This document shows, one piece after another, positions 1 to 64,000 of a stretch of 64,000 nt of DNA. The stretch is from an uncultured virus (IMG/VR IMGVR_UViG_3300021371_000010) (Duplodnaviria > Heunggongvirae > Uroviricota > Caudoviricetes): positions 1 through 64,000 of the IMG/VR virus record IMGVR_UViG_3300021371_000010. The stretch is one strand, 5' to 3'. The translations under genes and the position numbers were made by a program. The notes under the pieces were generated by a model that worked only from the letters and a program-made list of their open reading frames with translations, ran no database searches and had not been told where the DNA came from. The first letter of the stretch is position 1. The number at the start of each line of letters is the position of its first letter.

Positions 1-1
1 T

Positions 2-1039
2 GCAAATGCTCAAGTAATTACTCAAACACCAGCAACTGGTGGTGCAGAGAAAGAGACAATTGAATCAATTAAATTTAAAGCAACTAAGTTCTATACATCT
101 CAGAATAGACTTGTGACCCTTAACGACTATAAAGCAAAAGTATCAGAGTATTATCCAAACGCAGATGCAGTTGCAGTTTGGGGTGGCGAAGATAATGAAC
201 CACCTGAATATGGCAAAGTGTTCATCTCTCTCAAACCAAAGAACTCAGATTACTTGTCTGAAGCAGAGAAGCAACAAGTATCAAACAATCTTAATCAGTT
301 AAACATGTTAACTGTTAGACCAGTTATTGTAAACCCAGAGATTGTAAAGATTCTTTGCAGTACGACATTCAAATACAATAAGAACTTAACAACATTAGCA
401 CTAGGAGAATTAGAAACTATCGTAAGAGGTGCTATTGTGAATTTTGACAATACTAACTTAAATAATTTTGATAGTATATTCAGACATTCAAACCTACTTA
501 AAGCAATTGATGAGAGTGAAAACTCTATTCTTTCTAATACAACAAATATTAGATTATCTAAGAAGAAGACATTAAATCTAAACAAGAAAGAAGGTCACGT
601 TATTAAGTTTGGTAATGCATTCTATAATCCACATTCTGGACATAACGCAGAAGGTGGAGGTATATTACAATCTACAGGATTTAAAATACAAGGTGATGCA
701 TTAAACACACACTACTATGATGATGATGGAAAAGGCAATCTTAGAAGATACATCTTATCAGACGGTGTAAGAGTTATAAAGAACAGCACAGCAGGTACAA
801 TTGATTACACTGCTGGACAAATTTCAATTGATGCAGAAACATTTACCTCAACAGTAAATAATGACACATCAATAGAATTTACCATAGTACCTTCATCTAA
901 CGATGTTATTGCGATTAGGGGTTCTCTAATTGATATTGACGTTGATAGAATTAAGGTCACTGGTGAAGTAGACACCATCGCAAGTGGTGAGGCGAGTGCT
1001 GGAGTAGGATATACTTCAACATCTACGTCTAATTATTAA
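2..1039 (+). CDS. gp6: Baseplate wedge subunit gp6 (5' truncated by window)
   Basis: Frame is open from base 2 (ANAQ...TGGAEKETIESIKF...QNRLVTLNDY). It contains the gp6-type motifs WGGEDNEPPEYGKVFIS and GTIDY. Position before gp7/gp8 fits. Confidence 0.9.
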   Translation, partial: ANAQVITQTPATGGAEKETIESIKFKATKFYTSQNRLVTLNDYKAKVSEYYPNADAVAVWGGEDNEPPEYGKVFISLKPKNSDYLSEAEKQQVSNNLNQLNMLTVRPVIVNPEIVKILCSTTFKYNKNLTTLALGELETIVRGAIVNFDNTNLNNFDSIFRHSNLLKAIDESENSILSNTTNIRLSKKKTLNLNKKEGHVIKFGNAFYNPHSGHNAEGGGILQSTGFKIQGDALNTHYYDDDGKGNLRRYILSDGVRVIKNSTAGTIDYTAGQISIDAETFTSTVNNDTSIEFTIVPSSNDVIAIRGSLIDIDVDRIKVTGEVDTIASGEASAGVGYTSTSTSNY

Positions 1040-1111
1040 TATGCAAGAAGTGATCGTGTGGTTTTCCCACGAGTAGTTTCCCATTTATTTGGATTATAGG
1101 AGGATAATTAA

Positions 1112-1612
1112 ATGGCAGATAAAAAGATAACGGCGTTAAACGCCATCGGAGAAGGTCAAGTAGACTCAGGTGATTTACTTCACGTGGTCGATGACCCACA
1201 GGGTACACCTGTAAATAAGAAAATGACGTTGGCAACTTTGTTCAACAACATTCCGACTTTCTTGGCACTTGATAGTGTTGAAGCATTGAACGAATCAACA
1301 TTTGTATCAGCAGGTGTTGGAGTTTCAACTGCAATAACAACACTAGACTTTACTGGTCAAAGTGGTTCATCAGATATTTCTGGTGACTTACCTGTACCAA
1401 GTCATGAAGGTCAAATTAAAGTCATCATCAGAAAGAAAGATGACGTTAGTGGTGTTGGTGGTTCAATCGATGTACCAGCGGCATCAAACTGGGTTTCAGG
1501 TGCTTCAGCAACAGCAGTTGCAGTTATGGAGTCAAACTCAGCAATGGTATTAGTTGGAGTAGGTTCAACATGGTACCCAGTTGCAACAGTAGGTACTGTT
1601 ACTCTTAGTTAA
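1112..1612 (+). CDS. Putative virion structural protein
   Basis: 166 aa with a GGAGG RBS. The MADKKITAL...GDLLHVVD...NKKMT N-terminus is typical of small fibre/structural proteins of T4-like phages. Lies between gp6 and gp7. Confidence 0.6.
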   Translation: MADKKITALNAIGEGQVDSGDLLHVVDDPQGTPVNKKMTLATLFNNIPTFLALDSVEALNESTFVSAGVGVSTAITTLDFTGQSGSSDISGDLPVPSHEGQIKVIIRKKDDVSGVGGSIDVPAASNWVSGASATAVAVMESNSAMVLVGVGSTWYPVATVGTVTLS

Positions 1613-1628
1613 TTGATGGATTAATCAG

Positions 1629-4600
1629 ATGGCACATCAAAATCATATAGTAGATAGATTAACAAACAGACTATCGACAATTCTTCCTGAACATATCAGA
1701 GAAGATGCGCCGATATTTGAATCGTTCCTATCTTCTTATTTTGAGTACCTAGAATCTGAAATCATCGTTATTGAAGATGAGCAAGTATTAACAGCAATAC
1801 AATTAGAAGACGGAACTGTAATAGGTGATGGTAACTTAGTCACTGAAGATAGTTCCGATCTTCTATCTAATAGAATTTTAATTCCCAGAGTCGAACCGAC
1901 AGATGCAGAAGAATCAGAACCAATTGTTAAGGGTGAATACATCTATGGCAAAAATAATGGTTCAGTAGCAAAAGTTAAAGTACGACAAGGCAATGTTATA
2001 ATTGTCGATACAGTATCGGGAACAGGATTTGCAGTTGGCGAGACTATTGAAGGTCGTGATGGTGGTCAAACTGCAATAGTTAAAACATATAAAGAAAACT
2101 CTATTGTAGCATCTAACAGATTGCTAGACTATTCTAATATCGATCAGACATTAGAAACATTCTTAGAGTACTTTCAAAAAGATTTCATACCATCGTTAGA
2201 TTTAGCAGACACACAAAATAAAAGATTAACATTAAAGAATATAAGCACCCTTTATAAGCAAAAGGGTACTGCTGAATCTGTAGAGTTCTTGATGAGAATT
2301 CTATATGGTCAATCATCATCTGTAAAATATCCAATTGACGAAACTATATTTGCATCTAAATCAGATTATTCTGAAGTGCGAAAAATGGTTGTCGTTATGG
2401 AACAAGGTGGTATACCAGAAGCAACAGATAGAATCATACAATACAACGTAGAAGATCCCTCTCTCAAAGATGCAGAAGCAGTAGTAGAAACAGTAGAGAT
2501 TATTAATACGACAGATAGACGATACGGTCTTTCAATATCAAGAACACATAGAGGAACATTTACAGAAAATTCACCAGTCGTATTAGTAGACAGAGATGGA
2601 ATTACAAGATATCCTGGAACAACTAAAGGTATAATCTCCGAACTGATAGTAGATGATTCATCAACAACTTTCGGACTAGAAAGTGAATCTGGTGATCTAT
2701 TACTAGAAGATAACTCAGCACTTTTATTTGAGGGTGCATCTACTGGATCCATGTATAATCTTAATGATAAGATTAACTTTACTGGAGCAAAAACAGACAC
2801 TTCGGTAGTAGAAGCATTAACAACTGTATCAGAACTATCTAGAGGTTCTATAGAAGAGATATACATCGAGAGTGCTGGAACAGGTTATTCAGCAAACGAC
2901 ATTATCATCTTTGAAAATGCTAACACAGAAGGTAGTGGAGCAGAAGCAATCATTGGGGCAGTTGGTGACGAACTTATTTTAGAGAACGCAACTGTATTTG
3001 ATCAATACGAGTTAATCGCAACAGCAGGTCAAACAAAGTTTGGTGGAGTAGATAGTAACGGAGATGCAGTTAGAGATTTAAACAACAAACCAGTTGCTCT
3101 AAACGGATTAGATGTTACAGTTCTCGTAGATGGTTTAGAGCAAGACGTATCTCTTTACACTGTACAAAATGATGGTGTTCTATTCGACAGTTCACCAACA
3201 ACATCAGGTGGCGAGAGAGTTGAACTTGTAACTAAGTTTAGCAGAGTATCGTTAGAGAATGGCGATCAAGTCTATTTAGAGGGTGGAGATCAGAGAATAC
3301 GTAAAGTAACTATCACCTCAGGTGGTGCAGGTTATCAAACATTCCCACAAGTTTTTGTTGGTGGTTATCTTTACTTTGATAAAACTGTAAGTATAACAGG
3401 ATTCTCAGTTGGCGAACTTATAACAGGACAATCTTCAAATGCCACATCTAGTATATCACGTATTGATACTAAAAACAATAGATTAGTTGTTAGACGTTCA
3501 TCGACTGATACAGGAACATATCAAGACGGAGAATTAATTGTTGGTGGTTCTTCAAGTGCTGAAGCAATCATTAAGAATGCTAGAGTTACAGCAGGTACGG
3601 GAGCAAAACTTTTTGCATGGTCATCAAAAATTGGTGGTGTTGAGAAAGTAAGAATAACAAATCAGGGTTACGATTTTGATGAGAACGCAGTTATTTCTAG
3701 TACATCATTTGATAACATGCTTACGTTTGCACCAACAACAGCATCAGCACTTGATAAGGGTGTACAAATTACTGGTGTAACATCTGGTGCTACAGGAACT
3801 ATTGTATCATATGATACGCAAAGAAACTTACTTAAGTTTACAGATAGACAAGGTACTTTCTTAGTAGATGAGAAAGTTACATATGGTAATGATTCATTCA
3901 AAGTATTGAAGTACGATCCATATGATGCTAGAGGTAAGTTGTCTGGAGAAGGTATCACAAACGATAACTTCTTTGGTGATACTGGTTATTTATCTAACGA
4001 GTTCTCAAACATTCAAGATGGTAGAATCTATCAAACACATTCTTACATCATCAAAGTGGGTGAATCGATTGAAAAATATAGATCGATAGTTAAAGATTTA
4101 GTTCACCCTGCAGGGCATATATTTTTTGGTGAAGTTGCAGTTGAACGTGTCATCGCATCATCGGCATCACTAGCAGATAGATTTGCAATCAATCAAGATA
4201 ACAGATTAGGTATTATTAATACTACTTTTGTACCTACAATTCTAATTGAATTAGAACATACAGAGCATATCATAATGGAAGATTCTACTAGAGATAGTGA
4301 GAATAAACTTCTATATGAGAATGGCGATAGAATTGAAAACGAAGACGCATTCGAACCAAAAGCAAGAACACAAAGACAGACTCAACTTCTTATTCATACT
4401 AAAGCAGATGAACTTTCTAACATGGCAATGGCGCATGTATTAAGAGATTACTTAAATGAAGGTGCTGAAGTAGAGAGACATAGAGTTGAGACTATTAAGA
4501 AATTTATTAGTAGTGCTACACAAACACAGATAGCAAATGATATCAGTGATCCCGTGGCACCAACTGCATCTCTAGTTACAGTAATCAATCAAAGATCACC

Positions 4601-5381
4601 TAGACTTGATGGTGTCGTATCAGTATTGAACTTAGCAACAGCAGACAATGACTATCTAAAATTAGATAGAGAAGATGCAGTATCGCCAATCGGTGTAAGA
4701 CCACAAGATCAAGGTAAAGTCTATCAGATAGCAGACTTTAGTGAAGAGATGTTAGTCTTTGAAGATGGCACAAATATACAACTAGAAGAACCTAGAAATA
4801 GAATATCATTAGAACCTGAAAGAAGAAACCTTGAAGGGGAAAACATGGCACTAGAAGATGGCAGTGGTACGATTCTTTTAGAAGATGAAACAATTCCTGA
4901 GCATATCGAAAGATTTATATCAGAACGATCACGTGAATTGTTTAGTCCATATTTCTATTCAGAAAATAACATGGATAGAATAGTTATGGAAACAGGTGAA
5001 CCTTTAGTTCACGAACAGTTGGGGACAGGAACATTAAGCAGTTTTGTTCCACATGGACCAACTATAAGATCAATAAATAAGATTGCATTTCAAGATACAT
5101 ACAGAATTGCGTATTACATGCTCGATGAAGAGACAGGATCACAAGAAGAAGATAGATTTATCTTAGAAAGTGGCACTGATGGTGGTTCAGGATCTATCTT
5201 ATTAGAAGATACTGAAAGAGATGGATTAAGAATTAGTCAATTGAATGAACTTCTACAGACGTTCTACATAGCAGAATTACCAAGACATGAGAATAGAAGA
5301 ACCAATATTGCGTACTCTTCTTATGTAAATTCATCTAATATTACTAATGGTAACCTAGCATTATTAATAGAAAGTGAATAA
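1629..5381 (+). CDS. gp7: Baseplate wedge initiator gp7-like
   Basis: LPEHIRED..FESFLSSYFEYLE, YKQKGTAES.EFLMRILYG and IQDGRIYQTHSY..K..VHPAG motifs. Position between gp6 and gp8. Confidence 0.8.
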   Translation: MAHQNHIVDRLTNRLSTILPEHIREDAPIFESFLSSYFEYLESEIIVIEDEQVLTAIQLEDGTVIGDGNLVTEDSSDLLSNRILIPRVEPTDAEESEPIVKGEYIYGKNNGSVAKVKVRQGNVIIVDTVSGTGFAVGETIEGRDGGQTAIVKTYKENSIVASNRLLDYSNIDQTLETFLEYFQKDFIPSLDLADTQNKRLTLKNISTLYKQKGTAESVEFLMRILYGQSSSVKYPIDETIFASKSDYSEVRKMVVVMEQGGIPEATDRIIQYNVEDPSLKDAEAVVETVEIINTTDRRYGLSISRTHRGTFTENSPVVLVDRDGITRYPGTTKGIISELIVDDSSTTFGLESESGDLLLEDNSALLFEGASTGSMYNLNDKINFTGAKTDTSVVEALTTVSELSRGSIEEIYIESAGTGYSANDIIIFENANTEGSGAEAIIGAVGDELILENATVFDQYELIATAGQTKFGGVDSNGDAVRDLNNKPVALNGLDVTVLVDGLEQDVSLYTVQNDGVLFDSSPTTSGGERVELVTKFSRVSLENGDQVYLEGGDQRIRKVTITSGGAGYQTFPQVFVGGYLYFDKTVSITGFSVGELITGQSSNATSSISRIDTKNNRLVVRRSSTDTGTYQDGELIVGGSSSAEAIIKNARVTAGTGAKLFAWSSKIGGVEKVRITNQGYDFDENAVISSTSFDNMLTFAPTTASALDKGVQITGVTSGATGTIVSYDTQRNLLKFTDRQGTFLVDEKVTYGNDSFKVLKYDPYDARGKLSGEGITNDNFFGDTGYLSNEFSNIQDGRIYQTHSYIIKVGESIEKYRSIVKDLVHPAGHIFFGEVAVERVIASSASLADRFAINQDNRLGIINTTFVPTILIELEHTEHIIMEDSTRDSENKLLYENGDRIENEDAFEPKARTQRQTQLLIHTKADELSNMAMAHVLRDYLNEGAEVERHRVETIKKFISSATQTQIANDISDPVAPTASLVTVINQRSPRLDGVVSVLNLATADNDYLKLDREDAVSPIGVRPQDQGKVYQIADFSEEMLVFEDGTNIQLEEPRNRISLEPERRNLEGENMALEDGSGTILLEDETIPEHIERFISERSRELFSPYFYSENNMDRIVMETGEPLVHEQLGTGTLSSFVPHGPTIRSINKIAFQDTYRIAYYMLDEETGSQEEDRFILESGTDGGSGSILLEDTERDGLRISQLNELLQTFYIAELPRHENRRTNIAYSSYVNSSNITNGNLALLIESE

Positions 5382-5407
5382 TTTGTAAAAATCTTCATAG
5401 GCAATGT

Positions 5408-5415
5408 TATAAATA
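5408..5415 (+). promoter_or_regulatory. T4-type late promoter TATAAATA
   Basis: Exact consensus upstream of gp8. The gp55 late sigma factor is encoded in the window. Confidence 0.8.
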
Positions 5416-5458
5416 GTTTAATAAATACTTAACTGAGGAGTTAATCGAGGAACAAAAA

Positions 5459-6952
5459 ATGGCAGCAATTATTTTAGAAAAGTTTAGAACGCATAATGCG
5501 AAAGAATTCATCGCAGATTTTGGCGATTCATCAAACTATATTTTTATAGGCAGAACACATGCGTGGGTAGATGCAAGTGATTCATCAATAGACGACAATA
5601 ATCCACCTTCACCAGCAAATTCAGAGAGTGAAGAAGTAAGAGCATTCGAAGATATGATTGCACTTAAGCAAGTTGGTACAGGAGACGTATCACATGGATT
5701 AGTTAGACATAACTGGACAGTAGGAACTGTTTACGATGAGTATAGAGATGACTACAGTGCATCAAATCAGACTCCATCAGGTGCTAACAACTTCTTTGAT
5801 GGTAGAGGTTATGTTGTAACTTCAGACTACAAAGTTTATAAGTGTCTTAAAACTCCATTTTCCTCAGGAACAGCACAAGGCGCCGCAGTAAATAGTGAAC
5901 CAACTACTACTTCAACAACTGATCCTCAAGTTACAACAGATGGTTACATGTGGAAATTCATGTATCAAATTCCTGCCTCAGAAGTTATTAAGTATGTTAC
6001 TAACGATTTCATTCCAGTTAAAACACTAGGTGCTAAAACAACAGTTGCAGGTTCTGGCACAGGTGGTGGATTCGGAACATCTGCTTCAGATGACGGTTCA
6101 GCACAATGGGACGTAGAAGATGATGCAGTAGACGGAGCAATTTACAGATACATTGTTAAAACTGCAGGTACTGGTTATAGAAATAACTCTAACGCAACAG
6201 ACTTTTCAGTAGACGTAGCAGTAGAGGGAGATGGTTCTGGTGCAGTAGCAACATTATCATTCGTTGGTGGTGCATTGAACAACGTAGTATTCAAAGACTC
6301 ATCATCATATGGTGCAGGATATAAAAGAGCATCATTCCCAACAATTGGTTCTGCAATATCAGGAATCTCAAGTGGTTCTGGTGCAACTATTCATGCAGTT
6401 ATTTCTCCAATTCATGGACATGGAGCAAATCCAATCGAAGAACTTGGTGGTAACTTTGTTATCTTAAACTCAAGATTAGAATTCGGTGATGGTCAAGGAG
6501 ACTTCCCAACAGATAACGACTTTAGACAAATTGGATTGATTAAGAATCCTGCTAAAAGAGATGGATCAATCTCAAACTTGGGAACTATGACTGCTACTCA
6601 GAAACTAACACTTGATGATGCATCAACAGTATCAGTAGATGACATTATTGTGTCTGATCTAAATAACAATGCATCAACAAAAAGAGCAAGGGTTGTATCT
6701 AAAACAAGTAATGTTATCAGAGTACTTCCAATCGCAAATGGCGGTGGTGAGTTTGTAAACTTTGTAGCAGAAGATGACATTTATCTAAATGATGCGGGTT
6801 CTAAAGTAACAGATGTATCATTAAACGGTATTGATAATGATCACCCAGAAGTTTCTCGATTTACAGGTGACATCTTGTATGTTGAGAATAGAGGTCCAGT
6901 ATCAAGGGCCGCTGATCAGATTGAAGATATCAAACTGATTATTGAAATGTAA
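5459..6952 (+). CDS. gp8: Baseplate wedge subunit gp8
   Basis: YIFIGR, YKVYKCL, DGYMWKFMY, FRQIGLIKNP and C-terminal GDILYVENR...QIEDIKLIIEM motifs. Confidence 0.9.
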   Translation: MAAIILEKFRTHNAKEFIADFGDSSNYIFIGRTHAWVDASDSSIDDNNPPSPANSESEEVRAFEDMIALKQVGTGDVSHGLVRHNWTVGTVYDEYRDDYSASNQTPSGANNFFDGRGYVVTSDYKVYKCLKTPFSSGTAQGAAVNSEPTTTSTTDPQVTTDGYMWKFMYQIPASEVIKYVTNDFIPVKTLGAKTTVAGSGTGGGFGTSASDDGSAQWDVEDDAVDGAIYRYIVKTAGTGYRNNSNATDFSVDVAVEGDGSGAVATLSFVGGALNNVVFKDSSSYGAGYKRASFPTIGSAISGISSGSGATIHAVISPIHGHGANPIEELGGNFVILNSRLEFGDGQGDFPTDNDFRQIGLIKNPAKRDGSISNLGTMTATQKLTLDDASTVSVDDIIVSDLNNNASTKRARVVSKTSNVIRVLPIANGGGEFVNFVAEDDIYLNDAGSKVTDVSLNGIDNDHPEVSRFTGDILYVENRGPVSRAADQIEDIKLIIEM

Positions 6953-6992
6953 TTGTTGTTTTAAACAACATTAAACTTAAAAAGTAGAAACT

Positions 6993-9900
6993 ATGACTGA
7001 GAAAACCGATCTAAATATTACACCCTATTACGACGACTATTCAGAGGACAAGAACTTTCATAAAGTCCTCTTTCGTGCTGGTAGACCTCTTCAAGCAAGA
7101 GAATTAACTCAGTCTCAATCTATTCTACAAGACCAAATCGAAAAGTTTGGTGGCCACTTCTTTAAAGAAGGTTCTATTGTTCAGGGCGCAGAAGCAAATA
7201 TAGACATGGACGTCTACTATGTTAAAGTGCAATCATCAAATCCAAATGTGGGCAATGGCGATACTAGTGTTGAAGGATATAGAGAATCGTTTCATGGTAA
7301 ATATATCAGAGGTGGTTCTACTGGTGTTGTAGCAAAAGTTATAACTTCAATTGCAGAAACATCTACAGATTCTATTACTCTAATTGTTAAAGCATATTCA
7401 AGAGGAACCGATTCTAAAGGTTCATTCATCTTTGTTGGCGACGAGACACTTAGAGAAGTCACAATTGATGGTGCAGGTGCAGTAACAAATAATGAAGGTA
7501 ATGAAAACTTCTTTAAGACAGTTACAGATGAAGACGTACCAACTGGTAGATCATCTATTGCACAAATTAGTCAAGGTACAGTTTACTCAAGAGGATTCTT
7601 TGTAAACGTAGATCAACAAGTTATTATCTTAGAGAAGTATAGTGGTGCACCTTCGTATAGAGTAGGATTACAGATTAAAGAAGAACTTATCAGTTCTGGT
7701 GCAGATACAACATTGTTAGATAATGCACAGGGTACTAATAATGAAAATGCCCCAGGTGCAGATAGATTAAAAATCACAATGATACTTAAAAAAATAGGTA
7801 TCGAAGAAGTAACAGACACTAACTTTATCGAATTAACAAGAGTTAATCAAGGTGTTATAGAACTTCACATCAATAGACCAATTTATAGTCATATTGAACA
7901 TACAATGGCAAGAAGAACTTTTGATACTTCAGGAGACTTTGTAACAAAACAATTCTTGACAACATTTAGAGAACATTTAAAAGAAGGTGACAACAAAGGA
8001 TTTTATACTGCTGGAGAAGGTGGTGATAATTCTAAGTTTGTTTGCCAGATCTCCCCAGGTAAAGCATACGTAAAAGGGTATGAGATCGAAAAGATTGGAA
8101 CATCTAATTTAGAATTATTAAAAGCAAGAACTACAGCATCGTTGACTAATACAGCAACGCCTGTTAGACTTGGTAACAAATTAAAAGTAAATAATGTACT
8201 AGCATTACCAGAATTCCAAGACGATGCAAGTACAAGTACAACAGCATTTAAACCAATAGAATTATATAACCAAGCACAGAGCAGTGGTGCTCCTGCTGGT
8301 GAAAAGATTGGATTTGCAAGAGTCAGACATGTCGATAATGACTTGAACGTCTCTACACAAGCAACTGATGAACTCAACTTATATCTATTTGATATTAAGA
8401 TGTTCACAAAACTTAAATTCAGTGCTAATATTAGTGCAAGTGATTACAGTGTAGGAGATAAAGTTCAAACATCTTCTGGCGCATCTGGTATTGTTGGAGT
8501 TATAGAACATAGTACAGATAGTATCTATCTACATGATGTAGTCGGTACATTCAATGATGGTGATACTGTTGGTGCTAGAGGTCTAAAATCTACAAGCAGA
8601 ACGATTGACACTGATGGTGTAATTGTATTTAATATTGCACAAGCAAAATCAGTATATCAAGCAACTCCAGGTGGCGGTAGTCAAAACTTTGTAGCAAACG
8701 TAGTACTAGATGATTTCAGAACATTATCTGGATTCGCAACATTGGGTGCTGGTGGAACTTCAGATGCCACAGTGACTGGTGTTGGTACTCAGTTCACTAG
8801 AGAACTAGTTGTTGGTGATACTATCTTAGATAGTACAGGAACAGAAAGACTAGTTAAAGCAATTACTTCAGATGTTGCATTTACAATCGACGATGTAGAT
8901 GGCACTTCAGCATCAGGAGTCTCAAGTCAAGTACAGGTTAATCTTGTTAGAAAAAGATCAGTACTAAGAGATCAAGACCAAACAGCGGCAATCTTTGCAT
9001 GGCCAAGAGACTATGTAAGCAAAGTAACTCCGTCTGATAACGGTCTACAAGTTAGAAAGCAAATTAGATTAACAATTTCAAATGGAGATATTACAATTCC
9101 ATGTGATACTGCTAACGAGAAGTTTGCTATAGGAAATGAAGACAATTTTCAATTTGCAGTTATAGAACAATCAACTAATGGTAGCAGAACACTTACAAAT
9201 GGTCAAGTTGTATATCCAAATGACATTTCTAGTTTCCCTACACCAGGTGATGCTAACTTAGTAATACCTATTGGTGATCAAAGCAGTAATCAATATGACG
9301 ATGGTGCAAAAGTATTAGTATCTTATTCAGTAGTAAGAAAAACACCAGACATTAAAAACAAATCACTGATTAAAAGTAGATCGATTTATTTCGAAGACAA
9401 AAACTCAACAAACACTGCAAGATACGGTACTGCTTACGATCATAAAGAATTGTCAATTGGTAAGTCAGACGTTAATAAAGTTTGGGCAGTATTAGAAGGA
9501 GTACCTGGTACATTAACTAATAGTCACCCTACACCACCAAACGCAACACTAAACAGAACATCAGGCACATTTAACTCAGGTGAAATTATAGTTGGTCAAA
9601 CATCTGGTGCTAAAGCAAGACTATTGACTTATAATGAGGGTTCAACTTCATATCTTCTATACATTAAAGAGGGTGTGCAGTTCTCAACAGGAGAAGCAGT
9701 TGTAGGACAGACAAATACTGGTGTAGCAACAATTCAGAGTTACGATGTAGGATCACCAAACATTAAGTCTAGATATTTCTTAGACAATGGTCAGAGAGAT
9801 GGTTATTACGATCTTGCTAAATTACAATTAAAAGAAGGTGAACCTACACCTAATAATCCTATCACTATAATCTTCGATCATTTTGAAGCAGGTGGTGGTG

Positions 9901-12900
9901 ATTACTTCGCAAGAGGATCATATAATGATTCAGAAATAGATTACGAAGATATACCAAATTATTCACCAAACAAAGTCGACCTTGGAGGGTTTGAACCTGA
10001 TGGACAATTCGAATTGTCCGATGCAGTTGACTTTAGATCACATACAGATTCACTTATCAGTGTTACTGCTTATGATCAAACAAACGTACCAAACATATCT
10101 AACATTACAACTGCACCATTTGCCTATGATTCTAGAGTGTTCTCATCATTTGATATTGCAACACCTACACCAGGTTCGACAGTTGATGCATCGTTAGAAT
10201 TCTATGTACCAAGAATTGATAAAGTATTCTTACATAAAGGTGGCATATTCGAAGTAGTATCTGGATATCCAGATATCTCACCACAGAAACCACAACCTAT
10301 CGATGATGCTATTGAAATGTTTGAAATTTTCATACCAGCATATACTGATAATCTCAAAGAGTTAAAAGTAAAAGCAAGAGATTACAGAAGATTCACCATG
10401 AAAGATATTGGTCGAATCAATCAAAGAGTATCAAACTTAGAAAGAATTACATCTCTATCATTATTAGAGAAAGATACTCAATCAAAACAAATTTTAGATG
10501 CAGATGGATTTGACAGATATAAGTCAGGATTCTTAGTAGATAACTTTAGAGGTCACAAGATTGGTGATGTATCACATCTTGACTATCATGTTGGTATTGA
10601 CACTAAGATGGGTCAATTAAGACCACAAAACTATACTCAGTTCTTTGACATTGAACACAAGTCTTCAGCATCAGCAAACTTTAAAAAGACTGGTGATCTA
10701 ATCACACTACCATATACTGAACACACTTTTGTTGATCAGAATAAAGCATCAAGACATTTGAATGTTAACCCATATCATGTCTTTGCATTTATTGGTAATG
10801 TTAAACTTACACCTGAAACAGACATATGGCAAGATACTGAAACTTTACCAGAAGTTAGAATCAATAAAGAAGGTAACTATGATGCCGTACTTGCAGAAAA
10901 TCAAAACTCATTAGGAACTGTATGGAATGCATGGCAAACAACATGGGTTGGAGAACCTCAAGTTGTATCAGAAGAAACACTAGCATCTGTACCTGCTAAC
11001 TGGGATGGTAATCCGTCTCAAGGTGGTACAGGACAAAGTACAGCAACTATTACTAGAGAGATAACAGAAACTCCAGAAACTCAAACAAGAAATGGGGTTA
11101 TTACTTCAGTAGTAGAAGAGTTCGTAGAAACAAGAAACGATAGAATTGTCAGTGTACAAGTTATACCTTTCTGTAGAGCAAGAACACTTGAGATTACTGC
11201 AACAAACTTAAAACCAAACACTAATCATTACATACTATTTGACGGAATTACAGTCAACGAATATGTAAGACCATTTAGCACAGACTATTCACAAACAACA
11301 CATACTGCCGCAAGTGCAGGTGTTAAGACAGATGCTAATGGTATGTTGAGAGCATATTTTGATCTACCAAATAATAGATTCCAAAAGTTCCCAACAGGAC
11401 AAAGAGAACTTAGAATTACATCTAGTTCAAATAACTTGTCTAACCCAGATTCATACGGTGTAGCAACTTATCAAGCACAAGGACTTTTACAATCAAGTCA
11501 AACTGAGATTGTATCTACAAGAAATGGTCGTGTGGTACTTGAAAGAATTACAGATCAAAGAGAGATCATGCAACGTGGTGAAAGGATTAATGTTAACGTA
11601 GTTCAGAGAGAACCTGAACCAGAACCACCACAATCTCCACCACCACCTCCGCCGCCTGATCCACCACAAGATCCAGATCCAGAACCGACGCCTGATCCAA
11701 CACCAGATCCGACGCCAGAACCGAATCCTGAACCTGCGCCAGAACCAACGCCAGAACCAACACCACCACCGTTGGAAGATCCACCACCAGTGGACCCACC
11801 AGTTGTGTTGCCAGTTGATGATGTTTGGAGACCTGTAAGAGACTTCCCAAGAGAGAGAAGATTCGAAGCAAGAGATTGGATGGATCCACTAGCAGAATCA
11901 TTCTTAGTTGAATCTGATGGTGGTATGTTCTTAACATCAATTGATATTTACTTTAAGTCAAAAGATAATAATTTACCATGTTCAGTACAAATTAGAAATA
12001 TGGTAAACGGATATCCTGGTCAAATAATTTTACCATTCTCAAATGTGACTAAAAATCCAGGTGATATTAATGTATCAGAAGATGGTTCAGTAGCAACTAC
12101 ATTTACTTTTGAGTCACCTGTATATGTTGAAGACAGAGCAGAATACTGTTTCGTAGTCTACTCAAACTCAAACGAATATGAGTGTTACATCTCTAGAATG
12201 GGTGAACCAGATATTATTACTGGTGAAACAATTTCAGGACAACCATATGGTGGTTCATTATTCAAATCACAAAACGCATCAACATGGAATGCAGAGCAAA
12301 CAGACGATCTTAAGTTTAAGATGAAAGTTGCTAAGTTTGATACATCGAAGGTATCATCACTTATATTTGAAAATGCACAATTGCCATCACAAAGTTTACA
12401 AGATAATCCTGTACAAACATTTGTTGGTGAACAATACGTAAAAGTAAATCACTACTCACATGGTATGTATGATAGTAATTCAGATGTTAAAATTATAAGT
12501 GTAACAGGCGATAAGAAGAACGCAATTTACAAACTAAGTACAGCATCTGGTAGTGTTACTAACGTAACAGCAGGTACTTACACAGGACTAACTCAGCATG
12601 TATCATCATCAACATCAGGTGAAGGTGCAGTATTTAATGTTGTAACAACAGGAACCACTGGTAACGAAACGATTGCTAGAATTGAAGTTACAAATCCAGG
12701 ACATGGATATTCAACTTCAGACAATATCGTAATCAATACAACTCTTGACGGTGATGCAGTAAATATCTCATTTGGTATTACAACAGTAGGTGACACTTTA
12801 GGTGGTATACCAATCACGTTGATTAATGCAGAACACAAAGGTATCACTGATTATAGTATCGATACTTATAACATAGACGTAGATGCCTCATTACTAGATA

Positions 12901-13751
12901 ACAATCTAACAAGTTCAACTTATAGTTTTGCAAGTACATATGGTGCTACAGAATCTACAATTGGCGGTGGTGATCAAGTAGTCGCAACTAGAAACTTATA
13001 CTATGATGCATTGCATACTATGATACCATCAACACAAGTTGCTGGTACACAAATCTTTGCAAGTGTCAATAGAACGGGTATGGGTTCACCAGAAGATTCA
13101 AACTTAGACACAGCATACAGCAGAAGAACATCAAGTAACTTTATCAAACTAAATGATAACGTGTACTTTGAAAGACCAAGTGTTATTGCTTCAGTTGTAA
13201 ATGAAGAAAACAACATGGGTAATACTAAGTCATTCAATTGTTTACTACAGTTGAGATCAGTAAATCCAAACGTATCACCAGTAATTGATATTGGTACAAT
13301 TGGTTGCTTAGGTATTATGAATAGAATTAACGATATAAACGAATCGGGTGATGTATCAACAGGAGAAGTATTCGTACCGTCTACTGCACCTGATGGAGAC
13401 AACAACGCAATGGTTTATATCACAAGAAAGGTAACATTGAAAAATCCTGCAACTTCATTAAAAGTGATTGCAGATAACTTCAGACCACCTAATACTGATC
13501 TGAAGTTCATGTTTAAGATTATTAAACAGGACGAAACAACACCTATCGATGATATTGGATTTGAGTATTTCAATACATCAGGTGGTCCAGACGTAGATAC
13601 ACCGAAAGACGGAAGAAACTTTAAAGAGTATGAATATACTGCTGATGCTCTTCCAGAATTCAGTGCATTCGTAGTTAAGATAGTAGGACAATCAAGCAAT
13701 ACATCTCAAGTGCCATTAGTACAATCACTTAGATGTCTGGCGTTAGCATAA
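6993..13751 (+). CDS. Large virion structural protein, VrlC/DUF4815-like
   Basis: 2252 aa. N-terminus PYYDDY...KVLFRAGRPLQARELTQ.QSILQ.Q, plus APGADRLKI, RRTFDTSGDF and RYKSGFLVDNF motifs typical of this family in T4-like marine phages. Confidence 0.8.
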   Translation: MTEKTDLNITPYYDDYSEDKNFHKVLFRAGRPLQARELTQSQSILQDQIEKFGGHFFKEGSIVQGAEANIDMDVYYVKVQSSNPNVGNGDTSVEGYRESFHGKYIRGGSTGVVAKVITSIAETSTDSITLIVKAYSRGTDSKGSFIFVGDETLREVTIDGAGAVTNNEGNENFFKTVTDEDVPTGRSSIAQISQGTVYSRGFFVNVDQQVIILEKYSGAPSYRVGLQIKEELISSGADTTLLDNAQGTNNENAPGADRLKITMILKKIGIEEVTDTNFIELTRVNQGVIELHINRPIYSHIEHTMARRTFDTSGDFVTKQFLTTFREHLKEGDNKGFYTAGEGGDNSKFVCQISPGKAYVKGYEIEKIGTSNLELLKARTTASLTNTATPVRLGNKLKVNNVLALPEFQDDASTSTTAFKPIELYNQAQSSGAPAGEKIGFARVRHVDNDLNVSTQATDELNLYLFDIKMFTKLKFSANISASDYSVGDKVQTSSGASGIVGVIEHSTDSIYLHDVVGTFNDGDTVGARGLKSTSRTIDTDGVIVFNIAQAKSVYQATPGGGSQNFVANVVLDDFRTLSGFATLGAGGTSDATVTGVGTQFTRELVVGDTILDSTGTERLVKAITSDVAFTIDDVDGTSASGVSSQVQVNLVRKRSVLRDQDQTAAIFAWPRDYVSKVTPSDNGLQVRKQIRLTISNGDITIPCDTANEKFAIGNEDNFQFAVIEQSTNGSRTLTNGQVVYPNDISSFPTPGDANLVIPIGDQSSNQYDDGAKVLVSYSVVRKTPDIKNKSLIKSRSIYFEDKNSTNTARYGTAYDHKELSIGKSDVNKVWAVLEGVPGTLTNSHPTPPNATLNRTSGTFNSGEIIVGQTSGAKARLLTYNEGSTSYLLYIKEGVQFSTGEAVVGQTNTGVATIQSYDVGSPNIKSRYFLDNGQRDGYYDLAKLQLKEGEPTPNNPITIIFDHFEAGGGDYFARGSYNDSEIDYEDIPNYSPNKVDLGGFEPDGQFELSDAVDFRSHTDSLISVTAYDQTNVPNISNITTAPFAYDSRVFSSFDIATPTPGSTVDASLEFYVPRIDKVFLHKGGIFEVVSGYPDISPQKPQPIDDAIEMFEIFIPAYTDNLKELKVKARDYRRFTMKDIGRINQRVSNLERITSLSLLEKDTQSKQILDADGFDRYKSGFLVDNFRGHKIGDVSHLDYHVGIDTKMGQLRPQNYTQFFDIEHKSSASANFKKTGDLITLPYTEHTFVDQNKASRHLNVNPYHVFAFIGNVKLTPETDIWQDTETLPEVRINKEGNYDAVLAENQNSLGTVWNAWQTTWVGEPQVVSEETLASVPANWDGNPSQGGTGQSTATITREITETPETQTRNGVITSVVEEFVETRNDRIVSVQVIPFCRARTLEITATNLKPNTNHYILFDGITVNEYVRPFSTDYSQTTHTAASAGVKTDANGMLRAYFDLPNNRFQKFPTGQRELRITSSSNNLSNPDSYGVATYQAQGLLQSSQTEIVSTRNGRVVLERITDQREIMQRGERINVNVVQREPEPEPPQSPPPPPPPDPPQDPDPEPTPDPTPDPTPEPNPEPAPEPTPEPTPPPLEDPPPVDPPVVLPVDDVWRPVRDFPRERRFEARDWMDPLAESFLVESDGGMFLTSIDIYFKSKDNNLPCSVQIRNMVNGYPGQIILPFSNVTKNPGDINVSEDGSVATTFTFESPVYVEDRAEYCFVVYSNSNEYECYISRMGEPDIITGETISGQPYGGSLFKSQNASTWNAEQTDDLKFKMKVAKFDTSKVSSLIFENAQLPSQSLQDNPVQTFVGEQYVKVNHYSHGMYDSNSDVKIISVTGDKKNAIYKLSTASGSVTNVTAGTYTGLTQHVSSSTSGEGAVFNVVTTGTTGNETIARIEVTNPGHGYSTSDNIVINTTLDGDAVNISFGITTVGDTLGGIPITLINAEHKGITDYSIDTYNIDVDASLLDNNLTSSTYSFASTYGATESTIGGGDQVVATRNLYYDALHTMIPSTQVAGTQIFASVNRTGMGSPEDSNLDTAYSRRTSSNFIKLNDNVYFERPSVIASVVNEENNMGNTKSFNCLLQLRSVNPNVSPVIDIGTIGCLGIMNRINDINESGDVSTGEVFVPSTAPDGDNNAMVYITRKVTLKNPATSLKVIADNFRPPNTDLKFMFKIIKQDETTPIDDIGFEYFNTSGGPDVDTPKDGRNFKEYEYTADALPEFSAFVVKIVGQSSNTSQVPLVQSLRCLALA
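11610..11813 (+). repeat. Pro-rich low-complexity coding repeat (EP/DP/TP)n inside the VrlC-like protein
   Basis: Translates as EPEPEPPQSPPPPPPPDPPQDPDPEPTPDPTPDPTPEPNPEPAPEPTPEPTPPP. Confidence 0.9.
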
Positions 13752-13966
13752 TGACTATCAAAGTTGACGGTCATTCACATCTAATACGTGATGAAGAATC
13801 ACATGCTATTGTTAATACAGATAACGAAGCATATAGATTAACATTACGTAGAAGAAGTATTGTAACTGCTCAGAGGAACGAGATAAATACATTAAAGAAT
13901 GAAGTAAGTGAAATTAAAACATTATTAAAACAAGTTATAGAGAACGTAAATGGCAAAAACAGTTGA
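13751..13966 (+). CDS. Small conserved hypothetical protein with a coiled-coil C-terminus
   Basis: ATG overlaps the upstream stop (TAATG). KVDGH..L.RD..S.AIVNTD motif followed by a heptad-like helix. Confidence 0.7.
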   Translation: MTIKVDGHSHLIRDEESHAIVNTDNEAYRLTLRRRSIVTAQRNEINTLKNEVSEIKTLLKQVIENVNGKNS

Positions 13967-15941
13967 CAATTACAGCACAATAGAAGACTTCAGAAGAACG
14001 TACAACGAACTTGCAGTTGACGTTGGTGATATTCGTGGTTTAAGAACTACAAATCAAGCAACACTTACAGATGCAGTAAACAGTATCGAAGATAAATCAT
14101 TCTTCTTCCAAGAATTTGTGTATACTTCAGATGATACAGATGCAAACGATGGATCTGGTCCATACAATTTCTTTGGAGCAGATATCTTTGCTAACGTCTT
14201 AAAGTATAAGAAAGATAGGGTACAAGTATTTGTTAATGGGGTTCACTTGAGTGAAGGTATTGACTATACTGTTACGGGTCTTCAAGCAGATGCTACTTAC
14301 AATCAAATACAAATTTCAAACACTTCACCATCTTTTGGATCAGGTCTAACAGACGGTGATAGATTAACAGTTTACTCATATACAGGATCGTATCTTGGTG
14401 TAGCAGTTCAAAATACTGGCGCCCAGTTCTTCTTGCTTGATGAGACACAAACAATTTACAATAACAATGCTAACGGTCTCATATTCAATGGTAGTAACAG
14501 TAATCTTGTAACTACATTGCAATCTGGTTTCACAATTCAAAATGAAGGTAATACTTTAGTAAATGGTGAACTTACAGTTGATACAGGACATACACTAACA
14601 GCACCTACAATTACAGACGGAATTGCAACACTATCAAGTGGTTCAATCACAAATGGTGTGAATGGTACTTTCTCAGGTACTATTCAAGCAGAGCATCTCT
14701 ATACAACAGACGATTTACAAGTTGGTGATGATGCAACAATTAGTGGAGATTTGACAGTTAATGGTGCCGTAACCTTAAACGGTAGTACAATTACTCTAGG
14801 TAATCATGCAGATGATAATGTCGTATTTAATGCAGACGTAAACACAGATATCAAACCAAATCAAACTGGTCTCGATCTTGGTTCAAGTACTCAGAAGTGG
14901 GACAACTTATATGTAACAGAAGTTCAAGGTAATATCGATGGTAACGTTTACAGTGGTAGTACTCTTGTTCTGAATAATACTACTGCTCACCTAACAGGAA
15001 CAGTATCAGATATTTCAAATCACGATACAGATGATTTAACAGAAGGTTCAAGTAACTTATACTTCACTACTGCAAGAGCAAGAGAATCTATCAGTGAAAA
15101 CTCAACTCAGTTAGCATACGATAATTCAACTGGTGTATTAACATATACACAGGGCAACACTGATACTGTAGCAGAAGGAACATCTAATCTTTATTATACA
15201 AATGCTAGAGCAGATGAAAGAGTTGCTTTAGAAACAGGTGTTAATTTAGATTTATCAAATCAAGATACAGATGAACTAGCAGAAGGAAGTTCAAATCTAT
15301 ATTATACAAATACTAGAGCAGATGGTAGAATTGCATTACAAGTCGGTGCTAATCTAGATTTATCAAGCAAGTCTACAACTAATTTATCTGAAGGTACAAA
15401 CTTATATTACACAAATACTAGAGTAGATAATAGAATTGCCAGTGCTAGTATTGGTGATTTAGATGACGTATCTATCTCTAGCATTACGGCAGGTCAAGCA
15501 CTAACATGGTCAGATTCAGCAAATGATGGTAACGGTGGATTTACACCAACAACACTAGGTAGTAGTACAGATAGTTTTGCAGAGGGTTCAAATAACCTAT
15601 ACTTTACAAATGAGAGAGCAATGGACGCCGCCGCATCGATGATTACAACTGCTACTCACAGTAATATAACAGTAAGTTATGATGACGATGCAAATACATT
15701 GGCATTTAGTGCGGCCGCACAATATGGTGACTCAGATGTCGAGGCACATATTTCAGAAGGACCTGGTATTGATCTAGACACTTCTGGTTCAACTTTAGAA
15801 ATTTCTGCTTCGGCGCAGAAAGGGGTAAAAATATCAAGTACCCATGTAGAATTAGATTATGAAGTAGTATCGGCCTCTGGACTTTCAGGAACACCATCAG
15901 GAACAGGAAAACCAGAAGGACATCTATGGTTTGTGATATGA
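13950..15941 (+). CDS. Fibre protein 1 with EGxxNLY(F/Y)T repeats
   Basis: 663 aa with repeated TDxLxEGSSNLYYTxxR units. The C-terminus PSGTGKPEGHLWFVI resembles the fibre-tip motif of 24264-26129. Confidence 0.7.
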   Translation: MAKTVDNYSTIEDFRRTYNELAVDVGDIRGLRTTNQATLTDAVNSIEDKSFFFQEFVYTSDDTDANDGSGPYNFFGADIFANVLKYKKDRVQVFVNGVHLSEGIDYTVTGLQADATYNQIQISNTSPSFGSGLTDGDRLTVYSYTGSYLGVAVQNTGAQFFLLDETQTIYNNNANGLIFNGSNSNLVTTLQSGFTIQNEGNTLVNGELTVDTGHTLTAPTITDGIATLSSGSITNGVNGTFSGTIQAEHLYTTDDLQVGDDATISGDLTVNGAVTLNGSTITLGNHADDNVVFNADVNTDIKPNQTGLDLGSSTQKWDNLYVTEVQGNIDGNVYSGSTLVLNNTTAHLTGTVSDISNHDTDDLTEGSSNLYFTTARARESISENSTQLAYDNSTGVLTYTQGNTDTVAEGTSNLYYTNARADERVALETGVNLDLSNQDTDELAEGSSNLYYTNTRADGRIALQVGANLDLSSKSTTNLSEGTNLYYTNTRVDNRIASASIGDLDDVSISSITAGQALTWSDSANDGNGGFTPTTLGSSTDSFAEGSNNLYFTNERAMDAAASMITTATHSNITVSYDDDANTLAFSAAAQYGDSDVEAHISEGPGIDLDTSGSTLEISASAQKGVKISSTHVELDYEVVSASGLSGTPSGTGKPEGHLWFVI

Positions 15942-15942
15942 T

Positions 15943-17574
15943 ATGTCAGATAAAATATATGTAAAGCATCAACTTGCAGGCGGTAGTTTTCAGCAACCGT
16001 ATAACTATCAGGTTCCAACACCTCTTAGAACTCCTGCAATTAAAAACCAAACTTATCGTCACCCGACAATAACGCAGGTCCCTCAGACCTATATTGCAAC
16101 TGGGAGAACAACTGCTAGGTATCCTTTCACATATCCATTTACAACGCAAGGAACTACTCAACAACCTAACACGTATAATATACAAACTTCAGCACAGGGT
16201 AACACGAGAGGTAATACTCGAATTTCTGCTCAAGAAACAACACCTGCTATTGGTAACTCTAGAGTTATTGGTAACACTAGGGCACCAATCGATGCACAGG
16301 GTACAACGATTACACGATACCCATATATTCAACCATTGATCGGGAATACTCAAGCAAACGCACAGCAACCAAATACGTATTCTTATCAATCACCGTTTAC
16401 ATATGATATTCAATCACCAACACAATATAGTATACAAACTTCTGTAAATGCACAGTCGCCCTCAATTGTTGATTATTCATATCAAACATCGTTACAGCAA
16501 CCTACAATTACACGTTATCCATTTACATATGAATACAATGTGCAAAATGCTACTCAAGGAAGTACTCGATACCCATTTACTTATCCGTTTACTGGGAGTT
16601 CTACAACACCAGTAATTAAAGTAGACAATTATAATATCGATGATCAAATTCATATACCAGATGAAACTGGTACTGGTACTTCAAGTAATAACCCTATGGT
16701 TTCAACTTTGACAGCAACTACTTTGTTGAGTACTCCTCAAACAAGAGGTGATGCAATTTACTTTAGACTTAGAAGAGTACTACCAACTACATCGGGTTAT
16801 ACATCTTCTAATGATTATCTAGTTCTCGAAGCAGTAAAAGATAGTGCCCAACATACTAAAACTGGTATAAGTGTATCAGTTGCTAACAGAGAAACATCTG
16901 GACCTCCAACTGGTCATACAGGAACAACTGTTATACAGAATTATAGTTCAACAGCAACGAATAATAATTATGTAGAAATAGCAAGATTCGGTTGTCCTGT
17001 AAGTGAAGGAGTGGTTTCTGAATTTGAAATTACATTAACACCAGACGCCACTACTACATTTAATACAACAGTGGGATCATTGTCAAATTCTGCTATTTCT
17101 GGTTGTTCTATATCTTTTGATACTACAACAAACTCAAATGGTTTCACTACTTATGCTTTTTCTAATTCAAATACTTCACATTATAATGACTGCTTAAATG
17201 CAAAAATATATGGAAGTTCTTTGATTTCTCCAAACTCTCAGGGATTTGGTATATTAACAACATACACATCAACGGGTACTGCTAGTTCGAGTTCATATAC
17301 AGTAAGGAATTATAGAGGTATTGATATATTAGTGAAACTTAAAAAGACGGGTAGGGGAACCCATACTACTCAGTATCCAATGAAACTAAATTTCATATAC
17401 TTAGCAAGTCATATTACTGGCGGCGGAGGCGGCGGAGGCGGTGGATTCCCATCACCATTCCCAAGTACTCCAAGTTTCCCAACGTTTGATCCGTTTAGTG
17501 ATCCATTCCACCCGTTCAACTTACCTCTTGTTCAGCAGTCAGTAGAACCTCTGGAGCAACGACTAGCAGGGTAA
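15943..17574 (+). CDS. Mirror-repeat filament protein C: repeat stalk, putative globular tip domain, Gly/Pro/Phe tail
   Basis: N-terminal IYVK, ~200 aa of QQPNTY/RYPFTY/GNT repeats, a non-repetitive Ser/Thr-rich domain, then GGGGGGGGFPSPFP. Confidence 0.65.
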   Translation: MSDKIYVKHQLAGGSFQQPYNYQVPTPLRTPAIKNQTYRHPTITQVPQTYIATGRTTARYPFTYPFTTQGTTQQPNTYNIQTSAQGNTRGNTRISAQETTPAIGNSRVIGNTRAPIDAQGTTITRYPYIQPLIGNTQANAQQPNTYSYQSPFTYDIQSPTQYSIQTSVNAQSPSIVDYSYQTSLQQPTITRYPFTYEYNVQNATQGSTRYPFTYPFTGSSTTPVIKVDNYNIDDQIHIPDETGTGTSSNNPMVSTLTATTLLSTPQTRGDAIYFRLRRVLPTTSGYTSSNDYLVLEAVKDSAQHTKTGISVSVANRETSGPPTGHTGTTVIQNYSSTATNNNYVEIARFGCPVSEGVVSEFEITLTPDATTTFNTTVGSLSNSAISGCSISFDTTTNSNGFTTYAFSNSNTSHYNDCLNAKIYGSSLISPNSQGFGILTTYTSTGTASSSSYTVRNYRGIDILVKLKKTGRGTHTTQYPMKLNFIYLASHITGGGGGGGGGFPSPFPSTPSFPTFDPFSDPFHPFNLPLVQQSVEPLEQRLAG

Positions 17575-17576
17575 TC

Positions 17577-18386
17577 ATGGCGCAATTTCAATCACAATGG
17601 ACACAACCTTACTCAGTACAGAGTCCCTTTATATATCAGGGACAAGGGAGCACTAGAGGAACAACACGATATACTTTTCAGTCACCTTCAACTGCTCAGG
17701 GTAACACAAGGGGAACTACAGACACTCCAAGTCCATATCGTCAACCAAATATTGGGTCAACAGATGCACAAAATACTGTAATTGTACAGCAACCAAGTCG
17801 AGGAACTACACAAACACCTTCAATTGGAAACACAAGAGCAACAGTACAGGGACAAACAAGGTCACCATACAGATCGCCATTTACGTATGCGTATCAAGTA
17901 GATGCTAGAGGAAATACTGAGACTAGATATCCGTTTACTTTTCAATCACCGTTTACGTATCAGAATCCTATAACATACGATTTTCAGTATCAGTCGCCAT
18001 ATAGATCACCTGCTAGATATCCCTTTACGTACCCGTTTAGAGTACCATCGATTGGGAATACTAGATCGCCGTTTACGTATGAAATTCAAAATACAGGTAA
18101 CACACGTGGTACTACACAAGTGCCTTATATATTTCAAGGCAACAGTAGAGTACCATATAATTTACAGACTGTTTCACCTACTACATACACTGTTAGATCA
18201 CCTAGCATTGTACAGTCACCAGCAATTGGCACAAGACCAATTGGTCCTGTAGCAGAAGTTAAAGCAGTATATTTTAAAGATTCTGATGGTGTAGTAAAGA
18301 AATTAGAAAAAGGATATGTAAAAGATTCTCAAGGGACTGTAAGAAAAATACATACTGGCATCCCATTTGCCCAACTAAGCAATTAA
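17577..18386 (+). CDS. Mirror-repeat filament protein D (partner of 15943-17574)
   Basis: ~220 aa of RSPFTY/GNT repeats followed by a C-terminal VYFKD..GVVKK...GYVKD..G beta-rich domain. Confidence 0.65.
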   Translation: MAQFQSQWTQPYSVQSPFIYQGQGSTRGTTRYTFQSPSTAQGNTRGTTDTPSPYRQPNIGSTDAQNTVIVQQPSRGTTQTPSIGNTRATVQGQTRSPYRSPFTYAYQVDARGNTETRYPFTFQSPFTYQNPITYDFQYQSPYRSPARYPFTYPFRVPSIGNTRSPFTYEIQNTGNTRGTTQVPYIFQGNSRVPYNLQTVSPTTYTVRSPSIVQSPAIGTRPIGPVAEVKAVYFKDSDGVVKKLEKGYVKDSQGTVRKIHTGIPFAQLSN

Positions 18387-18391
18387 AAACA

Positions 18392-18399
18392 TATAAATA
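18392..18399 (+). promoter_or_regulatory. Late promoter TATAAATA, 6 nt before the ATG
   Basis: Sequence reads TATAAATAGTTACTATG. Confidence 0.8.
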
Positions 18400-18405
18400 G
18401 TTACT

Positions 18406-18741
18406 ATGGCAATCATAGCAAATATATACATCGATCAAGGCACAGATTTCAGCATTACAGTAGATGTTACTAATGCCGATGGCACAGCATTAAATCTAAG
18501 TGGTTATACTGCGGCCGCACAAATGAGAAAGACATATACTTCTTCGGCAGTTAGTGCATCTTTTGGAACAACAATAATTGAAGCATCAGGACAAGTAACA
18601 CTATCTTTGACTGATTCACAAACAAGTGCATTATCGCCAGGTAGATATTTGTATGATCTCAATATCACATCTTCAGGTGGAAATACGAGTAGAGTTGTTG
18701 AAGGACAAGCAATCGTTACACCGGGTGTAACGAGGAGTTAA
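18406..18741 (+). CDS. Conserved virion protein (Ig-like/adaptor type)
   Basis: NIYIDQGTDF...LNLSGYT..AQMRK...GRYLYD...RVVEG...VTPGVT pattern, common in T4-like fibre regions. Confidence 0.7.
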   Translation: MAIIANIYIDQGTDFSITVDVTNADGTALNLSGYTAAAQMRKTYTSSAVSASFGTTIIEASGQVTLSLTDSQTSALSPGRYLYDLNITSSGGNTSRVVEGQAIVTPGVTRS

Positions 18742-18743
18742 AT

Positions 18744-18986
18744 ATGGCAATTAAAGGCGTAGTAGGAAGAGTTGCAGGGATTTCTGGTAAAGTTCAGGGT
18801 CAAGGTAACTTACGTGTAAAGCAGGTTGCAGTAGGTAATTCATCTACAAACGTGAATTTATCTGCAAAATCTATCAATGAATTAGCAGACGTTGATGCTA
18901 CAGAAACAGATAACGGATTACTTTCATACGATCAAGCATCAGATAAGTGGACTACAACCACGGTTCTTGACGGCGGAACATTCTAA
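18744..18986 (+). CDS. Small fibre-associated protein ending in LDGGTF
   Basis: 80 aa with LADVD...GLLSYD..SDKW and a C-terminal DGGTF. Has a GAGGAG RBS. Confidence 0.65.
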   Translation: MAIKGVVGRVAGISGKVQGQGNLRVKQVAVGNSSTNVNLSAKSINELADVDATETDNGLLSYDQASDKWTTTTVLDGGTF

Positions 18987-18996
18987 ATAACAATTA

Positions 18997-20019
18997 GTGA
19001 AACCTACATTATGGACACGTGATGAGTGGTCCCCTTTGCAAGAATGCATTTTAGGGACTGCAAAAGAGTTCAACCTCACGAAAGACATCTCACATTATGT
19101 CGTTGATTGGCATGATAGTTCTTGGTCTGATTATATTGAAGCAGATTTCGAATACATCACTAAAGACATTATTGCTGAAGCAGAAGCAGACTTAAACTAC
19201 TTTCAAACAGTGCTTAGGACTCACGGTGTTGTCGTCCATCGCCCGCAAACATCTTTGACATGTAATCAGATCAGTAATGGTATGTGGGAAACAGGCCAGA
19301 TGCAATTTTACAATGTCAGAGACATTGCTTTTGTTATCGACAATACCATTGTAGAGTCAGCAATGTCAGTTCGTACAAGGTATTTTGAACAGTATAGTAT
19401 ACAACATATCTTCAAACAAAAATTCTTAGAAGGTGCTAAATGGTTGTCTATGCCTAAACCAAAACTATCAGATGATCACTATTCATTAAATGTATTTCCA
19501 GATATACCAACGCATGAACCATTACTTGATGGTGCAAACATATTGAGAATGGGAGATGATTTATTAGTAAGCACAAATTTAACTGCTAATAAAATGGGTG
19601 TTGAATGGTTAAGAAGACATTTTCCTAATCATAGAATACATGAGATTGATCTCACACATAAAGTTACATCTCATATTGATACAACATTTACAGTATTAAA
19701 AGAAGGTGTAGTATTGATTAATGAAGAGAGAATTAAAGAAGATGAAGTTCCAGATCTTTTTAAAGATTGGACAAAAGTATTCATCACTAAAGACATTATA
19801 GCAGATGTGCAACCAAAAGTCAAGAGAGGAATCGCATCTAAATGGGTTGGTATGAATATGTTTTCTATAGATCCCAATAATGTTTGTGTAGATGCATCAC
19901 AAGAACGTCTTATGGAAGTGATATCACAATATGTAAATCCTATACCTATACCTATGAAGCATTCTAGAATTCTGGGTGGAGGATTACATTGTTGTACTTT
20001 AGACTTATTAAGAAATTAA
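18997..20019 (+). CDS. Amidinotransferase (glycine/inosamine-phosphate amidinotransferase family)
   Basis: EWSPLQECILG N-terminus, NVRD, LLDGAN (Asp), HIDTTF (His) and GGGLHCCTLD (catalytic Cys). GTG start 7 nt after TCTAAATA. Confidence 0.85.
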   Translation: MKPTLWTRDEWSPLQECILGTAKEFNLTKDISHYVVDWHDSSWSDYIEADFEYITKDIIAEAEADLNYFQTVLRTHGVVVHRPQTSLTCNQISNGMWETGQMQFYNVRDIAFVIDNTIVESAMSVRTRYFEQYSIQHIFKQKFLEGAKWLSMPKPKLSDDHYSLNVFPDIPTHEPLLDGANILRMGDDLLVSTNLTANKMGVEWLRRHFPNHRIHEIDLTHKVTSHIDTTFTVLKEGVVLINEERIKEDEVPDLFKDWTKVFITKDIIADVQPKVKRGIASKWVGMNMFSIDPNNVCVDASQERLMEVISQYVNPIPIPMKHSRILGGGLHCCTLDLLRN

Positions 20020-20023
20020 AACA

Positions 20024-20031
20024 TATAAATA
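20024..20031 (+). promoter_or_regulatory. Late promoter TATAAATA
   Basis: Exact consensus, ~140 nt upstream of the gene at 20171. Confidence 0.8.
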
Positions 20032-20046
20032 AAAGTATCAATCAAG

Positions 20047-20126
20047 GTTGTCGACAGTGAGACAACGACCCACATAGTGAGTGGACGAGATATAATATGA
20101 TTTCTTCTAGGGATAATGAACTAGAA
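20047..20126 (+). promoter_or_regulatory. Structured 5' leader: four tandem hairpins with related loops
   Basis: Stems GTTGTC/GACAAC, CCAC/GTGG, GAGA/TTTC and TTCTAG/CTAGAA. Loops contain ACAGTGA, ATAGTGA, ATAATATGA and ATAATGA. Confidence 0.55.
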
Positions 20127-20170
20127 TTTGCAAATTTAATAAACCAAAATTTTTCAATTAGGAGAGAAAA

Positions 20171-21739
20171 ATGGCAACAGTAATTCAGATTAAAAGAAGT
20201 ACAGGAGCAAGTGCGCCAGCAGTTAGTGATCTAGCAGAAGGCGAATTGGCGTATGTACAAGATAGATCGAATGATGGTGCTTCTGCTAAACTATTCATTG
20301 AGTCAGTAGATTCAGGATCTTCAGCAGTTATCCATGAAATCGGTGGTAAATACTACACGGACATCGTCGGTGGTAGTAAAGCAACTCCATCAGATTTCTT
20401 AGTTGGTAATGGTTCAACTTCAGGTGGTACTCTAAAACTTATCGAAGATTCCGATAACGGAACAAACTTCGTTGGTATTAAAGCACCAGACTCAGTTGGA
20501 TCTAACGTTACTTTTACAATGCCTTCAGCAGACGGCAGTGCTAACCAAGTATTAGGAACCAATGGTTCAGGACAACTATCATTCTTATCAACAACTTCAA
20601 CACTAGCAGGAGCAACAGACTCAGATATCAGTTCACCAGGTGCAGGACACATTCTTGTTCACGATGGTTCAGATTCATTTGACAACGTAGCACTTTCTGG
20701 TGATGTAACAATGACCTCTGCTGGTGTAGTAACCATCGGGTCAAACGCGGTACAAGTAGGAAACATTGATTTCTTAGTAGACGAAGATAACATGGCATCA
20801 GACTCAGCAGTTAAAGTGCCTTCACAGCAATCAGTCAAAGCATATGTTGATTCACAAGTAACAGCACAAGACTTAGACTTAGCAGGTGACAGTGGTACAG
20901 GTGCAGTTGATTTAGACTCACAATCAATCACTTTCACTGGTGGTACAGGGGTAACAACTTCTGTTTCTAACCAAGCAGTGTCCTTCGCAATTGGTCAATC
21001 AGTTGGAACAACAGACAACGTAACATTTAACAACGTTGAAGTTGACGGAACATTGACTTCAGATGATATCACATCTACAAACATCGCCGCTACAGGTAAC
21101 TTAACAGTTTCAGGAAACTTGACTGTTAATGGTACTACAACAACAGTAAACTCAACTACAGTATCAGTAGATGATCCAGTATTTGAATTGGGTGAAGGGG
21201 CATCAGATGACAACTTAGACAGAGGGATTAAATTCAACTGGCATAATGGTTCATCTGCTAAAGTTGGTTTCTTTGGTATGGACGACTCAGACGGGAAGTT
21301 CAAATTTATCCAAGATGCAACAGATACTTCATCAGTATTCTCAGGATCAGTTGGTAACGTAGCATTTGGTGGTATCGAAGGTACTTCACTTGCATTAAGT
21401 GGTTCAATCACTTCAGTTGACGGATCTGCCCCAACTGCTGGTCAATTAATGATCGGTAATGGATCAAATGGCGATCTAGAACTTGCAACATTGACTGCTG
21501 GTGAAGGTATTGACGTAGCAAACGCAGACGGAAGTATTACAATCAGTGCAGAGTCGGCAACAGCATCTAACTTAGGTGTTGCTTCATTCTCAGCATCATA
21601 CTTCACAGTTAGTTCTGGCGACGTTTCAATTAACGATGCTACAGCAAGTGCTAAAGGTATTGCATCATTCTCCAGTGATAACTTCACTGTATCAAGTGGT
21701 GCGGTAACTGTTACTGCTATCGACGGAGGTACATTCTAA
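20171..21739 (+). CDS. Tail-fibre-like protein (MATVIQIKRS N-terminal domain, C-terminal DGGTF)
   Basis: IQIKRS...L.EGELA N-terminus and GNLTVNGTTTTVNST...DRGI fibre motif. Rich in Gly, Ser and Thr. Confidence 0.75.
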   Translation: MATVIQIKRSTGASAPAVSDLAEGELAYVQDRSNDGASAKLFIESVDSGSSAVIHEIGGKYYTDIVGGSKATPSDFLVGNGSTSGGTLKLIEDSDNGTNFVGIKAPDSVGSNVTFTMPSADGSANQVLGTNGSGQLSFLSTTSTLAGATDSDISSPGAGHILVHDGSDSFDNVALSGDVTMTSAGVVTIGSNAVQVGNIDFLVDEDNMASDSAVKVPSQQSVKAYVDSQVTAQDLDLAGDSGTGAVDLDSQSITFTGGTGVTTSVSNQAVSFAIGQSVGTTDNVTFNNVEVDGTLTSDDITSTNIAATGNLTVSGNLTVNGTTTTVNSTTVSVDDPVFELGEGASDDNLDRGIKFNWHNGSSAKVGFFGMDDSDGKFKFIQDATDTSSVFSGSVGNVAFGGIEGTSLALSGSITSVDGSAPTAGQLMIGNGSNGDLELATLTAGEGIDVANADGSITISAESATASNLGVASFSASYFTVSSGDVSINDATASAKGIASFSSDNFTVSSGAVTVTAIDGGTF

Positions 21740-21787
21740 GCATTTTTTATGTTTAGTGTTTATTTTCAAAGTCAATAGGAGGAAACA

Positions 21788-22615
21788 ATGGCAACAGTAA
21801 TTCAGTTTAAAAGAAGTTCTACTCAGAATGCAGTTCCCGGTACTGGTGATTTATCACTAGGGGAATTAGCAGTCAACACTTATCACGGTAGATTCTATAC
21901 TGAGAAAAACGATGGTTCAGCGGCAGTCGTTGAAGTGGGATCTAATCCCTCATCGTTAACTATCAATGATGCTATTACTTTCCCAACAAGTGATGGTTCT
22001 GCAAACCAGGTATTAAAAACAGATGGAAGTGGATCAGTTTCATTTTCAGATTTACCTAGTTCAGGAATCACAATTTATACCTACTCAATATCGAGTACTA
22101 CAACTTCAATAACAGGTGCAGACGACAGTAGCAATACTTTAGTTTATACTCCTGGTACTGAACAAGTATTCATAAACGGTGTTAAATTGGTAGATGGCGG
22201 TAACGATTATACTGCAACAAACACATCTACAATCACATTGGCAGAGAACGCCATTAGTGGTGATATAGTAGAAGTAGTCGCAATATCAGATGCAAGTAAT
22301 CTTGTTGAAGGATATTTCACTGCTAATACTTTCACTGCTACAACGGCAAATCAGGTACTTTCCAGTAATGGACTAGCAATTAAAGGCATCAAGTATGTCA
22401 TCAATGCTACCCACAGTACAGCAGGAACACACGCGGCCGAAGTGCTATTGATCAATGATGGAACAGATGCATTCTTTGTGCAATACGGTGACGTATACTC
22501 AGATGCATCTCTCTTCACATTATCAGCAGATGTAAATTCAGGTAATATGAGACTTCTCGTAACACCTGCAAATACTAACACAACCATTGACACATTTCAA
22601 ATAAGACATAGTTAA
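21788..22615 (+). CDS. Fibre-associated protein
   Basis: MATVIQFKRS...GELAVN N-terminus, paralogous to 20171. Has VFINGVKL...DY and a C-terminal domain shared with 22627 and 23101. Confidence 0.7.
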   Translation: MATVIQFKRSSTQNAVPGTGDLSLGELAVNTYHGRFYTEKNDGSAAVVEVGSNPSSLTINDAITFPTSDGSANQVLKTDGSGSVSFSDLPSSGITIYTYSISSTTTSITGADDSSNTLVYTPGTEQVFINGVKLVDGGNDYTATNTSTITLAENAISGDIVEVVAISDASNLVEGYFTANTFTATTANQVLSSNGLAIKGIKYVINATHSTAGTHAAEVLLINDGTDAFFVQYGDVYSDASLFTLSADVNSGNMRLLVTPANTNTTIDTFQIRHS

Positions 22616-22626
22616 GGAGTAAAGAC

Positions 22627-23037
22627 ATGGCAAAAACAAACGCATTTAAACTTGCTGAGTTAATCAGAGTCTTCCAATACGATTCTTCAAATGATGTCAT
22701 AACAACTTCAAAGAGAACAGAAGACAAGAACAAAAAGAGAGGTAATGCAACTAAGACTGCTACTGATCAATTTGCACTTGACACTTTTGCGAAAAACGAC
22801 TTTAGAGCGGCAAGATATATTATTGCTATGACTAAAGGTAGTGATTTTCATTCGACTGAAGTTATGTTAGTACACGACGGAAGCACTGTGACTCTTACTC
22901 AGTATGGGACATTAAAAGATAGTACGTTAGCAACAATTGATGCAGATATCTCAGGATCAAACGTGAGATTGTTAGTAACACCAGCAAGTGCTACATCAAC
23001 AACAATCAAGTTTGACAGGACATTAGTAGACGCATAA
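22627..23037 (+). CDS. Fibre-associated protein
   Basis: Carries the shared C-terminal domain FR.A.Y.I...EV...HDG...QYG...ADI...VRLLVTPA. Confidence 0.65.
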   Translation: MAKTNAFKLAELIRVFQYDSSNDVITTSKRTEDKNKKRGNATKTATDQFALDTFAKNDFRAARYIIAMTKGSDFHSTEVMLVHDGSTVTLTQYGTLKDSTLATIDADISGSNVRLLVTPASATSTTIKFDRTLVDA

Positions 23038-23057
23038 TTTTTTAACGATATATTATT

Positions 23058-23086
23058 AGGGGGACATAAAGTCCCCCTTTCTTTTT
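23058..23086 (+). terminator. Rho-independent terminator
   Basis: AGGGGGAC-ATAAA-GTCCCCCT stem-loop followed by TTCTTTTT. Confidence 0.85.
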
Positions 23087-23087
23087 G

Positions 23088-23095
23088 TATAAATA
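23088..23095 (+). promoter_or_regulatory. Late promoter TATAAATA, 5 nt before the ATG
   Basis: Exact consensus immediately after the terminator. Confidence 0.8.
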
Positions 23096-23100
23096 GTATT

Positions 23101-23928
23101 ATGGCAACGAAAGCAAAGTTTTACACTGATCTAGGATTACAATCAGCATTAGATTCACAAGTTGATGGCGACTTAACTGTTACAGGTGATCTTACTGTTC
23201 AGGGTTCAAACGTAATTGTCAATTCAACGACAACTTCAGTTGCAGATAACTTATTTGAATTAGCAAATGGTAATACAAGTTCTGATATATTAGATATTGG
23301 TTTTTACGGAAACTATGATGACGGATTATCAGATAGTGGTGCCACTGAATACACAGGATTATTCAGAGATGCTAGTGATTCAACATGGAAATTATTTGAT
23401 GGGTTAGAAGTAGAACCTGGTAATACAGTCAATACTTCGGGGTCAGGTTATGCATTAGCAGACTTACAAGTAGGAGATATTACAGCAACTACTTTAACTG
23501 TTACTAATAGTATAACAGGATCAAACATCTCTTACCCAACGTCTGATGGATCAGCAGGGCAAGTACTTACTACAAATGGAAGTGGTACACTATCATTTCA
23601 AGATCGAGATGATGAGGGTTCGTTAACAACTACTTCAACAAGTATTACAAATCTCGATACATTCTCAGTATCAAGTTTTAGAGGTGGCAACTACACTATA
23701 ACATTATCAGATGCAACAAGTGGTGTGTACGAAGTGACTCAGATAAATATAATACATGATGGTTCCAACGTATCAATGTCGCAATTTGGTACAGTGTTAC
23801 AAGGCGGAAGCAGTGAACTTGCAACATTTAGTGTTGATATAAGTTCTTCAAGTGTTAGACTTAGAATTACTCCAGCATCAACAAATTCAACTATTACAAA
23901 ATTCAAAAAAAGTTTGATAGATGTTTAG
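23101..23928 (+). CDS. Fibre-associated protein
   Basis: GDLTVQG..VNSTT, DIGFYG.Y, YTGLFRDASD..WKLF and YPTSDGSAGQVLTTNGSG motifs, plus the shared C-terminal domain. Confidence 0.7.
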   Translation: MATKAKFYTDLGLQSALDSQVDGDLTVTGDLTVQGSNVIVNSTTTSVADNLFELANGNTSSDILDIGFYGNYDDGLSDSGATEYTGLFRDASDSTWKLFDGLEVEPGNTVNTSGSGYALADLQVGDITATTLTVTNSITGSNISYPTSDGSAGQVLTTNGSGTLSFQDRDDEGSLTTTSTSITNLDTFSVSSFRGGNYTITLSDATSGVYEVTQINIIHDGSNVSMSQFGTVLQGGSSELATFSVDISSSSVRLRITPASTNSTITKFKKSLIDV

Positions 23929-24003
23929 TAATCCCTGTTTTAGAGTGAACAGTCTTACTAAATAATAATGTTAACAATCTTAGATTAGAGGATTATATAA
24001 ACC

Positions 24004-24264
24004 ATGGCAACACAAAACTCATTTGTTATTGAATACGGACTCACAGTAGGGTCCACTGAAGTAATCAACTCCTCAGGTAAAATCATAGCAAGTGCATTGT
24101 CAAATATTGACGCCGATGATATTTCCGAAGGATCAACGAATACATACTTCACAAACGCAAAGGCAAGAGGTGCTATAAGTTTAGCATCAGGCGAAACAAA
24201 TTTAAACTACAATTCTACCACTGGAGAATTTTCATTACCAACAGTTGACGGAGGAACCATTTAA
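24004..24264 (+). CDS. Small fibre-associated protein ending in DGGTI
   Basis: N-terminus paralogous to 24264 (F.I..GL.VGS.EVI.S.G.I.AS.LS). Contains one EGSTNTYFT unit. Confidence 0.65.
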   Translation: MATQNSFVIEYGLTVGSTEVINSSGKIIASALSNIDADDISEGSTNTYFTNAKARGAISLASGETNLNYNSTTGEFSLPTVDGGTI

Positions 24265-26129
24265 TGTCAAGCAAAAATTTTATAATCAAAAATGGACTTT
24301 CAGTTGGAAGTAATGAGGTAATCGACAGTAATGGTAATATTGTAGCAAGTAACCTGAGTGAAACAATTGACGATAGAGTCAATACACTTTTAACAGCAGG
24401 TTCAGGAATCTCATTGTCATATAATGACAGTGCAAATACTTTAACAATTACAGGTAATGTCGGAGACATCACAGGAGTTAACGCAGGTGCTGGTTTAACA
24501 GGAACTGCAACTTCAGGTGATGCAACACTAAACATTGGTGCTGGTACTGGTATCACTGTAAACGCAGATGATATCGCAGTTAATATGTCTGCATTCGATA
24601 CAGACAACCTTTCAGAAGGTTCTTCAAACTTATACTTTTCAAACGAGAGAGTTGATGATAGAGTAAATGCATTAATCACAGCAGGTTCTAACATTACAAC
24701 ATCATATGATGATGCGGCAGGAACATTAACAATTAATGCTACTGAAGATAATCTTTCTAATAATGATACAGATGATTTAACAGAAGGTTCAACAAACTTG
24801 TATCATACGACAGCAAGAGCAAGAGCATCTATCAGTGCTGGTGGCGATCTAAGTTATAACTCTTCAACAGGTGTCATCTCATTTACAAACGATGCTGGTG
24901 ATATATCATCAGTTGTTGCTGGAGATGGTTTAACAGGTGGTGGTACATCAGGAGATGTAACACTAAACGTAGTTGCTGGTACAGGTATTACTGCAAATGC
25001 AAATGACATTGCAGTTAATATGGGTGCTTTTGATACAGACAATCTATCAGAAGGGTCATCTAATCTTTACCACACTTCAGCAAGAGTAGATTCAAGAATT
25101 GCATTACAAGTCGGTGCTAATCTAAGTTTAGCAAATAAAGATACCGATGATCTAGGAGAAGGTTCAAGTAACCTTTATCATACAGCAGAAAGAGTTTCAG
25201 ATGTTGTTGGTGCCATGGTATCATCTAACACTGAAAGTGGCATTAGTGTCACATATGACGATAATGATAATACACTAGACTTTGCAGTAAGTCTATCACC
25301 ATTTAGTACAACTAATTTATCTGAAGGTTCTAATCTATACTTTACTAACGCAAGAGCAGATGCTAGAGTTTCAGCAACTTTACCAGACACAGATTCATTA
25401 AGTGAAGGTTCAAGTAACCTTTACCACACTACAGCAAGAGTTAGAGGGGCAGTATCTGCCTCTGGAGATTTATCTTATAACTCTTCTACTGGTGTATTCT
25501 CATACTCAGAACCTACAATGTATGCTGATTCAGATGCCAGAGGTGCTATCAGTGTAACAGATAGTGGTGGTGACGGATCGTTAACATACAATTCGGGTAC
25601 AGGTGTTATCACATATAACGGACCAAGTTCATCTGAAGTAAGATCACACTTCTCAGCAGGAACAGGGGTTGGATTATCAGGCGGTTCAATTAGTATCGGT
25701 CAGGCAGTTTCAACCAGCAGTAACGTAACTTTTAATGACTTAGTTGTTTCAGGTGACTTAACTGTTAATGGTTCAACTTCAACAGTATCATCAACTAATA
25801 CAACTATCGAAGATACGTTGTTAGAGTTAGGAACAGGAACTACTGGTAGTCCTTCAAATGATGCTGGTATCGTCATCGAAAGAGGTGACGAGTCAAATGT
25901 CTTTATGGGATGGGACGATAGTGCAAGTAGATTTGTAGTTGCAACAACAACTGCAACTGGATCTTCTACAGGTGCTTTATCGTTAACTGAGGCCAACTTT
26001 AGGGCATCTCAGATTACAACATCATACGCATCTAATAGTGGTGGTGTTGCAAGGAATGTGTATCAATCAACTTCTGCTCCAACTGGTTCAGACGGTGCAG
26101 TTGGTGATATGTGGATTACATATTCTTAA
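24264..26129 (+). CDS. Fibre protein 2 with EGSSNLY(F/H) repeats
   Basis: 621 aa with repeated DTDxLSEGSSNLY units. C-terminal SAPTGSDGAVGDMWITYS tip motif. Confidence 0.75.
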   Translation: MSSKNFIIKNGLSVGSNEVIDSNGNIVASNLSETIDDRVNTLLTAGSGISLSYNDSANTLTITGNVGDITGVNAGAGLTGTATSGDATLNIGAGTGITVNADDIAVNMSAFDTDNLSEGSSNLYFSNERVDDRVNALITAGSNITTSYDDAAGTLTINATEDNLSNNDTDDLTEGSTNLYHTTARARASISAGGDLSYNSSTGVISFTNDAGDISSVVAGDGLTGGGTSGDVTLNVVAGTGITANANDIAVNMGAFDTDNLSEGSSNLYHTSARVDSRIALQVGANLSLANKDTDDLGEGSSNLYHTAERVSDVVGAMVSSNTESGISVTYDDNDNTLDFAVSLSPFSTTNLSEGSNLYFTNARADARVSATLPDTDSLSEGSSNLYHTTARVRGAVSASGDLSYNSSTGVFSYSEPTMYADSDARGAISVTDSGGDGSLTYNSGTGVITYNGPSSSEVRSHFSAGTGVGLSGGSISIGQAVSTSSNVTFNDLVVSGDLTVNGSTSTVSSTNTTIEDTLLELGTGTTGSPSNDAGIVIERGDESNVFMGWDDSASRFVVATTTATGSSTGALSLTEANFRASQITTSYASNSGGVARNVYQSTSAPTGSDGAVGDMWITYS

Positions 26130-26156
26130 TTGATTTATAACAGGAAAAATTTGTAA

Positions 26157-27914
26157 ATGGCGTCAGGCAATCAGAAAATAAAAACCCCTTCGGGTTGGAA
26201 TAGCACAAGAGGTGCTTGGGTAAAGACTGGTGGTACAACTTGGAAGTCAGTAGATCAAATCTATGTCAAGACTCCTACAGGTTGGAACGATGCATCTGGT
26301 CAAGAGAACGCACAGCAACCATATCCTTATATTGCCAATGCTCAAAATCCTGTTATAAGACAACAAGTACAACCATATCCGTACATTGCAAATGCTCAAA
26401 ATCCGGTTATAAGACAGCAAACGCAACCGTATCCTTACATTGCGAATGCACAGAATCCGTTCATACGTCAACAGACACAACCTTATCCTTATATTGCGAA
26501 TGCACAGAATCCATTTATAAGAAATAGACAAACGCCGTTTACGTATCAGTATCAGTCCCCAAGTACATATGCTACTCAAGGAAATACACAGGTACCTTAT
26601 GATCATCAATCACCATTTACTTACGAAACGCAAGGGTCGACAAGAGGTAATACTCAAACACCATTTACTTACCCATACATTCAACCACTGATCGGGAATA
26701 CTCAAGAGTCAAACTCGTATATACATCAGGTTGCAACTACTGGTAATACAAGATCACCATTTACATATGCATATCAAGTAGATGCTAGAGGCAATACACA
26801 AGAACCGAATATCTATAATTATCAAGTAACAACTACTGGTAATACAAGATCGCCGTTTACATACGCATACCAAGTTGATGCTAGAGGTAGTACACAAGAA
26901 CCGAATACTTACATCTATCAAGTATCAACTACTGGTCAGACAAGGTCACCATTTACTTACCCTTTCATTGCTAACGCAACAGGGAATACTCAGGAACCTA
27001 ATACATATTCATATGGTGTTCCTAATATTGGTAATACAAGATCACCATTTACATACGCATTCCAAGTAGATGCACAAGGTGTAACTGCTGGAGTTACTAG
27101 ATCACCATTTACATATGCATATCAAGTAGATGCTAGAGGAAGTACGCAACAACCTAATACATATAATATACAAACAGCAACGATTGGTCAGACAAGGTCA
27201 CCATTCACGTATGCATATCAAGTAGATGCTAGAGGAAGTACTCAGCAACCTAATACTTACATTTATCAAGTTACTACAACTGGTAATACAAGATCACCAT
27301 TCACGTATGCATATCAAGTAGATGCTAGAGGAAGTACTCAACAACCAAACACTTACCCATTTACTGTAAATGCTAATGGGTCAACTAGATCGCCATTTAC
27401 TTACCCTTATATCGCCAATGCTACTGGTAATACTAGATCACCATTTACGTACCCTTACATAGCAAACGCAACAGGGAATACTAGATCACCATTTAGATAC
27501 CCTTATATACAACCTTTAATTGGGAACACCACAGGAAATACTACGGGTAACACAAGAGTTAATGCACAGGAACCTAATACAACACCTACAACATATCCGT
27601 ATACAGTAAATGCTCAAGAACCAAACAGAACACCTACAACATATCCGTATACAGTAAATGCACAGCAACCAGTGCCATATCCGTTTACATACCCATACAC
27701 AGTAAACGCAACAGGGAATTCACGAAATCCATTTACATACCCGTATACAGTCAATGCAACAGGGAATTCAATCGGTAGTACAAGATCACCATACAGATTC
27801 CCATTTAGAACACCGACTAGAGTACCATGGAGAGTCACAGCACAGCAACCCAGTCAGGGAAGATTCCCATTCTTCTTTAGTCCAGGAGGAGGTTTACCAC
27901 AATTCTTAAAATAA
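26157..27914 (+). CDS. Mirror-repeat filament protein A
   Basis: N-terminal Trp-rich KTPSGW/WVKTGGTTWK/IYVKTPTGW domain, then ~530 aa of 16- and 18-aa repeats. Confidence 0.7.
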   Translation: MASGNQKIKTPSGWNSTRGAWVKTGGTTWKSVDQIYVKTPTGWNDASGQENAQQPYPYIANAQNPVIRQQVQPYPYIANAQNPVIRQQTQPYPYIANAQNPFIRQQTQPYPYIANAQNPFIRNRQTPFTYQYQSPSTYATQGNTQVPYDHQSPFTYETQGSTRGNTQTPFTYPYIQPLIGNTQESNSYIHQVATTGNTRSPFTYAYQVDARGNTQEPNIYNYQVTTTGNTRSPFTYAYQVDARGSTQEPNTYIYQVSTTGQTRSPFTYPFIANATGNTQEPNTYSYGVPNIGNTRSPFTYAFQVDAQGVTAGVTRSPFTYAYQVDARGSTQQPNTYNIQTATIGQTRSPFTYAYQVDARGSTQQPNTYIYQVTTTGNTRSPFTYAYQVDARGSTQQPNTYPFTVNANGSTRSPFTYPYIANATGNTRSPFTYPYIANATGNTRSPFRYPYIQPLIGNTTGNTTGNTRVNAQEPNTTPTTYPYTVNAQEPNRTPTTYPYTVNAQQPVPYPFTYPYTVNATGNSRNPFTYPYTVNATGNSIGSTRSPYRFPFRTPTRVPWRVTAQQPSQGRFPFFFSPGGGLPQFLK

Positions 27915-29490
27915 GAATTAAGGAAAAGTAATTATGGCACAAGGACCTTATCAATATAGAGCAACAGTTAGAAGTCCAACAGACTACCCTGTGTTTATCA
28001 ATGCACAAGGGAGTGCCCAACAACCGAATGGATATCCGTTCACTTACCCGTATATTGCTAACGCAACAGGGAACAGTAGACAACCATTCACTTACCCATA
28101 TATTGCTAACGCAACAGGGAGTACAATTGGTGCTACTAGATCCCCTTACATAGCAAACGCAACTGGTAATACAAGGGTACCATTTAGATCCCCTTACATA
28201 GCAAACGCAACTGGTAACACGATTGTACCATTTAGGTCGCCATATAGACAACCTACTACTTATCCATTTACTTATCCGTTTACATATGCGTATCAAGTAG
28301 ATGCTAGAGGTAGTACACAGCAACCTAATACTTACCCATTTACTGTAAATGCTACAGGGAGCACACAGCAACCTAACACTTACCCATTTACTGTAAATGC
28401 TACAGGGAATACTCAAGAACCAAATATTTACCCTTATATCGCCAATGCTACTGGTAATACTAGATCACCATTTAGATATCCGTATATTCAACCGTTAATC
28501 GGGAATACACAAGAACCAAATACGTATATCTTCCAAACAGCAACAATTGGTAATACTAGATCGCCGTTTAGATACCCATATATTCAACCTCTAATCGGGA
28601 ATACACAAGAACCTAATACTTACATATATCAGACACCAAGTATTGGTAACACTAGATCACCATTTAGATACCCTTACATTCAACCTCTAATCGGGAATAC
28701 ACAAGAGGCAAATCCGTATGCATTTAGATATCCGTATATTCAACCACTAATTGGGAATACGCAAGAACCTAACACATACTCATTCCAAGTTACAACTATT
28801 GGTAATACTAGATCGCCTTTCACTTACCCATATACAGTGAATGCTACAGGGAATACTCAGGAACCAAATACGTATATCTATCAAACAGCAACGATTGGTA
28901 ACACTAGATCGCCGTTTAGATACCCATATATACAACCTCTGATTGGGAATACACAAGAACCTAACACATATATTTTCCAGTCACCAGCATCTGGTAGCAC
29001 AAGATCGCCGTTTAGATATCCGTTTATTCAACCGTTGATCGGGTCTACTCAAGAACCTAATACTTACATATATCAAGTTTCTACACCAGGTATAACTAGA
29101 TCGCCATTTACATATGCGTATCAAGTAGATGCAACAGGTAACACTAGACAACCTAACAGATATCCATTTACATATCCGTACATTGCAACTGGTCAGCAAC
29201 CTAATATTAGACAGCAGACACAACCGTATCCTTATATTGCTAACGCAGTGAATCCGTTCATTAGAGATGCTAGACAACCAGCAACATATAATCACAGATC
29301 ACCTAGCACTTACGCAACTCAAGGGAATACACAAGTGCCATATAATCATAGATCCCCAAGTACATATGCTACTCAAGGAAATACTCAAGTGCCTTATAAC
29401 CATAGATCCCCAAGTACATATGCTACTCAAGGAACTACAAGGGTACCATACAGTCATAGATCCCCAAGTACATATGCAAGACAGGGTAGA
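26313..29490 (+). repeat. Coding tandem repeats (48-nt and 54-nt units) across genes A and B
   Basis: Units encode QPYPYIANAQNPxIR, NTRSPFTYAYQVDARG, NTRSPFRYPYIQPLIG and SPSTYATQGNTQVPYNHR. Variation is mostly at synonymous positions. Confidence 0.9.
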
Positions 29491-29556
29491 AATCCTGTGA
29501 TCAGATGGGATGGAGACTTAGATAACCAATGGCCAGGTTCTCCAATTACGTCATAA
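27934..29556 (+). CDS. Mirror-repeat filament protein B (partner of 26157-27914)
   Basis: 540 aa made almost entirely of repeats, with an AAGGA RBS. Starts MAQ, like 17577. Confidence 0.7.
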   Translation: MAQGPYQYRATVRSPTDYPVFINAQGSAQQPNGYPFTYPYIANATGNSRQPFTYPYIANATGSTIGATRSPYIANATGNTRVPFRSPYIANATGNTIVPFRSPYRQPTTYPFTYPFTYAYQVDARGSTQQPNTYPFTVNATGSTQQPNTYPFTVNATGNTQEPNIYPYIANATGNTRSPFRYPYIQPLIGNTQEPNTYIFQTATIGNTRSPFRYPYIQPLIGNTQEPNTYIYQTPSIGNTRSPFRYPYIQPLIGNTQEANPYAFRYPYIQPLIGNTQEPNTYSFQVTTIGNTRSPFTYPYTVNATGNTQEPNTYIYQTATIGNTRSPFRYPYIQPLIGNTQEPNTYIFQSPASGSTRSPFRYPFIQPLIGSTQEPNTYIYQVSTPGITRSPFTYAYQVDATGNTRQPNRYPFTYPYIATGQQPNIRQQTQPYPYIANAVNPFIRDARQPATYNHRSPSTYATQGNTQVPYNHRSPSTYATQGNTQVPYNHRSPSTYATQGTTRVPYSHRSPSTYARQGRNPVIRWDGDLDNQWPGSPITS

Positions 29557-29590
29557 ATACTTTTAGTATTTAAAAACAATTAGTTATATT

Positions 29591-31171
29591 ATGAAACCAG
29601 ATTACGAAACCACCCTTGCTCAATTAAAAGACCTAGACAAAGGCGATAAGACTTATGTACATCTAGGCAGTTTTGATGCTGATAAAGAGTATAAAGAAAC
29701 AGATGCATATAAACTATTGAAGTATGTCTTTGAGAATAAATTAGATTCACTTAAACGTGTGAAATGGAAAGACATATCAAAACTGCAAAGTACTAGACTA
29801 GGCAAATTTGGCGATCAAATGAAATTGAATAGTTATGGTATGATGCAACATCAATCATATATCTACAATCATTATCTTCCATTTGGTTACACACAAATAA
29901 TGGATCCTGAAAGAAATATTAAGGGTCAGATGATTATGGATTTTATGAATCATGATGGAGAATATGAAAGTCTTGCTAAGTATTCTAACTTCGAAGGATT
30001 GACATGTGATCAAAATACAGACTATGTGAGAGATCAATTAGGAAGTTTCTATTATCATGCGGCCAAAGGTCACTGGTTAATTCACAATTTACAGAAAGAG
30101 GGATTGTGGTTTCCAATTCAAGGACAGATCAATAAGAATGGTGACAGTGCTAGTTTACAAATACACCCAGGTTCTATACGTACTCCAGTATTTGAGTTAT
30201 TGAATGATGATAATTTAGAAGTTCTTTTATACAATGACAAAGATATGTTTCCAGATGTTGCACCATTAGAACTAGATGAATACTTAGAACAGATAATAGA
30301 AGAAGTAGATATTCATGGATCACATTCTAATATATCTTTTGCTTACAGTATGGGTTATATTGAAACTAATTTAAGTCTTCAATCTAAAAGAGATTTCAGA
30401 AAAGAAGTATACGACTTCAATAAAAAAGTTAGTGAACAAGTTAAAGGTAAAAGAGTAACTATCTACATTGGTTATGATAGTCGTCATTCTAATTTAGCAG
30501 AGCAAAGTAAAGCATTGATAGAAAGAATGATTGAAAAGAATACTTCATGTTTGGGTGGCGTAAACACGTCTGACCCAATCAAAGCAGTATCAGACTGGAA
30601 ACCAGAAGTTAAACTTTTAGATATATCAAAAATACCAGAGTATACTAGAGAGTATGCTAATCAATCAACAGAATTTACATATAGTAGATTTCTTATCCCT
30701 CATTTAGAAAATTATGAAGGGTATAGTATATTCGTAGACGATGACTACATCTTTAGAAAGTCTATACTACCATTCTTTTTATTTTTAAATCCCGACGATG
30801 CAGTAGCATGTGTTCAATATGATTTTGATAATCATGGCGAGACAAAGTTTGATGGAGAAAAGAACGTTTCTTATCCTAAAAAACTATGGTCAAGTTTCAT
30901 GGTATTCAATAACGGACACGAAGACTGTAAAAAACTAACACCAGAAACTGTAAACTCAGAATCTGGTAAGTATCTACATCAATTTGAGTGGACAGATAAG
31001 ATCAGTAAAATACCAGACTTTCATTTTGTGACAGAAGGGTATGATCACTTAGATGATAAACCACAAGCATTTGCGATACATTATACACGTGGTGGTCCAT
31101 GGATAAAAGACATGGATACCAGCAACATAAATATGTTAAACATATATGATATGTTAACAGACACCGATTAG
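29591..31171 (+). CDS. Glycosyltransferase (GT-A, GT8-like C-terminal domain) with an extra N-terminal domain
   Basis: IYIGYDSR, STEFTYSRFLIP, FVDDD (DxD), YPKKLWSSFMVFN and IHYTRGGPW motifs. Preceded by CATAAATA (29552-29559). Confidence 0.8.
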   Translation: MKPDYETTLAQLKDLDKGDKTYVHLGSFDADKEYKETDAYKLLKYVFENKLDSLKRVKWKDISKLQSTRLGKFGDQMKLNSYGMMQHQSYIYNHYLPFGYTQIMDPERNIKGQMIMDFMNHDGEYESLAKYSNFEGLTCDQNTDYVRDQLGSFYYHAAKGHWLIHNLQKEGLWFPIQGQINKNGDSASLQIHPGSIRTPVFELLNDDNLEVLLYNDKDMFPDVAPLELDEYLEQIIEEVDIHGSHSNISFAYSMGYIETNLSLQSKRDFRKEVYDFNKKVSEQVKGKRVTIYIGYDSRHSNLAEQSKALIERMIEKNTSCLGGVNTSDPIKAVSDWKPEVKLLDISKIPEYTREYANQSTEFTYSRFLIPHLENYEGYSIFVDDDYIFRKSILPFFLFLNPDDAVACVQYDFDNHGETKFDGEKNVSYPKKLWSSFMVFNNGHEDCKKLTPETVNSESGKYLHQFEWTDKISKIPDFHFVTEGYDHLDDKPQAFAIHYTRGGPWIKDMDTSNINMLNIYDMLTDTD

Positions 31172-31175
31172 TCTA

Positions 31176-31204
31176 TTGACTAATCAATACATTTGGAGTA
31201 TAAT
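31176..31204 (+). promoter_or_regulatory. Sigma70-type promoter
   Basis: TTGACT-17 nt-TATAAT, with the ATG 9 nt downstream. Confidence 0.65.
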
Positions 31205-31213
31205 TAAAAGATT

Positions 31214-31765
31214 ATGAATATGTTTATATACGATGAAAATGGAAATCTAACTATTCGAAAAGAGAGTGGTTTAGAATACTCATTTGACAATACAGATAAA
31301 CCAGTCCTTGGTTTTGACTACGATGTACTAATCTATGATGAAATAGAAGTTAAGATTACTAATTGGGAAGAGGGTAAACACTTTGACGATCAAGTCAAAC
31401 AGAACCTAACTCCTGAAGAATGTGATTCTATTGAGTTGTATATTAAGAACTCAGAACCACCTATGGGGTTCTCATTGAATCAACAACTATCAGAGAGATT
31501 GAATATGGCATGTAAGGATTACATTGTCCAAGCAATTCAAGAATATGGTTTTACTGATTTAACAGAGATCACTTATGCTGGTCGTGAAGGTTCAAATCAC
31601 CCTCTAAGATCAGATGCTAGATATTGCTTAGATTATTGTGATACTGTTTGGGGTGTTTATATGAATATTGTTGAAGAAATTAGAAACACTAGAGAAGATA
31701 CACTAAAAAGTTTCGAAGAGTATCTTGCACCAATTCCTGGTGCTTCACGGAACTTAATGAGATAA
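31214..31765 (+). CDS. Hypothetical protein, possibly a fibre-assembly chaperone
   Basis: C-terminal AIQEYGF.D...YA...HP.RSDA....YCD.VW resembles phage tail-fibre assembly proteins. Recalled pattern only. Confidence 0.45.
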   Translation: MNMFIYDENGNLTIRKESGLEYSFDNTDKPVLGFDYDVLIYDEIEVKITNWEEGKHFDDQVKQNLTPEECDSIELYIKNSEPPMGFSLNQQLSERLNMACKDYIVQAIQEYGFTDLTEITYAGREGSNHPLRSDARYCLDYCDTVWGVYMNIVEEIRNTREDTLKSFEEYLAPIPGASRNLMR

Positions 31766-32466
31766 TGCAGTGTCGTCCGCTTGACGAACCTATCGAACAG
31801 TTAAGTGTTGAATATATAGATCAACCATTTCAAATATCAGAACTACCTTTAGATAGAGTATACGTCTTAGATAACTATTTGCCATTGACCGTATGGCGAA
31901 AGATGGATCAGTTATGTACAGATAATATGATCTGGTCTAAAACAAATCAAGTTGGTTCACAAAGTCCTACAGGATTACCTTCTCATAGTTTTTGGGGTTC
32001 AAGTATTTTTCAAAAGAATAGACGACCTGATACTATCAATTCAGGCGTAATTCATTTCATGGATATCATCGACAAGAAGATTCAAAATGATTTTGGATTT
32101 GAGTGGTTAAGATTTCAATATATGGGTTTAAATTCACAGACAGCAGGTTGTCATGGTACAACTCATTCAGATTGTGATAAAGATGATGTTTGGAATTTAT
32201 CGTTTCTTTTTTACTATAATAGTTTTTGGAATCCAGCATGGGGTGGTAGTTTAAGATTTTATGACTCACCTCAACAAGGATTAGATGGTCGTGATGAACA
32301 CATAGAGAATCATCAACTCGCAGAAGTTGAATTCAAACCAAATAGATTGCTTATGTTTGATGGTAGAATACCACACGGAGCAGATGCACCCAAAGAACGT
32401 GCCAGATATATGGACAGAAGGTCGTTAGTTTTGAGGGGCGATGAAGTAAAACTCACTCATGTATAA
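31765..32466 (+). CDS. 2OG-Fe(II) oxygenase (prolyl-hydroxylase-like)
   Basis: HSD, W...WGG.L.F, FKPNRLLMFDGRIPH and distal R motifs. Confidence 0.85.
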   Translation: MQCRPLDEPIEQLSVEYIDQPFQISELPLDRVYVLDNYLPLTVWRKMDQLCTDNMIWSKTNQVGSQSPTGLPSHSFWGSSIFQKNRRPDTINSGVIHFMDIIDKKIQNDFGFEWLRFQYMGLNSQTAGCHGTTHSDCDKDDVWNLSFLFYYNSFWNPAWGGSLRFYDSPQQGLDGRDEHIENHQLAEVEFKPNRLLMFDGRIPHGADAPKERARYMDRRSLVLRGDEVKLTHV

Positions 32467-33022
32467 AGTAGTAGACAGTCAGTTCATAATCGATAATCAT
32501 GCAGAGTTAGAGTACACTGCAACACAAATATGTAAACAGTATATGCCCTTTCTAAGTCAAGATGAATATGCAGGTACATTTAAAAAGGGTGGTGGAGACT
32601 ATACAGAAAATCACGATACATATAATATATGGTCACTACTTAGAGATTTTAAAATTTGGCAACCAGTATATGAAGAAGTCACTGATACTATAAAAAGTTG
32701 CTATGACGGTCCGAGTGATTATCTTTATCTAAAATCATGGATCAATTATAGTGAGGGTAAAGAGTTATTAGGTTGGCATGGTCATAATTGTAAGTTACAT
32801 GGATATGTTTCAATAACTCCTCATAAAACTACTACTGAGTTTGAAAGATTTGAAGTAGAAAATAAAATCGGTAGAATTTATGTAGGACCAGGTATATATT
32901 TACATAGAGTAAATATTGTTAAACCATTTACAGGAAAAAGAATAACAATTGGTTTTGATGTATATGACAACGTAGATCATTCTAGAAGACCGCTAAATAC
33001 AATACCAATAAGAGTACACTAA
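32459..33022 (+). CDS. Putative 2OG-Fe(II) oxygenase (HxH type)
   Basis: SWIN, WHGH, HGYV, LHRV and RITIGFD motifs. Confidence 0.65.
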   Translation: MYKVVDSQFIIDNHAELEYTATQICKQYMPFLSQDEYAGTFKKGGGDYTENHDTYNIWSLLRDFKIWQPVYEEVTDTIKSCYDGPSDYLYLKSWINYSEGKELLGWHGHNCKLHGYVSITPHKTTTEFERFEVENKIGRIYVGPGIYLHRVNIVKPFTGKRITIGFDVYDNVDHSRRPLNTIPIRVH

Positions 33023-33924
33023 TGCCACATATAGATTTCATAACAAACAGTAAAGATACACTTAGAGATTTCAAACCAGTTCTTGCAAAATCTATTATGC
33101 CCGAATGGTGGAAGAAAGGAAAAATTGATCAGTATATACGTGGTGAATTTGTTCAAACTATCAGAGCATGTCCTGCCATGGACGATTGGACTAAATCAGG
33201 ATATTACATCGTAGCAAATAGAGACTTTAAAATTCTTGCTGGTGAAGAAAGAATACATGAAGAAGCAAATACTATTGGTGCTTTAGATACATCAGGACAT
33301 TTGTATGAATCACAGTCACACCCTAAAGATCAGATGTTTAATACATTTGAATATCTAGGCGATGATGGACCAGTTAAAGATGCATTTAAAATGAGAAATC
33401 CATGGAACGTCAAAACACCTCCTGGTTATTCGACTTTATACTTAGACCCGTTCTTATTTCAAGGAAGAGCATTTGCGGCATGGCAAGGCATTATAGATAC
33501 TGATAAGATGCATGTCAATCAAGACAACGCACAGATAATATTTTATCCAAGATTCAATACAAGTTTTACAATTAAAAAGGGTACACCTTTAGTTCAATGT
33601 ATTCCATTTAAAAGAGAAGAGTGGCATGCATCTTTTCAATATCAAGACCCTAAAACATTTCATGAAAATAGATCTGGTCCTAAAGAACATGGTGGAATAT
33701 CTAACGAAGATGTATTGTCAGTAGATTATTGGAATAGATGTGGTAGATACGACCAAGATGTTATGGACGGAAAAACTCAGAGAGATGAAAGAAAAAAAGG
33801 CACTATGAAAATGGGTCCTTATAGAACTGAAGGTTATTGGACAGAAAAGTCAAAGTTCTTTAAGACTATGGAAGAAGTTACACCACCACCTGAGTGTCCT
33901 ATGCACAAGAGTGAGGAAGAATAA
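33022..33924 (+). CDS. Conserved hypothetical protein (DUF6065-like), often beside oxygenases
   Basis: PEWWK, TIRACPAMDD, FKMRNPW.VKTPPGYS and IKKGTPLVQCIPFKRE motifs. Confidence 0.5.
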   Translation: MPHIDFITNSKDTLRDFKPVLAKSIMPEWWKKGKIDQYIRGEFVQTIRACPAMDDWTKSGYYIVANRDFKILAGEERIHEEANTIGALDTSGHLYESQSHPKDQMFNTFEYLGDDGPVKDAFKMRNPWNVKTPPGYSTLYLDPFLFQGRAFAAWQGIIDTDKMHVNQDNAQIIFYPRFNTSFTIKKGTPLVQCIPFKREEWHASFQYQDPKTFHENRSGPKEHGGISNEDVLSVDYWNRCGRYDQDVMDGKTQRDERKKGTMKMGPYRTEGYWTEKSKFFKTMEEVTPPPECPMHKSEEE

Positions 33925-34631
33925 TGAGTACAGTACACTATCTATTTCCTAGTTTTGTTTTTGAAAGAGATTTCTTAGGCAGACATCAACATGTCGAACC
34001 ATCTATGAACGAAGACTACTTCGAGCAGTTAAAAAATGAAATCGATTCTATGAGAAAGAAAGATCCAGTTGGTAGAAGAGTTTCAAATGCATATACAGGT
34101 TGGCAATCACATGATGGTTGCGATAATAATCCTGCTTTTATCAAATGTATAAGATCAATCAAACGTATGATGAGAGACGAAGTAATGTTGCACTTAGGTG
34201 TAAAGAGTGGGTTTCAAGTAGAGTTTCATAATTGTTGGGCAAACATAAACGATAATATGGCATGGAATAGACCACATTTACACAATGGTTGCTTTATGAG
34301 TGGTGTCTTATATATTAAAGCAGATGGTGATGAAGGAAACTTCAGTGCAATCGATACAGATGCAAGAGTTGTTGGTGCCCATCCTGTCATGCCAAAAATG
34401 AAAGAGTCAGTACAGTTTCAACCTAGAACTGGTACGATGTATTTATTTCCTAGTGGGTTGATGCATATGGTCGAACCTAATCTAACTGATAAAGATAGAT
34501 ACAGTATATCTTTTAACATGAATGTTGTTCAGAATAATTTAAAGATTGGCAGTGTCGACGAGAACGATTTTACTGAAGATAATCATAGTTTATCATGGGA
34601 ATTAGACGAGCAGGGCAAACTGATTATCTAA
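33924..34631 (+). CDS. Putative 2OG-Fe(II) oxygenase (TIGR02466-like)
   Basis: GWQS, WANIN, PHLH, SGVLYI, LFPSGLMHMVEPN and RYSISFN motifs. Confidence 0.8.
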   Translation: MSTVHYLFPSFVFERDFLGRHQHVEPSMNEDYFEQLKNEIDSMRKKDPVGRRVSNAYTGWQSHDGCDNNPAFIKCIRSIKRMMRDEVMLHLGVKSGFQVEFHNCWANINDNMAWNRPHLHNGCFMSGVLYIKADGDEGNFSAIDTDARVVGAHPVMPKMKESVQFQPRTGTMYLFPSGLMHMVEPNLTDKDRYSISFNMNVVQNNLKIGSVDENDFTEDNHSLSWELDEQGKLII

Positions 34632-34640
34632 ATAGTTACT

Positions 34641-34901
34641 ATGGAAATAGTAGTAGATGCACACATTGTCTGGAACTTAATACTCACTTGTATATTTTTA
34701 CCAATGGGGTTCTTGGTACGTTCAGTACTAGCAGAACAAAAAAGACTAGACATATTAGTTAACAAGACTAGAGAAGAGATTGCTAAAGAGTACGTTACAA
34801 GAGAGCAACTCGAAAAAGACTTACAGAAACTTATCGACACTATGGAAAGAATCGACGAGAAGTTAGATAAACTACAGACCAAAACATATTTCCAAGACTA
34901 G
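34641..34901 (+). CDS. Small membrane-anchored coiled-coil protein
   Basis: N-terminal hydrophobic helix, then ..EYVTRE..coiled coil. Preceded by TCTAAATAGTTACTATG. Confidence 0.6.
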   Translation: MEIVVDAHIVWNLILTCIFLPMGFLVRSVLAEQKRLDILVNKTREEIAKEYVTREQLEKDLQKLIDTMERIDEKLDKLQTKTYFQD

Positions 34902-34913
34902 ACTCCCAAAACA

Positions 34914-34921
34914 TATAAATA
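34914..34921 (+). promoter_or_regulatory. Late promoter TATAAATA
   Basis: Exact consensus upstream of gp13. Confidence 0.8.
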
Positions 34922-34946
34922 GTAGTATTAGACAGGAAATACTACT

Positions 34947-35762
34947 ATGGCAAAACCAACCACTAGAGCAGAATTAAAAGAATACATCAAAAGAAAACTT
35001 GGTGCTCCTGTACTTGAAATCAACGTTGATGATGATCAGTTAGATGATAGAGTAGACGAAGCATTACAGTATTTCTATACGTACCATTATGATGGTACTA
35101 TGAAAGTGTATCTAAAGCATTTAATTACATCGACTAAAAAAGAGACTATGAAGACCAACGAAACGTTCACAGAGAACGCCGCTGGTACTCATGCGTATAC
35201 AGACGAACAAGTATTGCAACAACAAAACTATGTTGTCTTGCCAGATTTTGTAACTGCCGTAGTCAACATCTTTCCATTTCACGATAAAAATAATTTAAAC
35301 ATGTTCGATCTTAGATATCAATTAAGATTGAATGACCTCTATGATCTAACAGCAACAAATATTCTATATTACGAACAAGTTCAACAACACATCTCATTGA
35401 TGGATAGAATGTTAGTTGGTAGACAACCAATTAGATATAATCAACACATGAATAGATTATACTTAGATTTAGATGTTGACTCTATTTCAGATGATGAGTA
35501 CATACTAATTGAATGTTATAGAAAGATAGACCCGACAACATTTACAGATGTATACGATGATATGTGGTTAAAGAAATATGCTACAGCATTAGTCAAGTAT
35601 CAATGGGGTGAAAACTTAAGTAAGTTCCAAGGTATAGCATTACCAGGTGGGGTTACACTAGATGCTTCACAAATGAAACAGGAAGCACAGGAAGAAATTC
35701 AAAGATTAGAAGAAGAGTCAAGACTGAATCATGAAATGCCAGTTCTTGATATGATAGGTTAA
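34947..35762 (+). CDS. gp13: Neck protein gp13
   Basis: LGAPVLEINVDDDQ and WLKKYATALVKYQWGENLSKF.G..LPGGVTL motifs. Confidence 0.95.
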   Translation: MAKPTTRAELKEYIKRKLGAPVLEINVDDDQLDDRVDEALQYFYTYHYDGTMKVYLKHLITSTKKETMKTNETFTENAAGTHAYTDEQVLQQQNYVVLPDFVTAVVNIFPFHDKNNLNMFDLRYQLRLNDLYDLTATNILYYEQVQQHISLMDRMLVGRQPIRYNQHMNRLYLDLDVDSISDDEYILIECYRKIDPTTFTDVYDDMWLKKYATALVKYQWGENLSKFQGIALPGGVTLDASQMKQEAQEEIQRLEEESRLNHEMPVLDMIG

Positions 35763-35764
35763 TT

Positions 35765-36616
35765 ATGCCAACAAATGTATTTTTCAACCATGCAGTAAAT
35801 ACTGAGCAACATCTTTATGAAGATATTGTTGTTGAGTCTTTAAGAATGTATGGCCATGATTTGTATTATCTACCAAGAGAGATAATCGAAGAAGATTCTA
35901 TATTGAATGAAGATGTTCAATCTAGATTTGGCGATGCATACTCAGTTGAGATGTACATTGAAAACACAGATGGTTTCGAAGGCGAAGGCGATCTTATGTC
36001 AAAGTTTGGCGTACAGATAAGAGACCAAGCAACATTCATTATCTCTCTCAGATCATGGGAAAGATTTATCTCATTGGATACTAATCTTGCATCATCACTT
36101 AGACCAAACGAAGGCGATCTGATCTATTTCCCTTTGTCTGGCGGGTTATTTGAGATTAAGTTTGTAGAACATGAAGACCCGTTCTATCAAGTAGGAAAAC
36201 TATTTGTGTTCAAACTAAGATGTGAATTGTTCGAATACAGTGGTGAAGATTTCGATACAGATATTGCAGTGATCGACCAAGTAGAAGATGAACAAGCATA
36301 TACAATTAGTATGACTATGGGTGCTGGTTCAGGTAACTATGCAGTAAACGAAAATGTTAAACTCAATGGTTCTGTAGTTGGTGAAGTTGTCAGATGGGTA
36401 GACAATGGTAATAAGTTAACAATTAAAGATAATGCTCAAACTCTTGCAGTAGATGATACACTTGTTGGAGATTTATCTGAAGCATCGTATGTAATTAGTA
36501 GCATCGATGATACTATGACATTTGAAAATGATGGATCAGCACAGAACAAAGACTTTGAAGACAAAGACTCTTCATACTTAGACTTAAGTGAAGTGAATCC
36601 ATTTGGAGAACCATAA
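35765..36616 (+). CDS. gp14: Neck protein gp14
   Basis: EQHLYED...E, YYLPRE, SKFG, RPNEGDLIYFP, FEIKFVEHE.PFYQ.GK and terminal NPFGE motifs. Confidence 0.95.
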   Translation: MPTNVFFNHAVNTEQHLYEDIVVESLRMYGHDLYYLPREIIEEDSILNEDVQSRFGDAYSVEMYIENTDGFEGEGDLMSKFGVQIRDQATFIISLRSWERFISLDTNLASSLRPNEGDLIYFPLSGGLFEIKFVEHEDPFYQVGKLFVFKLRCELFEYSGEDFDTDIAVIDQVEDEQAYTISMTMGAGSGNYAVNENVKLNGSVVGEVVRWVDNGNKLTIKDNAQTLAVDDTLVGDLSEASYVISSIDDTMTFENDGSAQNKDFEDKDSSYLDLSEVNPFGEP

Positions 36617-37665
36617 TGTTCGGAACATATTTTTACAATGAAACTATAAAAAGGTGTGTATCAGTATTTGGTACATGCTTTAATAATCTCACATATAAAA
36701 AAATTAAAGGAGATGGTACTGTTCTAGCAGAGAACAGAGTACCTATTTCATATGGTCCTGGTCATGCATATCTAAGAAGACTAAGAGAAGAACCAGACTT
36801 ATCAGATAAGAATAGAACAGCAATCAGTCTACCTAGAATGGCATTTCAATTGATGGGTTTTACATATGATCAGCAAAGACAACAAAACAAATTAATTAAG
36901 ACAAATAAAACGTCACTTGAAACAACAGGGACTAGTAGAAAGTTTCAATACGCACCTGCACCATATGATTTAGAATTTGAATTGTCAATTCTAGCATACA
37001 ATCAAAATGATGCTTTACAAATTATAGAACAAATTTTACCTTACTTTCAACCAGAATACACAGTTACTATGAAGATGATCGATGACTTAACAGAAGTCAG
37101 AGATGTGCCTATCGTTTTAACAGGTGTATCGATGAATGATGATTATGAAGGTGACTTCGAGACACGAAGAACTATTGAATATACTATGAACTTTACTATG
37201 AAGACATACTTCTTTGGACCTATCTATACAGGTAATATCATTAGAAACGTTATCGAAAGAGACTACATTAATGATAGTTCAGGTCAATTCACTACATCAC
37301 AAATTGATGAATCTGGTCTTGTTAAAGAAGTTAAACATTATGAACCTGCCTTTGGCGAGTTATGTAATCCAGTAGAAAACTCACAAACAATCACTTTCCC
37401 AACTGCTATAAATAGTAAGATAAGTGTTGATGATGAAGTGTTCTATACGGGATATGAGGGAACTAACCCCCTAGTCTCTAGCATTGCAAGTGATAGATTG
37501 TCTATTACTATTAATCAAAACGTAACTATAGATAATGCTAAGACACTTATGTTTGTTGGTTCAGTAGATCCATCAGACACGTTTGTTGTAGCAGAACAAG
37601 TATCCTTCTCAAACGAAGCAGGATTTACAACATACGCAGAAGATAAAGTTAGTGACGCCAGTTAA
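36616..37665 (+). CDS. gp15: Tail sheath stabiliser / completion protein gp15
   Basis: MFGTYFYNE, VPISYGP, LPRMAF and QIIEQILPYFQP motifs. Has a C-terminal extension. Confidence 0.92.
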   Translation: MFGTYFYNETIKRCVSVFGTCFNNLTYKKIKGDGTVLAENRVPISYGPGHAYLRRLREEPDLSDKNRTAISLPRMAFQLMGFTYDQQRQQNKLIKTNKTSLETTGTSRKFQYAPAPYDLEFELSILAYNQNDALQIIEQILPYFQPEYTVTMKMIDDLTEVRDVPIVLTGVSMNDDYEGDFETRRTIEYTMNFTMKTYFFGPIYTGNIIRNVIERDYINDSSGQFTTSQIDESGLVKEVKHYEPAFGELCNPVENSQTITFPTAINSKISVDDEVFYTGYEGTNPLVSSIASDRLSITINQNVTIDNAKTLMFVGSVDPSDTFVVAEQVSFSNEAGFTTYAEDKVSDAS

Positions 37666-37680
37666 GGCATTGAAATAATT

Positions 37681-38094
37681 ATGGAAAATGTAGATCAAAA
37701 ACTGAACGATATCATGGGTATCGAATCAGAAATCAAAACAGAGACAGCAGAAGTAGTCAAGAAAGTACCTGTGAGAGCAGATAATATTGAAACAGACTAT
37801 AGATATGCTAGAGAAAATCTGTACTCTCTTGTCGAAAGAGGACAAGATGCTATTGATGGCATCTTAGAACTATCAAAAGAAACTGAACACCCTAGAGCAT
37901 ATGAAGTCGCAGGGCAATTAATTAAAACTGTTTCAGATACAGCAGAGAAACTTATTGATCTACAGAAGAAACTTAAGGATATAGAAGGTGAGTCTCAAGT
38001 AAAGACTCAACACAATCATCTATATGTTGGTTCAACATCTGAACTCCAAAAGTTTTTGAAGAAGTCTAAAAAAAATGAAACTGAAGAAACCTGA
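37681..38094 (+). CDS. gp16: Terminase small subunit gp16
   Basis: DYRYARENL, HPRAYEVAGQLIK and VGSTSELQK motifs. Confidence 0.93.
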   Translation: MENVDQKLNDIMGIESEIKTETAEVVKKVPVRADNIETDYRYARENLYSLVERGQDAIDGILELSKETEHPRAYEVAGQLIKTVSDTAEKLIDLQKKLKDIEGESQVKTQHNHLYVGSTSELQKFLKKSKKNETEET

Positions 38095-38869
38095 TAAAGA
38101 AGATTTATATTTCTCAATACCACACTTTGAACTCTGGCACTCAGTGTTCGATGCTGAAAGAACTCATGCTTACGAAGAGTGGATAAAAAACAACGTCAAA
38201 GATAAGGTTGTTATCGATCTAGGATCGGGAAGTGGTATATTATGCTATCTTGCATGGAAATATGGTGCAAAGAAAGTGTATGGTATAGAACTAGGCAAAG
38301 AACGTGCCGAAATGTCTAGACGTATATTACCAGACGATATAGAAATAATTACTGGTGATATAGAAACTCATGAACTACCAGAATGTGATATCTATCTACA
38401 TGAAAACTTCTCATCTAACTTAGTAGCAGAGATTGGTGTGTTCATAACTGAGAGAGCAGTGAAAGAGGGATGGGCAGACAAAATATATCCTAACATGATG
38501 ACATTATATGATGTTGATATTATTGAAGAAGAAAGACTACAAACAAAAATCGATCCAAATACCTATGAAGGTGGAACACAAGAGTTTATAGAATTACTTG
38601 AACTAGAAGGTGTATTACCAGATAAATTTGGCACTAGATTAAATACTAATATTAAAATTAATTCTAAGGTATGGGAAGGTAAATTCATAGATTTATATAA
38701 TGACTACGGTCCTGCACTAACTAGACCAGACTTAAATTATCTGGGTTGGGAATCATCTTTTGATGGCAAACATATTATAACAAACTTTAGTGGAAAAGAA
38801 ACACACTGGAACATACACAAATGGCGTAAAAGATTAACATCTTTTTCACCAGATGGTGCTGAAGAATAA
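38075..38869 (+). CDS. SAM-dependent methyltransferase, protein-arginine-methyltransferase (PRMT)-like
   Basis: D.ERT.AY, VIDLGSGSG (motif I), VYGIE (post-I), HENFSSNLVAE (E-x8-E) and ETHW. Confidence 0.75.
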   Translation: MKLKKPDKEDLYFSIPHFELWHSVFDAERTHAYEEWIKNNVKDKVVIDLGSGSGILCYLAWKYGAKKVYGIELGKERAEMSRRILPDDIEIITGDIETHELPECDIYLHENFSSNLVAEIGVFITERAVKEGWADKIYPNMMTLYDVDIIEEERLQTKIDPNTYEGGTQEFIELLELEGVLPDKFGTRLNTNIKINSKVWEGKFIDLYNDYGPALTRPDLNYLGWESSFDGKHIITNFSGKETHWNIHKWRKRLTSFSPDGAEE

Positions 38870-40455
38870 TGAAACCTAAAAACGAAGGATACTTAGGGAA
38901 TCCACTGATTAAAAGATCTGGTGTAGAAATACAATACACCAAGGAAGAACTAGAAGAATACATGAAGTGTTCAGAAAATCCTTCTTACTTCATTGAGACA
39001 TATACACAGATCATTTCATTAGATGAGGGTATGGTACCCTTTAAACTTCGTGGTTATCAAGAGAATCTAATAGACTTTTACAATTCTAATCGTTTCAATG
39101 TAGTACTTGCATCACGTCAAAGTGGTAAATCAATAACATCTTGTGCATACTTATTATGGTTTATACTATTTAATCCAGAAGTTACAGTGGCAATTCTTGC
39201 TAACAAAGGTGCAATTGCAAGAGAGATGATTGCTCGTTTAGTTACTATGCTAGAATCAGTGCCGTTCTTCTTACAACCTGGTGTTAAGATTCTTAACAAA
39301 GGGTCAATTGAGTTTGGTAATGATAGTAAAGTTGTTGCCGCGGCAACATCATCAAGTTCGATTCGTGGTATGTCAATCAACTTACTATACCTCGATGAGT
39401 TCGCATTCGTAGACGATGCAGAGACATTCTATACTGCAACATATCCCGTTGTTACATCTGGTAAAGATTCTAAAGTAATCATTACTTCTACTGCAAATGG
39501 TGTGGGTAATATGTTTCATAAGATATACGAAAGTGCTATTCACGAACAGTCAGAGTATAAAGCATTTACTATTAATTGGTATGATGTGCCAGGTAGAGAT
39601 GAAGCATGGAAGAAAGAAACTATTGCAAATACTTCAGAAGCACAGTTCGAACAAGAGTATGGTAACAGTTTCTTAGGAACTGGTAATACACTTATTAATA
39701 GTAATACATTATTGGGCATGAGAGCAGAAGAGGCATTCTGGAATAAAGATAATGTAAATGTATACGAGAGACCTAAAGAAGGTCACACATACGTCTGTAC
39801 AGTAGACGTATCAAAAGGAAGAGGATTAGATTACTCAACGTTTAGTATATTTGATGTAACGACACAACCATTTCAACAAGTGTGTACGTATAGAGACAAT
39901 ACAGTAAGTCCCATGCTATACCCAGATTTACTAAATAAGTATTGTAAACCATATAATGATGCATTAGTTATTATAGAAAACAATGCAGAAGGTGGCATGG
40001 TAGCAACTCAGTTGCATTATGATATAGAATATCCTAATGTCTTTGTTCAAGGCATGACTAAAGCAGATGATATTGGTGTTACGATGAGTAGAAGAATCAA
40101 ACGTATTGGTTGTTCTACTATGAAGGAGTTGCTCGAAGAAAATAGATTAACGTTACGAGATCGAGCAACAATAACGGAATTGATGACCTTTGTAAGTAAA
40201 GGTACATCATTCGAAGCAGATAAAGGTTACCATGATGATATGGTAATGAATTTGGTACTGTTTAGTTGGTTTATTACGACAGATCATTTCACCCATTTAA
40301 CTGATAAGTTAGTAAAGAATCTGTTATATGCAGAGCAACAAAAACTTATAGAAGATGATTTATTACCACCAGGGGTGTTCGGAAATAGTTCAGAACAAGA
40401 ATCCTTTGTAGATAATAGTGGTGATAGATGGTTTTTAAGTGGTGATGAGAATTAA
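38869..40455 (+). CDS. gp17: Terminase large subunit gp17
   Basis: YLGNP, SRQSGKS (Walker A), LYLDEFAF (Walker B), ITSTANG, FEQEY, DVSKGRGLDYS and HDDMVM motifs. Confidence 0.97.
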   Translation: MKPKNEGYLGNPLIKRSGVEIQYTKEELEEYMKCSENPSYFIETYTQIISLDEGMVPFKLRGYQENLIDFYNSNRFNVVLASRQSGKSITSCAYLLWFILFNPEVTVAILANKGAIAREMIARLVTMLESVPFFLQPGVKILNKGSIEFGNDSKVVAAATSSSSIRGMSINLLYLDEFAFVDDAETFYTATYPVVTSGKDSKVIITSTANGVGNMFHKIYESAIHEQSEYKAFTINWYDVPGRDEAWKKETIANTSEAQFEQEYGNSFLGTGNTLINSNTLLGMRAEEAFWNKDNVNVYERPKEGHTYVCTVDVSKGRGLDYSTFSIFDVTTQPFQQVCTYRDNTVSPMLYPDLLNKYCKPYNDALVIIENNAEGGMVATQLHYDIEYPNVFVQGMTKADDIGVTMSRRIKRIGCSTMKELLEENRLTLRDRATITELMTFVSKGTSFEADKGYHDDMVMNLVLFSWFITTDHFTHLTDKLVKNLLYAEQQKLIEDDLLPPGVFGNSSEQESFVDNSGDRWFLSGDEN

Positions 40456-40460
40456 AGGAT

Positions 40461-40468
40461 TATAAATA
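40461..40468 (+). promoter_or_regulatory. Late promoter TATAAATA
   Basis: Exact consensus upstream of gp18. Confidence 0.8.
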
Positions 40469-40504
40469 AACTAGTATCAACTTTTACATTAACAGGAGAA
40501 AAGT

Positions 40505-42487
40505 ATGGCATTTCAAGTATCACCAGGCGTTCAGATCAAAGAGATTGATCTATCGAATGTTGTTCCAGCAGTGTCCTCTACAGTAGGGGCGTTTGCAGGT
40601 GTATTCCAATGGGGTCCTGTTGACGAAGTAAAAACAGTTTCAAGCGGACAACAATTAGTTGATGAGTTCTACAAACCAGCAGACTCAGACTTAGGGACTG
40701 AAGACTTTTATTCAGCAGATTCTTTTTTAAGATATGGTTCTGCTCTTAAAGTAGTTAGAATAAGTAATTCTGCTATGAAAAGTGCAAACTCATCTGGTGC
40801 TTCATCGGCACTTCTTAAAAACGAAACGGATTACGAGTCTACCTACGAGAGTGGTGGACAAAACGGAACAGTGGGAAGATGGATATCAAAATATGCAGGA
40901 GTCTTAGGTAATTCACTTCAAGTTTCTGTATGTGCATCTAACAACGCATATTTCAACAGTGGTGCATCAGCAATCAATAACGCAGACGGTTATGATGTTG
41001 GCGCAACTACAGTCACGGTTGATGCAGGGGCAAATTTCGTCGTAGGCGATATCATTAAGTTTGCTCATGCTCAAAAATATAAAATAACAGACATCGCCTC
41101 TAACGCACTTACCATTCAAGCAATTGGTGAATCCGCTGGAACCGGGTTACTTACAGCAGTTGCAGATGACGAGTCAGTCGACAGATGGTGGGAACATTAC
41201 GCATTATTCGATAAAGCACCAGGAACTTCAGCACATGCTGAAAAACTAGGAGCATCAAACGACGAACTACACGTAGTTGTAGTAGACGAAGATGGTGCTT
41301 TCTCAGGAAGCAAAGGTACAGTATTAGAAACACACGGTTTCTTATCACTCGGTTCAGATGCTAAAGACGAACAAGGCGAATCAAATTATTACAGAGACGT
41401 AATCGCAAGACAATCTGGTTACGTATACTGGACAGGTCACTCAACATTATTGATGGGTACAGGTAATGAAGCACAGCATAGAACACTGTCAACAGCAGTA
41501 AGTACTGCATTCGTACAAGAAGCAGAACCAATCAATGATTCATTATCCGGGGGTGCAGATGCAACAGCACCAACAACAGTAGAAAAAATTAGTGCATGGG
41601 ATGCCTTCTTTGCAGATGCAGAGACACAAGACTTTTCATTCTTAGTCATAGGTTCTACTAGATCAAATAATGGTGACACAGTTTCAGATCATAACACATT
41701 AGTAAACAGTGCAGTTTCATTAGCAGAATTAAGAAAAGACTGCTTAGTAATCGCATCACCAAGAAAAACATCTATTGTAAATGTTTCATCCGAAGCAAGT
41801 CAGTTGGCGAATGTCGAAGCAGACTTCACTAACGTAACTTCAAGTTCATATCTAGTGATTGATTCAGGTTGGGTATATCAGTATGATAGATTCAACGACA
41901 AATATGTATGGGTCCCAGGTAACGGGCATACAGCAGGAATCATGGCAAGATCAGACTTACTACAAGATCCTTGGTATTCACCAGCAGGATTCAGTAGAGG
42001 TCAATATTTAGGAATCACTAAACTTGCTTTCAATCCAAAACAAGCATCGAGAGATGAACTATATAGAAAGAGAATTAATCCAATCGTTACTTTCCCAGGA
42101 CAAGGAACTGTTCTATTCGGAGACAAGACTGGATTAGCATCACCTTCAGCATTTGATAGAATCAATGTTAGAAGATTGTTCATCGTACTAGAGAAAGCAA
42201 TCTCAATTGCCGCTAAAGCACAACTCTTTGAATTCAATGACGCATTCACAAGGGCACAATTTAGATCAGCAGTTGAACCTTTCTTAAGAGATGTAAAAAA
42301 TAGACGTGGTTTAATAGATTTCTCAGTAGTTTGTGACGAATCAAACAACACTGATTCAGTCATTGACAGAAACGAGTTCGTATGTTCGATCTTCGTGAAA
42401 CCTGCTAAATCAATTAACTTTATTACTTTGAACTTTGTAGCATCAAGAAGTGGTGTAGAGTTTGAAGAAATCTACGGAGCAGTATAA
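40505..42487 (+). CDS. gp18: Tail sheath protein gp18
   Basis: SPGVQIKEIDL, PWYSPAG..RG, FDRINVRRLF and KPAKSINFITLNF motifs. Confidence 0.97.
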   Translation: MAFQVSPGVQIKEIDLSNVVPAVSSTVGAFAGVFQWGPVDEVKTVSSGQQLVDEFYKPADSDLGTEDFYSADSFLRYGSALKVVRISNSAMKSANSSGASSALLKNETDYESTYESGGQNGTVGRWISKYAGVLGNSLQVSVCASNNAYFNSGASAINNADGYDVGATTVTVDAGANFVVGDIIKFAHAQKYKITDIASNALTIQAIGESAGTGLLTAVADDESVDRWWEHYALFDKAPGTSAHAEKLGASNDELHVVVVDEDGAFSGSKGTVLETHGFLSLGSDAKDEQGESNYYRDVIARQSGYVYWTGHSTLLMGTGNEAQHRTLSTAVSTAFVQEAEPINDSLSGGADATAPTTVEKISAWDAFFADAETQDFSFLVIGSTRSNNGDTVSDHNTLVNSAVSLAELRKDCLVIASPRKTSIVNVSSEASQLANVEADFTNVTSSSYLVIDSGWVYQYDRFNDKYVWVPGNGHTAGIMARSDLLQDPWYSPAGFSRGQYLGITKLAFNPKQASRDELYRKRINPIVTFPGQGTVLFGDKTGLASPSAFDRINVRRLFIVLEKAISIAAKAQLFEFNDAFTRAQFRSAVEPFLRDVKNRRGLIDFSVVCDESNNTDSVIDRNEFVCSIFVKPAKSINFITLNFVASRSGVEFEEIYGAV

Positions 42488-42498
42488 GGGAGTAAAAC

Positions 42499-42996
42499 AT
42501 GGCAACAATAGATCAGTTTAAAGCACAGTTAATCGGTGGTGGCCCAAGAGCAAACCGATTTAGAGTTTTTATACCAAGATCTGGCAATAAGATTGAGTTC
42601 TTATGTCAGGCCGCACAAATCCCTGCCGCTACAGTAGGTGTTGTTGAGCAAAACTTTAGAGGACACATTCTGAAACTCGCAGGAGACAGAACCTTTGAAC
42701 CTTGGTCAGTAACAATCATTAATGATGTAGAGTTTTCAGCAAGATCGGCACTCGAAGAATGGCAAACAGACATTCAAGAGTTAGATTCTGGTGAAGGTAT
42801 GACATCATTAGATTACTTAGTAGACAGAGCATTTGTCGAACAACTTAACAAAGACGACTCAGTGTTAGCAAGATACGAATTCTTTAACATGTTTCCAACT
42901 AGTATTGGTGCAATTGACTTATCTTATGAGACAGTCGATGCATTGGAGACATTTGATGTTGAATTCCAATACTCACACTGGAACAGAGTCGTTTAA
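42499..42996 (+). CDS. gp19: Tail tube protein gp19
   Basis: GGPRANRF, AGDRTFEPWSVT..ND and FPT.IG.IDL motifs. Confidence 0.95.
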   Translation: MATIDQFKAQLIGGGPRANRFRVFIPRSGNKIEFLCQAAQIPAATVGVVEQNFRGHILKLAGDRTFEPWSVTIINDVEFSARSALEEWQTDIQELDSGEGMTSLDYLVDRAFVEQLNKDDSVLARYEFFNMFPTSIGAIDLSYETVDALETFDVEFQYSHWNRVV

Positions 42997-43004
42997 TAAG
43001 GTGA

Positions 43005-43033
43005 ATATCGCCCTTGATTGGGCGATATAAATA
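43005..43033 (+). promoter_or_regulatory. Hairpin overlapping late promoter TATAAATA (43026-43033)
   Basis: ATATCGCCC-TTGATT-GGGCGATAT inverted repeat whose 3' arm runs into TATAAATA. The ATG is 5 nt later. Confidence 0.7.
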
Positions 43034-43038
43034 TAATT

Positions 43039-44568
43039 ATGGAAATATTTGGGTTTGAAATAACTCGTAGAAAAGACGAGTTAAGAGAAATAGACATCGA
43101 AAAGAAGTCTGCTTCTTCGTTTGTACCACCTCAGATCGATGATGGCACCCCTGTCATTCAGCAATCTCCCGGTGGTTTCATATCAGGAGGGGCATACGGT
43201 TCGTATGTCGACATGGAAGGAAATATCAAGAATGAAGTACAACTCATTCGAAGATATAGAGAAACTTCTTTGGTACCTGAGTGCGATGCGGCCATTGACG
43301 ATATCGTTAATGAATGCGTAGTATCTGATACACAAGATAGAATTGTAGCACTCGACTTGCAAGATGTTGATCTTTCAGAAAGCATCAAAAAGAAGGTGCA
43401 AGGCGAGTTCAAGCACATCTTATCTTTAATGAAGTTCAATCAGAACTCTCATGAACTATTCAGAAAATGGTACGTCGATGGAAGAATCTACTTCCATAAA
43501 GTTGTCGACTCTAAAAACCCTAATAGAGGTATCGTAGATATCAGAAATGTTGACCCTCTTAAAATTAAGAAGGTCAGAAACGTCGAGAAGGAAAAAGATC
43601 CTAAGACGAAGATCGATAAGATCAAAAAAGTTGAAGAGTTTTATGTCTTCAACGATAAAGGATTCGACAGAAGTGGCACTAATGAAGGTGCTACTATTAG
43701 AATCGCACCAGAGGCAGTATGTTATACTACTTCTGGTATGTTAGATTACACTAAGAATATTGTAATCGGGTATTTGCATAAAGCACTGAAGACTTCTAAT
43801 CAGTTAGCAATGATGGAAGATGCACTTGTTATTTACAGAATATCAAGGGCACCTGAAAGAAGAATCTTCTACATTGATGTTGGTAACTTACCAAAAGCAA
43901 AGGCAGAACAATACCTTGCTGAAACAATGAACAAGTATAGAAATAAACTTGTTTACAATTCAGACACAGGTGAGATCAAAGATGATCGAAGACATATGTC
44001 CATGCTTGAAGATTTTTGGTTACCTAGGAGAGAAGGTGGTAGAGGGACAGAAATATCTACTTTACCAGGTGGTCAGAACTTAGCAGATATTGATGATATA
44101 GAATACTTTAAAAAGAAACTATATCGATCACTGAATGTACCCATTAGTAGAATGGAGTCAGACAACGGTTTTAATATGGGCCGTGCTTCAGAGATCAGTA
44201 GAGATGAACTTAAGTTCAACAAATTTACAAAGAGATTGCAAAATAAATTTGCTAGACTCTTTACAGACATACTGAGAACTCAGTTGATACTAAAGAATGT
44301 TGTATCAGGTGATGAGTTCGATGAATTCAAAGATTTCATCAGGTATGATTTCTCTACAGATAATCACTTCTCAGAGTTAAAAGAGCAAGAGATTTTTAGA
44401 GAAAGATTAGATATATTATCACAAGCAGAGAACTATCTCGGTAAGTTCTTCTCAGAAAAATACATTGCTAAAAATGTATTGAGAATGACAGACGATGACA
44501 TTGAAAAGATGGCAAAAGAGATAGAAGATGAAGGTGGTAATGAAGAAGATGGAGACATGGACTTTTAA
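43039..44568 (+). CDS. gp20: Portal protein gp20
   Basis: MEIFGFEI, WYVDGRIY, YRISRAPERRIFYIDVGNLPK and EDFWLPRREGGRGTEI motifs. The start is the ATG at 43039, not the TTG in the ORF track. Confidence 0.97.
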   Translation: MEIFGFEITRRKDELREIDIEKKSASSFVPPQIDDGTPVIQQSPGGFISGGAYGSYVDMEGNIKNEVQLIRRYRETSLVPECDAAIDDIVNECVVSDTQDRIVALDLQDVDLSESIKKKVQGEFKHILSLMKFNQNSHELFRKWYVDGRIYFHKVVDSKNPNRGIVDIRNVDPLKIKKVRNVEKEKDPKTKIDKIKKVEEFYVFNDKGFDRSGTNEGATIRIAPEAVCYTTSGMLDYTKNIVIGYLHKALKTSNQLAMMEDALVIYRISRAPERRIFYIDVGNLPKAKAEQYLAETMNKYRNKLVYNSDTGEIKDDRRHMSMLEDFWLPRREGGRGTEISTLPGGQNLADIDDIEYFKKKLYRSLNVPISRMESDNGFNMGRASEISRDELKFNKFTKRLQNKFARLFTDILRTQLILKNVVSGDEFDEFKDFIRYDFSTDNHFSELKEQEIFRERLDILSQAENYLGKFFSEKYIAKNVLRMTDDDIEKMAKEIEDEGGNEEDGDMDF

Positions 44569-44578
44569 GGAATAAATT

Positions 44579-44764
44579 ATGAACGACATAAGTAGAAAGA
44601 TAGTAGACCAAATCGAAGCAGGTAAAATGCAAGATGCTAAAGACTCTATCAATGACGGTATCAAGGCGAAAGCAGGAGAAGTCGTTGACATGAAGAGAGT
44701 TGAAATGCAAATGGATTGGATGGAAACTTCACATGAAGAAGACGTTTCAACAGATAACGATTGA
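44579..44764 (+). CDS. Small prohead core protein (gp67 position)
   Basis: 61 aa between gp20 and gp21 with an AAGGA RBS. Call rests on synteny. Confidence 0.5.
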   Translation: MNDISRKIVDQIEAGKMQDAKDSINDGIKAKAGEVVDMKRVEMQMDWMETSHEEDVSTDND

Positions 44765-45041
44765 GTTAAACGAGGCGAAGTTTAAACTTCCTTCAGATCA
44801 GAAAGAGGTCAAACGTGAGACTGAGAAAGTCGCAGGTAAAACGATTGATGTAGTATACGCACAATCGTCTAAGAGAAAGATTTACGTGTACATAGATGGT
44901 AACGTAGTGGGCGAACCATTTAGAAATTTAAAAGACGCCCAGAAAGAGATGAAAAATATTAAATTAGTAATGAAGCAAATGGGTGAAGAAAACATCTCTA
45001 AAGAGGAAATTTTAGGAGTTATAAATGAAACTAATATCTGA
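44733..45041 (+). CDS. Small prohead-region protein (gp68 position)
   Basis: MKKTFQQI..EL.EA start, basic. Call rests on synteny. Confidence 0.5.
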   Translation: MKKTFQQITIELNEAKFKLPSDQKEVKRETEKVAGKTIDVVYAQSSKRKIYVYIDGNVVGEPFRNLKDAQKEMKNIKLVMKQMGEENISKEEILGVINETNI

Positions 45042-45678
45042 ATTCAACGACTATAGTATCTCACCCGTTATTATAGAAGAGAACGAAAAAGGGGAAAAAG
45101 ATTACTTCATCGAAGGTATCTTTATGCAATCTGAAATTAAAAACAGAAATGGCAGAGTATACCCTAAAGATGTAATGAGAAAAGAAGTAGATCGTTACAG
45201 AAAAGAGTTTGTTGAGAAGCAAAGAGCATTCGGAGAGTTAGGACATCCTGAAGGACCTACAATTAATTTAGACAAAGTATCTCACTTAATTACAAAACTA
45301 GACGAAGATGGAAATAATTATGTGGGTAGAGCAAAGATTTTAAGTACACCAAATGGTCAGATTGTCAGAAATTTGATTGATGACGGTGCAAAGTTGGGAG
45401 TATCATCTAGAGGACTAGGTTCACTAGAACAAAAAGGTGGTGCCCAATATGTTAAAGGTGACTTTCAGTTGGCAACTGCCGCTGATATTGTCGCAGATCC
45501 TTCTGCACCTGAGGCGTTTGTCGAAGGCATAATGGAGGGAGTAGAGTGGATCTACGAAAATGGTATTCTTAAGTGTACTGAAGTAGAGCAGATGAGAGAT
45601 AAACTTTTATCTACAAAACTAAATAAACTTGAGGAAACTAAATTAAATCTATGGAAAAAGTTCGTTGAGAACTTGTAA
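45025..45678 (+). CDS. gp21: Prohead protease gp21
   Basis: IEGIFMQ...NRNGRVYP, GELGHP, GVSSRGLGS and DIVADPSAP.A motifs. Confidence 0.97.
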   Translation: MKLISEFNDYSISPVIIEENEKGEKDYFIEGIFMQSEIKNRNGRVYPKDVMRKEVDRYRKEFVEKQRAFGELGHPEGPTINLDKVSHLITKLDEDGNNYVGRAKILSTPNGQIVRNLIDDGAKLGVSSRGLGSLEQKGGAQYVKGDFQLATAADIVADPSAPEAFVEGIMEGVEWIYENGILKCTEVEQMRDKLLSTKLNKLEETKLNLWKKFVENL

Positions 45679-45680
45679 CA

Positions 45681-45688
45681 TATAAATA
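45681..45688 (+). promoter_or_regulatory. Late promoter TATAAATA
   Basis: Exact consensus upstream of gp22/gp23. Confidence 0.8.
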
Positions 45689-45718
45689 AAAGAGTTATTA
45701 CTCAAACAGGAGAAAAAA

Positions 45719-47083
45719 ATGGCAGATTTAGAGAAAAACCTAAATGACGCAATAGAGGAAGTAATGTCTGAAGGACAGCAACCTGACTCTAAGGCGGAAA
45801 AAGGTGATCAAAAACCTGTTAAACAAGGTTCATCAGACGCCGAGAAAATCGAAGGCGGGAAAGGTGAAGTCGTCAAACCTGAAGAAAATCCTGTTGACAA
45901 AGCAGTTGATTCAGTTAAAAAAGCAGAGAAGCAGAAAGAAGTTTCTGGTGATCCTCAACAGAAAGGGGAAGCACCTGCTGAGAGTCAACCTAAGTTGAAA
46001 AAAGTTTCAGAAGAAGAAGATTCAGAAGATGAAAAACCTTCTAAAATGAAAATGATCAAGGCAATGGTCAACAAAATGAAGGATCTAGATAAAGAAAAAC
46101 TTCAGGCAATGTACTCTGAGATGTCAGAGGAAAGTGTTGACGAAACCTTGTCAAAGGCAGAGATCGCAAGAGCAATCGTAGAACTCATGAAGAAAAAAGG
46201 TGAGGACGAGGTAGAAGAAGGTTTCAATAAACTTCTTGAATCAGAAAAAGACGAAGACGAAGACGAAGATGAAGATGAGAAAAAAGACGATAAAGAAGTC
46301 AAAGAATCATCTGAAGTTGAATCTTCACTAGTTGAGATTGAAGTAGAAGACGACCTAGAGAAAATCTCAGAAGCACTTGAACTCTCGGAAGAGAATCAAG
46401 AGAAGGCAAAAGTTATCTTCAAGGCCGCAGTATCATCTAAAGTCTCAGAGATCAAAGAGCAACTTGAATCAGAGTATTCAGAGAATTTAAAAACCTCAAC
46501 AGAGAAAGTTAAAGACGACCTAGCGGAAGCAGTCGACAAGTACCTTTCTTACTGTGCAGAAGAGTGGACGAAAGAAAACGAACTTGCAATAGAAAGAGGT
46601 TTGAGATCAGAAATGACTGAAAACTTCATCGAAGGATTAAAAACATTGTTCACAGAACATTATGTTGAAGTTCCAGAAGATAAGTACGACGTTATTGATG
46701 AACTCGCAAATCGTCTTGACGAAATGGAAGACAAACTTGACGTAGAAGTATCTAAGAATATGGAAATCGTTGAGGAAAGAGATTCCTTGTTAAGACAAAA
46801 TGTTGTGAAAGAGGCATGTGCAGACTTGTCTGAGTCACAAATTGAAAAATTGGTTTCACTATCAAATGGTGTAGACTTCAATAGTACTGAAGATTTCGCA
46901 GAGAAAGTTTCAGAACTTAAAGAAGCATACTTTCCTGCTGATAAAGGTGAGACCGTTGCAGAAGAAACAGTAGTTGAAGAAGGAACAGGATCTTTCGAAG
47001 ATGATTCATCATCTGAAAAAGTTGTTGATCCTACTATGAATGCTTATTCTTCAGCATTAAGTAAACTAAAACCATTAGGTTAA
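45719..47083 (+). CDS. gp22: Prohead scaffold protein gp22
   Basis: LSEE...KA..IF.AAV, VDKYLSY..EEW..EN.LAIE.G and F.EHY..VPE.K.DV motifs. Long acidic N-terminal part. Confidence 0.92.
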   Translation: MADLEKNLNDAIEEVMSEGQQPDSKAEKGDQKPVKQGSSDAEKIEGGKGEVVKPEENPVDKAVDSVKKAEKQKEVSGDPQQKGEAPAESQPKLKKVSEEEDSEDEKPSKMKMIKAMVNKMKDLDKEKLQAMYSEMSEESVDETLSKAEIARAIVELMKKKGEDEVEEGFNKLLESEKDEDEDEDEDEKKDDKEVKESSEVESSLVEIEVEDDLEKISEALELSEENQEKAKVIFKAAVSSKVSEIKEQLESEYSENLKTSTEKVKDDLAEAVDKYLSYCAEEWTKENELAIERGLRSEMTENFIEGLKTLFTEHYVEVPEDKYDVIDELANRLDEMEDKLDVEVSKNMEIVEERDSLLRQNVVKEACADLSESQIEKLVSLSNGVDFNSTEDFAEKVSELKEAYFPADKGETVAEETVVEEGTGSFEDDSSSEKVVDPTMNAYSSALSKLKPLG

Positions 47084-47104
47084 TTTTAAAGGAGAAAATG
47101 TAAA

Positions 47105-48415
47105 ATGTTCTTATCAGAAAATTTACAAGAAAAGTGGTCCCCTATACTTGAGCATTCTGATCTTCCAAAGATCGAAGACAACTATAAGAGAGCGGTCACT
47201 GCTGTTATCCTCGAGAACCAAGAGAAAGCACTAGCAGAAGATAGAGCAACTCTTTCCGAGGCAGCACCTTTAAATGCTACAGGTGGTACAGCAATCAACA
47301 ATTGGGATCCTATTTTGATCTCATTAGTTAGACGTGCTATGCCAAATCTCGTTGCTTACGACATTTGCGGTGTTCAACCAATGACAGGTCCAACAGGACT
47401 TATCTTTGCTATGAAGGCAAGGTATCAAGATTATCCTTCAGCAGGACGTGAAGGACAATCAGAAGCATTAGGTATCAAAGAACCTAGAACTGGTTATTCT
47501 GCTTCAGCAGGACCAAACAGTACAGCAGGTGTTGATGCAGACCCAGAAGGAAATCCTTTTGCAGGGTCAAGTGCTTATCAAAACCAAACTTCAGGCGCAA
47601 TGGATACACAAAATGCAGAAGCATTAGGTGATGGAGCATCGAACCACTTTCAAGAGATGTCATTTACTATTGAGAAATCAACTGTAACTGCTAACTCTAG
47701 AGCATTAAAGGCCGAGTATTCACTCGAACTTGCACAAGACTTAAAAGCAATCCACGGTCTTGATGCAGAATCAGAACTAGCAAATATTCTTTCATCAGAA
47801 ATTCTTGCTGAAATCAACCGTGAAGTTGTTAGAGAAGTTAACAACCAAGCAAAAACTGGTGCGGAAGCAACTGCTTCAGCAGGTACTTTCAACCTAGACG
47901 TTGATGCTAACGGTAGATGGTCAGTTGAGAAATTCAAAGGATTATTGTTCCAAATCGAAAGAGAATCTAACAAGATCGCAAAAGAAACAAGAAGAGGTAA
48001 AGGTAACTTTATTCTATGTTCTTCAGACGTTGCATCTGCTCTTTCAATGGCAGGAGTATTAGATTACGCACCTGCTCTTAACACTAACATTAACGTTGAT
48101 GATACTGGCAATACTTTTGCTGGTGTTCTTAACGGTAGAGTTAAAGTATACATCGATCCATATGCTGGATCAGATTACTTGACTGTTGGTTATAGAGGAT
48201 CAAATCCGTATGATGCTGGTATGTTCTACTGTCCATATGTACCTTTACAAATGGTCAGAGCAGTTGGAGAGAATACTTTCCAACCAAAAATCGGATTCAA
48301 GACAAGATACGGAATGGTATCTAACCCATTTGTAGGTGATGCACCTGTAAGTGGTCTTGCACCAGATGGAAACAACCAGTACTACAGAAAGATGTTAGTA
48401 TCTAACATTCTGTAA
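47105..48415 (+). CDS. gp23: Major capsid protein gp23
   Basis: KWSPIL, LVRRAMPNL.AYD.CGVQPM.GPTG, SRALKAEYS.ELAQDLKAIHGLDAE and FQPKIGFKTRYG motifs. Confidence 0.98.
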   Translation: MFLSENLQEKWSPILEHSDLPKIEDNYKRAVTAVILENQEKALAEDRATLSEAAPLNATGGTAINNWDPILISLVRRAMPNLVAYDICGVQPMTGPTGLIFAMKARYQDYPSAGREGQSEALGIKEPRTGYSASAGPNSTAGVDADPEGNPFAGSSAYQNQTSGAMDTQNAEALGDGASNHFQEMSFTIEKSTVTANSRALKAEYSLELAQDLKAIHGLDAESELANILSSEILAEINREVVREVNNQAKTGAEATASAGTFNLDVDANGRWSVEKFKGLLFQIERESNKIAKETRRGKGNFILCSSDVASALSMAGVLDYAPALNTNINVDDTGNTFAGVLNGRVKVYIDPYAGSDYLTVGYRGSNPYDAGMFYCPYVPLQMVRAVGENTFQPKIGFKTRYGMVSNPFVGDAPVSGLAPDGNNQYYRKMLVSNIL

Positions 48416-48432
48416 AAAAGTTTCGAACTTTT

Positions 48433-48461
48433 AAAAAGGTCTCTTCGGAGACCTTTTTTTT
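48433..48461 (+). terminator. Rho-independent terminator with a C(UUCG)G loop
   Basis: AAAAAGGTCTC-TTCG-GAGACCTTTTTTTT, directly after gp23. Confidence 0.92.
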
Positions 48462-48507
48462 GCACTAAATATAATTGTCATTAACACACATACACACAGG
48501 AGGAAAA

Positions 48508-48726
48508 ATGGCAAATCAAGCAAAATCAGGTTACGAAATTCGTGCCGACTTACTATCCCTTGCAGAGGGCGTCTTAATCAACAACATCGAGAATGAGAGG
48601 ACTACCATATATACATGGAATGATAACCATCCCGAGTCGAAGAAAGATATGCCCCTAAGAACTTACTCAGCACAAGATGTCATTGATACTGCAAAGCAGT
48701 TTAATGATTTCGTAAACGAGAAGTAA
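48508..48726 (+). CDS. Hypothetical protein
   Basis: ACTAAATA promoter variant (48464), CA-rich leader and AGGAGG RBS. SGYEIRADLL..A and A..FN.FV motifs. Confidence 0.7.
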   Translation: MANQAKSGYEIRADLLSLAEGVLINNIENERTTIYTWNDNHPESKKDMPLRTYSAQDVIDTAKQFNDFVNEK

Positions 48727-48743
48727 CGCATAAATAGTATTGT

Positions 48744-48768
48744 GGGGTGATATTATTCACCCCCTTTT
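48744..48768 (+). terminator. Stem-loop, probable terminator
   Basis: GGGGTGA-TATTAT-TCACCCC followed by CTTTT. Confidence 0.55.
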
Positions 48769-48779
48769 GAGGAAATATA

Positions 48780-48923
48780 ATGTATACAAGTACACTTAAA
48801 CCAGACCCTAGTAGATTTGTTGAGTCTAGTACACCACAAGATCAGCAAGTACATAAAGGTTGGTATTGGGATTACAAAACAAAAAAGTTTTACAGATGGG
48901 ATAATATACCCAAGGATAAATAA
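48780..48923 (+). CDS. Small protein, 47 aa (not in the ORF track)
   Basis: GAGGA RBS. MYTSTLK...HKGWYWDYKTKKFYRWD...; the stop overlaps the gp3 start (TAATG). Confidence 0.6.
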   Translation: MYTSTLKPDPSRFVESSTPQDQQVHKGWYWDYKTKKFYRWDNIPKDK

Positions 48924-49465
48924 TGCCAGAGACATCAATCAACAAGTCAATACTTAATAAGAATAATTTTAGATTACTTATTGACAAAACACCAACAGTA
49001 GAGTACTTCGTCAGATCAGTTAATATTCCAGGATTAACATTTGGTGAAACAGTACAGGCGGCAGGTGTAGGACTTGATGCTTTCTTTCCTGGAGATAAAG
49101 TTTCTTTTGATACACTTGATGTATCTTTTCTTGTCGATGAAGACTTAGAAAACTTTAAAGAAATATATGATTGGATGGACGCAATCGTTCCTATAGCAGA
49201 TCCCTCTGCCTATGGGGCATATGTCAATTCAGTTAAAACAGATGCAGGTACATTCTCAGCAGTAGAGAATGATCTCTTACAGTATTCAGATATTACATTA
49301 GTATTGAATACTAATAAGAACATACCAAACAAATTTTTTAGATTCCACGATTGCTTTCCAATCAGTTTAGGTGGTATCGAACTTGAGAGTGGTGCAGATA
49401 CTGAGGCAGTTATCGCAAATGTATCATTCAGATTTACATATTACGAGATAGAAAGCACTAGTTAA
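48923..49465 (+). CDS. gp3: Tail completion / tube terminator gp3
   Basis: F.L.I...P.VEYF...NIPG, PGDK..F..L.V.FLVDEDL.NF.EIY.W and FP.SL motifs. Sits before uvsY/uvsW. Confidence 0.88.
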   Translation: MPETSINKSILNKNNFRLLIDKTPTVEYFVRSVNIPGLTFGETVQAAGVGLDAFFPGDKVSFDTLDVSFLVDEDLENFKEIYDWMDAIVPIADPSAYGAYVNSVKTDAGTFSAVENDLLQYSDITLVLNTNKNIPNKFFRFHDCFPISLGGIELESGADTEAVIANVSFRFTYYEIESTS

Positions 49466-49517
49466 ATCTCAATAAATATGTTATACTATTAGTATTTAAT
49501 AGTATATTAGGTAAATT

Positions 49518-49961
49518 ATGAAACTAGATGAAATCAAAGTGATGTGGTCAAACGACTGTGAGATCGATGATATCGAACTCGACAAGTCATCATTAGAAGT
49601 TCCAAAATTACATGCTAAATATTCAGAGTTACTAACTGATAATATTTTATTGTTAAGAAGTCAGCAGATGAAATTCAACATGCTTAGAAAAGATAAGTGG
49701 ATGTGGTTCAACGGCAAACTTGACGATGATAGAATTAGAGAACTTGGTTGGGCACCTGATCCATTTGATGGATTAAAAGTAATGAAAAGTGACTTTGGTA
49801 TATGGTTCGATTCTGATCCAGATCTACAAAGTCTCAAAGCAAAAATAGATTACTTACAGGAAACAATTGAATTTATTAAGAGATGTATGGATAATATCAC
49901 TTGGAGACATCAAACAATAAAGAACACTATCGAGTGGCGTAAATTTATGGCGGGTCAATAA
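49518..49961 (+). CDS. uvsY: Recombination mediator UvsY
   Basis: W..D..ID...L...SL..PKLH.KY and R...IKN.IEW.KF motifs. Confidence 0.9.
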   Translation: MKLDEIKVMWSNDCEIDDIELDKSSLEVPKLHAKYSELLTDNILLLRSQQMKFNMLRKDKWMWFNGKLDDDRIRELGWAPDPFDGLKVMKSDFGIWFDSDPDLQSLKAKIDYLQETIEFIKRCMDNITWRHQTIKNTIEWRKFMAGQ

Positions 49962-50641
49962 TGCTTTATCACAATAACGTATGGATATATAAAGACTTTT
50001 TAACAAATGCAGAATGTGAAGTTGTTCATGCTACTGCTGAGAAACACGAACTTATGTCAGGTCGTATTGGATATAAGAACAATGACCCTGATGCACCACC
50101 TAAAACTGATGGTCAACAGAACAGTGAGATCAGACAATCAGACGTTAGATGGATACCCCATAATTCATTCGTAGAAGAGATAAGTCAAAAGATTGAAGAC
50201 GGCATCAACAGTGCTAATAGAGAAGCAGGTTGGAATTTACATTGGGATCAACCAGAGTCTCATCAATATACTATCTATCATCATAGACCAGAAGCAGAAG
50301 TAAAGGGAGATCATTACACTTGGCATATTGATTCAAGTCCAGATTGGCAAGGTCAAGGTGAAAGAATTAGAAAGTTAAGTTCAACACTTCAATTGTCAGA
50401 TCCAAATGATTATGAGGGTGGACACTTTCAATACATCAATCCAAATGGTATATTCGATAAGTTAAAAAGAAACGAAGAGTGGGTAGATATGCAACAGCAT
50501 ATTACAACAGTCCCATTCTCTGCCAAATCTAAAGGAACACTTATAGTTTTTCCTTCTCATACATATCATCAAGTAACACCAGTAACGAGAGGAACAAGAA
50601 TATCACTAGTCAGTTGGTTTCATGGTCCTAAGCATGTCTAA
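49961..50641 (+). CDS. 2OG-Fe(II) oxygenase (PKHD/prolyl 4-hydroxylase-like)
   Basis: IRQS.V.W, Y.WHID, RKLS...QLSDP.DYEGG and FPS...HQVTPVTRGTR.SLV.W motifs. Confidence 0.9.
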   Translation: MLYHNNVWIYKDFLTNAECEVVHATAEKHELMSGRIGYKNNDPDAPPKTDGQQNSEIRQSDVRWIPHNSFVEEISQKIEDGINSANREAGWNLHWDQPESHQYTIYHHRPEAEVKGDHYTWHIDSSPDWQGQGERIRKLSSTLQLSDPNDYEGGHFQYINPNGIFDKLKRNEEWVDMQQHITTVPFSAKSKGTLIVFPSHTYHQVTPVTRGTRISLVSWFHGPKHV

Positions 50642-50786
50642 GAAGAAAGCATTAATTAAACTATGTGTCATGACAGATGAAGACATCGGTCCAATGGACA
50701 TGGACGAACAAATGAAAATCGTAGAGAAAGCAATAGAGGAAAAAAGATTCTATCTTGAATCTATCAATCCACCCAAAGATGTCTAA
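50634..50786 (+). CDS. Small protein, 50 aa (not in the ORF track)
   Basis: MSKKKALIKLCVMTDEDIG...PPKDV. It exactly fills the gap and overlaps both neighbours by 8 nt. Confidence 0.5.
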   Translation: MSKKKALIKLCVMTDEDIGPMDMDEQMKIVEKAIEEKRFYLESINPPKDV

Positions 50787-52215
50787 TTTAGTTACAGTAC
50801 AGAAGATCGACGAGGTCTTCATGAAAGTTAATTGTGATGATGGTCTTGCAAGAGACTTGTACGATTTCTTTTCATATACAGTTCCTAATGCTAAGTTCAT
50901 GCCCTCATATAAAAATAAATTTTGGGATGGAAAAGTCAGACTCTTTTCATTAAAAACAAATAAAATTTATATTGGTCTACTGCCATATGTAGATGAGTTT
51001 TGTAGAGAAAGAGGATATGATTTTGATGGTATACAAGATGTTATAGGCAAGAAAGAACGAGACGAGTCGAATAAGATAGACGACTTTATTGATATGCTTA
51101 GTCTACCATTCGCACCAAGAGACTACCAGTTAGAAGCATTTAAAACAGCAGTGCAGTATGGTCGACAATTGCTTTTGTCTCCTACAGCATCTGGTAAGTC
51201 CCTAATCATATATCTACTAGCACGATACTATGCTGGTAAAAAAATTATTATTGTACCAACAACTTCTTTAGTTGAGCAAATGGCAAAAGACTTTGAAGAG
51301 TATGGATATACAGATAGAGTTTGTAAAATTTACAGTGGTCAAGAAGTATTTGATGCAGACATTACTGTTACTACATGGCAATCATTTGCAAAAGCACCTA
51401 AAGATGTAATGCAATCGTTTGATGTAGTTATAGGAGATGAAGCACATTTATTTAAAGCACAAACTCTCAAAGGCATCCTAGAGAAGATGAAGACTACAGC
51501 AGTGAGAATAGGAACTACAGGTACACTTGATGGTTCTGAAGTACATAGACTACAACTTGAAGGTTTGTTTGGTCCAGTAAAGAAAGTCATAACGTCATAC
51601 GAGTTGATGGAAGAAGGTACGATAGCAAATTTAACTATTGATTGTGTCATACTTCGTCATACTAAACAAAAGAAAATGACTTATCAAGAAGAGATGGATT
51701 ATCTTGTAAGCAATGAACAGAGAAATAAATTTATCACTAATCTAGTTAGTTCATTGAAAGGTAATACACTTGTACTCTTTCAGTACGTAGAAAAACATGG
51801 TGAAGTACTGTGGGAAATGTTTAACCCAATGGTCAGTAGAATGAACGGGACATTGCATTATGTTTATGGTGGTACAGATACAGAAGATAGAGAGTCAGTC
51901 AGAACTATCGTTGATTCTCCGAAGAAGAAAAATAATGTCATACTAGCATCATACGGAACATTCTCAACTGGAGTAAATATCAAGAAGATCGACAATGTTG
52001 TATTCGCATCTCCTTCAAAGTCACGTATACGTAATCTACAGTCTATTGGTAGAGGGTTACGTAAGACAGATGGTAAGACATCGATGAGACTCTTTGATAT
52101 CTCAGACAATTTACAAAACAATAATTATACACTCGAACACTTGAAAGAACGCATAAATATTTACAATGAAGAGCAATTCTCATATGAAATTAAGGAGTTC
52201 GATCTAGATGGTTAA
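50779..52215 (+). CDS. uvsW: DNA helicase UvsW
   Basis: WDGKVRLF, PRDYQ, SPTASGKS, DEAH, TGT, STGVNI and QSIGRGLR motifs. Confidence 0.95.
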   Translation: MSNLVTVQKIDEVFMKVNCDDGLARDLYDFFSYTVPNAKFMPSYKNKFWDGKVRLFSLKTNKIYIGLLPYVDEFCRERGYDFDGIQDVIGKKERDESNKIDDFIDMLSLPFAPRDYQLEAFKTAVQYGRQLLLSPTASGKSLIIYLLARYYAGKKIIIVPTTSLVEQMAKDFEEYGYTDRVCKIYSGQEVFDADITVTTWQSFAKAPKDVMQSFDVVIGDEAHLFKAQTLKGILEKMKTTAVRIGTTGTLDGSEVHRLQLEGLFGPVKKVITSYELMEEGTIANLTIDCVILRHTKQKKMTYQEEMDYLVSNEQRNKFITNLVSSLKGNTLVLFQYVEKHGEVLWEMFNPMVSRMNGTLHYVYGGTDTEDRESVRTIVDSPKKKNNVILASYGTFSTGVNIKKIDNVVFASPSKSRIRNLQSIGRGLRKTDGKTSMRLFDISDNLQNNNYTLEHLKERINIYNEEQFSYEIKEFDLDG

Positions 52216-52708
52216 ACCAGCAAACTTAGTTCCACAAAAGTACGAAGTACTTAAGACAAGAACAGGTGCAGAGATAGTTGGCATGACTAGAGAAACTCCA
52301 ACAGGCGTTGAAATTACTTTGCCAATGATTTGTCATTTGCAAGTTGTACCAGGAACAAACAGAACTCAATGCTTATTTTATCCTTACTCGCCACTCTCAG
52401 AAGAAGAAAAGATTATAATACCAAACGAACACATTGCACACAAGTCTAAAATGAATGAGCAATTCATTCCGTTCTATGATAATGCAAGTTCGACTTGGAT
52501 GAAAATGATAGAGAACAAAACTATACCTCTTACAGAGTTTAAGAATAGATATAGTGACAATGATCTAAAAAAGTTAGTAGAAGAGTTGGCAGAAAAATAT
52601 GGACTCGAAGATACTTACATTGACGGCGATGAGTATAATCAGTTAGTCGAAGAGTGGGAAGAATTCGAGTTTGCTGAAGTTCCTAAAGACCCTAAAAAAA
52701 TTCACTAA
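52208..52708 (+). CDS. Hypothetical protein (Sm-like N-terminus) downstream of uvsW
   Basis: VLKTRTGAEIVG N-terminus, acidic C-terminus ending KKIH. Confidence 0.6.
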   Translation: MVKPANLVPQKYEVLKTRTGAEIVGMTRETPTGVEITLPMICHLQVVPGTNRTQCLFYPYSPLSEEEKIIIPNEHIAHKSKMNEQFIPFYDNASSTWMKMIENKTIPLTEFKNRYSDNDLKKLVEELAEKYGLEDTYIDGDEYNQLVEEWEEFEFAEVPKDPKKIH

Positions 52709-52796
52709 CCTTACCTCTAGAACTTTAGAGAATACTAAATAAACCGTGTATAACGCGGTGTTATATGATATTATCAATGGAGATTATAATTTAATC

Positions 52797-52940
52797 ATGA
52801 CTGAACTAGTCAATAAACTTAACGAAACTGTAGAAACCTTAAAACATATTACAACAGATGACATTACCCAATTCTTAGAAATAGCAGTTCTAATTGGTAC
52901 GTTTGTCTTTTGTGTATATGCAGTGTCACCAATTATATGA
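52797..52940 (+). CDS. Small single-TM protein
   Basis: 47 aa with C-terminal hydrophobic FLEIAVLIGTFVFCVYAVSPII. Upstream ACTAAATA (52734). Confidence 0.5.
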   Translation: MTELVNKLNETVETLKHITTDDITQFLEIAVLIGTFVFCVYAVSPII

Positions 52941-52986
52941 TGCTAAGAAAAGTAATTCAAATTTTCTTTAAATACTGGATCCAACC

Positions 52987-53181
52987 ATGGCATCCGAGAA
53001 GTTAACACAAAAGGCCCTACAGGTGGCCAATCTATCCCCTCCTGTTGAGCATTCTTTTATAAACAATTTAGAGAACGTACACCCAATGAGGCAAGTGGCG
53101 ATCATGTCGGTTGTCCAAGTTGCGGTCTTTGGATTTATGTTGTTAGCATTTTGGATCATCAATCTTTTTGTTGGTCATTAG
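52987..53181 (+). CDS. Small single-TM protein
   Basis: 64 aa with C-terminal hydrophobic VAIMSVVQVAVFGFMLLAFWIINLF. Confidence 0.55.
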   Translation: MASEKLTQKALQVANLSPPVEHSFINNLENVHPMRQVAIMSVVQVAVFGFMLLAFWIINLFVGH

Positions 53182-53298
53182 ATGCGATATATACTATACA
53201 CTACATTAATTGTTACATTCTTTTACGTTACAACGGGTGACCAAGAAAGAATGGGAAGAGCAATACTAAGAGATAATGTAGTGATGTCGAGAGCATAA
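53182..53298 (+). CDS. Small protein with an N-terminal hydrophobic helix, 38 aa (not in the ORF track)
   Basis: ATG directly after the preceding TAG. Translates MRYILYTTLIVTFFYVTTGDQERMG... Confidence 0.4.
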   Translation: MRYILYTTLIVTFFYVTTGDQERMGRAILRDNVVMSRA

Positions 53299-53458
53299 TA
53301 TATCCCTTATTAGATATATCTGCCCCCGGCGACATATTAATCATAACATGTGAATTTTATCCTCACAAGAGGGTTTTCAAAAAAACTTTAAAAAACTTTC
53401 TAAAATAAATACTTAAAACCCACTAGCAAAAACTACTGTTTTAGAGTATTATAGATAC

Positions 53459-54013
53459 ATGACTAAAAGAAAAGACCCTAAAAAGGCAGAACACTATGTT
53501 AATAACAAAGAGTTCACTCAAGCAGTTGCCGAGTATAACGAAGCAGTAAAACTCGCCAAGGAGAAGGATAAAACACCTCCTCAAATGTCAAACTACATAG
53601 GGGAGTGTATCTATAAGATTGCAACTCGTCTATCTACTAGACCAAACTTTATTAATTATACTTACAGAGACGAAATGATCTGTGATGCAATTGAAAATTG
53701 TATACAGTATATTAATAACTTCAACAGAGAAAAGTCCAACAACGCATTCGCATATGTAACACAGATTTGTTATTATGCATTTCTTAGAAGAATCCAAAAG
53801 GAGAAAAAGCAAGTCTTTATCAAACAACAGATAACAAATGAGACGGGTATTTCTGAGGCGGCATTTGATACAATTGATGGTGATACGTCTGGACTAATAA
53901 ACACAAATGTTGAATGGATGCAAGAGAACATGAAAGTTGTCGAGTATTCACCAAGAAAGTCAAAGAGAGCAAAGAAAACTACAAAGAAAAATTTAGACAA
54001 CTTTACTGAATGA
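53459..54013 (+). CDS. gp55: Late-transcription sigma factor gp55
   Basis: HYVNNKEF, YIGECIYKIA..LS.RPNF.NYTYRDEMI.DAIENC and NAFAY.TQI.YYAFLRRI.KEKK motifs. Confidence 0.96.
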   Translation: MTKRKDPKKAEHYVNNKEFTQAVAEYNEAVKLAKEKDKTPPQMSNYIGECIYKIATRLSTRPNFINYTYRDEMICDAIENCIQYINNFNREKSNNAFAYVTQICYYAFLRRIQKEKKQVFIKQQITNETGISEAAFDTIDGDTSGLINTNVEWMQENMKVVEYSPRKSKRAKKTTKKNLDNFTE

Positions 54014-55077
54014 AAATAGCATTATTAAACGATACACATGCGGGTGTCAGAGGCGACATGATGGCAATGTCCGAATATCAAGGACGTTTCTATACTGAAG
54101 TATTCTTCCCGTATCTTGACGAACATGATATCAAACATATCATTCATTTAGGAGATTACTTTGATAGACGTAAGTATGTAAACTTTGCTAGTCTACATAA
54201 TAATCGTAAGCATTTCATTGATCCTATGTTAGAGAGAGGGATATCAATGGACCTTATATTGGGTAACCATGATGTCTATTATAAATCTACAAATGATGTA
54301 AATGCACCTGAACTATTGCTTTTTGCAGATGATAACATTAACGTTATCTCAGACCCCATTGTTAAAGAATACGATGGGTTCAATATAGCATTAGTGCCAT
54401 GGATTAATAATGAGAACTATGCAGACTCAGTAGACTTTTTGCTATCAGCAAATGCATCTTGGTGTATGGGTCATTTCGAAATTGAAGGTGCAATCATGCA
54501 CCCAGGAATGACATGCCCACATGGATTAGATCACACTTACGTAAAACGTTTTGAAAAAGTACTTAGTGGTCACTTTCATCATAAATCAGAAGTAGGTAAT
54601 GTTAGATACCTAGGTTCTCAAATGCAATTTACATGGTCAGATTATGGTGATCAAAAATACTTCCATGTATTTGATACAGAGGATCAAAGTCTAACGCCTG
54701 TTCATAACCCACTTACTATGTTCGAAAAAGTATTCTATGATGATACAAAAGAATCATTCGAAACAATTAGTAATAGAGATTACAGTCAATATAATAATAA
54801 GTTTGTCAAAGTTGTTGTAGTAAACAAAGACAATCCATATTGGTTTGATACAATGATTGATAAGTTACATGGTGCAGAACCACTGCACATGACGATTGTT
54901 GATGATCACAAACACATGGACTTATTATCAGATGAAGAATTAGAGGGTGTAGAAGATACACTTACGATTCTACAGAAGTATGTTGACGGTCTAGAAATTC
55001 AAGGAGAAAAAAATCACTTAACAGAATTGGTTACTTCATTGTATAATGAAGCATTAGATGAACACAATTATATATGA
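54010..55077 (+). CDS. gp47: Recombination nuclease gp47 (Mre11/SbcD-like)
   Basis: DTH, GDYFD, GNHD, GHFE and SGHFH metallophosphoesterase motifs. Confidence 0.95.
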   Translation: MKIALLNDTHAGVRGDMMAMSEYQGRFYTEVFFPYLDEHDIKHIIHLGDYFDRRKYVNFASLHNNRKHFIDPMLERGISMDLILGNHDVYYKSTNDVNAPELLLFADDNINVISDPIVKEYDGFNIALVPWINNENYADSVDFLLSANASWCMGHFEIEGAIMHPGMTCPHGLDHTYVKRFEKVLSGHFHHKSEVGNVRYLGSQMQFTWSDYGDQKYFHVFDTEDQSLTPVHNPLTMFEKVFYDDTKESFETISNRDYSQYNNKFVKVVVVNKDNPYWFDTMIDKLHGAEPLHMTIVDDHKHMDLLSDEELEGVEDTLTILQKYVDGLEIQGEKNHLTELVTSLYNEALDEHNYI

Positions 55078-56792
55078 TAAAATTTAAACAGGTACGATGG
55101 AAGAACTTGCTTTCATCTGGTAATAAATTTACCACAATTGAATTAGATAGATCGAGTACAACTCTTATACTTGGTGAAAACGGTGCAGGAAAGTCAACGT
55201 TATTAGATGCATTATGTTTTGGACTATATGGTAAGGGGTTTAGAAATCTAAAAAAAGAACTACTTGTTAACTCAGTCAATGGAAAAGAACTACTTGTAGA
55301 AGTCGACTTCGAAGTAGGAAAGAAAAAATATAAAGTCATAAGGGGTACACGCCCCAATCGTTTCGAATTATATCTCGGAAAAACTATGCTCAATCAAGAT
55401 GCAAGTGTACGAGATTATCAAGACCACTTAGAAAAGAATATACTCAAAATGAGTCATAGGTCTTTTACTCAAGTGGCAATACTAGGATCAGCAAACTTTA
55501 CACCGTTCATGCAACTGAAAGCAAAAGATAGGCGTAAACTAGTTGAAGACCTACTAGATATATCTATATTCTCTACTATGAGAGACATACTTAGAAAGAA
55601 AGTACAGTCACATAAAATAGAGATTAAAGATACAGATCATGAAGTTGAAATTCTTGAAGAAAGAATTAGTGGTCTTACTGAACAGTTGAATGCTCTTCAG
55701 AAGAATCGTGATGAACAAATTGGTAAGTATGAATCTACAGTGAAGGAAACAGAAAACAACATTGCAAACCTCATGGAGAAAGTAGATGAAAAGACGCAAA
55801 ATGTGGTGGAGAAAGAATCCACTATCACGAATAAAAGTACTACAGAAAGTAAACTCAAACAGATTGTTGAATTGGAGAAACAACTCGAAGCAACTCGAAA
55901 GAAAGCAAATACAGATATTGAATTCTACGAGAACAACGACAACTGCCCCACATGTAAACAGGGTCTAGACCATGAACACAAGAAGAAGCACATTGAGGAG
56001 AAGCAGAATAAAATCTCAGAGATCAAGACGGCGATGTCAACTCTTGACAAACAAGTCTCAGAACTCAGAGACGAAATCGACAGAATCAATGAAGTCCAGC
56101 ACCAGATAAATGAAGTACAAAGAGAGATAGGACTTTTACAGACTGAAGTTACATCTAATCAAAAGTATATTCATAAACTTAATGGTCAAATAAAAGAGTT
56201 AAGTAAGAATATTTCTGGTGATGATAGTGTACAGAATAGACTTACATCAAACGAGGACGACTTAGATAAACTACATGCTAAACAGAAGACACTAAAAGAA
56301 CGAGGTCATTACTTTGAACTTGCTCAGTTACTTCTTAAAGATGAGGGCATCAAGTCAAAAATAATTAAACAATATGTACCAGTGATGAACAAGATGATTA
56401 CAAAGTATCTTGCATCATTAGAATTCTATGTAGGGTTTGAACTTGATGAGAACTTTGAAGAGACTATTAAGTCTAGATTCAGAGACGTATTCAAATACGA
56501 TAACTTCTCTCAAGGTGAGAAGATGAGAATCGATTTAGCATTACTCTTTACATGGAGATCAGTTGCAAGAATGAAGAATTCTGTTAACACTAATCTGTTA
56601 ATACTAGATGAGGTGTTTGACTCTTCACTTGATGCACAGGGTACAGACGACTTTTTAAGATTGTTAAATACATTATCTGAAAAGACGAATGCATTTATCA
56701 TATCTCACAAGGGCGATCAACTCTATGATAAGTTTGAAGAGGTGATTAAATTTGAGAAGTATAAAAACTTCTCTCGAATTTCAGTATCATAA
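55074..56792 (+). CDS. gp46: Recombination ATPase gp46 (Rad50/SbcC-like)
   Basis: GENGAGKS, CPTC zinc hook, FSQGE signature, LDEVFD and ISH motifs. Confidence 0.96.
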   Translation: MIKFKQVRWKNLLSSGNKFTTIELDRSSTTLILGENGAGKSTLLDALCFGLYGKGFRNLKKELLVNSVNGKELLVEVDFEVGKKKYKVIRGTRPNRFELYLGKTMLNQDASVRDYQDHLEKNILKMSHRSFTQVAILGSANFTPFMQLKAKDRRKLVEDLLDISIFSTMRDILRKKVQSHKIEIKDTDHEVEILEERISGLTEQLNALQKNRDEQIGKYESTVKETENNIANLMEKVDEKTQNVVEKESTITNKSTTESKLKQIVELEKQLEATRKKANTDIEFYENNDNCPTCKQGLDHEHKKKHIEEKQNKISEIKTAMSTLDKQVSELRDEIDRINEVQHQINEVQREIGLLQTEVTSNQKYIHKLNGQIKELSKNISGDDSVQNRLTSNEDDLDKLHAKQKTLKERGHYFELAQLLLKDEGIKSKIIKQYVPVMNKMITKYLASLEFYVGFELDENFEETIKSRFRDVFKYDNFSQGEKMRIDLALLFTWRSVARMKNSVNTNLLILDEVFDSSLDAQGTDDFLRLLNTLSEKTNAFIISHKGDQLYDKFEEVIKFEKYKNFSRISVS

Positions 56793-56802
56793 ATAAAAGC
56801 AT

Positions 56803-57435
56803 ATGTACGAATTAATAGAAGAAGCAAGTAAAGTTTTAAGAACTCCACCACCCGAGTTTGATTTTGAGAATCCTAAGGAAGATCCTAAGGAAATCGAAAA
56901 GAATATGATTGAAGCAATGGACAAGTTTGGTGGTATAGGTCTATCTGCTAATCAAGTTGGATTACCTTACAAAATGTTTGTAATGAAATCTGCTGATAAG
57001 GGTACAGTTGCTTTTTTTAATCCAAAGATAACAAGGTTGTCACAAGAAACGGATATGATGAAAGAAGGGTGTTTGTCATTTCCCGACATATACCTAATGA
57101 TTAAACGGGCAAAAGTGGTAGAACTTGAATACCAAGATGCAGATGGAGAACAACATACACTTGTATTAGAAGGACTAGCAAGTCGATGTGTACAACATGA
57201 AGTCGATCATCTAAATGGTATTGTGTTTCTACAAAGAGCATCAAGACTTAAAATTGAACGTGCATTAAAGTCACGAGATAAAGAAAAACGTAAACGGTTA
57301 GAATATGAAAGAAGAGTTGCAATCGCAAAATACTTCCAAGAACGTGCAGAAGCAGATAAAGATTCCAGCGGATCCAGTGATGATACCGAATCTACTGGAG
57401 AAGAATCAAGCACAGGAACTGATCAAGTTTCATAG
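56803..57435 (+). CDS. def: Peptide deformylase
   Basis: GIGLSANQVG, EGCLSFP and QHEVDHLNG motifs. CATAAATA lies 7 nt upstream of the ATG. Confidence 0.95.
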   Translation: MYELIEEASKVLRTPPPEFDFENPKEDPKEIEKNMIEAMDKFGGIGLSANQVGLPYKMFVMKSADKGTVAFFNPKITRLSQETDMMKEGCLSFPDIYLMIKRAKVVELEYQDADGEQHTLVLEGLASRCVQHEVDHLNGIVFLQRASRLKIERALKSRDKEKRKRLEYERRVAIAKYFQERAEADKDSSGSSDDTESTGEESSTGTDQVS

Positions 57436-58024
57436 AGAACACGATCATCTGTACAGAATAGGAAACGAAAGGGAATACTTAGGTATTCGTTTCATGCATA
57501 TCCATACACAATGGATTCGTGATTTATTGATAAGAATTTCATATGATTTGGTTGGCAATATCAGAAAGATATCTAATCAAGTAGTGTGGCCAGAAATGAT
57601 TGCTTTAAATGAATGGCCAATTGGGGGTGAACAACACCCTCATGTCGACACATATTCTAATCAAGAAATGAATCATCAAACAACTATCGATAGACCAGCA
57701 AGAGAATGGACATGTATTCTATATCTCAATGATGATTTCAGAGGTGGTCGAACTTATATACCTGAAGGTCAAGAAATGAACTTTGATGGTGTTGTAAGAG
57801 ACTATCAATATCAAGTCTTTGAACCAGAAGCATGTGCTGGACTTCTCTTTCAAGGAATCTATCTACCCCATGGCGTAGAAAAAATCAGAAGAAATTCACG
57901 ATACACTGTATCATTTTGGTTCTCATCATCACCAGAAAAGCAGATGATGATGCAACCTGTCCACGATCTAAATCTAGATGAAGATTCATGGCGACTTGCT
58001 ATGAAAGAAGACGGCCGAATCTAA
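57305..58024 (+). CDS. 2OG-Fe(II) oxygenase (prolyl-hydroxylase-like)
   Basis: HVD, ILYLNDDF.GG, HGV and RYTVSFW motifs. Start uncertain (57305 or 57380); overlaps def. Confidence 0.85.
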   Translation: MKEELQSQNTSKNVQKQIKIPADPVMIPNLLEKNQAQELIKFHREHDHLYRIGNEREYLGIRFMHIHTQWIRDLLIRISYDLVGNIRKISNQVVWPEMIALNEWPIGGEQHPHVDTYSNQEMNHQTTIDRPAREWTCILYLNDDFRGGRTYIPEGQEMNFDGVVRDYQYQVFEPEACAGLLFQGIYLPHGVEKIRRNSRYTVSFWFSSSPEKQMMMQPVHDLNLDEDSWRLAMKEDGRI

Positions 58025-58042
58025 AAAAACTTTCCTAAGACC

Positions 58043-58072
58043 TTGACAATGGGTCTCACTTTTTTATATACT
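58043..58072 (+). promoter_or_regulatory. Early sigma70-type promoter (18-bp spacer)
   Basis: TTGACA-ATGGGTCTCACTTTTTTA-TATACT. Confidence 0.8.
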
Positions 58073-58101
58073 AGTAGAGTAATAAAGAAAGGAGATACAT
58101 T

Positions 58102-58305
58102 ATGTCAAACAATACAAATACAATGATACTTGAGAAGATTCAGGACGATGTTCTTGAACTGTTCGATGGTGATGTCTGGAATGTAATCTGGGCAATAGAG
58201 AAAGAGTTCGGAATCGGTGCTTTACCGGGTGAATTCACTACAGATGATTGCTTCATCGATTGTCTAATCAATCTTAGATTCGAACAACTAGGAGATATGG
58301 CGTGA
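58102..58305 (+). CDS. Hypothetical early protein
   Basis: AAGGAG RBS. 67 aa, acidic. Confidence 0.65.
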   Translation: MSNNTNTMILEKIQDDVLELFDGDVWNVIWAIEKEFGIGALPGEFTTDDCFIDCLINLRFEQLGDMA

Positions 58306-58577
58306 GTCTGTTATCAATAGTTAACGAGTTCGATCTTTTTAGATACAAACAAAACGGAAAATCATACGAAGGTTTCGTAAAGAAAGTGGGCAATGATTTC
58401 ATAGAAGGAAGATTCTTTGAGACAGACCAATACAGTCTGAGAAAAGGAGACTTCTTTGATACAACAATTCTTCTAGAATCTTTTGAAGGTCTAGAAATGG
58501 AATGGTGGTTTGATGGACAAGGTTGCGACAACTCTGCAATTGGTGTAAGTGGTTGTTGGGAAACTTTTTTAAATTAA
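58302..58577 (+). CDS. Hypothetical early protein
   Basis: GTG start overlapping the upstream stop, with an AGGAG RBS. 91 aa. Confidence 0.6.
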   Translation: MSLLSIVNEFDLFRYKQNGKSYEGFVKKVGNDFIEGRFFETDQYSLRKGDFFDTTILLESFEGLEMEWWFDGQGCDNSAIGVSGCWETFLN

Positions 58578-58580
58578 ACC

Positions 58581-58610
58581 TTGACAGTAACCCCTACTTT
58601 TTTATATACT
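58581..58610 (+). promoter_or_regulatory. Early sigma70-type promoter (18-bp spacer)
   Basis: TTGACA-GTAACCCCTACTTTTTTA-TATACT, with the ATG 6 nt downstream. Confidence 0.8.
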
Positions 58611-58616
58611 AATCCT

Positions 58617-61007
58617 ATGACTGAGAAACTTAAAAATCAAAAATCAACTCTTGCGAAACTGATGGCGTCAGAAGACATCACAGTTCTTCACAAGAAAATA
58701 CCAACTGCATACTTTGATGTAAAGAACAGGATACTTGCTTGTCCTACTTTCAAAGATGATATTTCACCAGAACTTTATGACTTGTTTATGGGTCACGAAG
58801 TTGGTCATGCATTGAATACACCTTTCGAAGGGTTACATTCTACTCTTAAAGAGAATAGAACTCTCAAGGGTTATCTCAATGTTGTAGAAGATGTCAGAAT
58901 TGAAAGAAAGATTAAAGACAAGTTTGCTGGACTTAGAAAGTCTTTTTATGCCGCATACAATGAATTGATGCAGAGAGACTTCTTTGGAATCAAAGATAGA
59001 AATCTTCAAGAACTTTCATTGATTGACAAGATCAATTTGATCACCAAGTGTGGTTCAAGAGTTTCAATTACACTGACCGATGAAGAGCAGGTGTTCTTAG
59101 ATGCTTCACTTAAGTGTGAGACATGGGAAGATGTTGTTCAAGTTGCTACAGCAATCTATGAGTGGTCAAAAGAAAACGAAACAAGAGACGAATCAGACCA
59201 AGCAATCACTTATCAGTATTCAGATATCGAAGATATCGACGAAGATGAGGACGATTTCGAAGAAGATTATGAAGATGATTTTGGTTCTGATGGCGAAGAG
59301 TCAGACGTAGAGCAAGAGAACTCAGAGCAAGAAGACTCTCTCCCAGACGTTCCTACGGGTACTGGAGACGTTCCAGCGGGTGCTTCTGAAGAGACTGAAG
59401 ACGATGTATCAGAGTCAGAAGAGCAGATTAAACAGACTGGTGGCAAGTTCGGTGGTACTTCTTACGGAATGCATGACGATGAAAATGGTGCTAGAGAATC
59501 ATTGACTGAACATTTTGCTCACAATAATGAAGACCAGTTCATAGATGAGAATGCTTGTATCAAAACTAGCATCGATCTTAAAAAGAACTGGAAGAACATA
59601 GATGATATGTACTACTCTTACACTGAGGTGTTCAACGACTTCGATCAAATGATGGTGATCACTGATGCCGACAAAGCAGATAATTGGAAGTTAAAAAGAA
59701 AACAAGAGTCAATGCAATTTATACCTCTTGCTGGACCTGGTACTAGAAAATATCTACAAGACAAAAACAAAAGTATTGTTGCCCACATGGCAAAAGAGTT
59801 TGAAATGAGACAGACTGCCATGAGATCAGCAAAAGCATTCACTGGTAAAAGTGGTCAACTTGATATGAATAGACTTGCAAAGTATCAGATCATTGAAGAT
59901 GTATTCAAGAGAGTTACTTATTTACCAGACGGAAAGAATCACGGTGTTAACGTGTTACTTGACTGGTCAGGTTCTATCTCTCATGAGATTAAAGACTTGA
60001 TCGAGCAAACTTTCATCTTATCAGAATTCTGTAACAAAGTTCAGATTCCTTTCAGAATCTTCTTGTTCTCAGATTCAATTATGAGAGGTGAAGATTACTG
60101 GTCAAGTGGTGAGGGCAAACTTGTAGAACTTCTTTCAAACGAAATGAGTGGTAAAAAGTACACTAAGGGTTTGAATATTCTTTCTCAAATGTACATGCAC
60201 TTCTGGAAATCTGAAATACTTCAAGGTTGGGAACCTGCTGATTCAGAAGATGTTGAATTATTAAATTCAATATTCAACCTTGACCCAGAAGATGCCTCAT
60301 ATTATGATAAGAGAAATGATCTTAATTATTGTGACTTGGTCCCAAACAACTTCAGACTTGGCGGGACACCTCTTAATCACTGTTTACTAGCAATGAGAAA
60401 GTGGATCCCAGAGTTCAACAGAATGTACGGAATTGAAAAGTCAATCATGACAATTATCACTGATGGTTTCAGTCATGAATCAGACTTGCTCAGACAGTCC
60501 GACGAAGAGTTTGCAGATGCTAAGTCTCAGATGGGTAGTGACTGGATCGGCAGATCAAACATGAAAAGATACTTGATTGATCCTTACACTAACAAGACGT
60601 ATCTTTACCATGAACCAAGTGACTACAACTATGGTGACTGGAACAGAACTGCTAATCTACTTGAGTGGATATCAGAAACTTGTAACGTTACAATCACTGG
60701 TTACTTTGTCTTCAGTAAGAAGAAAGATTTTTCAACTACTACCCACTACATGCCTGGCATTTCTTGGGAAGAGAAAGATGAAATCTGGAAAGCAATGAGA
60801 AAGACTGGTTACGTTTTCAAAACTAAAGGTTACAACAAGTTATTCTTTACTTACAAAAATAACTTAACTGCATCAAGTGATACTGAATTGTCAGACGACT
60901 TGGTCGATGCTAAGAAGTCTAGGTTGACTTCAGCATTTAAAAAGAATCAGAAGTCTAAAGTAACATCTAGATTTCTAACAACTGAGTTCATAAAGGAGAT
61001 AGCATAA
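58617..61007 (+). CDS. CobT-like protein: HExxH metallopeptidase-like domain, acidic linker, vWA domain
   Basis: GHEVGHAL, NVVEDVRIE, LLDWSGS (MIDAS), GGTPL and ITDG motifs. The ORF-track TTG start coincides with the promoter -35, so the ATG at 58617 is used. Confidence 0.85.
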   Translation: MTEKLKNQKSTLAKLMASEDITVLHKKIPTAYFDVKNRILACPTFKDDISPELYDLFMGHEVGHALNTPFEGLHSTLKENRTLKGYLNVVEDVRIERKIKDKFAGLRKSFYAAYNELMQRDFFGIKDRNLQELSLIDKINLITKCGSRVSITLTDEEQVFLDASLKCETWEDVVQVATAIYEWSKENETRDESDQAITYQYSDIEDIDEDEDDFEEDYEDDFGSDGEESDVEQENSEQEDSLPDVPTGTGDVPAGASEETEDDVSESEEQIKQTGGKFGGTSYGMHDDENGARESLTEHFAHNNEDQFIDENACIKTSIDLKKNWKNIDDMYYSYTEVFNDFDQMMVITDADKADNWKLKRKQESMQFIPLAGPGTRKYLQDKNKSIVAHMAKEFEMRQTAMRSAKAFTGKSGQLDMNRLAKYQIIEDVFKRVTYLPDGKNHGVNVLLDWSGSISHEIKDLIEQTFILSEFCNKVQIPFRIFLFSDSIMRGEDYWSSGEGKLVELLSNEMSGKKYTKGLNILSQMYMHFWKSEILQGWEPADSEDVELLNSIFNLDPEDASYYDKRNDLNYCDLVPNNFRLGGTPLNHCLLAMRKWIPEFNRMYGIEKSIMTIITDGFSHESDLLRQSDEEFADAKSQMGSDWIGRSNMKRYLIDPYTNKTYLYHEPSDYNYGDWNRTANLLEWISETCNVTITGYFVFSKKKDFSTTTHYMPGISWEEKDEIWKAMRKTGYVFKTKGYNKLFFTYKNNLTASSDTELSDDLVDAKKSRLTSAFKKNQKSKVTSRFLTTEFIKEIA

Positions 61008-61279
61008 TGAGAAACTTAGCAATTGATATAACTGAATACGAAAACTTCCCAGATGGTGGCAATGTCGCAAGGAACAAATTTGCTGAAGCAATGGCAAACA
61101 TTGGTCCTGGTCCATGTGTGAAGTTCAACTGTGAGAGGCAACAAGAATGTGCATCTGAAAAAGTTGAATGTAAGGCATTTAGATACTGGGTAAACAATGA
61201 CAGTTACTGGACAAAAAGAAAAGGTGTTAAGACATCAATCAGTGTTGACCTAGGCAGATTAATCAAGGAGATGGAATAA
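61007..61279 (+). CDS. Hypothetical Cys-rich protein
   Basis: PC...C....C......C.AF..WV pattern, possibly metal-binding. AAGGAG RBS. Confidence 0.6.
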   Translation: MRNLAIDITEYENFPDGGNVARNKFAEAMANIGPGPCVKFNCERQQECASEKVECKAFRYWVNNDSYWTKRKGVKTSISVDLGRLIKEME

Positions 61280-61818
61280 TGACCAAGATAGCACTATCAC
61301 AAATTGGTGAAAAGGGAGAAGCAAAAGCAAGGTGTGTAATGAGGGATATAATTGTCCCATTCAAAATCGTACCTGGTTTAACTGAAGAATCAATCAAGAT
61401 GTGCAAAGCATTCAATGTTGAATACTTAATCGAACTAGCACTAGCAAAGGTCGGAGGGTACAATTTTGTAGATGAATCTGGATTTGATTTTGATGATTAC
61501 TCAGATAGTAAGACTGCAAGTGTGGAACCTAGAGGTGGGGTGTCCATCGGGTCACTCGAAACAAAGATTGGTTCTATAAGAGCAGTGATCTATAATCCAT
61601 TTGAAGATAGGTTAGACTACTTCTTTTTTCCAGTTGATGGGTGGAAAGATTTAGAAGAAGCATCATACGGAAAAGCAAAGCACAAAACAAGAATCAGATC
61701 ATCTTATAATAAGACAACTCAGATGTATTCTAAGTTTGAACCTTATAGATGTAAAGACTTTAAAGAACTGGCAAAAAAAGTTGCCTGTGAAGTAGATGCA
61801 GAAATTATTTTGGGTTAA
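61279..61818 (+). CDS. Hypothetical protein, possible PD-(D/E)xK nuclease
   Basis: E..IE..LA helix followed by GFDFDDYSDSKT. AAGGAG RBS. Confidence 0.4.
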   Translation: MTKIALSQIGEKGEAKARCVMRDIIVPFKIVPGLTEESIKMCKAFNVEYLIELALAKVGGYNFVDESGFDFDDYSDSKTASVEPRGGVSIGSLETKIGSIRAVIYNPFEDRLDYFFFPVDGWKDLEEASYGKAKHKTRIRSSYNKTTQMYSKFEPYRCKDFKELAKKVACEVDAEIILG

Positions 61819-61822
61819 GGGG

Positions 61823-61852
61823 TTGACAATGACCCTCACTTTTTGATACCAT
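61823..61852 (+). promoter_or_regulatory. Early sigma70-type promoter (18-bp spacer)
   Basis: TTGACA-ATGACCCTCACTTTTTGA-TACCAT. Confidence 0.7.
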
Positions 61853-61895
61853 TATAACTGATGAGAAATTTAACGTGTAATTTTAAGGAGACTAT

Positions 61896-63164
61896 ATGAA
61901 AGCACACAATGAGTATAATATAAAAAGATCGTATGACGAATCGGAGTCAGTCATACTTTCTACAGGGAAGAAATTCCACATGACTCCAGATAGGAAAGAA
62001 TTCTTAGCAGAACTTCAATCTGCCTTTCCTGAGCAATCTGTTTTTCTAAAAGAAGATTTAGAAAAACTATCACACACCCCATACTGGGTGAAGTCAACAA
62101 GGTTCCCTTTTGCTTCTGCTGATAAATCGTCATATGATTTGACTATGTTACTTGGTGGTTTGTCACCGACAGCAGTTCAAAATGTGAAACAACCAACGGT
62201 TATTCCAATGACACCAGCACCTGTTTCTAATAACATGCCTGTCGCCGCTCAGACTCAAGCAGTGAATCTGATCGAAGACAATGTAAAAATCATTCCTGAG
62301 AAAATGACTAACTATGTTCCGTTTGGACATTTCAAAGATGTCAAACAGATTATCAAGTCTAAGATTTTCTTCCCAGTCTTTGTGACAGGGTTATCTGGTA
62401 ATGGTAAAACATTGATGATCGAACAAGTATGTGCCCAACTGAAGAGAGAACTCTACAGGGTCAATATCACCATCGAGACTGATGAAGATGATTTGATGGG
62501 TGGTCATACTCTTCAAAATGGTAACATTACTTTCAGAGAAGGTCCTGTTATCAAAGCAATGAGAAAGGGTGCCGTACTCTTGCTCGATGAAGTCGATCTT
62601 GGTTCTAACAAGTTGATGTGTCTACAATCAGTTCTTGAAGGTAAAGGTTATCTAATCAAGAAAACTGGTGAGTGGGTGACACCTGCACCAGGATTTACAA
62701 TTCTTGCGACTGCTAATACAAAGGGTCAAGGTTCAGAAGATGGCAAGTTCATCGGAACTCAGATCATGAACGAGGCGATGCTTGAAAGATTCGCCATCAC
62801 AATGCAACAAGAATATCCACCAGTGTCAACTGAGAAGAGAATTCTTAAGAAAGAAATGGAACTAAGTGGTTCTGTTGATGAAGAGTTCTGTGACAAACTT
62901 GTCGACTGGGCAGACATTATCAGAAAGACCTATTACGAGGGTGCTATCGATGATGTTGTTACTACAAGGAGACTTGTTCACATTGTCAATGCATTCAGAA
63001 TGTTTGACGACAAAATGAAGTCAATCGAAATGTGTATTACAAGATTCGATGAAGAAACTAGAAGTTCCATTCTCGACCTCTACACCAAAGTAGATGCAGG
63101 GGTCGACATGGAAAACCCTCTTGAAGATTCAGAGTCTTCAGAGTATAATGAATACGATGAGTAA
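61896..63164 (+). CDS. cobS: CobS-like MoxR-family AAA+ ATPase
   Basis: GLSGNGKT (Walker A), ETDEDDLMGG, LLLDEVD (Walker B), ATANTKGQG and NEAMLERF motifs. Confidence 0.88.
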   Translation: MKAHNEYNIKRSYDESESVILSTGKKFHMTPDRKEFLAELQSAFPEQSVFLKEDLEKLSHTPYWVKSTRFPFASADKSSYDLTMLLGGLSPTAVQNVKQPTVIPMTPAPVSNNMPVAAQTQAVNLIEDNVKIIPEKMTNYVPFGHFKDVKQIIKSKIFFPVFVTGLSGNGKTLMIEQVCAQLKRELYRVNITIETDEDDLMGGHTLQNGNITFREGPVIKAMRKGAVLLLDEVDLGSNKLMCLQSVLEGKGYLIKKTGEWVTPAPGFTILATANTKGQGSEDGKFIGTQIMNEAMLERFAITMQQEYPPVSTEKRILKKEMELSGSVDEEFCDKLVDWADIIRKTYYEGAIDDVVTTRRLVHIVNAFRMFDDKMKSIEMCITRFDEETRSSILDLYTKVDAGVDMENPLEDSESSEYNEYDE

Positions 63165-63447
63165 TAATATCGACTACAAATATAACGAGGACAAACTCTT
63201 AAACGAGTTTTCCTCTTATATTGATAATACATACGACCAACATTACTCACTAAACAAATACCAGAGTACTGAGTTTATTATTGACTCAGGACATGGTGAA
63301 GGTTTTTGTATCGGCAATATTATGAAATATGCACAAAGATACGGAAAGAAAGGTGGCAAGAATAGAGCAGACTTGTTAAAAGTTTTGCACTATGCCTTGT
63401 TTATGTTACACGTTCACGATAAGGAGACTGAGAATGAAATTAAGTGA
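63148..63447 (+). CDS. DUF3310-like protein
   Basis: Y..HY...Q..E.I...G.GFCIGNIMKYAQRYGKK...DL.K..HY. Start at 63148 or 63157. Confidence 0.75.
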   Translation: MNTMSNNIDYKYNEDKLLNEFSSYIDNTYDQHYSLNKYQSTEFIIDSGHGEGFCIGNIMKYAQRYGKKGGKNRADLLKVLHYALFMLHVHDKETENEIK

Positions 63448-64000
63448 AGAAACAAGAAGTATATTAAAAAACTTCGCAACAATAAATTCGGGTATCAAAG
63501 TTGAGACAGGTTCTCAATTGAAGACTATTTCGAATATGAAAAACATCTTGGCAGTAGCAACTGTTTCAGAAGCATTTGACCAAGGGTTTAGTATATACAA
63601 TCTAGGAGAATTTCTAGGTGCAGTATCATTGCTAGATAATCCAGACTTTGCATTTAACGATGCATCTGCAAGTATCAGTGATGATAATACTAGCATGACT
63701 TACTTCTATGCAAGTGAGGGTATGGTGACATCGCCAGAGAAGATGATTACAATGCCTGATGCAGAGATTAAAGTTGATCTATCATCAACACTACTTGGCG
63801 AATTGCAAAAAGCGGCCAGTGTTTTAGGTGTTAGTGATTTAGTACTACAATCAGATGGTACTAAAATCGAGTTAGTAGTAACTGATAAAAAGAATGCAAC
63901 ATCAAATACATTCAGCAGAATCGTTGGAGAAGGTACAGGTGTTTCATTTACAATGAACTTTAAGATTGATAACTTGAAAGTTCTAGATGGTAATTATGAA
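63434..64000 (+). CDS. gp45: Sliding clamp gp45 (3' truncated, not in the ORF track)
   Basis: MKLSEETRSILKNFATINSGI...KNILAVATV.E.F...F.IYNL.EFL...NFKIDNLKVL.GNYE, open to the window end. AAGGAG RBS. Confidence 0.92.
   Translation, partial: MKLSEETRSILKNFATINSGIKVETGSQLKTISNMKNILAVATVSEAFDQGFSIYNLGEFLGAVSLLDNPDFAFNDASASISDDNTSMTYFYASEGMVTSPEKMITMPDAEIKVDLSSTLLGELQKAASVLGVSDLVLQSDGTKIELVVTDKKNATSNTFSRIVGEGTGVSFTMNFKIDNLKVLDGNYE

What the first reader, a model, noticed from the sequence alone, without database searches (positions are those of the whole stretch)
15943..18386. A second, divergent gene pair obeys the same mirror code and carries a putative tip domain
SEEN: protein C ITRY-PYIQ-PLIG-NTQA-NAQQ-PNTY-SYQS-PFTY-DIQS-PTQY faces reversed protein D DARG-AYQV-PFTY-PYRS-QTRS-TVQG-NTRA-PSIG-TTQT-PSRG. 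Further on, C ATQG-STRY-PFTY-PFTG faces D TTRY-STRG-QGQG-PFIY, and earlier C SAQG-NTRG faces D PFTY-PARY. Even 2-aa offsets (PI/PF, NS/QN, TT/DF) fall in register over ~200 residues, although this pair is much less repetitive. After the paired segment, C continues into a ~270-aa non-repetitive domain (~16610-17415). INFERRED: a shorter stalk (up to ~65 nm) presenting a distal receptor-binding or lectin-like domain. This replicates the code within one genome.
Basis: partly seen in the sequence, partly recalled or inferred. Interest (0 to 1): 0.9.

Follow-up and report, generated by a model that had tools for sequence, protein, structure and literature searches.

The report
Two-chain antiparallel beta-ribbon phage fibre
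Two neighbouring genes of an uncultured marine T4-like phage encode proteins whose residues match one another, one by one and in opposite directions, over about 220 positions, which points to a very long two-chain beta-ribbon stalk with a variable domain at its far end, a fibre design not described before.

Summary
At one ungapped antiparallel register, C(i)+D(j)=238, 25 of 25 stalk glycines face Tyr/Phe/Trp; the best other offset gives 17, the best parallel one 12, and shuffles 11-12. Prolines face Gln/Arg.

Both proteins keep a strict two-residue period: Y, G and F sit only at even positions, P only at odd ones.

A contact matrix learned from pair A-B alone scores C-D at 177 bits at that register and at most 5 bits elsewhere. 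Cross-pairs C-B and A-D score at most 5.

The same rule holds in other phages: 21 of 30 C-D-type pairs and 37 of 45 A-B-type pairs. Partner stalk lengths co-vary (r=0.99). Single-chain fused relatives fold back on themselves by the same rule.

Best reading: a split giant beta-hairpin, a two-stranded antiparallel ribbon about 70 nm long. It has a conserved base and a hypervariable tip domain on C.

No Pfam, PHROG, PDB or literature match was found. AlphaFold2 gave no usable model. The tip's function is untested.

The parts
15943..17574 (+). Gene C (543 aa): N-terminal clasp strand, paired stalk, tip domain, Gly9 run and Pro/Phe-rich tail
   Evidence: ORF. No Pfam or PHROG family and no PDB relative.
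15943..15987 (+). C residues 1-15. SDKIYV (2-7) faces D 236-231 (SDKFYV read backwards). This N-terminus is conserved in relatives.
   Evidence: Alignment at i+j=238. M1 and I5 are invariant and S2 and D3 nearly so in 15 C-like sequences. Fused forms start MSDEIYIN.
15988..16614 (+). C stalk (residues about 16-224). Strict two-residue period; pairs antiparallel with D 222-14.
   Evidence: Y 20, G 10 and F 7 are all at even positions; P 21 are all at odd positions. Register 238.
16615..17418 (+). C tip domain (residues about 225-492). Non-repetitive and placed at the closed end of the pair; an orphan sequence.
   Evidence: Only a self-hit in 1.84e9 representatives. Not similar to the tips of other loci. 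AlphaFold2 pLDDT 40.2 with mostly strands.
17419..17571 (+). C residues 493-543: nine Gly, then a Pro/Phe-rich tail. In some relatives a Hint/intein-type domain follows such a Gly run.
   Evidence: Sequence. Relatives P0080 and P0092.
17577..18386 (+). Gene D (269 aa). It starts 2 nt after C's stop codon.
   Evidence: ORF. 10 relatives and 42 IMG/VR loci. No Pfam, PHROG or PDB match.
17577..18242 (+). D stalk (residues 1-222), partner strand of the C stalk
   Evidence: Y 18, G 15 and F 12 are all at even positions; P 25 are all at odd positions. Register 238.
18243..18383 (+). D C-terminal domain (residues 223-269). This is the most conserved part of the family and is the presumed base or attachment end.
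   Evidence: Invariant columns cluster here in alignments A1 and A3.
18406..18986 (+). Two small genes (111 aa, LtfC-like beta-sandwich; 80 aa) that always follow D
   Evidence: Found 9-26 bp (111 aa) and about 350 bp (80 aa) after the D-like gene in all but one (L038) of the 40 loci with a called D-like ORF; both genes are present in 42 of 42 loci. phrog_3304 'L-shaped tail fiber protein assembly' E 7.5e-25.
13950..15941 (+). Upstream fibre-like protein (663 aa, ends GHLWFVI), conserved neighbour of C
   Evidence: phrog_697. A relative is present in 39 of 42 loci, mostly directly upstream of the C-like or fused gene.
26157..27914 (+). Gene A (585 aa), first chain of the longer pair
   Evidence: Register A(i)+B(j)=574 gives 58 aromatic-Gly pairs.
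27934..29556 (+). Gene B (540 aa), partner of A
   Evidence: 306 relatives.

Best explanation
C and D are the two halves of a split giant beta-hairpin.

Proposed structure:
- C residues about 16-224 and D residues about 222-14 run side by side in opposite directions. They form one continuous two-stranded antiparallel beta-ribbon, about 70 nm long if fully extended.
- Even positions form the pairs that hydrogen-bond across the ribbon. Their side chains share one face: Tyr or Phe lies over the partner's Gly or Ala, and Phe faces Thr.
- Odd positions form the non-bonded pairs on the other face: Pro faces Gln or Arg, Asn faces Thr, Asp faces Ile.
- Pro occurs only at positions whose NH points away from the partner. 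It therefore costs no hydrogen bond and blocks sideways aggregation.

The two ends:
- Open end: the conserved D C-terminal domain clasped by the C N-terminal strand. This is the presumed attachment to the virion.
- Closed end: C's variable domain of about 270 aa, the presumed host-binding tip.

What is shown and what is inferred:
- Shown by sequence statistics: the unique antiparallel register, the shared pairing rule, its specificity for the cognate partner, and the fused single-chain relatives.
- Inferred: the beta-ribbon geometry, which face is hydrogen-bonded, the number of copies per fibre, the place on the virion, and the tip's function.
For: 1. Strict parity over 206 and 222 residues with no slip: Y, G and F only at even positions, P only at odd ones.
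2. At i+j=238, 25 of 25 Gly face an aromatic residue. The next offset gives 17, the best parallel 12, and 0 of 2000 shuffles reach 25.
3. The same pair table holds in C-D and A-B: G:Y, A:Y and F:T at even positions; P:Q, P:R, N:T and D:I at odd positions.
4. Out-of-sample matrices:
 - Trained on A-B only: C-D scores 177 bits at 238, next 3, parallel 5; C-B 5, A-D 3, C-C 9, D-D 8.
 - Trained on 11 pairs from other phages: C-D scores 156 bits, next 4.
 - Trained on 37 A-B-type pairs from other phages: C-D again peaks at 238, with 54 bits, next 6.
5. Among 15 pairs, the cognate partner is the unique best in 11 of 15 rows and 13 of 15 columns. The exceptions are close relatives of each other.
6. 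21 of 30 distinct C-D-type locus pairs and 37 of 45 A-B-type pairs have one strong antiparallel register. For the A-B-type pairs the matrix was trained only on C-D-type pairs, and scores were at least 240 bits with the next offset mostly 5.
7. Stalk lengths of partners co-vary: r=0.993, n=37, B length 248-542 aa. The register is anchored at lenB+34 in 31 of 37 pairs.
8. Six of 6 natural fused single-chain forms pair their N-half with their reversed C-half at 50-167 bits. Shuffles give 14-18 (maximum 25) and parallel gives 12-15.
9. Facing double substitutions keep the rule (P:Q to I:N, G:F to S:S, Q:E to D:I). L029/L033 shows 12 where 5.6 are expected.
10. The genes lie in the structural module between the baseplate-wedge and neck genes, with conserved neighbours.
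Against: - No structure exists. AlphaFold2 gave no confident model of the tip or of a fused relative, so the ribbon geometry rests on sequence logic alone.
- A free two-stranded ribbon of 200-500 residues has no solved precedent that I know of (recalled).
- Nine of 30 C-D-type locus pairs gave no signal. Six are fused or mis-assigned loci and one has a truncated upstream gene, but L001 and L020 are genuine weak cases. L001 scores 42 against 24-28 by counts; L020 shows none.
- With the matrix from other phages' A-B-type pairs, C-D reaches only 54 bits. The rule therefore has dialects.
- The excess of double substitutions could partly come from one recombination tract spanning the end of C, the tip and the start of D.
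- No evidence that the proteins are in the virion.
Confidence: 0.7

Rival explanations
1. Periodicity artefact. Both proteins are low-complexity repeats, so any reversed alignment in the right phase gives the G/Y match and there is no specific pairing.
For: A and B are strongly 16/32-periodic. For A-B, many other offsets also score high by simple counts (45-55 against 58).
Against: C and D have no dominant long period, yet one offset captures 25 of 25 Gly. Shuffles that keep 2- to 16-residue blocks reach at most 18. With log-odds matrices every other offset, every parallel alignment and every cross-pair scores at most 9 bits, against 156-177.
Confidence: 0.02
2. Each protein folds on its own into a repetitive beta fibre (a beta-solenoid with coils of about 16 residues, or a trimeric triple beta-spiral). 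The two rods then lie side by side antiparallel, so the match reflects rod-to-rod contacts rather than strand-to-strand pairing.
For: The 16-residue period with conserved Pro and Gly in A and B resembles solenoid and beta-spiral repeats (the resemblance is recalled). Known phage fibres are parallel homotrimers (abstract of PMC12143355, seen in the listing).
Against: Nearly every position of both parities takes part in the match (about 0.7-1.4 bits per residue), not one face per coil. C and D have no constant coil length, and insertions are always even and are mirrored in the partner. Self-pairing scores are negligible. Pro at every second to fourth odd position fits badly inside a multi-stranded sheet (inference).
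Confidence: 0.12
3. The antiparallel C-D ribbon is real but is only the building block. Several ribbons, for example three, pack face to face through the Tyr/Phe face into a thicker fibre that matches the three- or six-fold symmetry of the tail.
For: The even face is aromatic and aliphatic. Phage fibres usually sit on three-fold or six-fold sites (recalled). The 16-residue period of A-B could match the helical period of a twisted ribbon (inference).
Against: C-D has no long period that would allow regular bundling. C-C and D-D show no complementarity by this rule, though face-to-face packing would follow another rule.
Confidence: 0.3
4. The match is a by-product at the nucleic-acid level: an inverted repeat or long-range RNA duplex between the two genes, or sense-antisense codon relations.
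For: Two of the pair types (P:R and D:I) are sense-antisense codon pairs (genetic code). For A-B, codon complementarity at the register is slightly raised: 0.89 against 0.73 +/- 0.05.
Against: There are no long inverted repeats between C and D: the longest is 32 nt at 78%, outside the stalk register. For C-D, codon complementarity is 0.81 against 0.75 +/- 0.05 at other offsets. The main pairs (G:Y, P:Q, N:T, F:T, A:Y) are not antisense pairs.
Confidence: 0.01
5. The domain at the closed end of C is not a receptor-binding tip. It is instead a folding nucleus or clasp that brings the two strands into register, or an enzyme.
For: Fused relatives have only a small insert of about 110 residues at the turn. 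A-B has no tip domain at all. Some relatives carry a self-processing Hint domain at this place.
Against: Extreme variability of the tip between otherwise related loci is typical of host-recognition parts. The conserved end is the opposite one.
Confidence: 0.2

Closest known systems
Beta-hairpins and two-stranded antiparallel beta-ribbons with aromatic-glycine cross-strand pairs ('aromatic rescue of glycine', recalled from Merkel and Regan 1998; not read here)
   Same: Antiparallel i+j=constant pairing, two-residue alternation, and Tyr or Phe directly opposite Gly.
   Different: Known examples span about 5-20 residues within one chain. Here the span is 200-520 residues, usually split over two polypeptides, with a second rule (Pro opposite Gln/Arg) on the other face.
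Heterodimeric coiled-coil pairing rules (for example Fos-Jun type a/d/e/g positions; recalled)
   Same: A periodic residue code that sets partner choice and register between two long chains.
   Different: That system is alpha-helical with a seven-residue period and is mostly parallel. This one has a two-residue period and beta-type alternation, and it is strictly antiparallel.
Triple beta-spiral shafts of adenovirus fibre and reovirus sigma1 (recalled)
   Same: A viral fibre shaft with a repeat of about 15-16 residues, alternating hydrophobic residues and conserved Pro/Gly (A and B only).
   Different: Those are parallel homotrimers with hairpin-like repeats. Here there is antiparallel hetero-complementarity at every residue, C and D have no fixed repeat length, and there is no sequence or profile match.
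Thin single-layer beta rods of bacterial surface proteins (SasG/Aap G5-E repeats, OspA central sheet; recalled)
   Same: Long, thin, Thr-rich beta structures without a conventional hydrophobic core.
   Different: Those are built from short strands of one chain meandering in domains. Here two uninterrupted strands would run the whole length.
Modular phage receptor-binding fibres (conserved virion-proximal end, exchangeable distal tip; some with self-cleaving C-terminal chaperone domains, as in T5 pb1: PMC4690869, abstract seen in the listing)
   Same: Conserved base and hypervariable distal domain, a position among baseplate and fibre genes, and in some relatives a C-terminal self-processing domain (Hint) after a Gly run.
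   Different: The stalk is not a recognisable trimeric fibre fold. The distal tip sits at the turn of a hairpin topology, so both chain ends of the pair are at the base.
Two-protein 'chain-like' fibres of podophages A1002, GP4 and VP1 (PMC13730344, passages read)
   Same: A fibre built from more than one gene product, with beta-strand augmentation.
   Different: That design is a rope protein carrying a series of globular dimers. It is not two complementary strands paired along their whole length.

Membership tests
Triple beta-spiral fibre shaft (adenovirus fibre, reovirus sigma1) | Pseudo-repeat of constant length, about 15-16 residues | tested here: not met
   C and D show no dominant period; identity is raised at all even lags from 4 to 36. 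A and B do show a 16/32 period.
Triple beta-spiral fibre shaft (adenovirus fibre, reovirus sigma1) | Sequence or profile similarity to known members | tested here: not met
   No Pfam family for C or D. No PDB sequence match at E up to 1.
Triple beta-spiral fibre shaft (adenovirus fibre, reovirus sigma1) | Parallel homotrimer | not testable with these tools
   Only indirect evidence: all complementarity is antiparallel and between different chains.
Annotated phage tail-fibre families (Pfam, PHROGs) | Match to a family profile | tested here: not met
   0 Pfam and 0 PHROG families for C, D and B. For A the only hit is Rhodopsin_N, below the cut-off, and I treat it as chance. No tblastn match for C, D, A or P0002 in 50,697 GenBank phage records, with the low-complexity filter on.
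Beta-solenoid with 16-residue coils (ice-nucleation-protein type; recalled) | Constant coil length with stacking of i on i+16 | tested here: not met
   C and D have no 16-residue peak above the other even lags. The feature is met only in parts of A and B.
Collagen-like or polyproline-II bundles | Three-residue period (Gly-X-Y or similar) | tested here: not met
   Identity at lag 3 is at background (0.03-0.06). The period is 2, and Gly falls at even positions only.
Hint/intein-type self-processing domain at the chain end | Pfam Hint-superfamily match after a Gly run followed by Cys | tested here: not met
   Absent from the window's C and A. Present in relatives: P0041 Intein_splicing 41.9 bits (cut-off 35.8), P0092 Hom_end_hint 38.2 (32.1), P0096 Vint 29.3 (27). 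Found in 11 of 45 A-like proteins.
Proposed new family: paired antiparallel ribbon proteins of marine T4-like phages | Strict two-residue parity plus one ungapped antiparallel register with the neighbouring gene's product | tested here: met
   for C-D. 21 of 30 and 37 of 45 pairs in other phages.

The most novel reading that the evidence does not exclude
A natural, residue-by-residue pairing code for beta-strands, the beta counterpart of the coiled-coil heptad code. Tyr/Phe faces Gly/Ala, Phe faces Thr, Pro faces Gln/Arg, Asn faces Thr, Asp faces Ile. The code lets abundant marine phages build two-chain (or single-chain hairpin) ribbons of 70 to 180 nm. Length, register and partner choice are written in the sequence. 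Both chain ends sit at the virion, and an exchangeable host-binding domain, or a self-cleaving Hint domain, sits at the turn.
Probability: 0.55. Interest if true: 0.95.

Novelty: categorically new. Interest (0 to 1): 0.88.

Why it matters
If the ribbon model holds, this is a new principle of fibrous protein architecture, with strands running along the fibre axis for hundreds of residues and paired by a readable code. It is also a new kind of phage fibre that is not a parallel homotrimer.

The family is common in uncultured marine T4-like phages: 194 A-type relatives in IMG/VR and 306 or more relatives of B. Pfam, PHROGs, PDB searches and AlphaFold2 all miss it.

The code would allow three things:
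- Partner and register could be predicted from sequence.
- The length diversity of these fibres could be explained.
- Extended beta-ribbon heterodimers could be designed from a template.

It also marks the tip domains as candidates for host recognition in phages whose hosts are unknown.

Tried and rejected
- Complex prediction on C(1-245) with D, using alignments A2 and A3: no verdict. The score was 0.03 and the partner's fold was uncertain. This is no evidence either way.
- AlphaFold2 on the C tip with a 15-row alignment gave mean pLDDT 40.2. On a natural fused relative (L037, 6 rows) it gave pLDDT 31.6 with almost no secondary structure. Both models are unusable, so no fold search was run.
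- ESM Atlas on the tip: no usable hit.
- HMMER of the tip against 1.84 billion representatives: only itself.
- Profile or sequence search against PDB sequences: 0 hits at E up to 1.
- GenBank phage collection: megablast of 15000-19000 and tblastn with C, D, A and P0002 found no match. BLAST's low-complexity filter may hide stalk matches.
- The search for related loci with C alone or with P0002 alone found nothing. The alignment queries worked.
The right residue register is 238.
- Ungapped self-pairing of fused forms was weak. A gapped alignment was needed.
- The nucleic-acid inverted-repeat explanation was rejected.
- Six literature searches found no description of such proteins. PMC13730344 (passages) describes a different two-protein fibre.
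Full report
**Setting**

The window is part of an incomplete virus record of 71,925 bases (40% complete by the record's estimate). Its genes are those of a T4-like myovirus:
- baseplate wedge subunits at 113-6949;
- neck proteins from 34947;
- terminase, sheath, tube, portal, protease, scaffold and major head protein from 38869 to 48412.

The scaffold protein is about 42% identical to those of marine cyanomyoviruses and of uncultured 'marine virus' records. The host is unknown.

Gene C (15943..17574, 543 aa) and gene D (17577..18386, 269 aa) lie in the fibre region between the baseplate and neck genes. The longer pair A (26157..27914, 585 aa) and B (27934..29556, 540 aa) lies there too. None of the four has a Pfam or PHROG family.

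Both stalks obey a strict two-residue period with no slip:
- In C15-220: 20 Tyr, 10 Gly and 7 Phe are all at even positions, and all 21 Pro are at odd positions.
- In D1-222: 18 Tyr, 15 Gly and 12 Phe are at even positions, and 25 Pro at odd positions.
- A and B behave the same way over about 520 residues each.

C and D have no dominant longer period, whereas A and B repeat every 16/32 residues.

- At this single ungapped antiparallel register, all 25 glycines of the two stalks face Tyr, Phe or Trp, with no aromatic-aromatic or Gly-Gly pairs.
- The next offset gives 17 and the best parallel offset 12.
- Shuffling D in blocks of 2 to 16 residues gives a maximum over all offsets of 11-12 +/- 1. 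It never exceeds 18, and 0 of 2000 shuffles reach 25.
- On the other parity, 38 facing pairs are Pro opposite Gln or Arg.
- The pair tables of C-D and A-B (register 574, 58 aromatic-Gly pairs) are alike: G:Y, A:Y and F:T at even positions; P:Q, P:R, N:T and D:I at odd positions.

**It is one code, specific for the cognate partner**

A log-odds contact matrix trained only on A-B scores C-D at 177 bits at 238. Every other antiparallel offset scores at most 3 bits and every parallel one at most 5. The controls score C-B 5, A-D 3, C-C 9 and D-D 8.

A matrix trained on 11 pairs from other phages gives C-D 156 bits (next 4) and A-B 479 bits.

In a 15 x 15 table of upstream against downstream proteins, the cognate partner is the unique best in 11 rows and 13 columns. 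The exceptions are two sets of close relatives.

**Relatives**

D has 10 relatives in the 5.8-billion protein set. An alignment query found 42 IMG/VR loci.
- In 36 of the 40 loci with a called D-like ORF, a large ORF (108-545 aa) ends just upstream. Thirty locus pairs are distinct.
- With a matrix trained only on 37 A-B-type pairs of other phages, 21 of these 30 pairs show one strong antiparallel register. It is anchored 30-39 residues before the end of the D-like protein, whatever its length (230-370 aa).
- The nine failures are five fused-gene loci, one mis-assigned locus, one locus with a truncated upstream gene, and two genuine weak cases (L001, L020).
- With this matrix the window's C-D again peaks at 238, but with only 54 bits (next 6). 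The rule therefore has dialects.

For the A-B type, 194 relatives exist in IMG/VR.
- Of the 80 loci kept, my script found 45 distinct A-like/downstream pairs. Eighteen loci were dropped for lack of a recognisable A-like ORF or downstream ORF, and the rest were duplicates.
- With a matrix trained only on C-D-type pairs, 37 of 45 score at least 240 bits and 40 of 45 at least 100 bits. The next offset is mostly 5 bits and parallel is at most 8.
- The five failures have a downstream ORF of only 95-98 aa.
- Partner stalk lengths co-vary: r=0.993, n=37, B from 248 to 542 aa. The register equals lenB+34 in 31 of 37.

**Fused forms**

Six natural single-chain relatives (466-531 aa) begin like C (MSDEIYIN...) and end with the D-type C-terminal domain. 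Under the code learned from split pairs, their N-halves align with their reversed C-halves at 50-167 bits. Shuffles give 14-18 (maximum 25) and parallel gives 12-15. The family is thus a giant hairpin, and in the window it is split into two genes after the tip.

**Topology**

The register places C's N-terminus (SDKIYV) against D 236-231 (SDKFYV in reverse) at one end, next to D's conserved C-terminal domain.

C's non-repetitive residues about 225-492 fall at the other, closed end, opposite D's N-terminus. That tip has no relative except itself among 1.84 billion representatives. It is unrelated to the tips of other loci by phmmer. MAFFT finds only a shared final strand-Gly-run pattern.

Conserved base plus hypervariable tip is the usual layout of receptor-binding fibres. 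The function itself is not shown.

Two small genes always follow D: a 111-aa LtfC-like protein (phrog_3304) and an 80-aa protein, in 42 of 42 loci. A fibre-like protein ending GHLWFVI usually precedes C.

**Mechanism (inferred)**

A constant i+j over 200-500 residues, together with a strict two-residue period, is what a two-stranded antiparallel beta-ribbon predicts.
- In such a ribbon, alternate residues form hydrogen-bonded and non-bonded cross-strand pairs, and each class has its side chains on one face (textbook geometry).
- Pro confined to one parity in both chains fits the non-bonded class, where its missing NH costs nothing and blocks sideways sheet growth.
- Tyr or Phe over Gly or Ala on the other face is the known 'aromatic rescue' pairing (recalled).
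- At about 0.33 nm per residue, C-D would span about 70 nm and A-B about 170 nm.

Whether ribbons bundle further is open.

**Alternatives**

- Chance or periodicity is excluded.
- A DNA or RNA inverted repeat is excluded. No long inverted repeat exists between the genes, and codon complementarity at the register is 0.81 against 0.75 +/- 0.05 elsewhere.
- Independent solenoid or beta-spiral rods lying side by side fit poorly. Nearly all positions take part in the match, and C-D has no fixed coil length.

Facing double substitutions between close relatives exceed expectation (12 against 5.6 for L029/L033) and keep the rule (P:Q to I:N, G:F to S:S, Q:E to D:I). Part of the excess could come from one recombination tract.

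**Known or new**

No match was found in Pfam, PHROGs, PDB sequences, GenBank phages or the ESM Atlas. Relatives carry no source names. Six full-text searches found no description. The two-protein chain-like fibre of phage A1002 is a different design.

Structure prediction gave nothing usable.

I rate the observation confirmed. The antiparallel pairing is very likely, the ribbon geometry probable, and the tip function plausible but untested.

Noticed in passing
Relatives P0033, P0036, P0041, P0096 (A-like) and P0080, P0092 (C-like); loci L052, L081, L087, L091, L096, L098, L102, L107, L114, L119, L120: In 11 of 45 A-like proteins, and in some C-like ones, a Hint/intein-type self-processing domain follows a poly-Gly run and a Cys. 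It begins 42-52 residues beyond the partner's length, which is exactly at the hairpin turn. The window's A and C lack it but keep a Gly run. Partner N-termini start MP.. or MA.. without Cys, so simple self-cleavage seems more likely than ligation.
   Followed up: partly
window 18406-18986: A 111-aa LtfC-like beta-sandwich protein (phrog_3304, 'L-shaped tail fiber protein assembly') and an 80-aa protein are present in 42 of 42 related loci and directly follow the D-like gene in 39 of the 40 with a called D-like ORF. They may be a chaperone or an adaptor of this fibre.
   Followed up: partly
window 26157-29556: A's order of repeat types is mirrored in B: QPYPYIANAQNP.IR units, then SPSTYATQGNTQVPY units, then 32-residue units, then PFTYPYIANATGN units. 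A's N-terminal WVKT/YVKT..GWN domain pairs with B's C-terminal RWDGD..WPGSPITS. This pair has no tip domain.
   Followed up: partly
window 6993-13751: A 2252-aa structural protein (DUF4815, phrog_358) with a Pro/Glu/Asp-rich linker of about 70 residues (PEPEPPQSPPPPPPPDPPQDPDPEPTPDP...).
   Followed up: no
window 13950-15941, 20171-21739, 24264-26129: Three fibre-like proteins share repeated 'SEGSSNLY(F/H)T..AR' motifs (phrog_697). The first ends GHLWFVI and is the conserved upstream neighbour of C.
   Followed up: partly
window 21788-23928: Three neighbouring small proteins (275, 136 and 275 aa) share a C-terminal pattern (..V.L(L/R)(V/I)TPA..(N/T)(S/T)T(I/T)..F..). They look like paralogous fibre-tip or adaptor modules.
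   Followed up: no
window 26216-26609, 27877-28416, 28981-29295, 16094-16339: Long ORFs in other frames and on the minus strand inside the repeat genes are by-products of the repetitive coding sequence, not genes.
   Followed up: no
window 31765-34631 and 49961-50641: Several 2OG-Fe(II) oxygenase-type genes sit just after the fibre module, together with a 526-aa protein (phrog_28018). This is typical accessory content of marine T4-like phages.
   Followed up: no

What the first reader, a model, noticed from the sequence alone, without database searches (positions are those of the whole stretch)
26157..29556. Two adjacent genes encode mirror-complementary proteins: a candidate antiparallel protein duplex with a pairing code
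SEEN: protein A (26157) N->C has block order a a a a s | p x v x v x n x v(+4)v x v x v t n n p | t t t t. Protein B (27934) read C->N has s s s s a | v x p x p x t x p(+4)p x p x p n t t v | n n n n. Blocks: a=QPYPYIANAQNPxIR, s=SPSTYATQGNTQVPY, v=YAYQVDARG, p=YPYIQPLIG, n=P(Y/F)IANATG, t=P(Y/F)TVNA, x=QEPNTY linker. So a faces s, v faces p and n faces t. At tetrapeptide level, A PFRY-PYIQ-PLIG-NTTG-NTTG-NTRV-NAQE-PNTT-PTTY-PYTV faces B DARG-AYQV-PFTY-PFTY-PTTY-PYRQ-PFRS-NTIV-NATG-PYIA. The code is xxxG<->xxxY, xxRS<->xxQE/QQ, TV<->IA, QV<->IQ. A 4-aa insertion (VTAG in A) is matched by ANPY in B at the mirrored position. The DNA is not an inverted repeat, so the symmetry appears to be selected at protein level. 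KNOWN: Tyr/Gly cross-strand pairs stabilise antiparallel beta structure. INFERRED: A and B zip into a ~500-residue two-chain beta-ribbon filament, up to ~170 nm at ~0.33 nm per residue. I do not recognise this as a described phage fibre architecture.
Basis: partly seen in the sequence, partly recalled or inferred. Interest (0 to 1): 0.97.

Follow-up and report, generated by a model that had tools for sequence, protein, structure and literature searches.

The report
Mirror-coded two-protein phage fibre
Two neighbouring genes of an uncultured marine T4-like phage encode long repeat proteins that match each other residue by residue when one is read backwards, which points to a very long two-chain antiparallel fibre held in register by an amino-acid pairing rule that I could not find described.

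Summary
A (26157-27914, 585 aa) and B (27934-29556, 540 aa) align without a single gap when B is reversed (i+j=574), covering all 540 residues of B. All 18 of 18 array units obey v-p, n-t, x-x.

- In 33 distinct homologous pairs the lengths track each other (r=0.999 and 0.964).
- Of 56 indels in A, 35 have a same-size partner at the mirrored place in B and 0 at the forward place.
- A pair table trained on other clades finds the mirror offset lenB+34/35 in 30 of 30 length-matched pairs, at 155-764 bits. Forward alignments are all negative.
- The same table pairs a second gene pair in the window and single-chain fold-back relatives.

Best reading: A and B are the two antiparallel arms of one beta-type fibre shaft in the host-recognition cluster. 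No structure was obtained, because the complex predictor was unavailable. Oligomeric state and true length stay open.

The closest known thing is the out-and-back needle of T4 gp37. The scan found this before on other DNA, with the same conclusion; those are AI notes, not independent evidence.

The parts
26157..27914 (+). Gene A, 585 aa: conserved N-terminal domain, then a Pro/Tyr/Gly repeat shaft, then a Gly-rich tail
   Evidence: ORF and translation. No Pfam or PHROG family. AGGA lies 11 nt before the ATG.
26157..26312 (+). A residues 1-52: conserved KTPxGW / AWVKT / IYVKT domain. Residues 1-33 have no partner in B. Proposed base end of the duplex.
   Evidence: Most invariant part of A in 31 sequences. 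The mirror alignment starts at A34.
26313..26522 (+). A residues 53-122: four 'a' units (QQxQPYPYIANAQNPxIR). They face the four 's' units of B.
26649..27524 (+). A residues 165-456: array of 18 sixteen-residue units, p x v x v x n x v | v x v x v t n n p
   Evidence: 18 of 18 mirror+swap
27081..27092 (+). A residues 309-312: the 4-residue insert VTAG. It faces B265-262.
27525..27776 (+). A residues 457-540: NTTG NTTG, then four 't' units (PYTVNAxx). They face the 'n' units of B.
27934..29556 (+). Gene B, 540 aa: repeat shaft over its whole length, ending in the conserved RWDG..WPGxP motif
   Evidence: ORF and translation. 19-nt gap after A, with AAGGA before the ATG.
28264..29139 (+). B residues 111-402: array of 18 units, v t t n p x p x p | p x t x p x p x v
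28717..28728 (+). B residues 262-265 (YAFR): the 4 extra residues of the one 20-residue unit, opposite VTAG of A
29290..29505 (+). B residues 453-524: four 's' units (xHRSPSTYAxQGxTxVPY). They face the 'a' units of A.
29506..29553 (+). B residues 525-540: conserved C-terminal WDGxLxxQWPGxPITS. It lies at the same end of the duplex as the N-domain of A.
   Evidence: Conserved in 31 sequences; faces A34-49.
15943..17574 (+). Gene C (P0003, 543 aa): N-terminal IYVKH, a shaft of about 225 residues, then a non-repetitive C-terminal region that I take for a globular domain (not modelled). Paralogous partner system.
17577..18386 (+). Gene D (P0004, 269 aa): a shaft of about 225 residues, then a C-terminal YFK/YVK domain. 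Mirror partner of C (i+j=238).
   Evidence: +137 bits; next best -17; forward best -27
24264..26129 (+). Upstream fibre-type gene (621 aa, EGSSNLY repeats, phrog_697/2952). A paralogue (13950-15941) directly precedes the C/D pair.

Best explanation
A and B are the two arms of one antiparallel hetero-duplex. Residue i of A lies opposite residue 574-i of B over all 540 residues of B.

Every second residue belongs to a 'Pro face'. There Pro faces Gln or Arg (never Pro), Asn faces Thr, and Ile faces Asn, Gln, Ala or Asp. The residues in between belong to an 'aromatic face'. There Tyr or Phe faces Ala, Gly, Arg or Val (never another aromatic), Glu faces Ser, His faces Asn, and Gln faces Thr.

This two-residue rhythm, kept without one slip for more than 500 residues, is what an extended beta strand gives. 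I therefore infer a long paired-strand beta shaft, either alone or bundled (for example three duplexes, as in the T4 gp37 needle).

The conserved N-domain of A and the conserved C-end of B lie together at one end, which I take as the base that docks to the virion. The variable end lies at the other side (Gly-rich tail of A, a Hint domain in many relatives, N-end of B).

The genes lie in the host-recognition cluster of a marine T4-like myovirus, directly after a fibre-type gene, so the product is most likely a virion fibre. Its length is set by the matched repeat number.

Shown: the mirror correspondence, its conservation, the transferable code and its pair specificity. Inferred: the beta geometry, physical binding, virion location and function.
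For: - Gapless mirror alignment of the window pair: 18 of 18 units, and 0 of 500 shuffles (twice) reach its 449 bits.
- Length matching. 33 distinct homologous pairs in 16 clades were analysed, after dropping 3 broken ones of 36. A-B is 43-52 aa in 13 of 16 pairs without a Hint domain and 201-218 aa in 15 of 15 with one (r=0.964 and 0.999).
- Mirrored indels. 35 of 56 A-shaft indels in 13 comparisons have a same-sign, same-size B indel at the mirrored place (+-8), and 0 at the forward place. Example L037 to L047: +6,+2,+2,+2,+12,+2 in A against +2,+12,+2,+2,+2,+6 in B, with i+j=384-387.
- Leave-one-clade-out pair table. All 30 length-matched pairs peak at c=lenB+34 or +35 with 155-764 bits. 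Every other offset scores 23 bits or less, and every forward alignment is negative.
- Specificity. The central 100 aa of each B finds its own A as rank 1 in 15 of 16 clades, and at the exact expected place in 15 of 16. Cognate mean is 143 bits against -13 (sd 45) for non-cognate.
- Strength and symmetry of the code: 1.26 and 1.29 bits per pair; table symmetric (r 0.94, 0.97).
- Independent paralogous pair C/D in the same window: one peak at i+j=238, +137 bits. Cross and self controls: C-B -36, A-D -22, A-A 9, B-B 27, C-C -29, D-D -10, A-B 539.
- Single-chain relatives are self-complementary arm to arm (P0056 +88 bits at i+j=454) and show mirrored indels within the chain.
- AlphaFold2 on P0056, at low confidence, places strands 14-37 with 417-440, 45-49 with 405-409 and 55-57 with 397-399. 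All sum to 454.
- Strict parity of Pro, Gly and aromatics in all pairs.
- Context: between a baseplate/VrlC-type gene and the neck genes. This is the 'host recognition cluster' of PMC7029224 (passages read).
Against: - There is no structure and no binding datum. The complex predictor could not be run.
- AlphaFold2 gave very low confidence for B341-540 (pLDDT 38.9) and for P0056 (35.5). I could not inspect coordinates, so the strand pairing is read from the strand limits only.
- Three of 33 pairs are length-mismatched: L001 407/476, L057 585/496, L058 497/540. These are either real bulges or collapsed repeats in short-read assemblies.
- Logan contigs of 4 runs break at these repeats and none bridges the array, so the window's own unit count has no independent assembly support.
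- 21 of 56 A indels had no exact mirrored partner. Most were split or ambiguously placed inside repeats.
- Only 8 of 42 full-length single-chain relatives show the gapless self-mirror signal.
- Part of the pair-table score near the ends may reflect conserved modules anchored at both termini rather than contact. The central-segment test controls for this only in part.
- No proof that the proteins are made or are in the virion. The stretch occurs in two RNA libraries, but these may hold DNA.
Confidence: 0.74

Rival explanations
1. B is a strand-by-strand template or chaperone for A (or the reverse). The two pair antiparallel during folding or assembly, but only one of them stays in the finished fibre.
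For: Covariation shows pairing at some stage, not permanence. Phage fibres often need dedicated chaperones encoded next to them: gp38 and gp57A for T4 gp37 in PMC6957217 (passages), and titles and abstracts in the listings. B alone is predicted disordered.
Against: A chaperone as long as its client, matched to 2-residue indels over 200-580 residues, would be without precedent. The code table is symmetric (r 0.94-0.97), so neither chain looks like the 'helper'. Single-chain arm-tip-arm forms keep both arms in one protein.
Confidence: 0.1
2. Each protein builds its own fibre or solenoid (for example a parallel homotrimer with 16-residue turns). The mirror order would then be a by-product of shuffling shared repeat modules plus hindsight in choosing the block mapping.
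For: Both proteins are paralogues built from the same unit types. An alternating array is its own mirror. Within modules the order also reads forward (a before s; v t n/t n p). G facing Y is nearly as frequent in forward and self alignments (47-50 against 58). The window's 16-residue period recalls beta-spiral or solenoid repeats (recalled).
Against: - 0 of 500 shuffles reach the observed score, in two kinds of shuffle.
- Mirrored equal-size indels: 35 against 0 forward.
- Length matching over 202-584 residues.
- Cross-validated peak at one offset in 30 of 30 pairs, with forward alignments negative.
- Cognate specificity in 15 of 16 clades.
- Homologues use other periods (8, 18, 20, 40, 88 residues) and keep the rule.
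Confidence: 0.03
3. The mirror is caused at nucleic-acid level. Gene B would be an old inverted copy of gene A, or the two mRNAs would base-pair, and the amino-acid 'code' would be the antisense codon relation.
For: Reverse order with type swapping is what antisense reading would give. By the codon table, Pro (CCN) opposite Arg (NGG) fits an antisense relation (my own reading of the code).
Against: Only 3 short inverted matches (14-19 nt) in 3.4 kb. Both genes are C-rich and A-rich on the same strand (GC skew -0.15 and -0.16, AT skew +0.19 and +0.16), which excludes complementarity. The frequent pairs Pro:Gln, Tyr:Ala, Tyr:Gly, Glu:Ser and His:Asn are not antisense codon pairs. Unit heads read in the same N-to-C sense in both proteins.
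Confidence: 0.01
4. A and B pair as inferred, but the product is not a virion fibre. It could be, for example, a secreted or cell-surface scaffold made during infection.
For: No virion proteomics exist. A glycosyltransferase-like gene and two 2OG-Fe(II) oxygenase genes follow directly. PMC7029224 discusses such genes in this island as possibly host-surface related (passages).
Against: The pair sits inside a one-strand run of structural genes, directly after fibre-type genes. The paralogous C protein carries a non-repetitive end region after its shaft, as receptor-binding fibres do.
Confidence: 0.07

Closest known systems
Needle (domains D10-D11) of the T4 long tail fibre tip protein gp37
   Same: It is a phage fibre whose chain runs out to a tip and back. 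The D10 domain is built of residues 811-881 plus 1010-1026, and stem contacts follow i+j of about 1892: G921 with F970 of another subunit, G964 with H929 (PMC6957217, passages read; the sums are my arithmetic). It also has a Gly opposite an aromatic. The single-chain relatives here (arm, tip, arm) have the same topology.
   Different: - gp37 is one chain in a homotrimer with arms of tens of residues and seven irons held by His. Here the arms are 200-580 residues and lie on two separate proteins.
- There are no HxH motifs here (sequences).
- There is no sequence similarity to any solved chain.
- The pairing table here is explicit, transferable and symmetric.
Heterodimeric coiled coils (leucine-zipper pairing rules; antiparallel SMC/Rad50 arms); recalled, not tested
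   Same: Two chains are held in register by a periodic residue code. Orthogonal pairs can coexist. Arm lengths must match.
   Different: Those are alpha-helical with a seven-residue rhythm. Here the rhythm is two residues, with Pro in about a quarter of every second position, which excludes helices.
Triple beta-spiral shafts of adenovirus and reovirus fibres; 16-residue beta-solenoids such as ice-nucleation proteins; recalled, not tested
   Same: Fibrous repeats of 15-16 residues with conserved Gly or Pro and alternating hydrophobics. The window's array has a 16-residue unit.
   Different: Those are parallel homo-oligomers or single chains that pair with themselves. Here the partner is another protein read backwards. 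Homologues use other unit lengths and keep the rule. Self-mirror scores are near zero.
Spectrin alpha/beta antiparallel heterodimer; recalled, not tested
   Same: Two long repeat proteins lie side by side antiparallel, with matched repeat numbers.
   Different: Spectrin repeats are 106-residue helical bundles that associate laterally. There is no residue-by-residue code.

Membership tests
T4 gp37-type needle (long tail fibre tip) | Sequence similarity to gp37 or another solved fibre chain | tested here: not met
   phmmer of A and B against all PDB chains. A: 0 hits at E<=1. B: one spurious rhodopsin-chimera hit at E=0.48. No Pfam or PHROG fibre family.
T4 gp37-type needle (long tail fibre tip) | Antiparallel out-and-back arms with i+j constant | tested here: met
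   i+j=574 for A/B, 238 for C/D and 454 within the single-chain relative P0056. In A/B and C/D the arms lie on two chains, which gp37 does not do.
T4 gp37-type needle (long tail fibre tip) | His-x-His iron sites along the stem | tested here: not met
   By reading the translations: no HxH in A or B. The His residues are single, in xHRSP or xHQ contexts.
T4 gp37-type needle (long tail fibre tip) | Homotrimer | not testable with these tools
   The complex predictor was unavailable.
Triple beta-spiral / 16-residue beta-solenoid | A fixed repeat of about 15-16 residues that pairs with copies of itself (parallel homotrimer or own coils) | tested here: not met
   The unit is 16 residues in the window. 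Homologues use 8-, 18-, 20-, 40- and 88-residue periods under the same rule. Covariation is with the other protein, antiparallel. B alone shows no predicted fold (weak).
Hint / intein-like domain (only in homologues of A) | Hint module with N-terminal Cys and C-terminal His-Asn, plus a nucleophile (Cys/Ser/Thr) after the Asn for splicing | tested here: inconclusive
   The window's A has no Hint domain. In 15 of the 16 homologues listed, the domain starts with Cys after a Gly run and ends in His-Asn, and the next residue is F, L, K, G, M or I, not a nucleophile. L038 has the Cys but another C-terminal end. Pfam matches for the L002 protein lie below the curated cut-offs (Hint PF01079, 27.4 bits against 29.7). 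Precomputed PF14890 and PF14623 labels appear.

The most novel reading that the evidence does not exclude
Nature has a protein analogue of base pairing. A small, symmetric amino-acid complement table (Pro with Gln/Arg, aromatic with Ala/Gly/Arg, Glu with Ser, His with Asn, Asn with Thr) lets two polypeptides zip antiparallel over hundreds of residues. One phage can then run at least two orthogonal duplexes (A/B and C/D) and tune fibre length simply by compensated repeat gain and loss. In relatives, the Hint domain at the distal end of A may use its thioester to lock A covalently to the nearby N-end of B.
Probability: 0.45. Interest if true: 0.97.

Novelty: categorically new. Interest (0 to 1): 0.93.

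Why it matters
If the two chains really zip as the covariation says, this is a new way to build a protein fibre: two different chains, antiparallel, kept in register by a readable residue code rather than by a globular interface.

- It would give structural biology a natural model for long paired beta strands that do not aggregate.
- It would give protein design a ready set of orthogonal, length-programmable heteroduplex modules.
- It would give phage biology an explanation for a hypervariable pair of 'hypothetical' genes. These are common in marine T4-like phages: 230 relatives of the anchor gene in IMG/VR, 306 and 454 database relatives of the shaft proteins, and this very stretch in 14 DNA runs of 13 studies.
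- It is also a rare case in which insertions and deletions in one gene are compensated at a predictable place in another gene.

Tried and rejected
- DNA and protein searches of the cultured-phage collection found no relative of A, of its N-domain or of P0056. The anchor gene has only distant hits there.
- Pfam and PHROGs gave only spurious sub-threshold hits for A and B. PDB sequence search gave nothing. The ESM Atlas gave only unnamed viral clusters at 0.75-0.77, below its lead level.
- The first anchor search, with an alignment, returned only 3 loci. A single conserved C-terminal piece worked.
- Counting Gly:aromatic pairs as the test of the mirror was dropped. Forward and self alignments score nearly as high, and it misplaces the offset in Gly-poor homologues.
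- Clustering at 45% identity lumped all pairs because of shared composition; 60% was used instead.
No complex was folded.
- AlphaFold2 of B341-540 gave no structure. The P0056 model is too weak for a fold search, so none was run.
- Logan contigs of two DNA and two RNA-library runs match with 0-1 differing letters but break at the repeats. They neither confirm nor contradict the unit count, and they do not show transcription.
- TATAAATA late-promoter-like motifs: 9, all on the + strand, but not more than chance (24 of 100 shuffles reach 9).
- Six literature searches (listings only, except passages of PMC7029224 and PMC6957217) found no description of such a pair. Subscription journals are not covered.
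Full report
**What is there.** The window is part of a 71.9-kb viral record. It carries T4-type baseplate, sheath, portal, capsid, terminase and neck genes, all on one strand. Its capsid protein is 63-65% identical to those of Methylophilales phage Melnitz and Pelagibacter phages HTVC008M and Mosig. It is therefore an uncultured marine T4-like myovirus of unknown host.

Genes A (26157-27914, 585 aa) and B (27934-29556, 540 aa) are separated by 19 nt, and each has an AGGA box. They lie between a VrlC-like giant gene and the neck genes. A paper on pelagimyophages calls this region the host recognition cluster (PMC7029224, passages read). Neither protein matches a Pfam or PHROG family or any solved chain.

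**The observation.** Both proteins are strict 16-residue repeats: an 8-residue head (NTRSPFTY or NTQEPNTY) and an 8-residue tail.
- Typed by program, the 18 array units of A read pxvxvxnxvvxvxvtnnp and those of B, reversed, read vxpxpxtxppxpxpnttv. That is 18 of 18 under v-p, n-t, x-x, against 10 forward with the same swap and 4 forward by identity.
- One gapless alignment, i+j=574, pairs A34-573 with all 540 residues of B. It runs through regions of different period (18-residue a and s units, 16-residue units, 4-residue inserts). The two inserts lie exactly opposite each other.
- At that offset there is 1 Pro:Pro and 1 aromatic:aromatic pair in 540. Neighbouring even offsets give up to 33 and 50.
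- Pro sits on one residue parity (60:1 in A, 69:1 in B). Gly (30:1, 30:3) and aromatics (80:2, 79:3) sit on the other, without one slip.
- The DNA is not an inverted repeat, and both genes share the same strand skews.
His tetrapeptide register is about four residues off. His G-Y rule alone is weak, because forward and self alignments reach 46-50 against 58.

**Relatives.** A direct search gave two loci. The conserved end of the downstream gene then served as an anchor. It had 230 relatives in IMG/VR, of which 80 loci were fetched.
- Sixty loci, the window counted, hold both genes. Twenty-five hold one or none, mostly at contig ends. That gives 36 distinct pairs.
- I dropped three: L013 and L031 (A frame broken) and L024 (parity of B broken).
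- In the remaining 33, A minus B is 43-52 aa in 13 of 16 pairs without a Hint domain and 201-218 aa in all 15 with one (r=0.964 and 0.999). B ranges from 202 to 542 aa. L038 and L041, which have another C-terminal end, differ by 228-229.
- The three exceptions are L001 (407/476), L057 (585/496) and L058 (497/540).

**Indels are mirrored.** Between close relatives, insertions and deletions in A are matched by equal ones in B in reverse order.
- L016 to L017: -10 and -20 in A, -20 and -10 in B.
- L037 to L047: +6,+2,+2,+2,+12,+2 in A and +2,+12,+2,+2,+2,+6 in B, each with i+j=384-387.
- Over 13 comparisons, 35 of 56 A-shaft indels have a same-sign, same-size partner within 8 residues of the mirrored place, and none at the forward place.
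- The misses are mostly split gaps (8+12 against 20) or gaps placed ambiguously inside long repeats.
- Nearly all shaft indels are even in length.

**A transferable code.** I built a residue-pair table from the mirror alignments and always left out the clade under test (16 clades at 60% identity).
- In all 30 length-matched pairs the best gapless offset is lenB+34 (28 pairs) or +35 (2 pairs), with 155-764 bits. No other offset exceeds 23 bits, and the best forward alignment is -26.
- L057 gives two peaks 44 residues apart, as its 44-residue gap predicts.
- The middle 100 residues of each B, slid along the A of all 16 clades, score best on their own A in 15 of 16 and at the exact expected place in 15 of 16. 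The other case is shifted by its own 88-residue repeat. Cognate mean is 143 bits against -13 (sd 45) for non-cognate.
- On the Pro parity: Pro faces Gln or Arg, Asn faces Thr, and Ile faces Asn, Gln, Ala or Asp.
- On the other parity: Tyr or Phe faces Ala, Gly, Arg or Val, Glu faces Ser, His faces Asn, and Gln faces Thr.
- The table carries 1.26-1.29 bits per pair and is symmetric.

**Independent systems.** The window holds a second pair, C (15943-17574) and D (17577-18386), found as weak relatives of B.
- With the table trained on A/B pairs only, C and D give one mirror peak (i+j=238, +137 bits; next best -17; forward best -27).
- C-B, A-D and all self pairings score between -36 and 27, against 539 for A-B. 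The phage thus has two orthogonal pairs.
- Among database relatives (306 hits, all unnamed) are single-chain proteins with the N-end of C and the C-end of D. P0056 and seven others are self-complementary arm to arm (102-165 bits in arms of about 125-160 residues), around a non-complementary middle of about 150 residues.
- The other 34 of the 42 relatives examined show no gapless signal.
- The two arms of these single chains also carry mirrored indels.

- B341-540 alone is predicted disordered (pLDDT 38.9).
- The single-chain P0056, with 42 aligned sequences, is also poorly predicted (pLDDT 35.5). Its only long strands are 14-37 and 417-440, then 45-49 and 405-409, then 55-57 and 397-399. Each pair of limits sums to 454, the offset found by the pair table.
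- I could not inspect coordinates, so this is a consistent hint, not a structure.

**Reading.** The data require that A and B face each other antiparallel, residue by residue, at some stage. The two-residue rhythm, the even indels and Pro confined to one parity fit extended beta strands.
- Pro facing only Gln or Arg and never Pro fits a paired-strand geometry, whichever parity is hydrogen-bonded.
- The conserved ends (N-domain of A, C-end of B) lie together, so I take that end as the base.
- Each pair directly follows a paralogous fibre-type gene with EGSSNLY repeats (13950-15941 before C/D, 24264-26129 before A/B). This suggests two fibre sets.
- At about 0.33 nm per residue (textbook value), 540 pairs give at most about 180 nm. 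Coiling or bundling would shorten it.

**Comparison.** The closest known thing is the T4 gp37 needle. Its chain goes out to the tip and returns. Gly921 contacts Phe970 of another subunit and Gly964 contacts His929, so i+j is about 1892 (PMC6957217, passages; the sums are mine). The differences are one chain, a homotrimer, short arms, iron sites and no detectable similarity. Six literature searches found no description of a two-chain mirror-coded fibre; subscription journals are not covered.

**Earlier notes of this scan.** Earlier notes reached the same reading on identical letters and on related pairs. I saw them after my own tests, and they are not independent evidence.

**Caveats.**
- All evidence is comparative.
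- The repeat numbers come from short-read assemblies. Logan contigs of four runs match letter for letter but break at the repeats.
- The stretch is held nearly whole in 14 DNA runs of 13 studies and partly in RNA libraries. This shows that it is widespread, not that it is transcribed.

Noticed in passing
window 15943-18386: A second, orthogonal mirror pair. C is 543 aa: a shaft plus a non-repetitive C-terminal region (taken as globular, not modelled) and a Gly-run/Pro-rich tail. D is 269 aa. They give i+j=238 at +137 bits with the A/B-trained table. The single p unit of C faces the single v unit of D.
   Followed up: yes
proteins P0056, P0026, P0024, P0070, P0126, P0039, P0127, P0099: Single-chain relatives with the N-end of C and the C-end of D. 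Their two arms are mirror-complementary around a middle of about 150 residues. They are a natural fold-back (or antiparallel homodimer) form. 34 of the 42 relatives examined show no gapless signal.
   Followed up: partly
L002 4990-7251 and 14 other loci: In these 15 relatives A carries a C-terminal Hint/intein-like domain. It begins with Cys right after a Gly run, 37-49 residues beyond the length of B, and ends in His-Asn. The residue after the Asn is not a nucleophile, so canonical splicing is unlikely. Self-cleavage or transfer next to the N-end of B is conceivable. L038 has the same Cys but another C-terminal end.
   Followed up: partly
window 13950-15941 and 24264-26129: Paralogous fibre-type genes with DTDxLxEGSSNLY repeats (phrog_697/2952). 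Each directly precedes one mirror pair, as if each pair extended its own proximal fibre.
   Followed up: no
window 29591-34631: Directly downstream lie a conserved 526-aa protein with a weak GT8-like glycosyltransferase match (phrog_28018) and two 2OG-Fe(II) oxygenase genes (31765-32466, 33924-34631). They might modify the Pro/Asn-rich shafts; this was not tested.
   Followed up: no
L001, L057, L058: Three length-mismatched pairs. L058's A equals L059's A minus one exact 88-residue repeat. L057's B lacks 44 residues. L073 lacks 88 residues in both genes. These are either intermediates of compensated change or collapsed repeats in assemblies.
   Followed up: partly
L054, L055, L075: The gene order is B then A in these loci, and the lengths are still matched (269/217).
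   Followed up: no
L013, L031, L024: The A frame is cut short (L013, L031), or the parity of B is broken by a +2/-1 indel (L024). These are likely sequencing errors or real frameshifts. All three were dropped from the counts.
   Followed up: no
window 26000-29700 in runs X1, X5, X15, X16: The stretch recurs with 0-1 differing letters in marine and 'freshwater'-labelled metagenomes of many studies (2012-2025) and in two metatranscriptome libraries. This phage is widespread.
   Followed up: partly
window, 9 sites (e.g. 18392, 20024, 23088, 34914, 40461, 45681): All nine TATAAATA motifs lie on the coding strand, several in gene gaps, like T4 late promoters. The count is not above chance. The nearest one upstream of A/B is at 23088.
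   Followed up: partly
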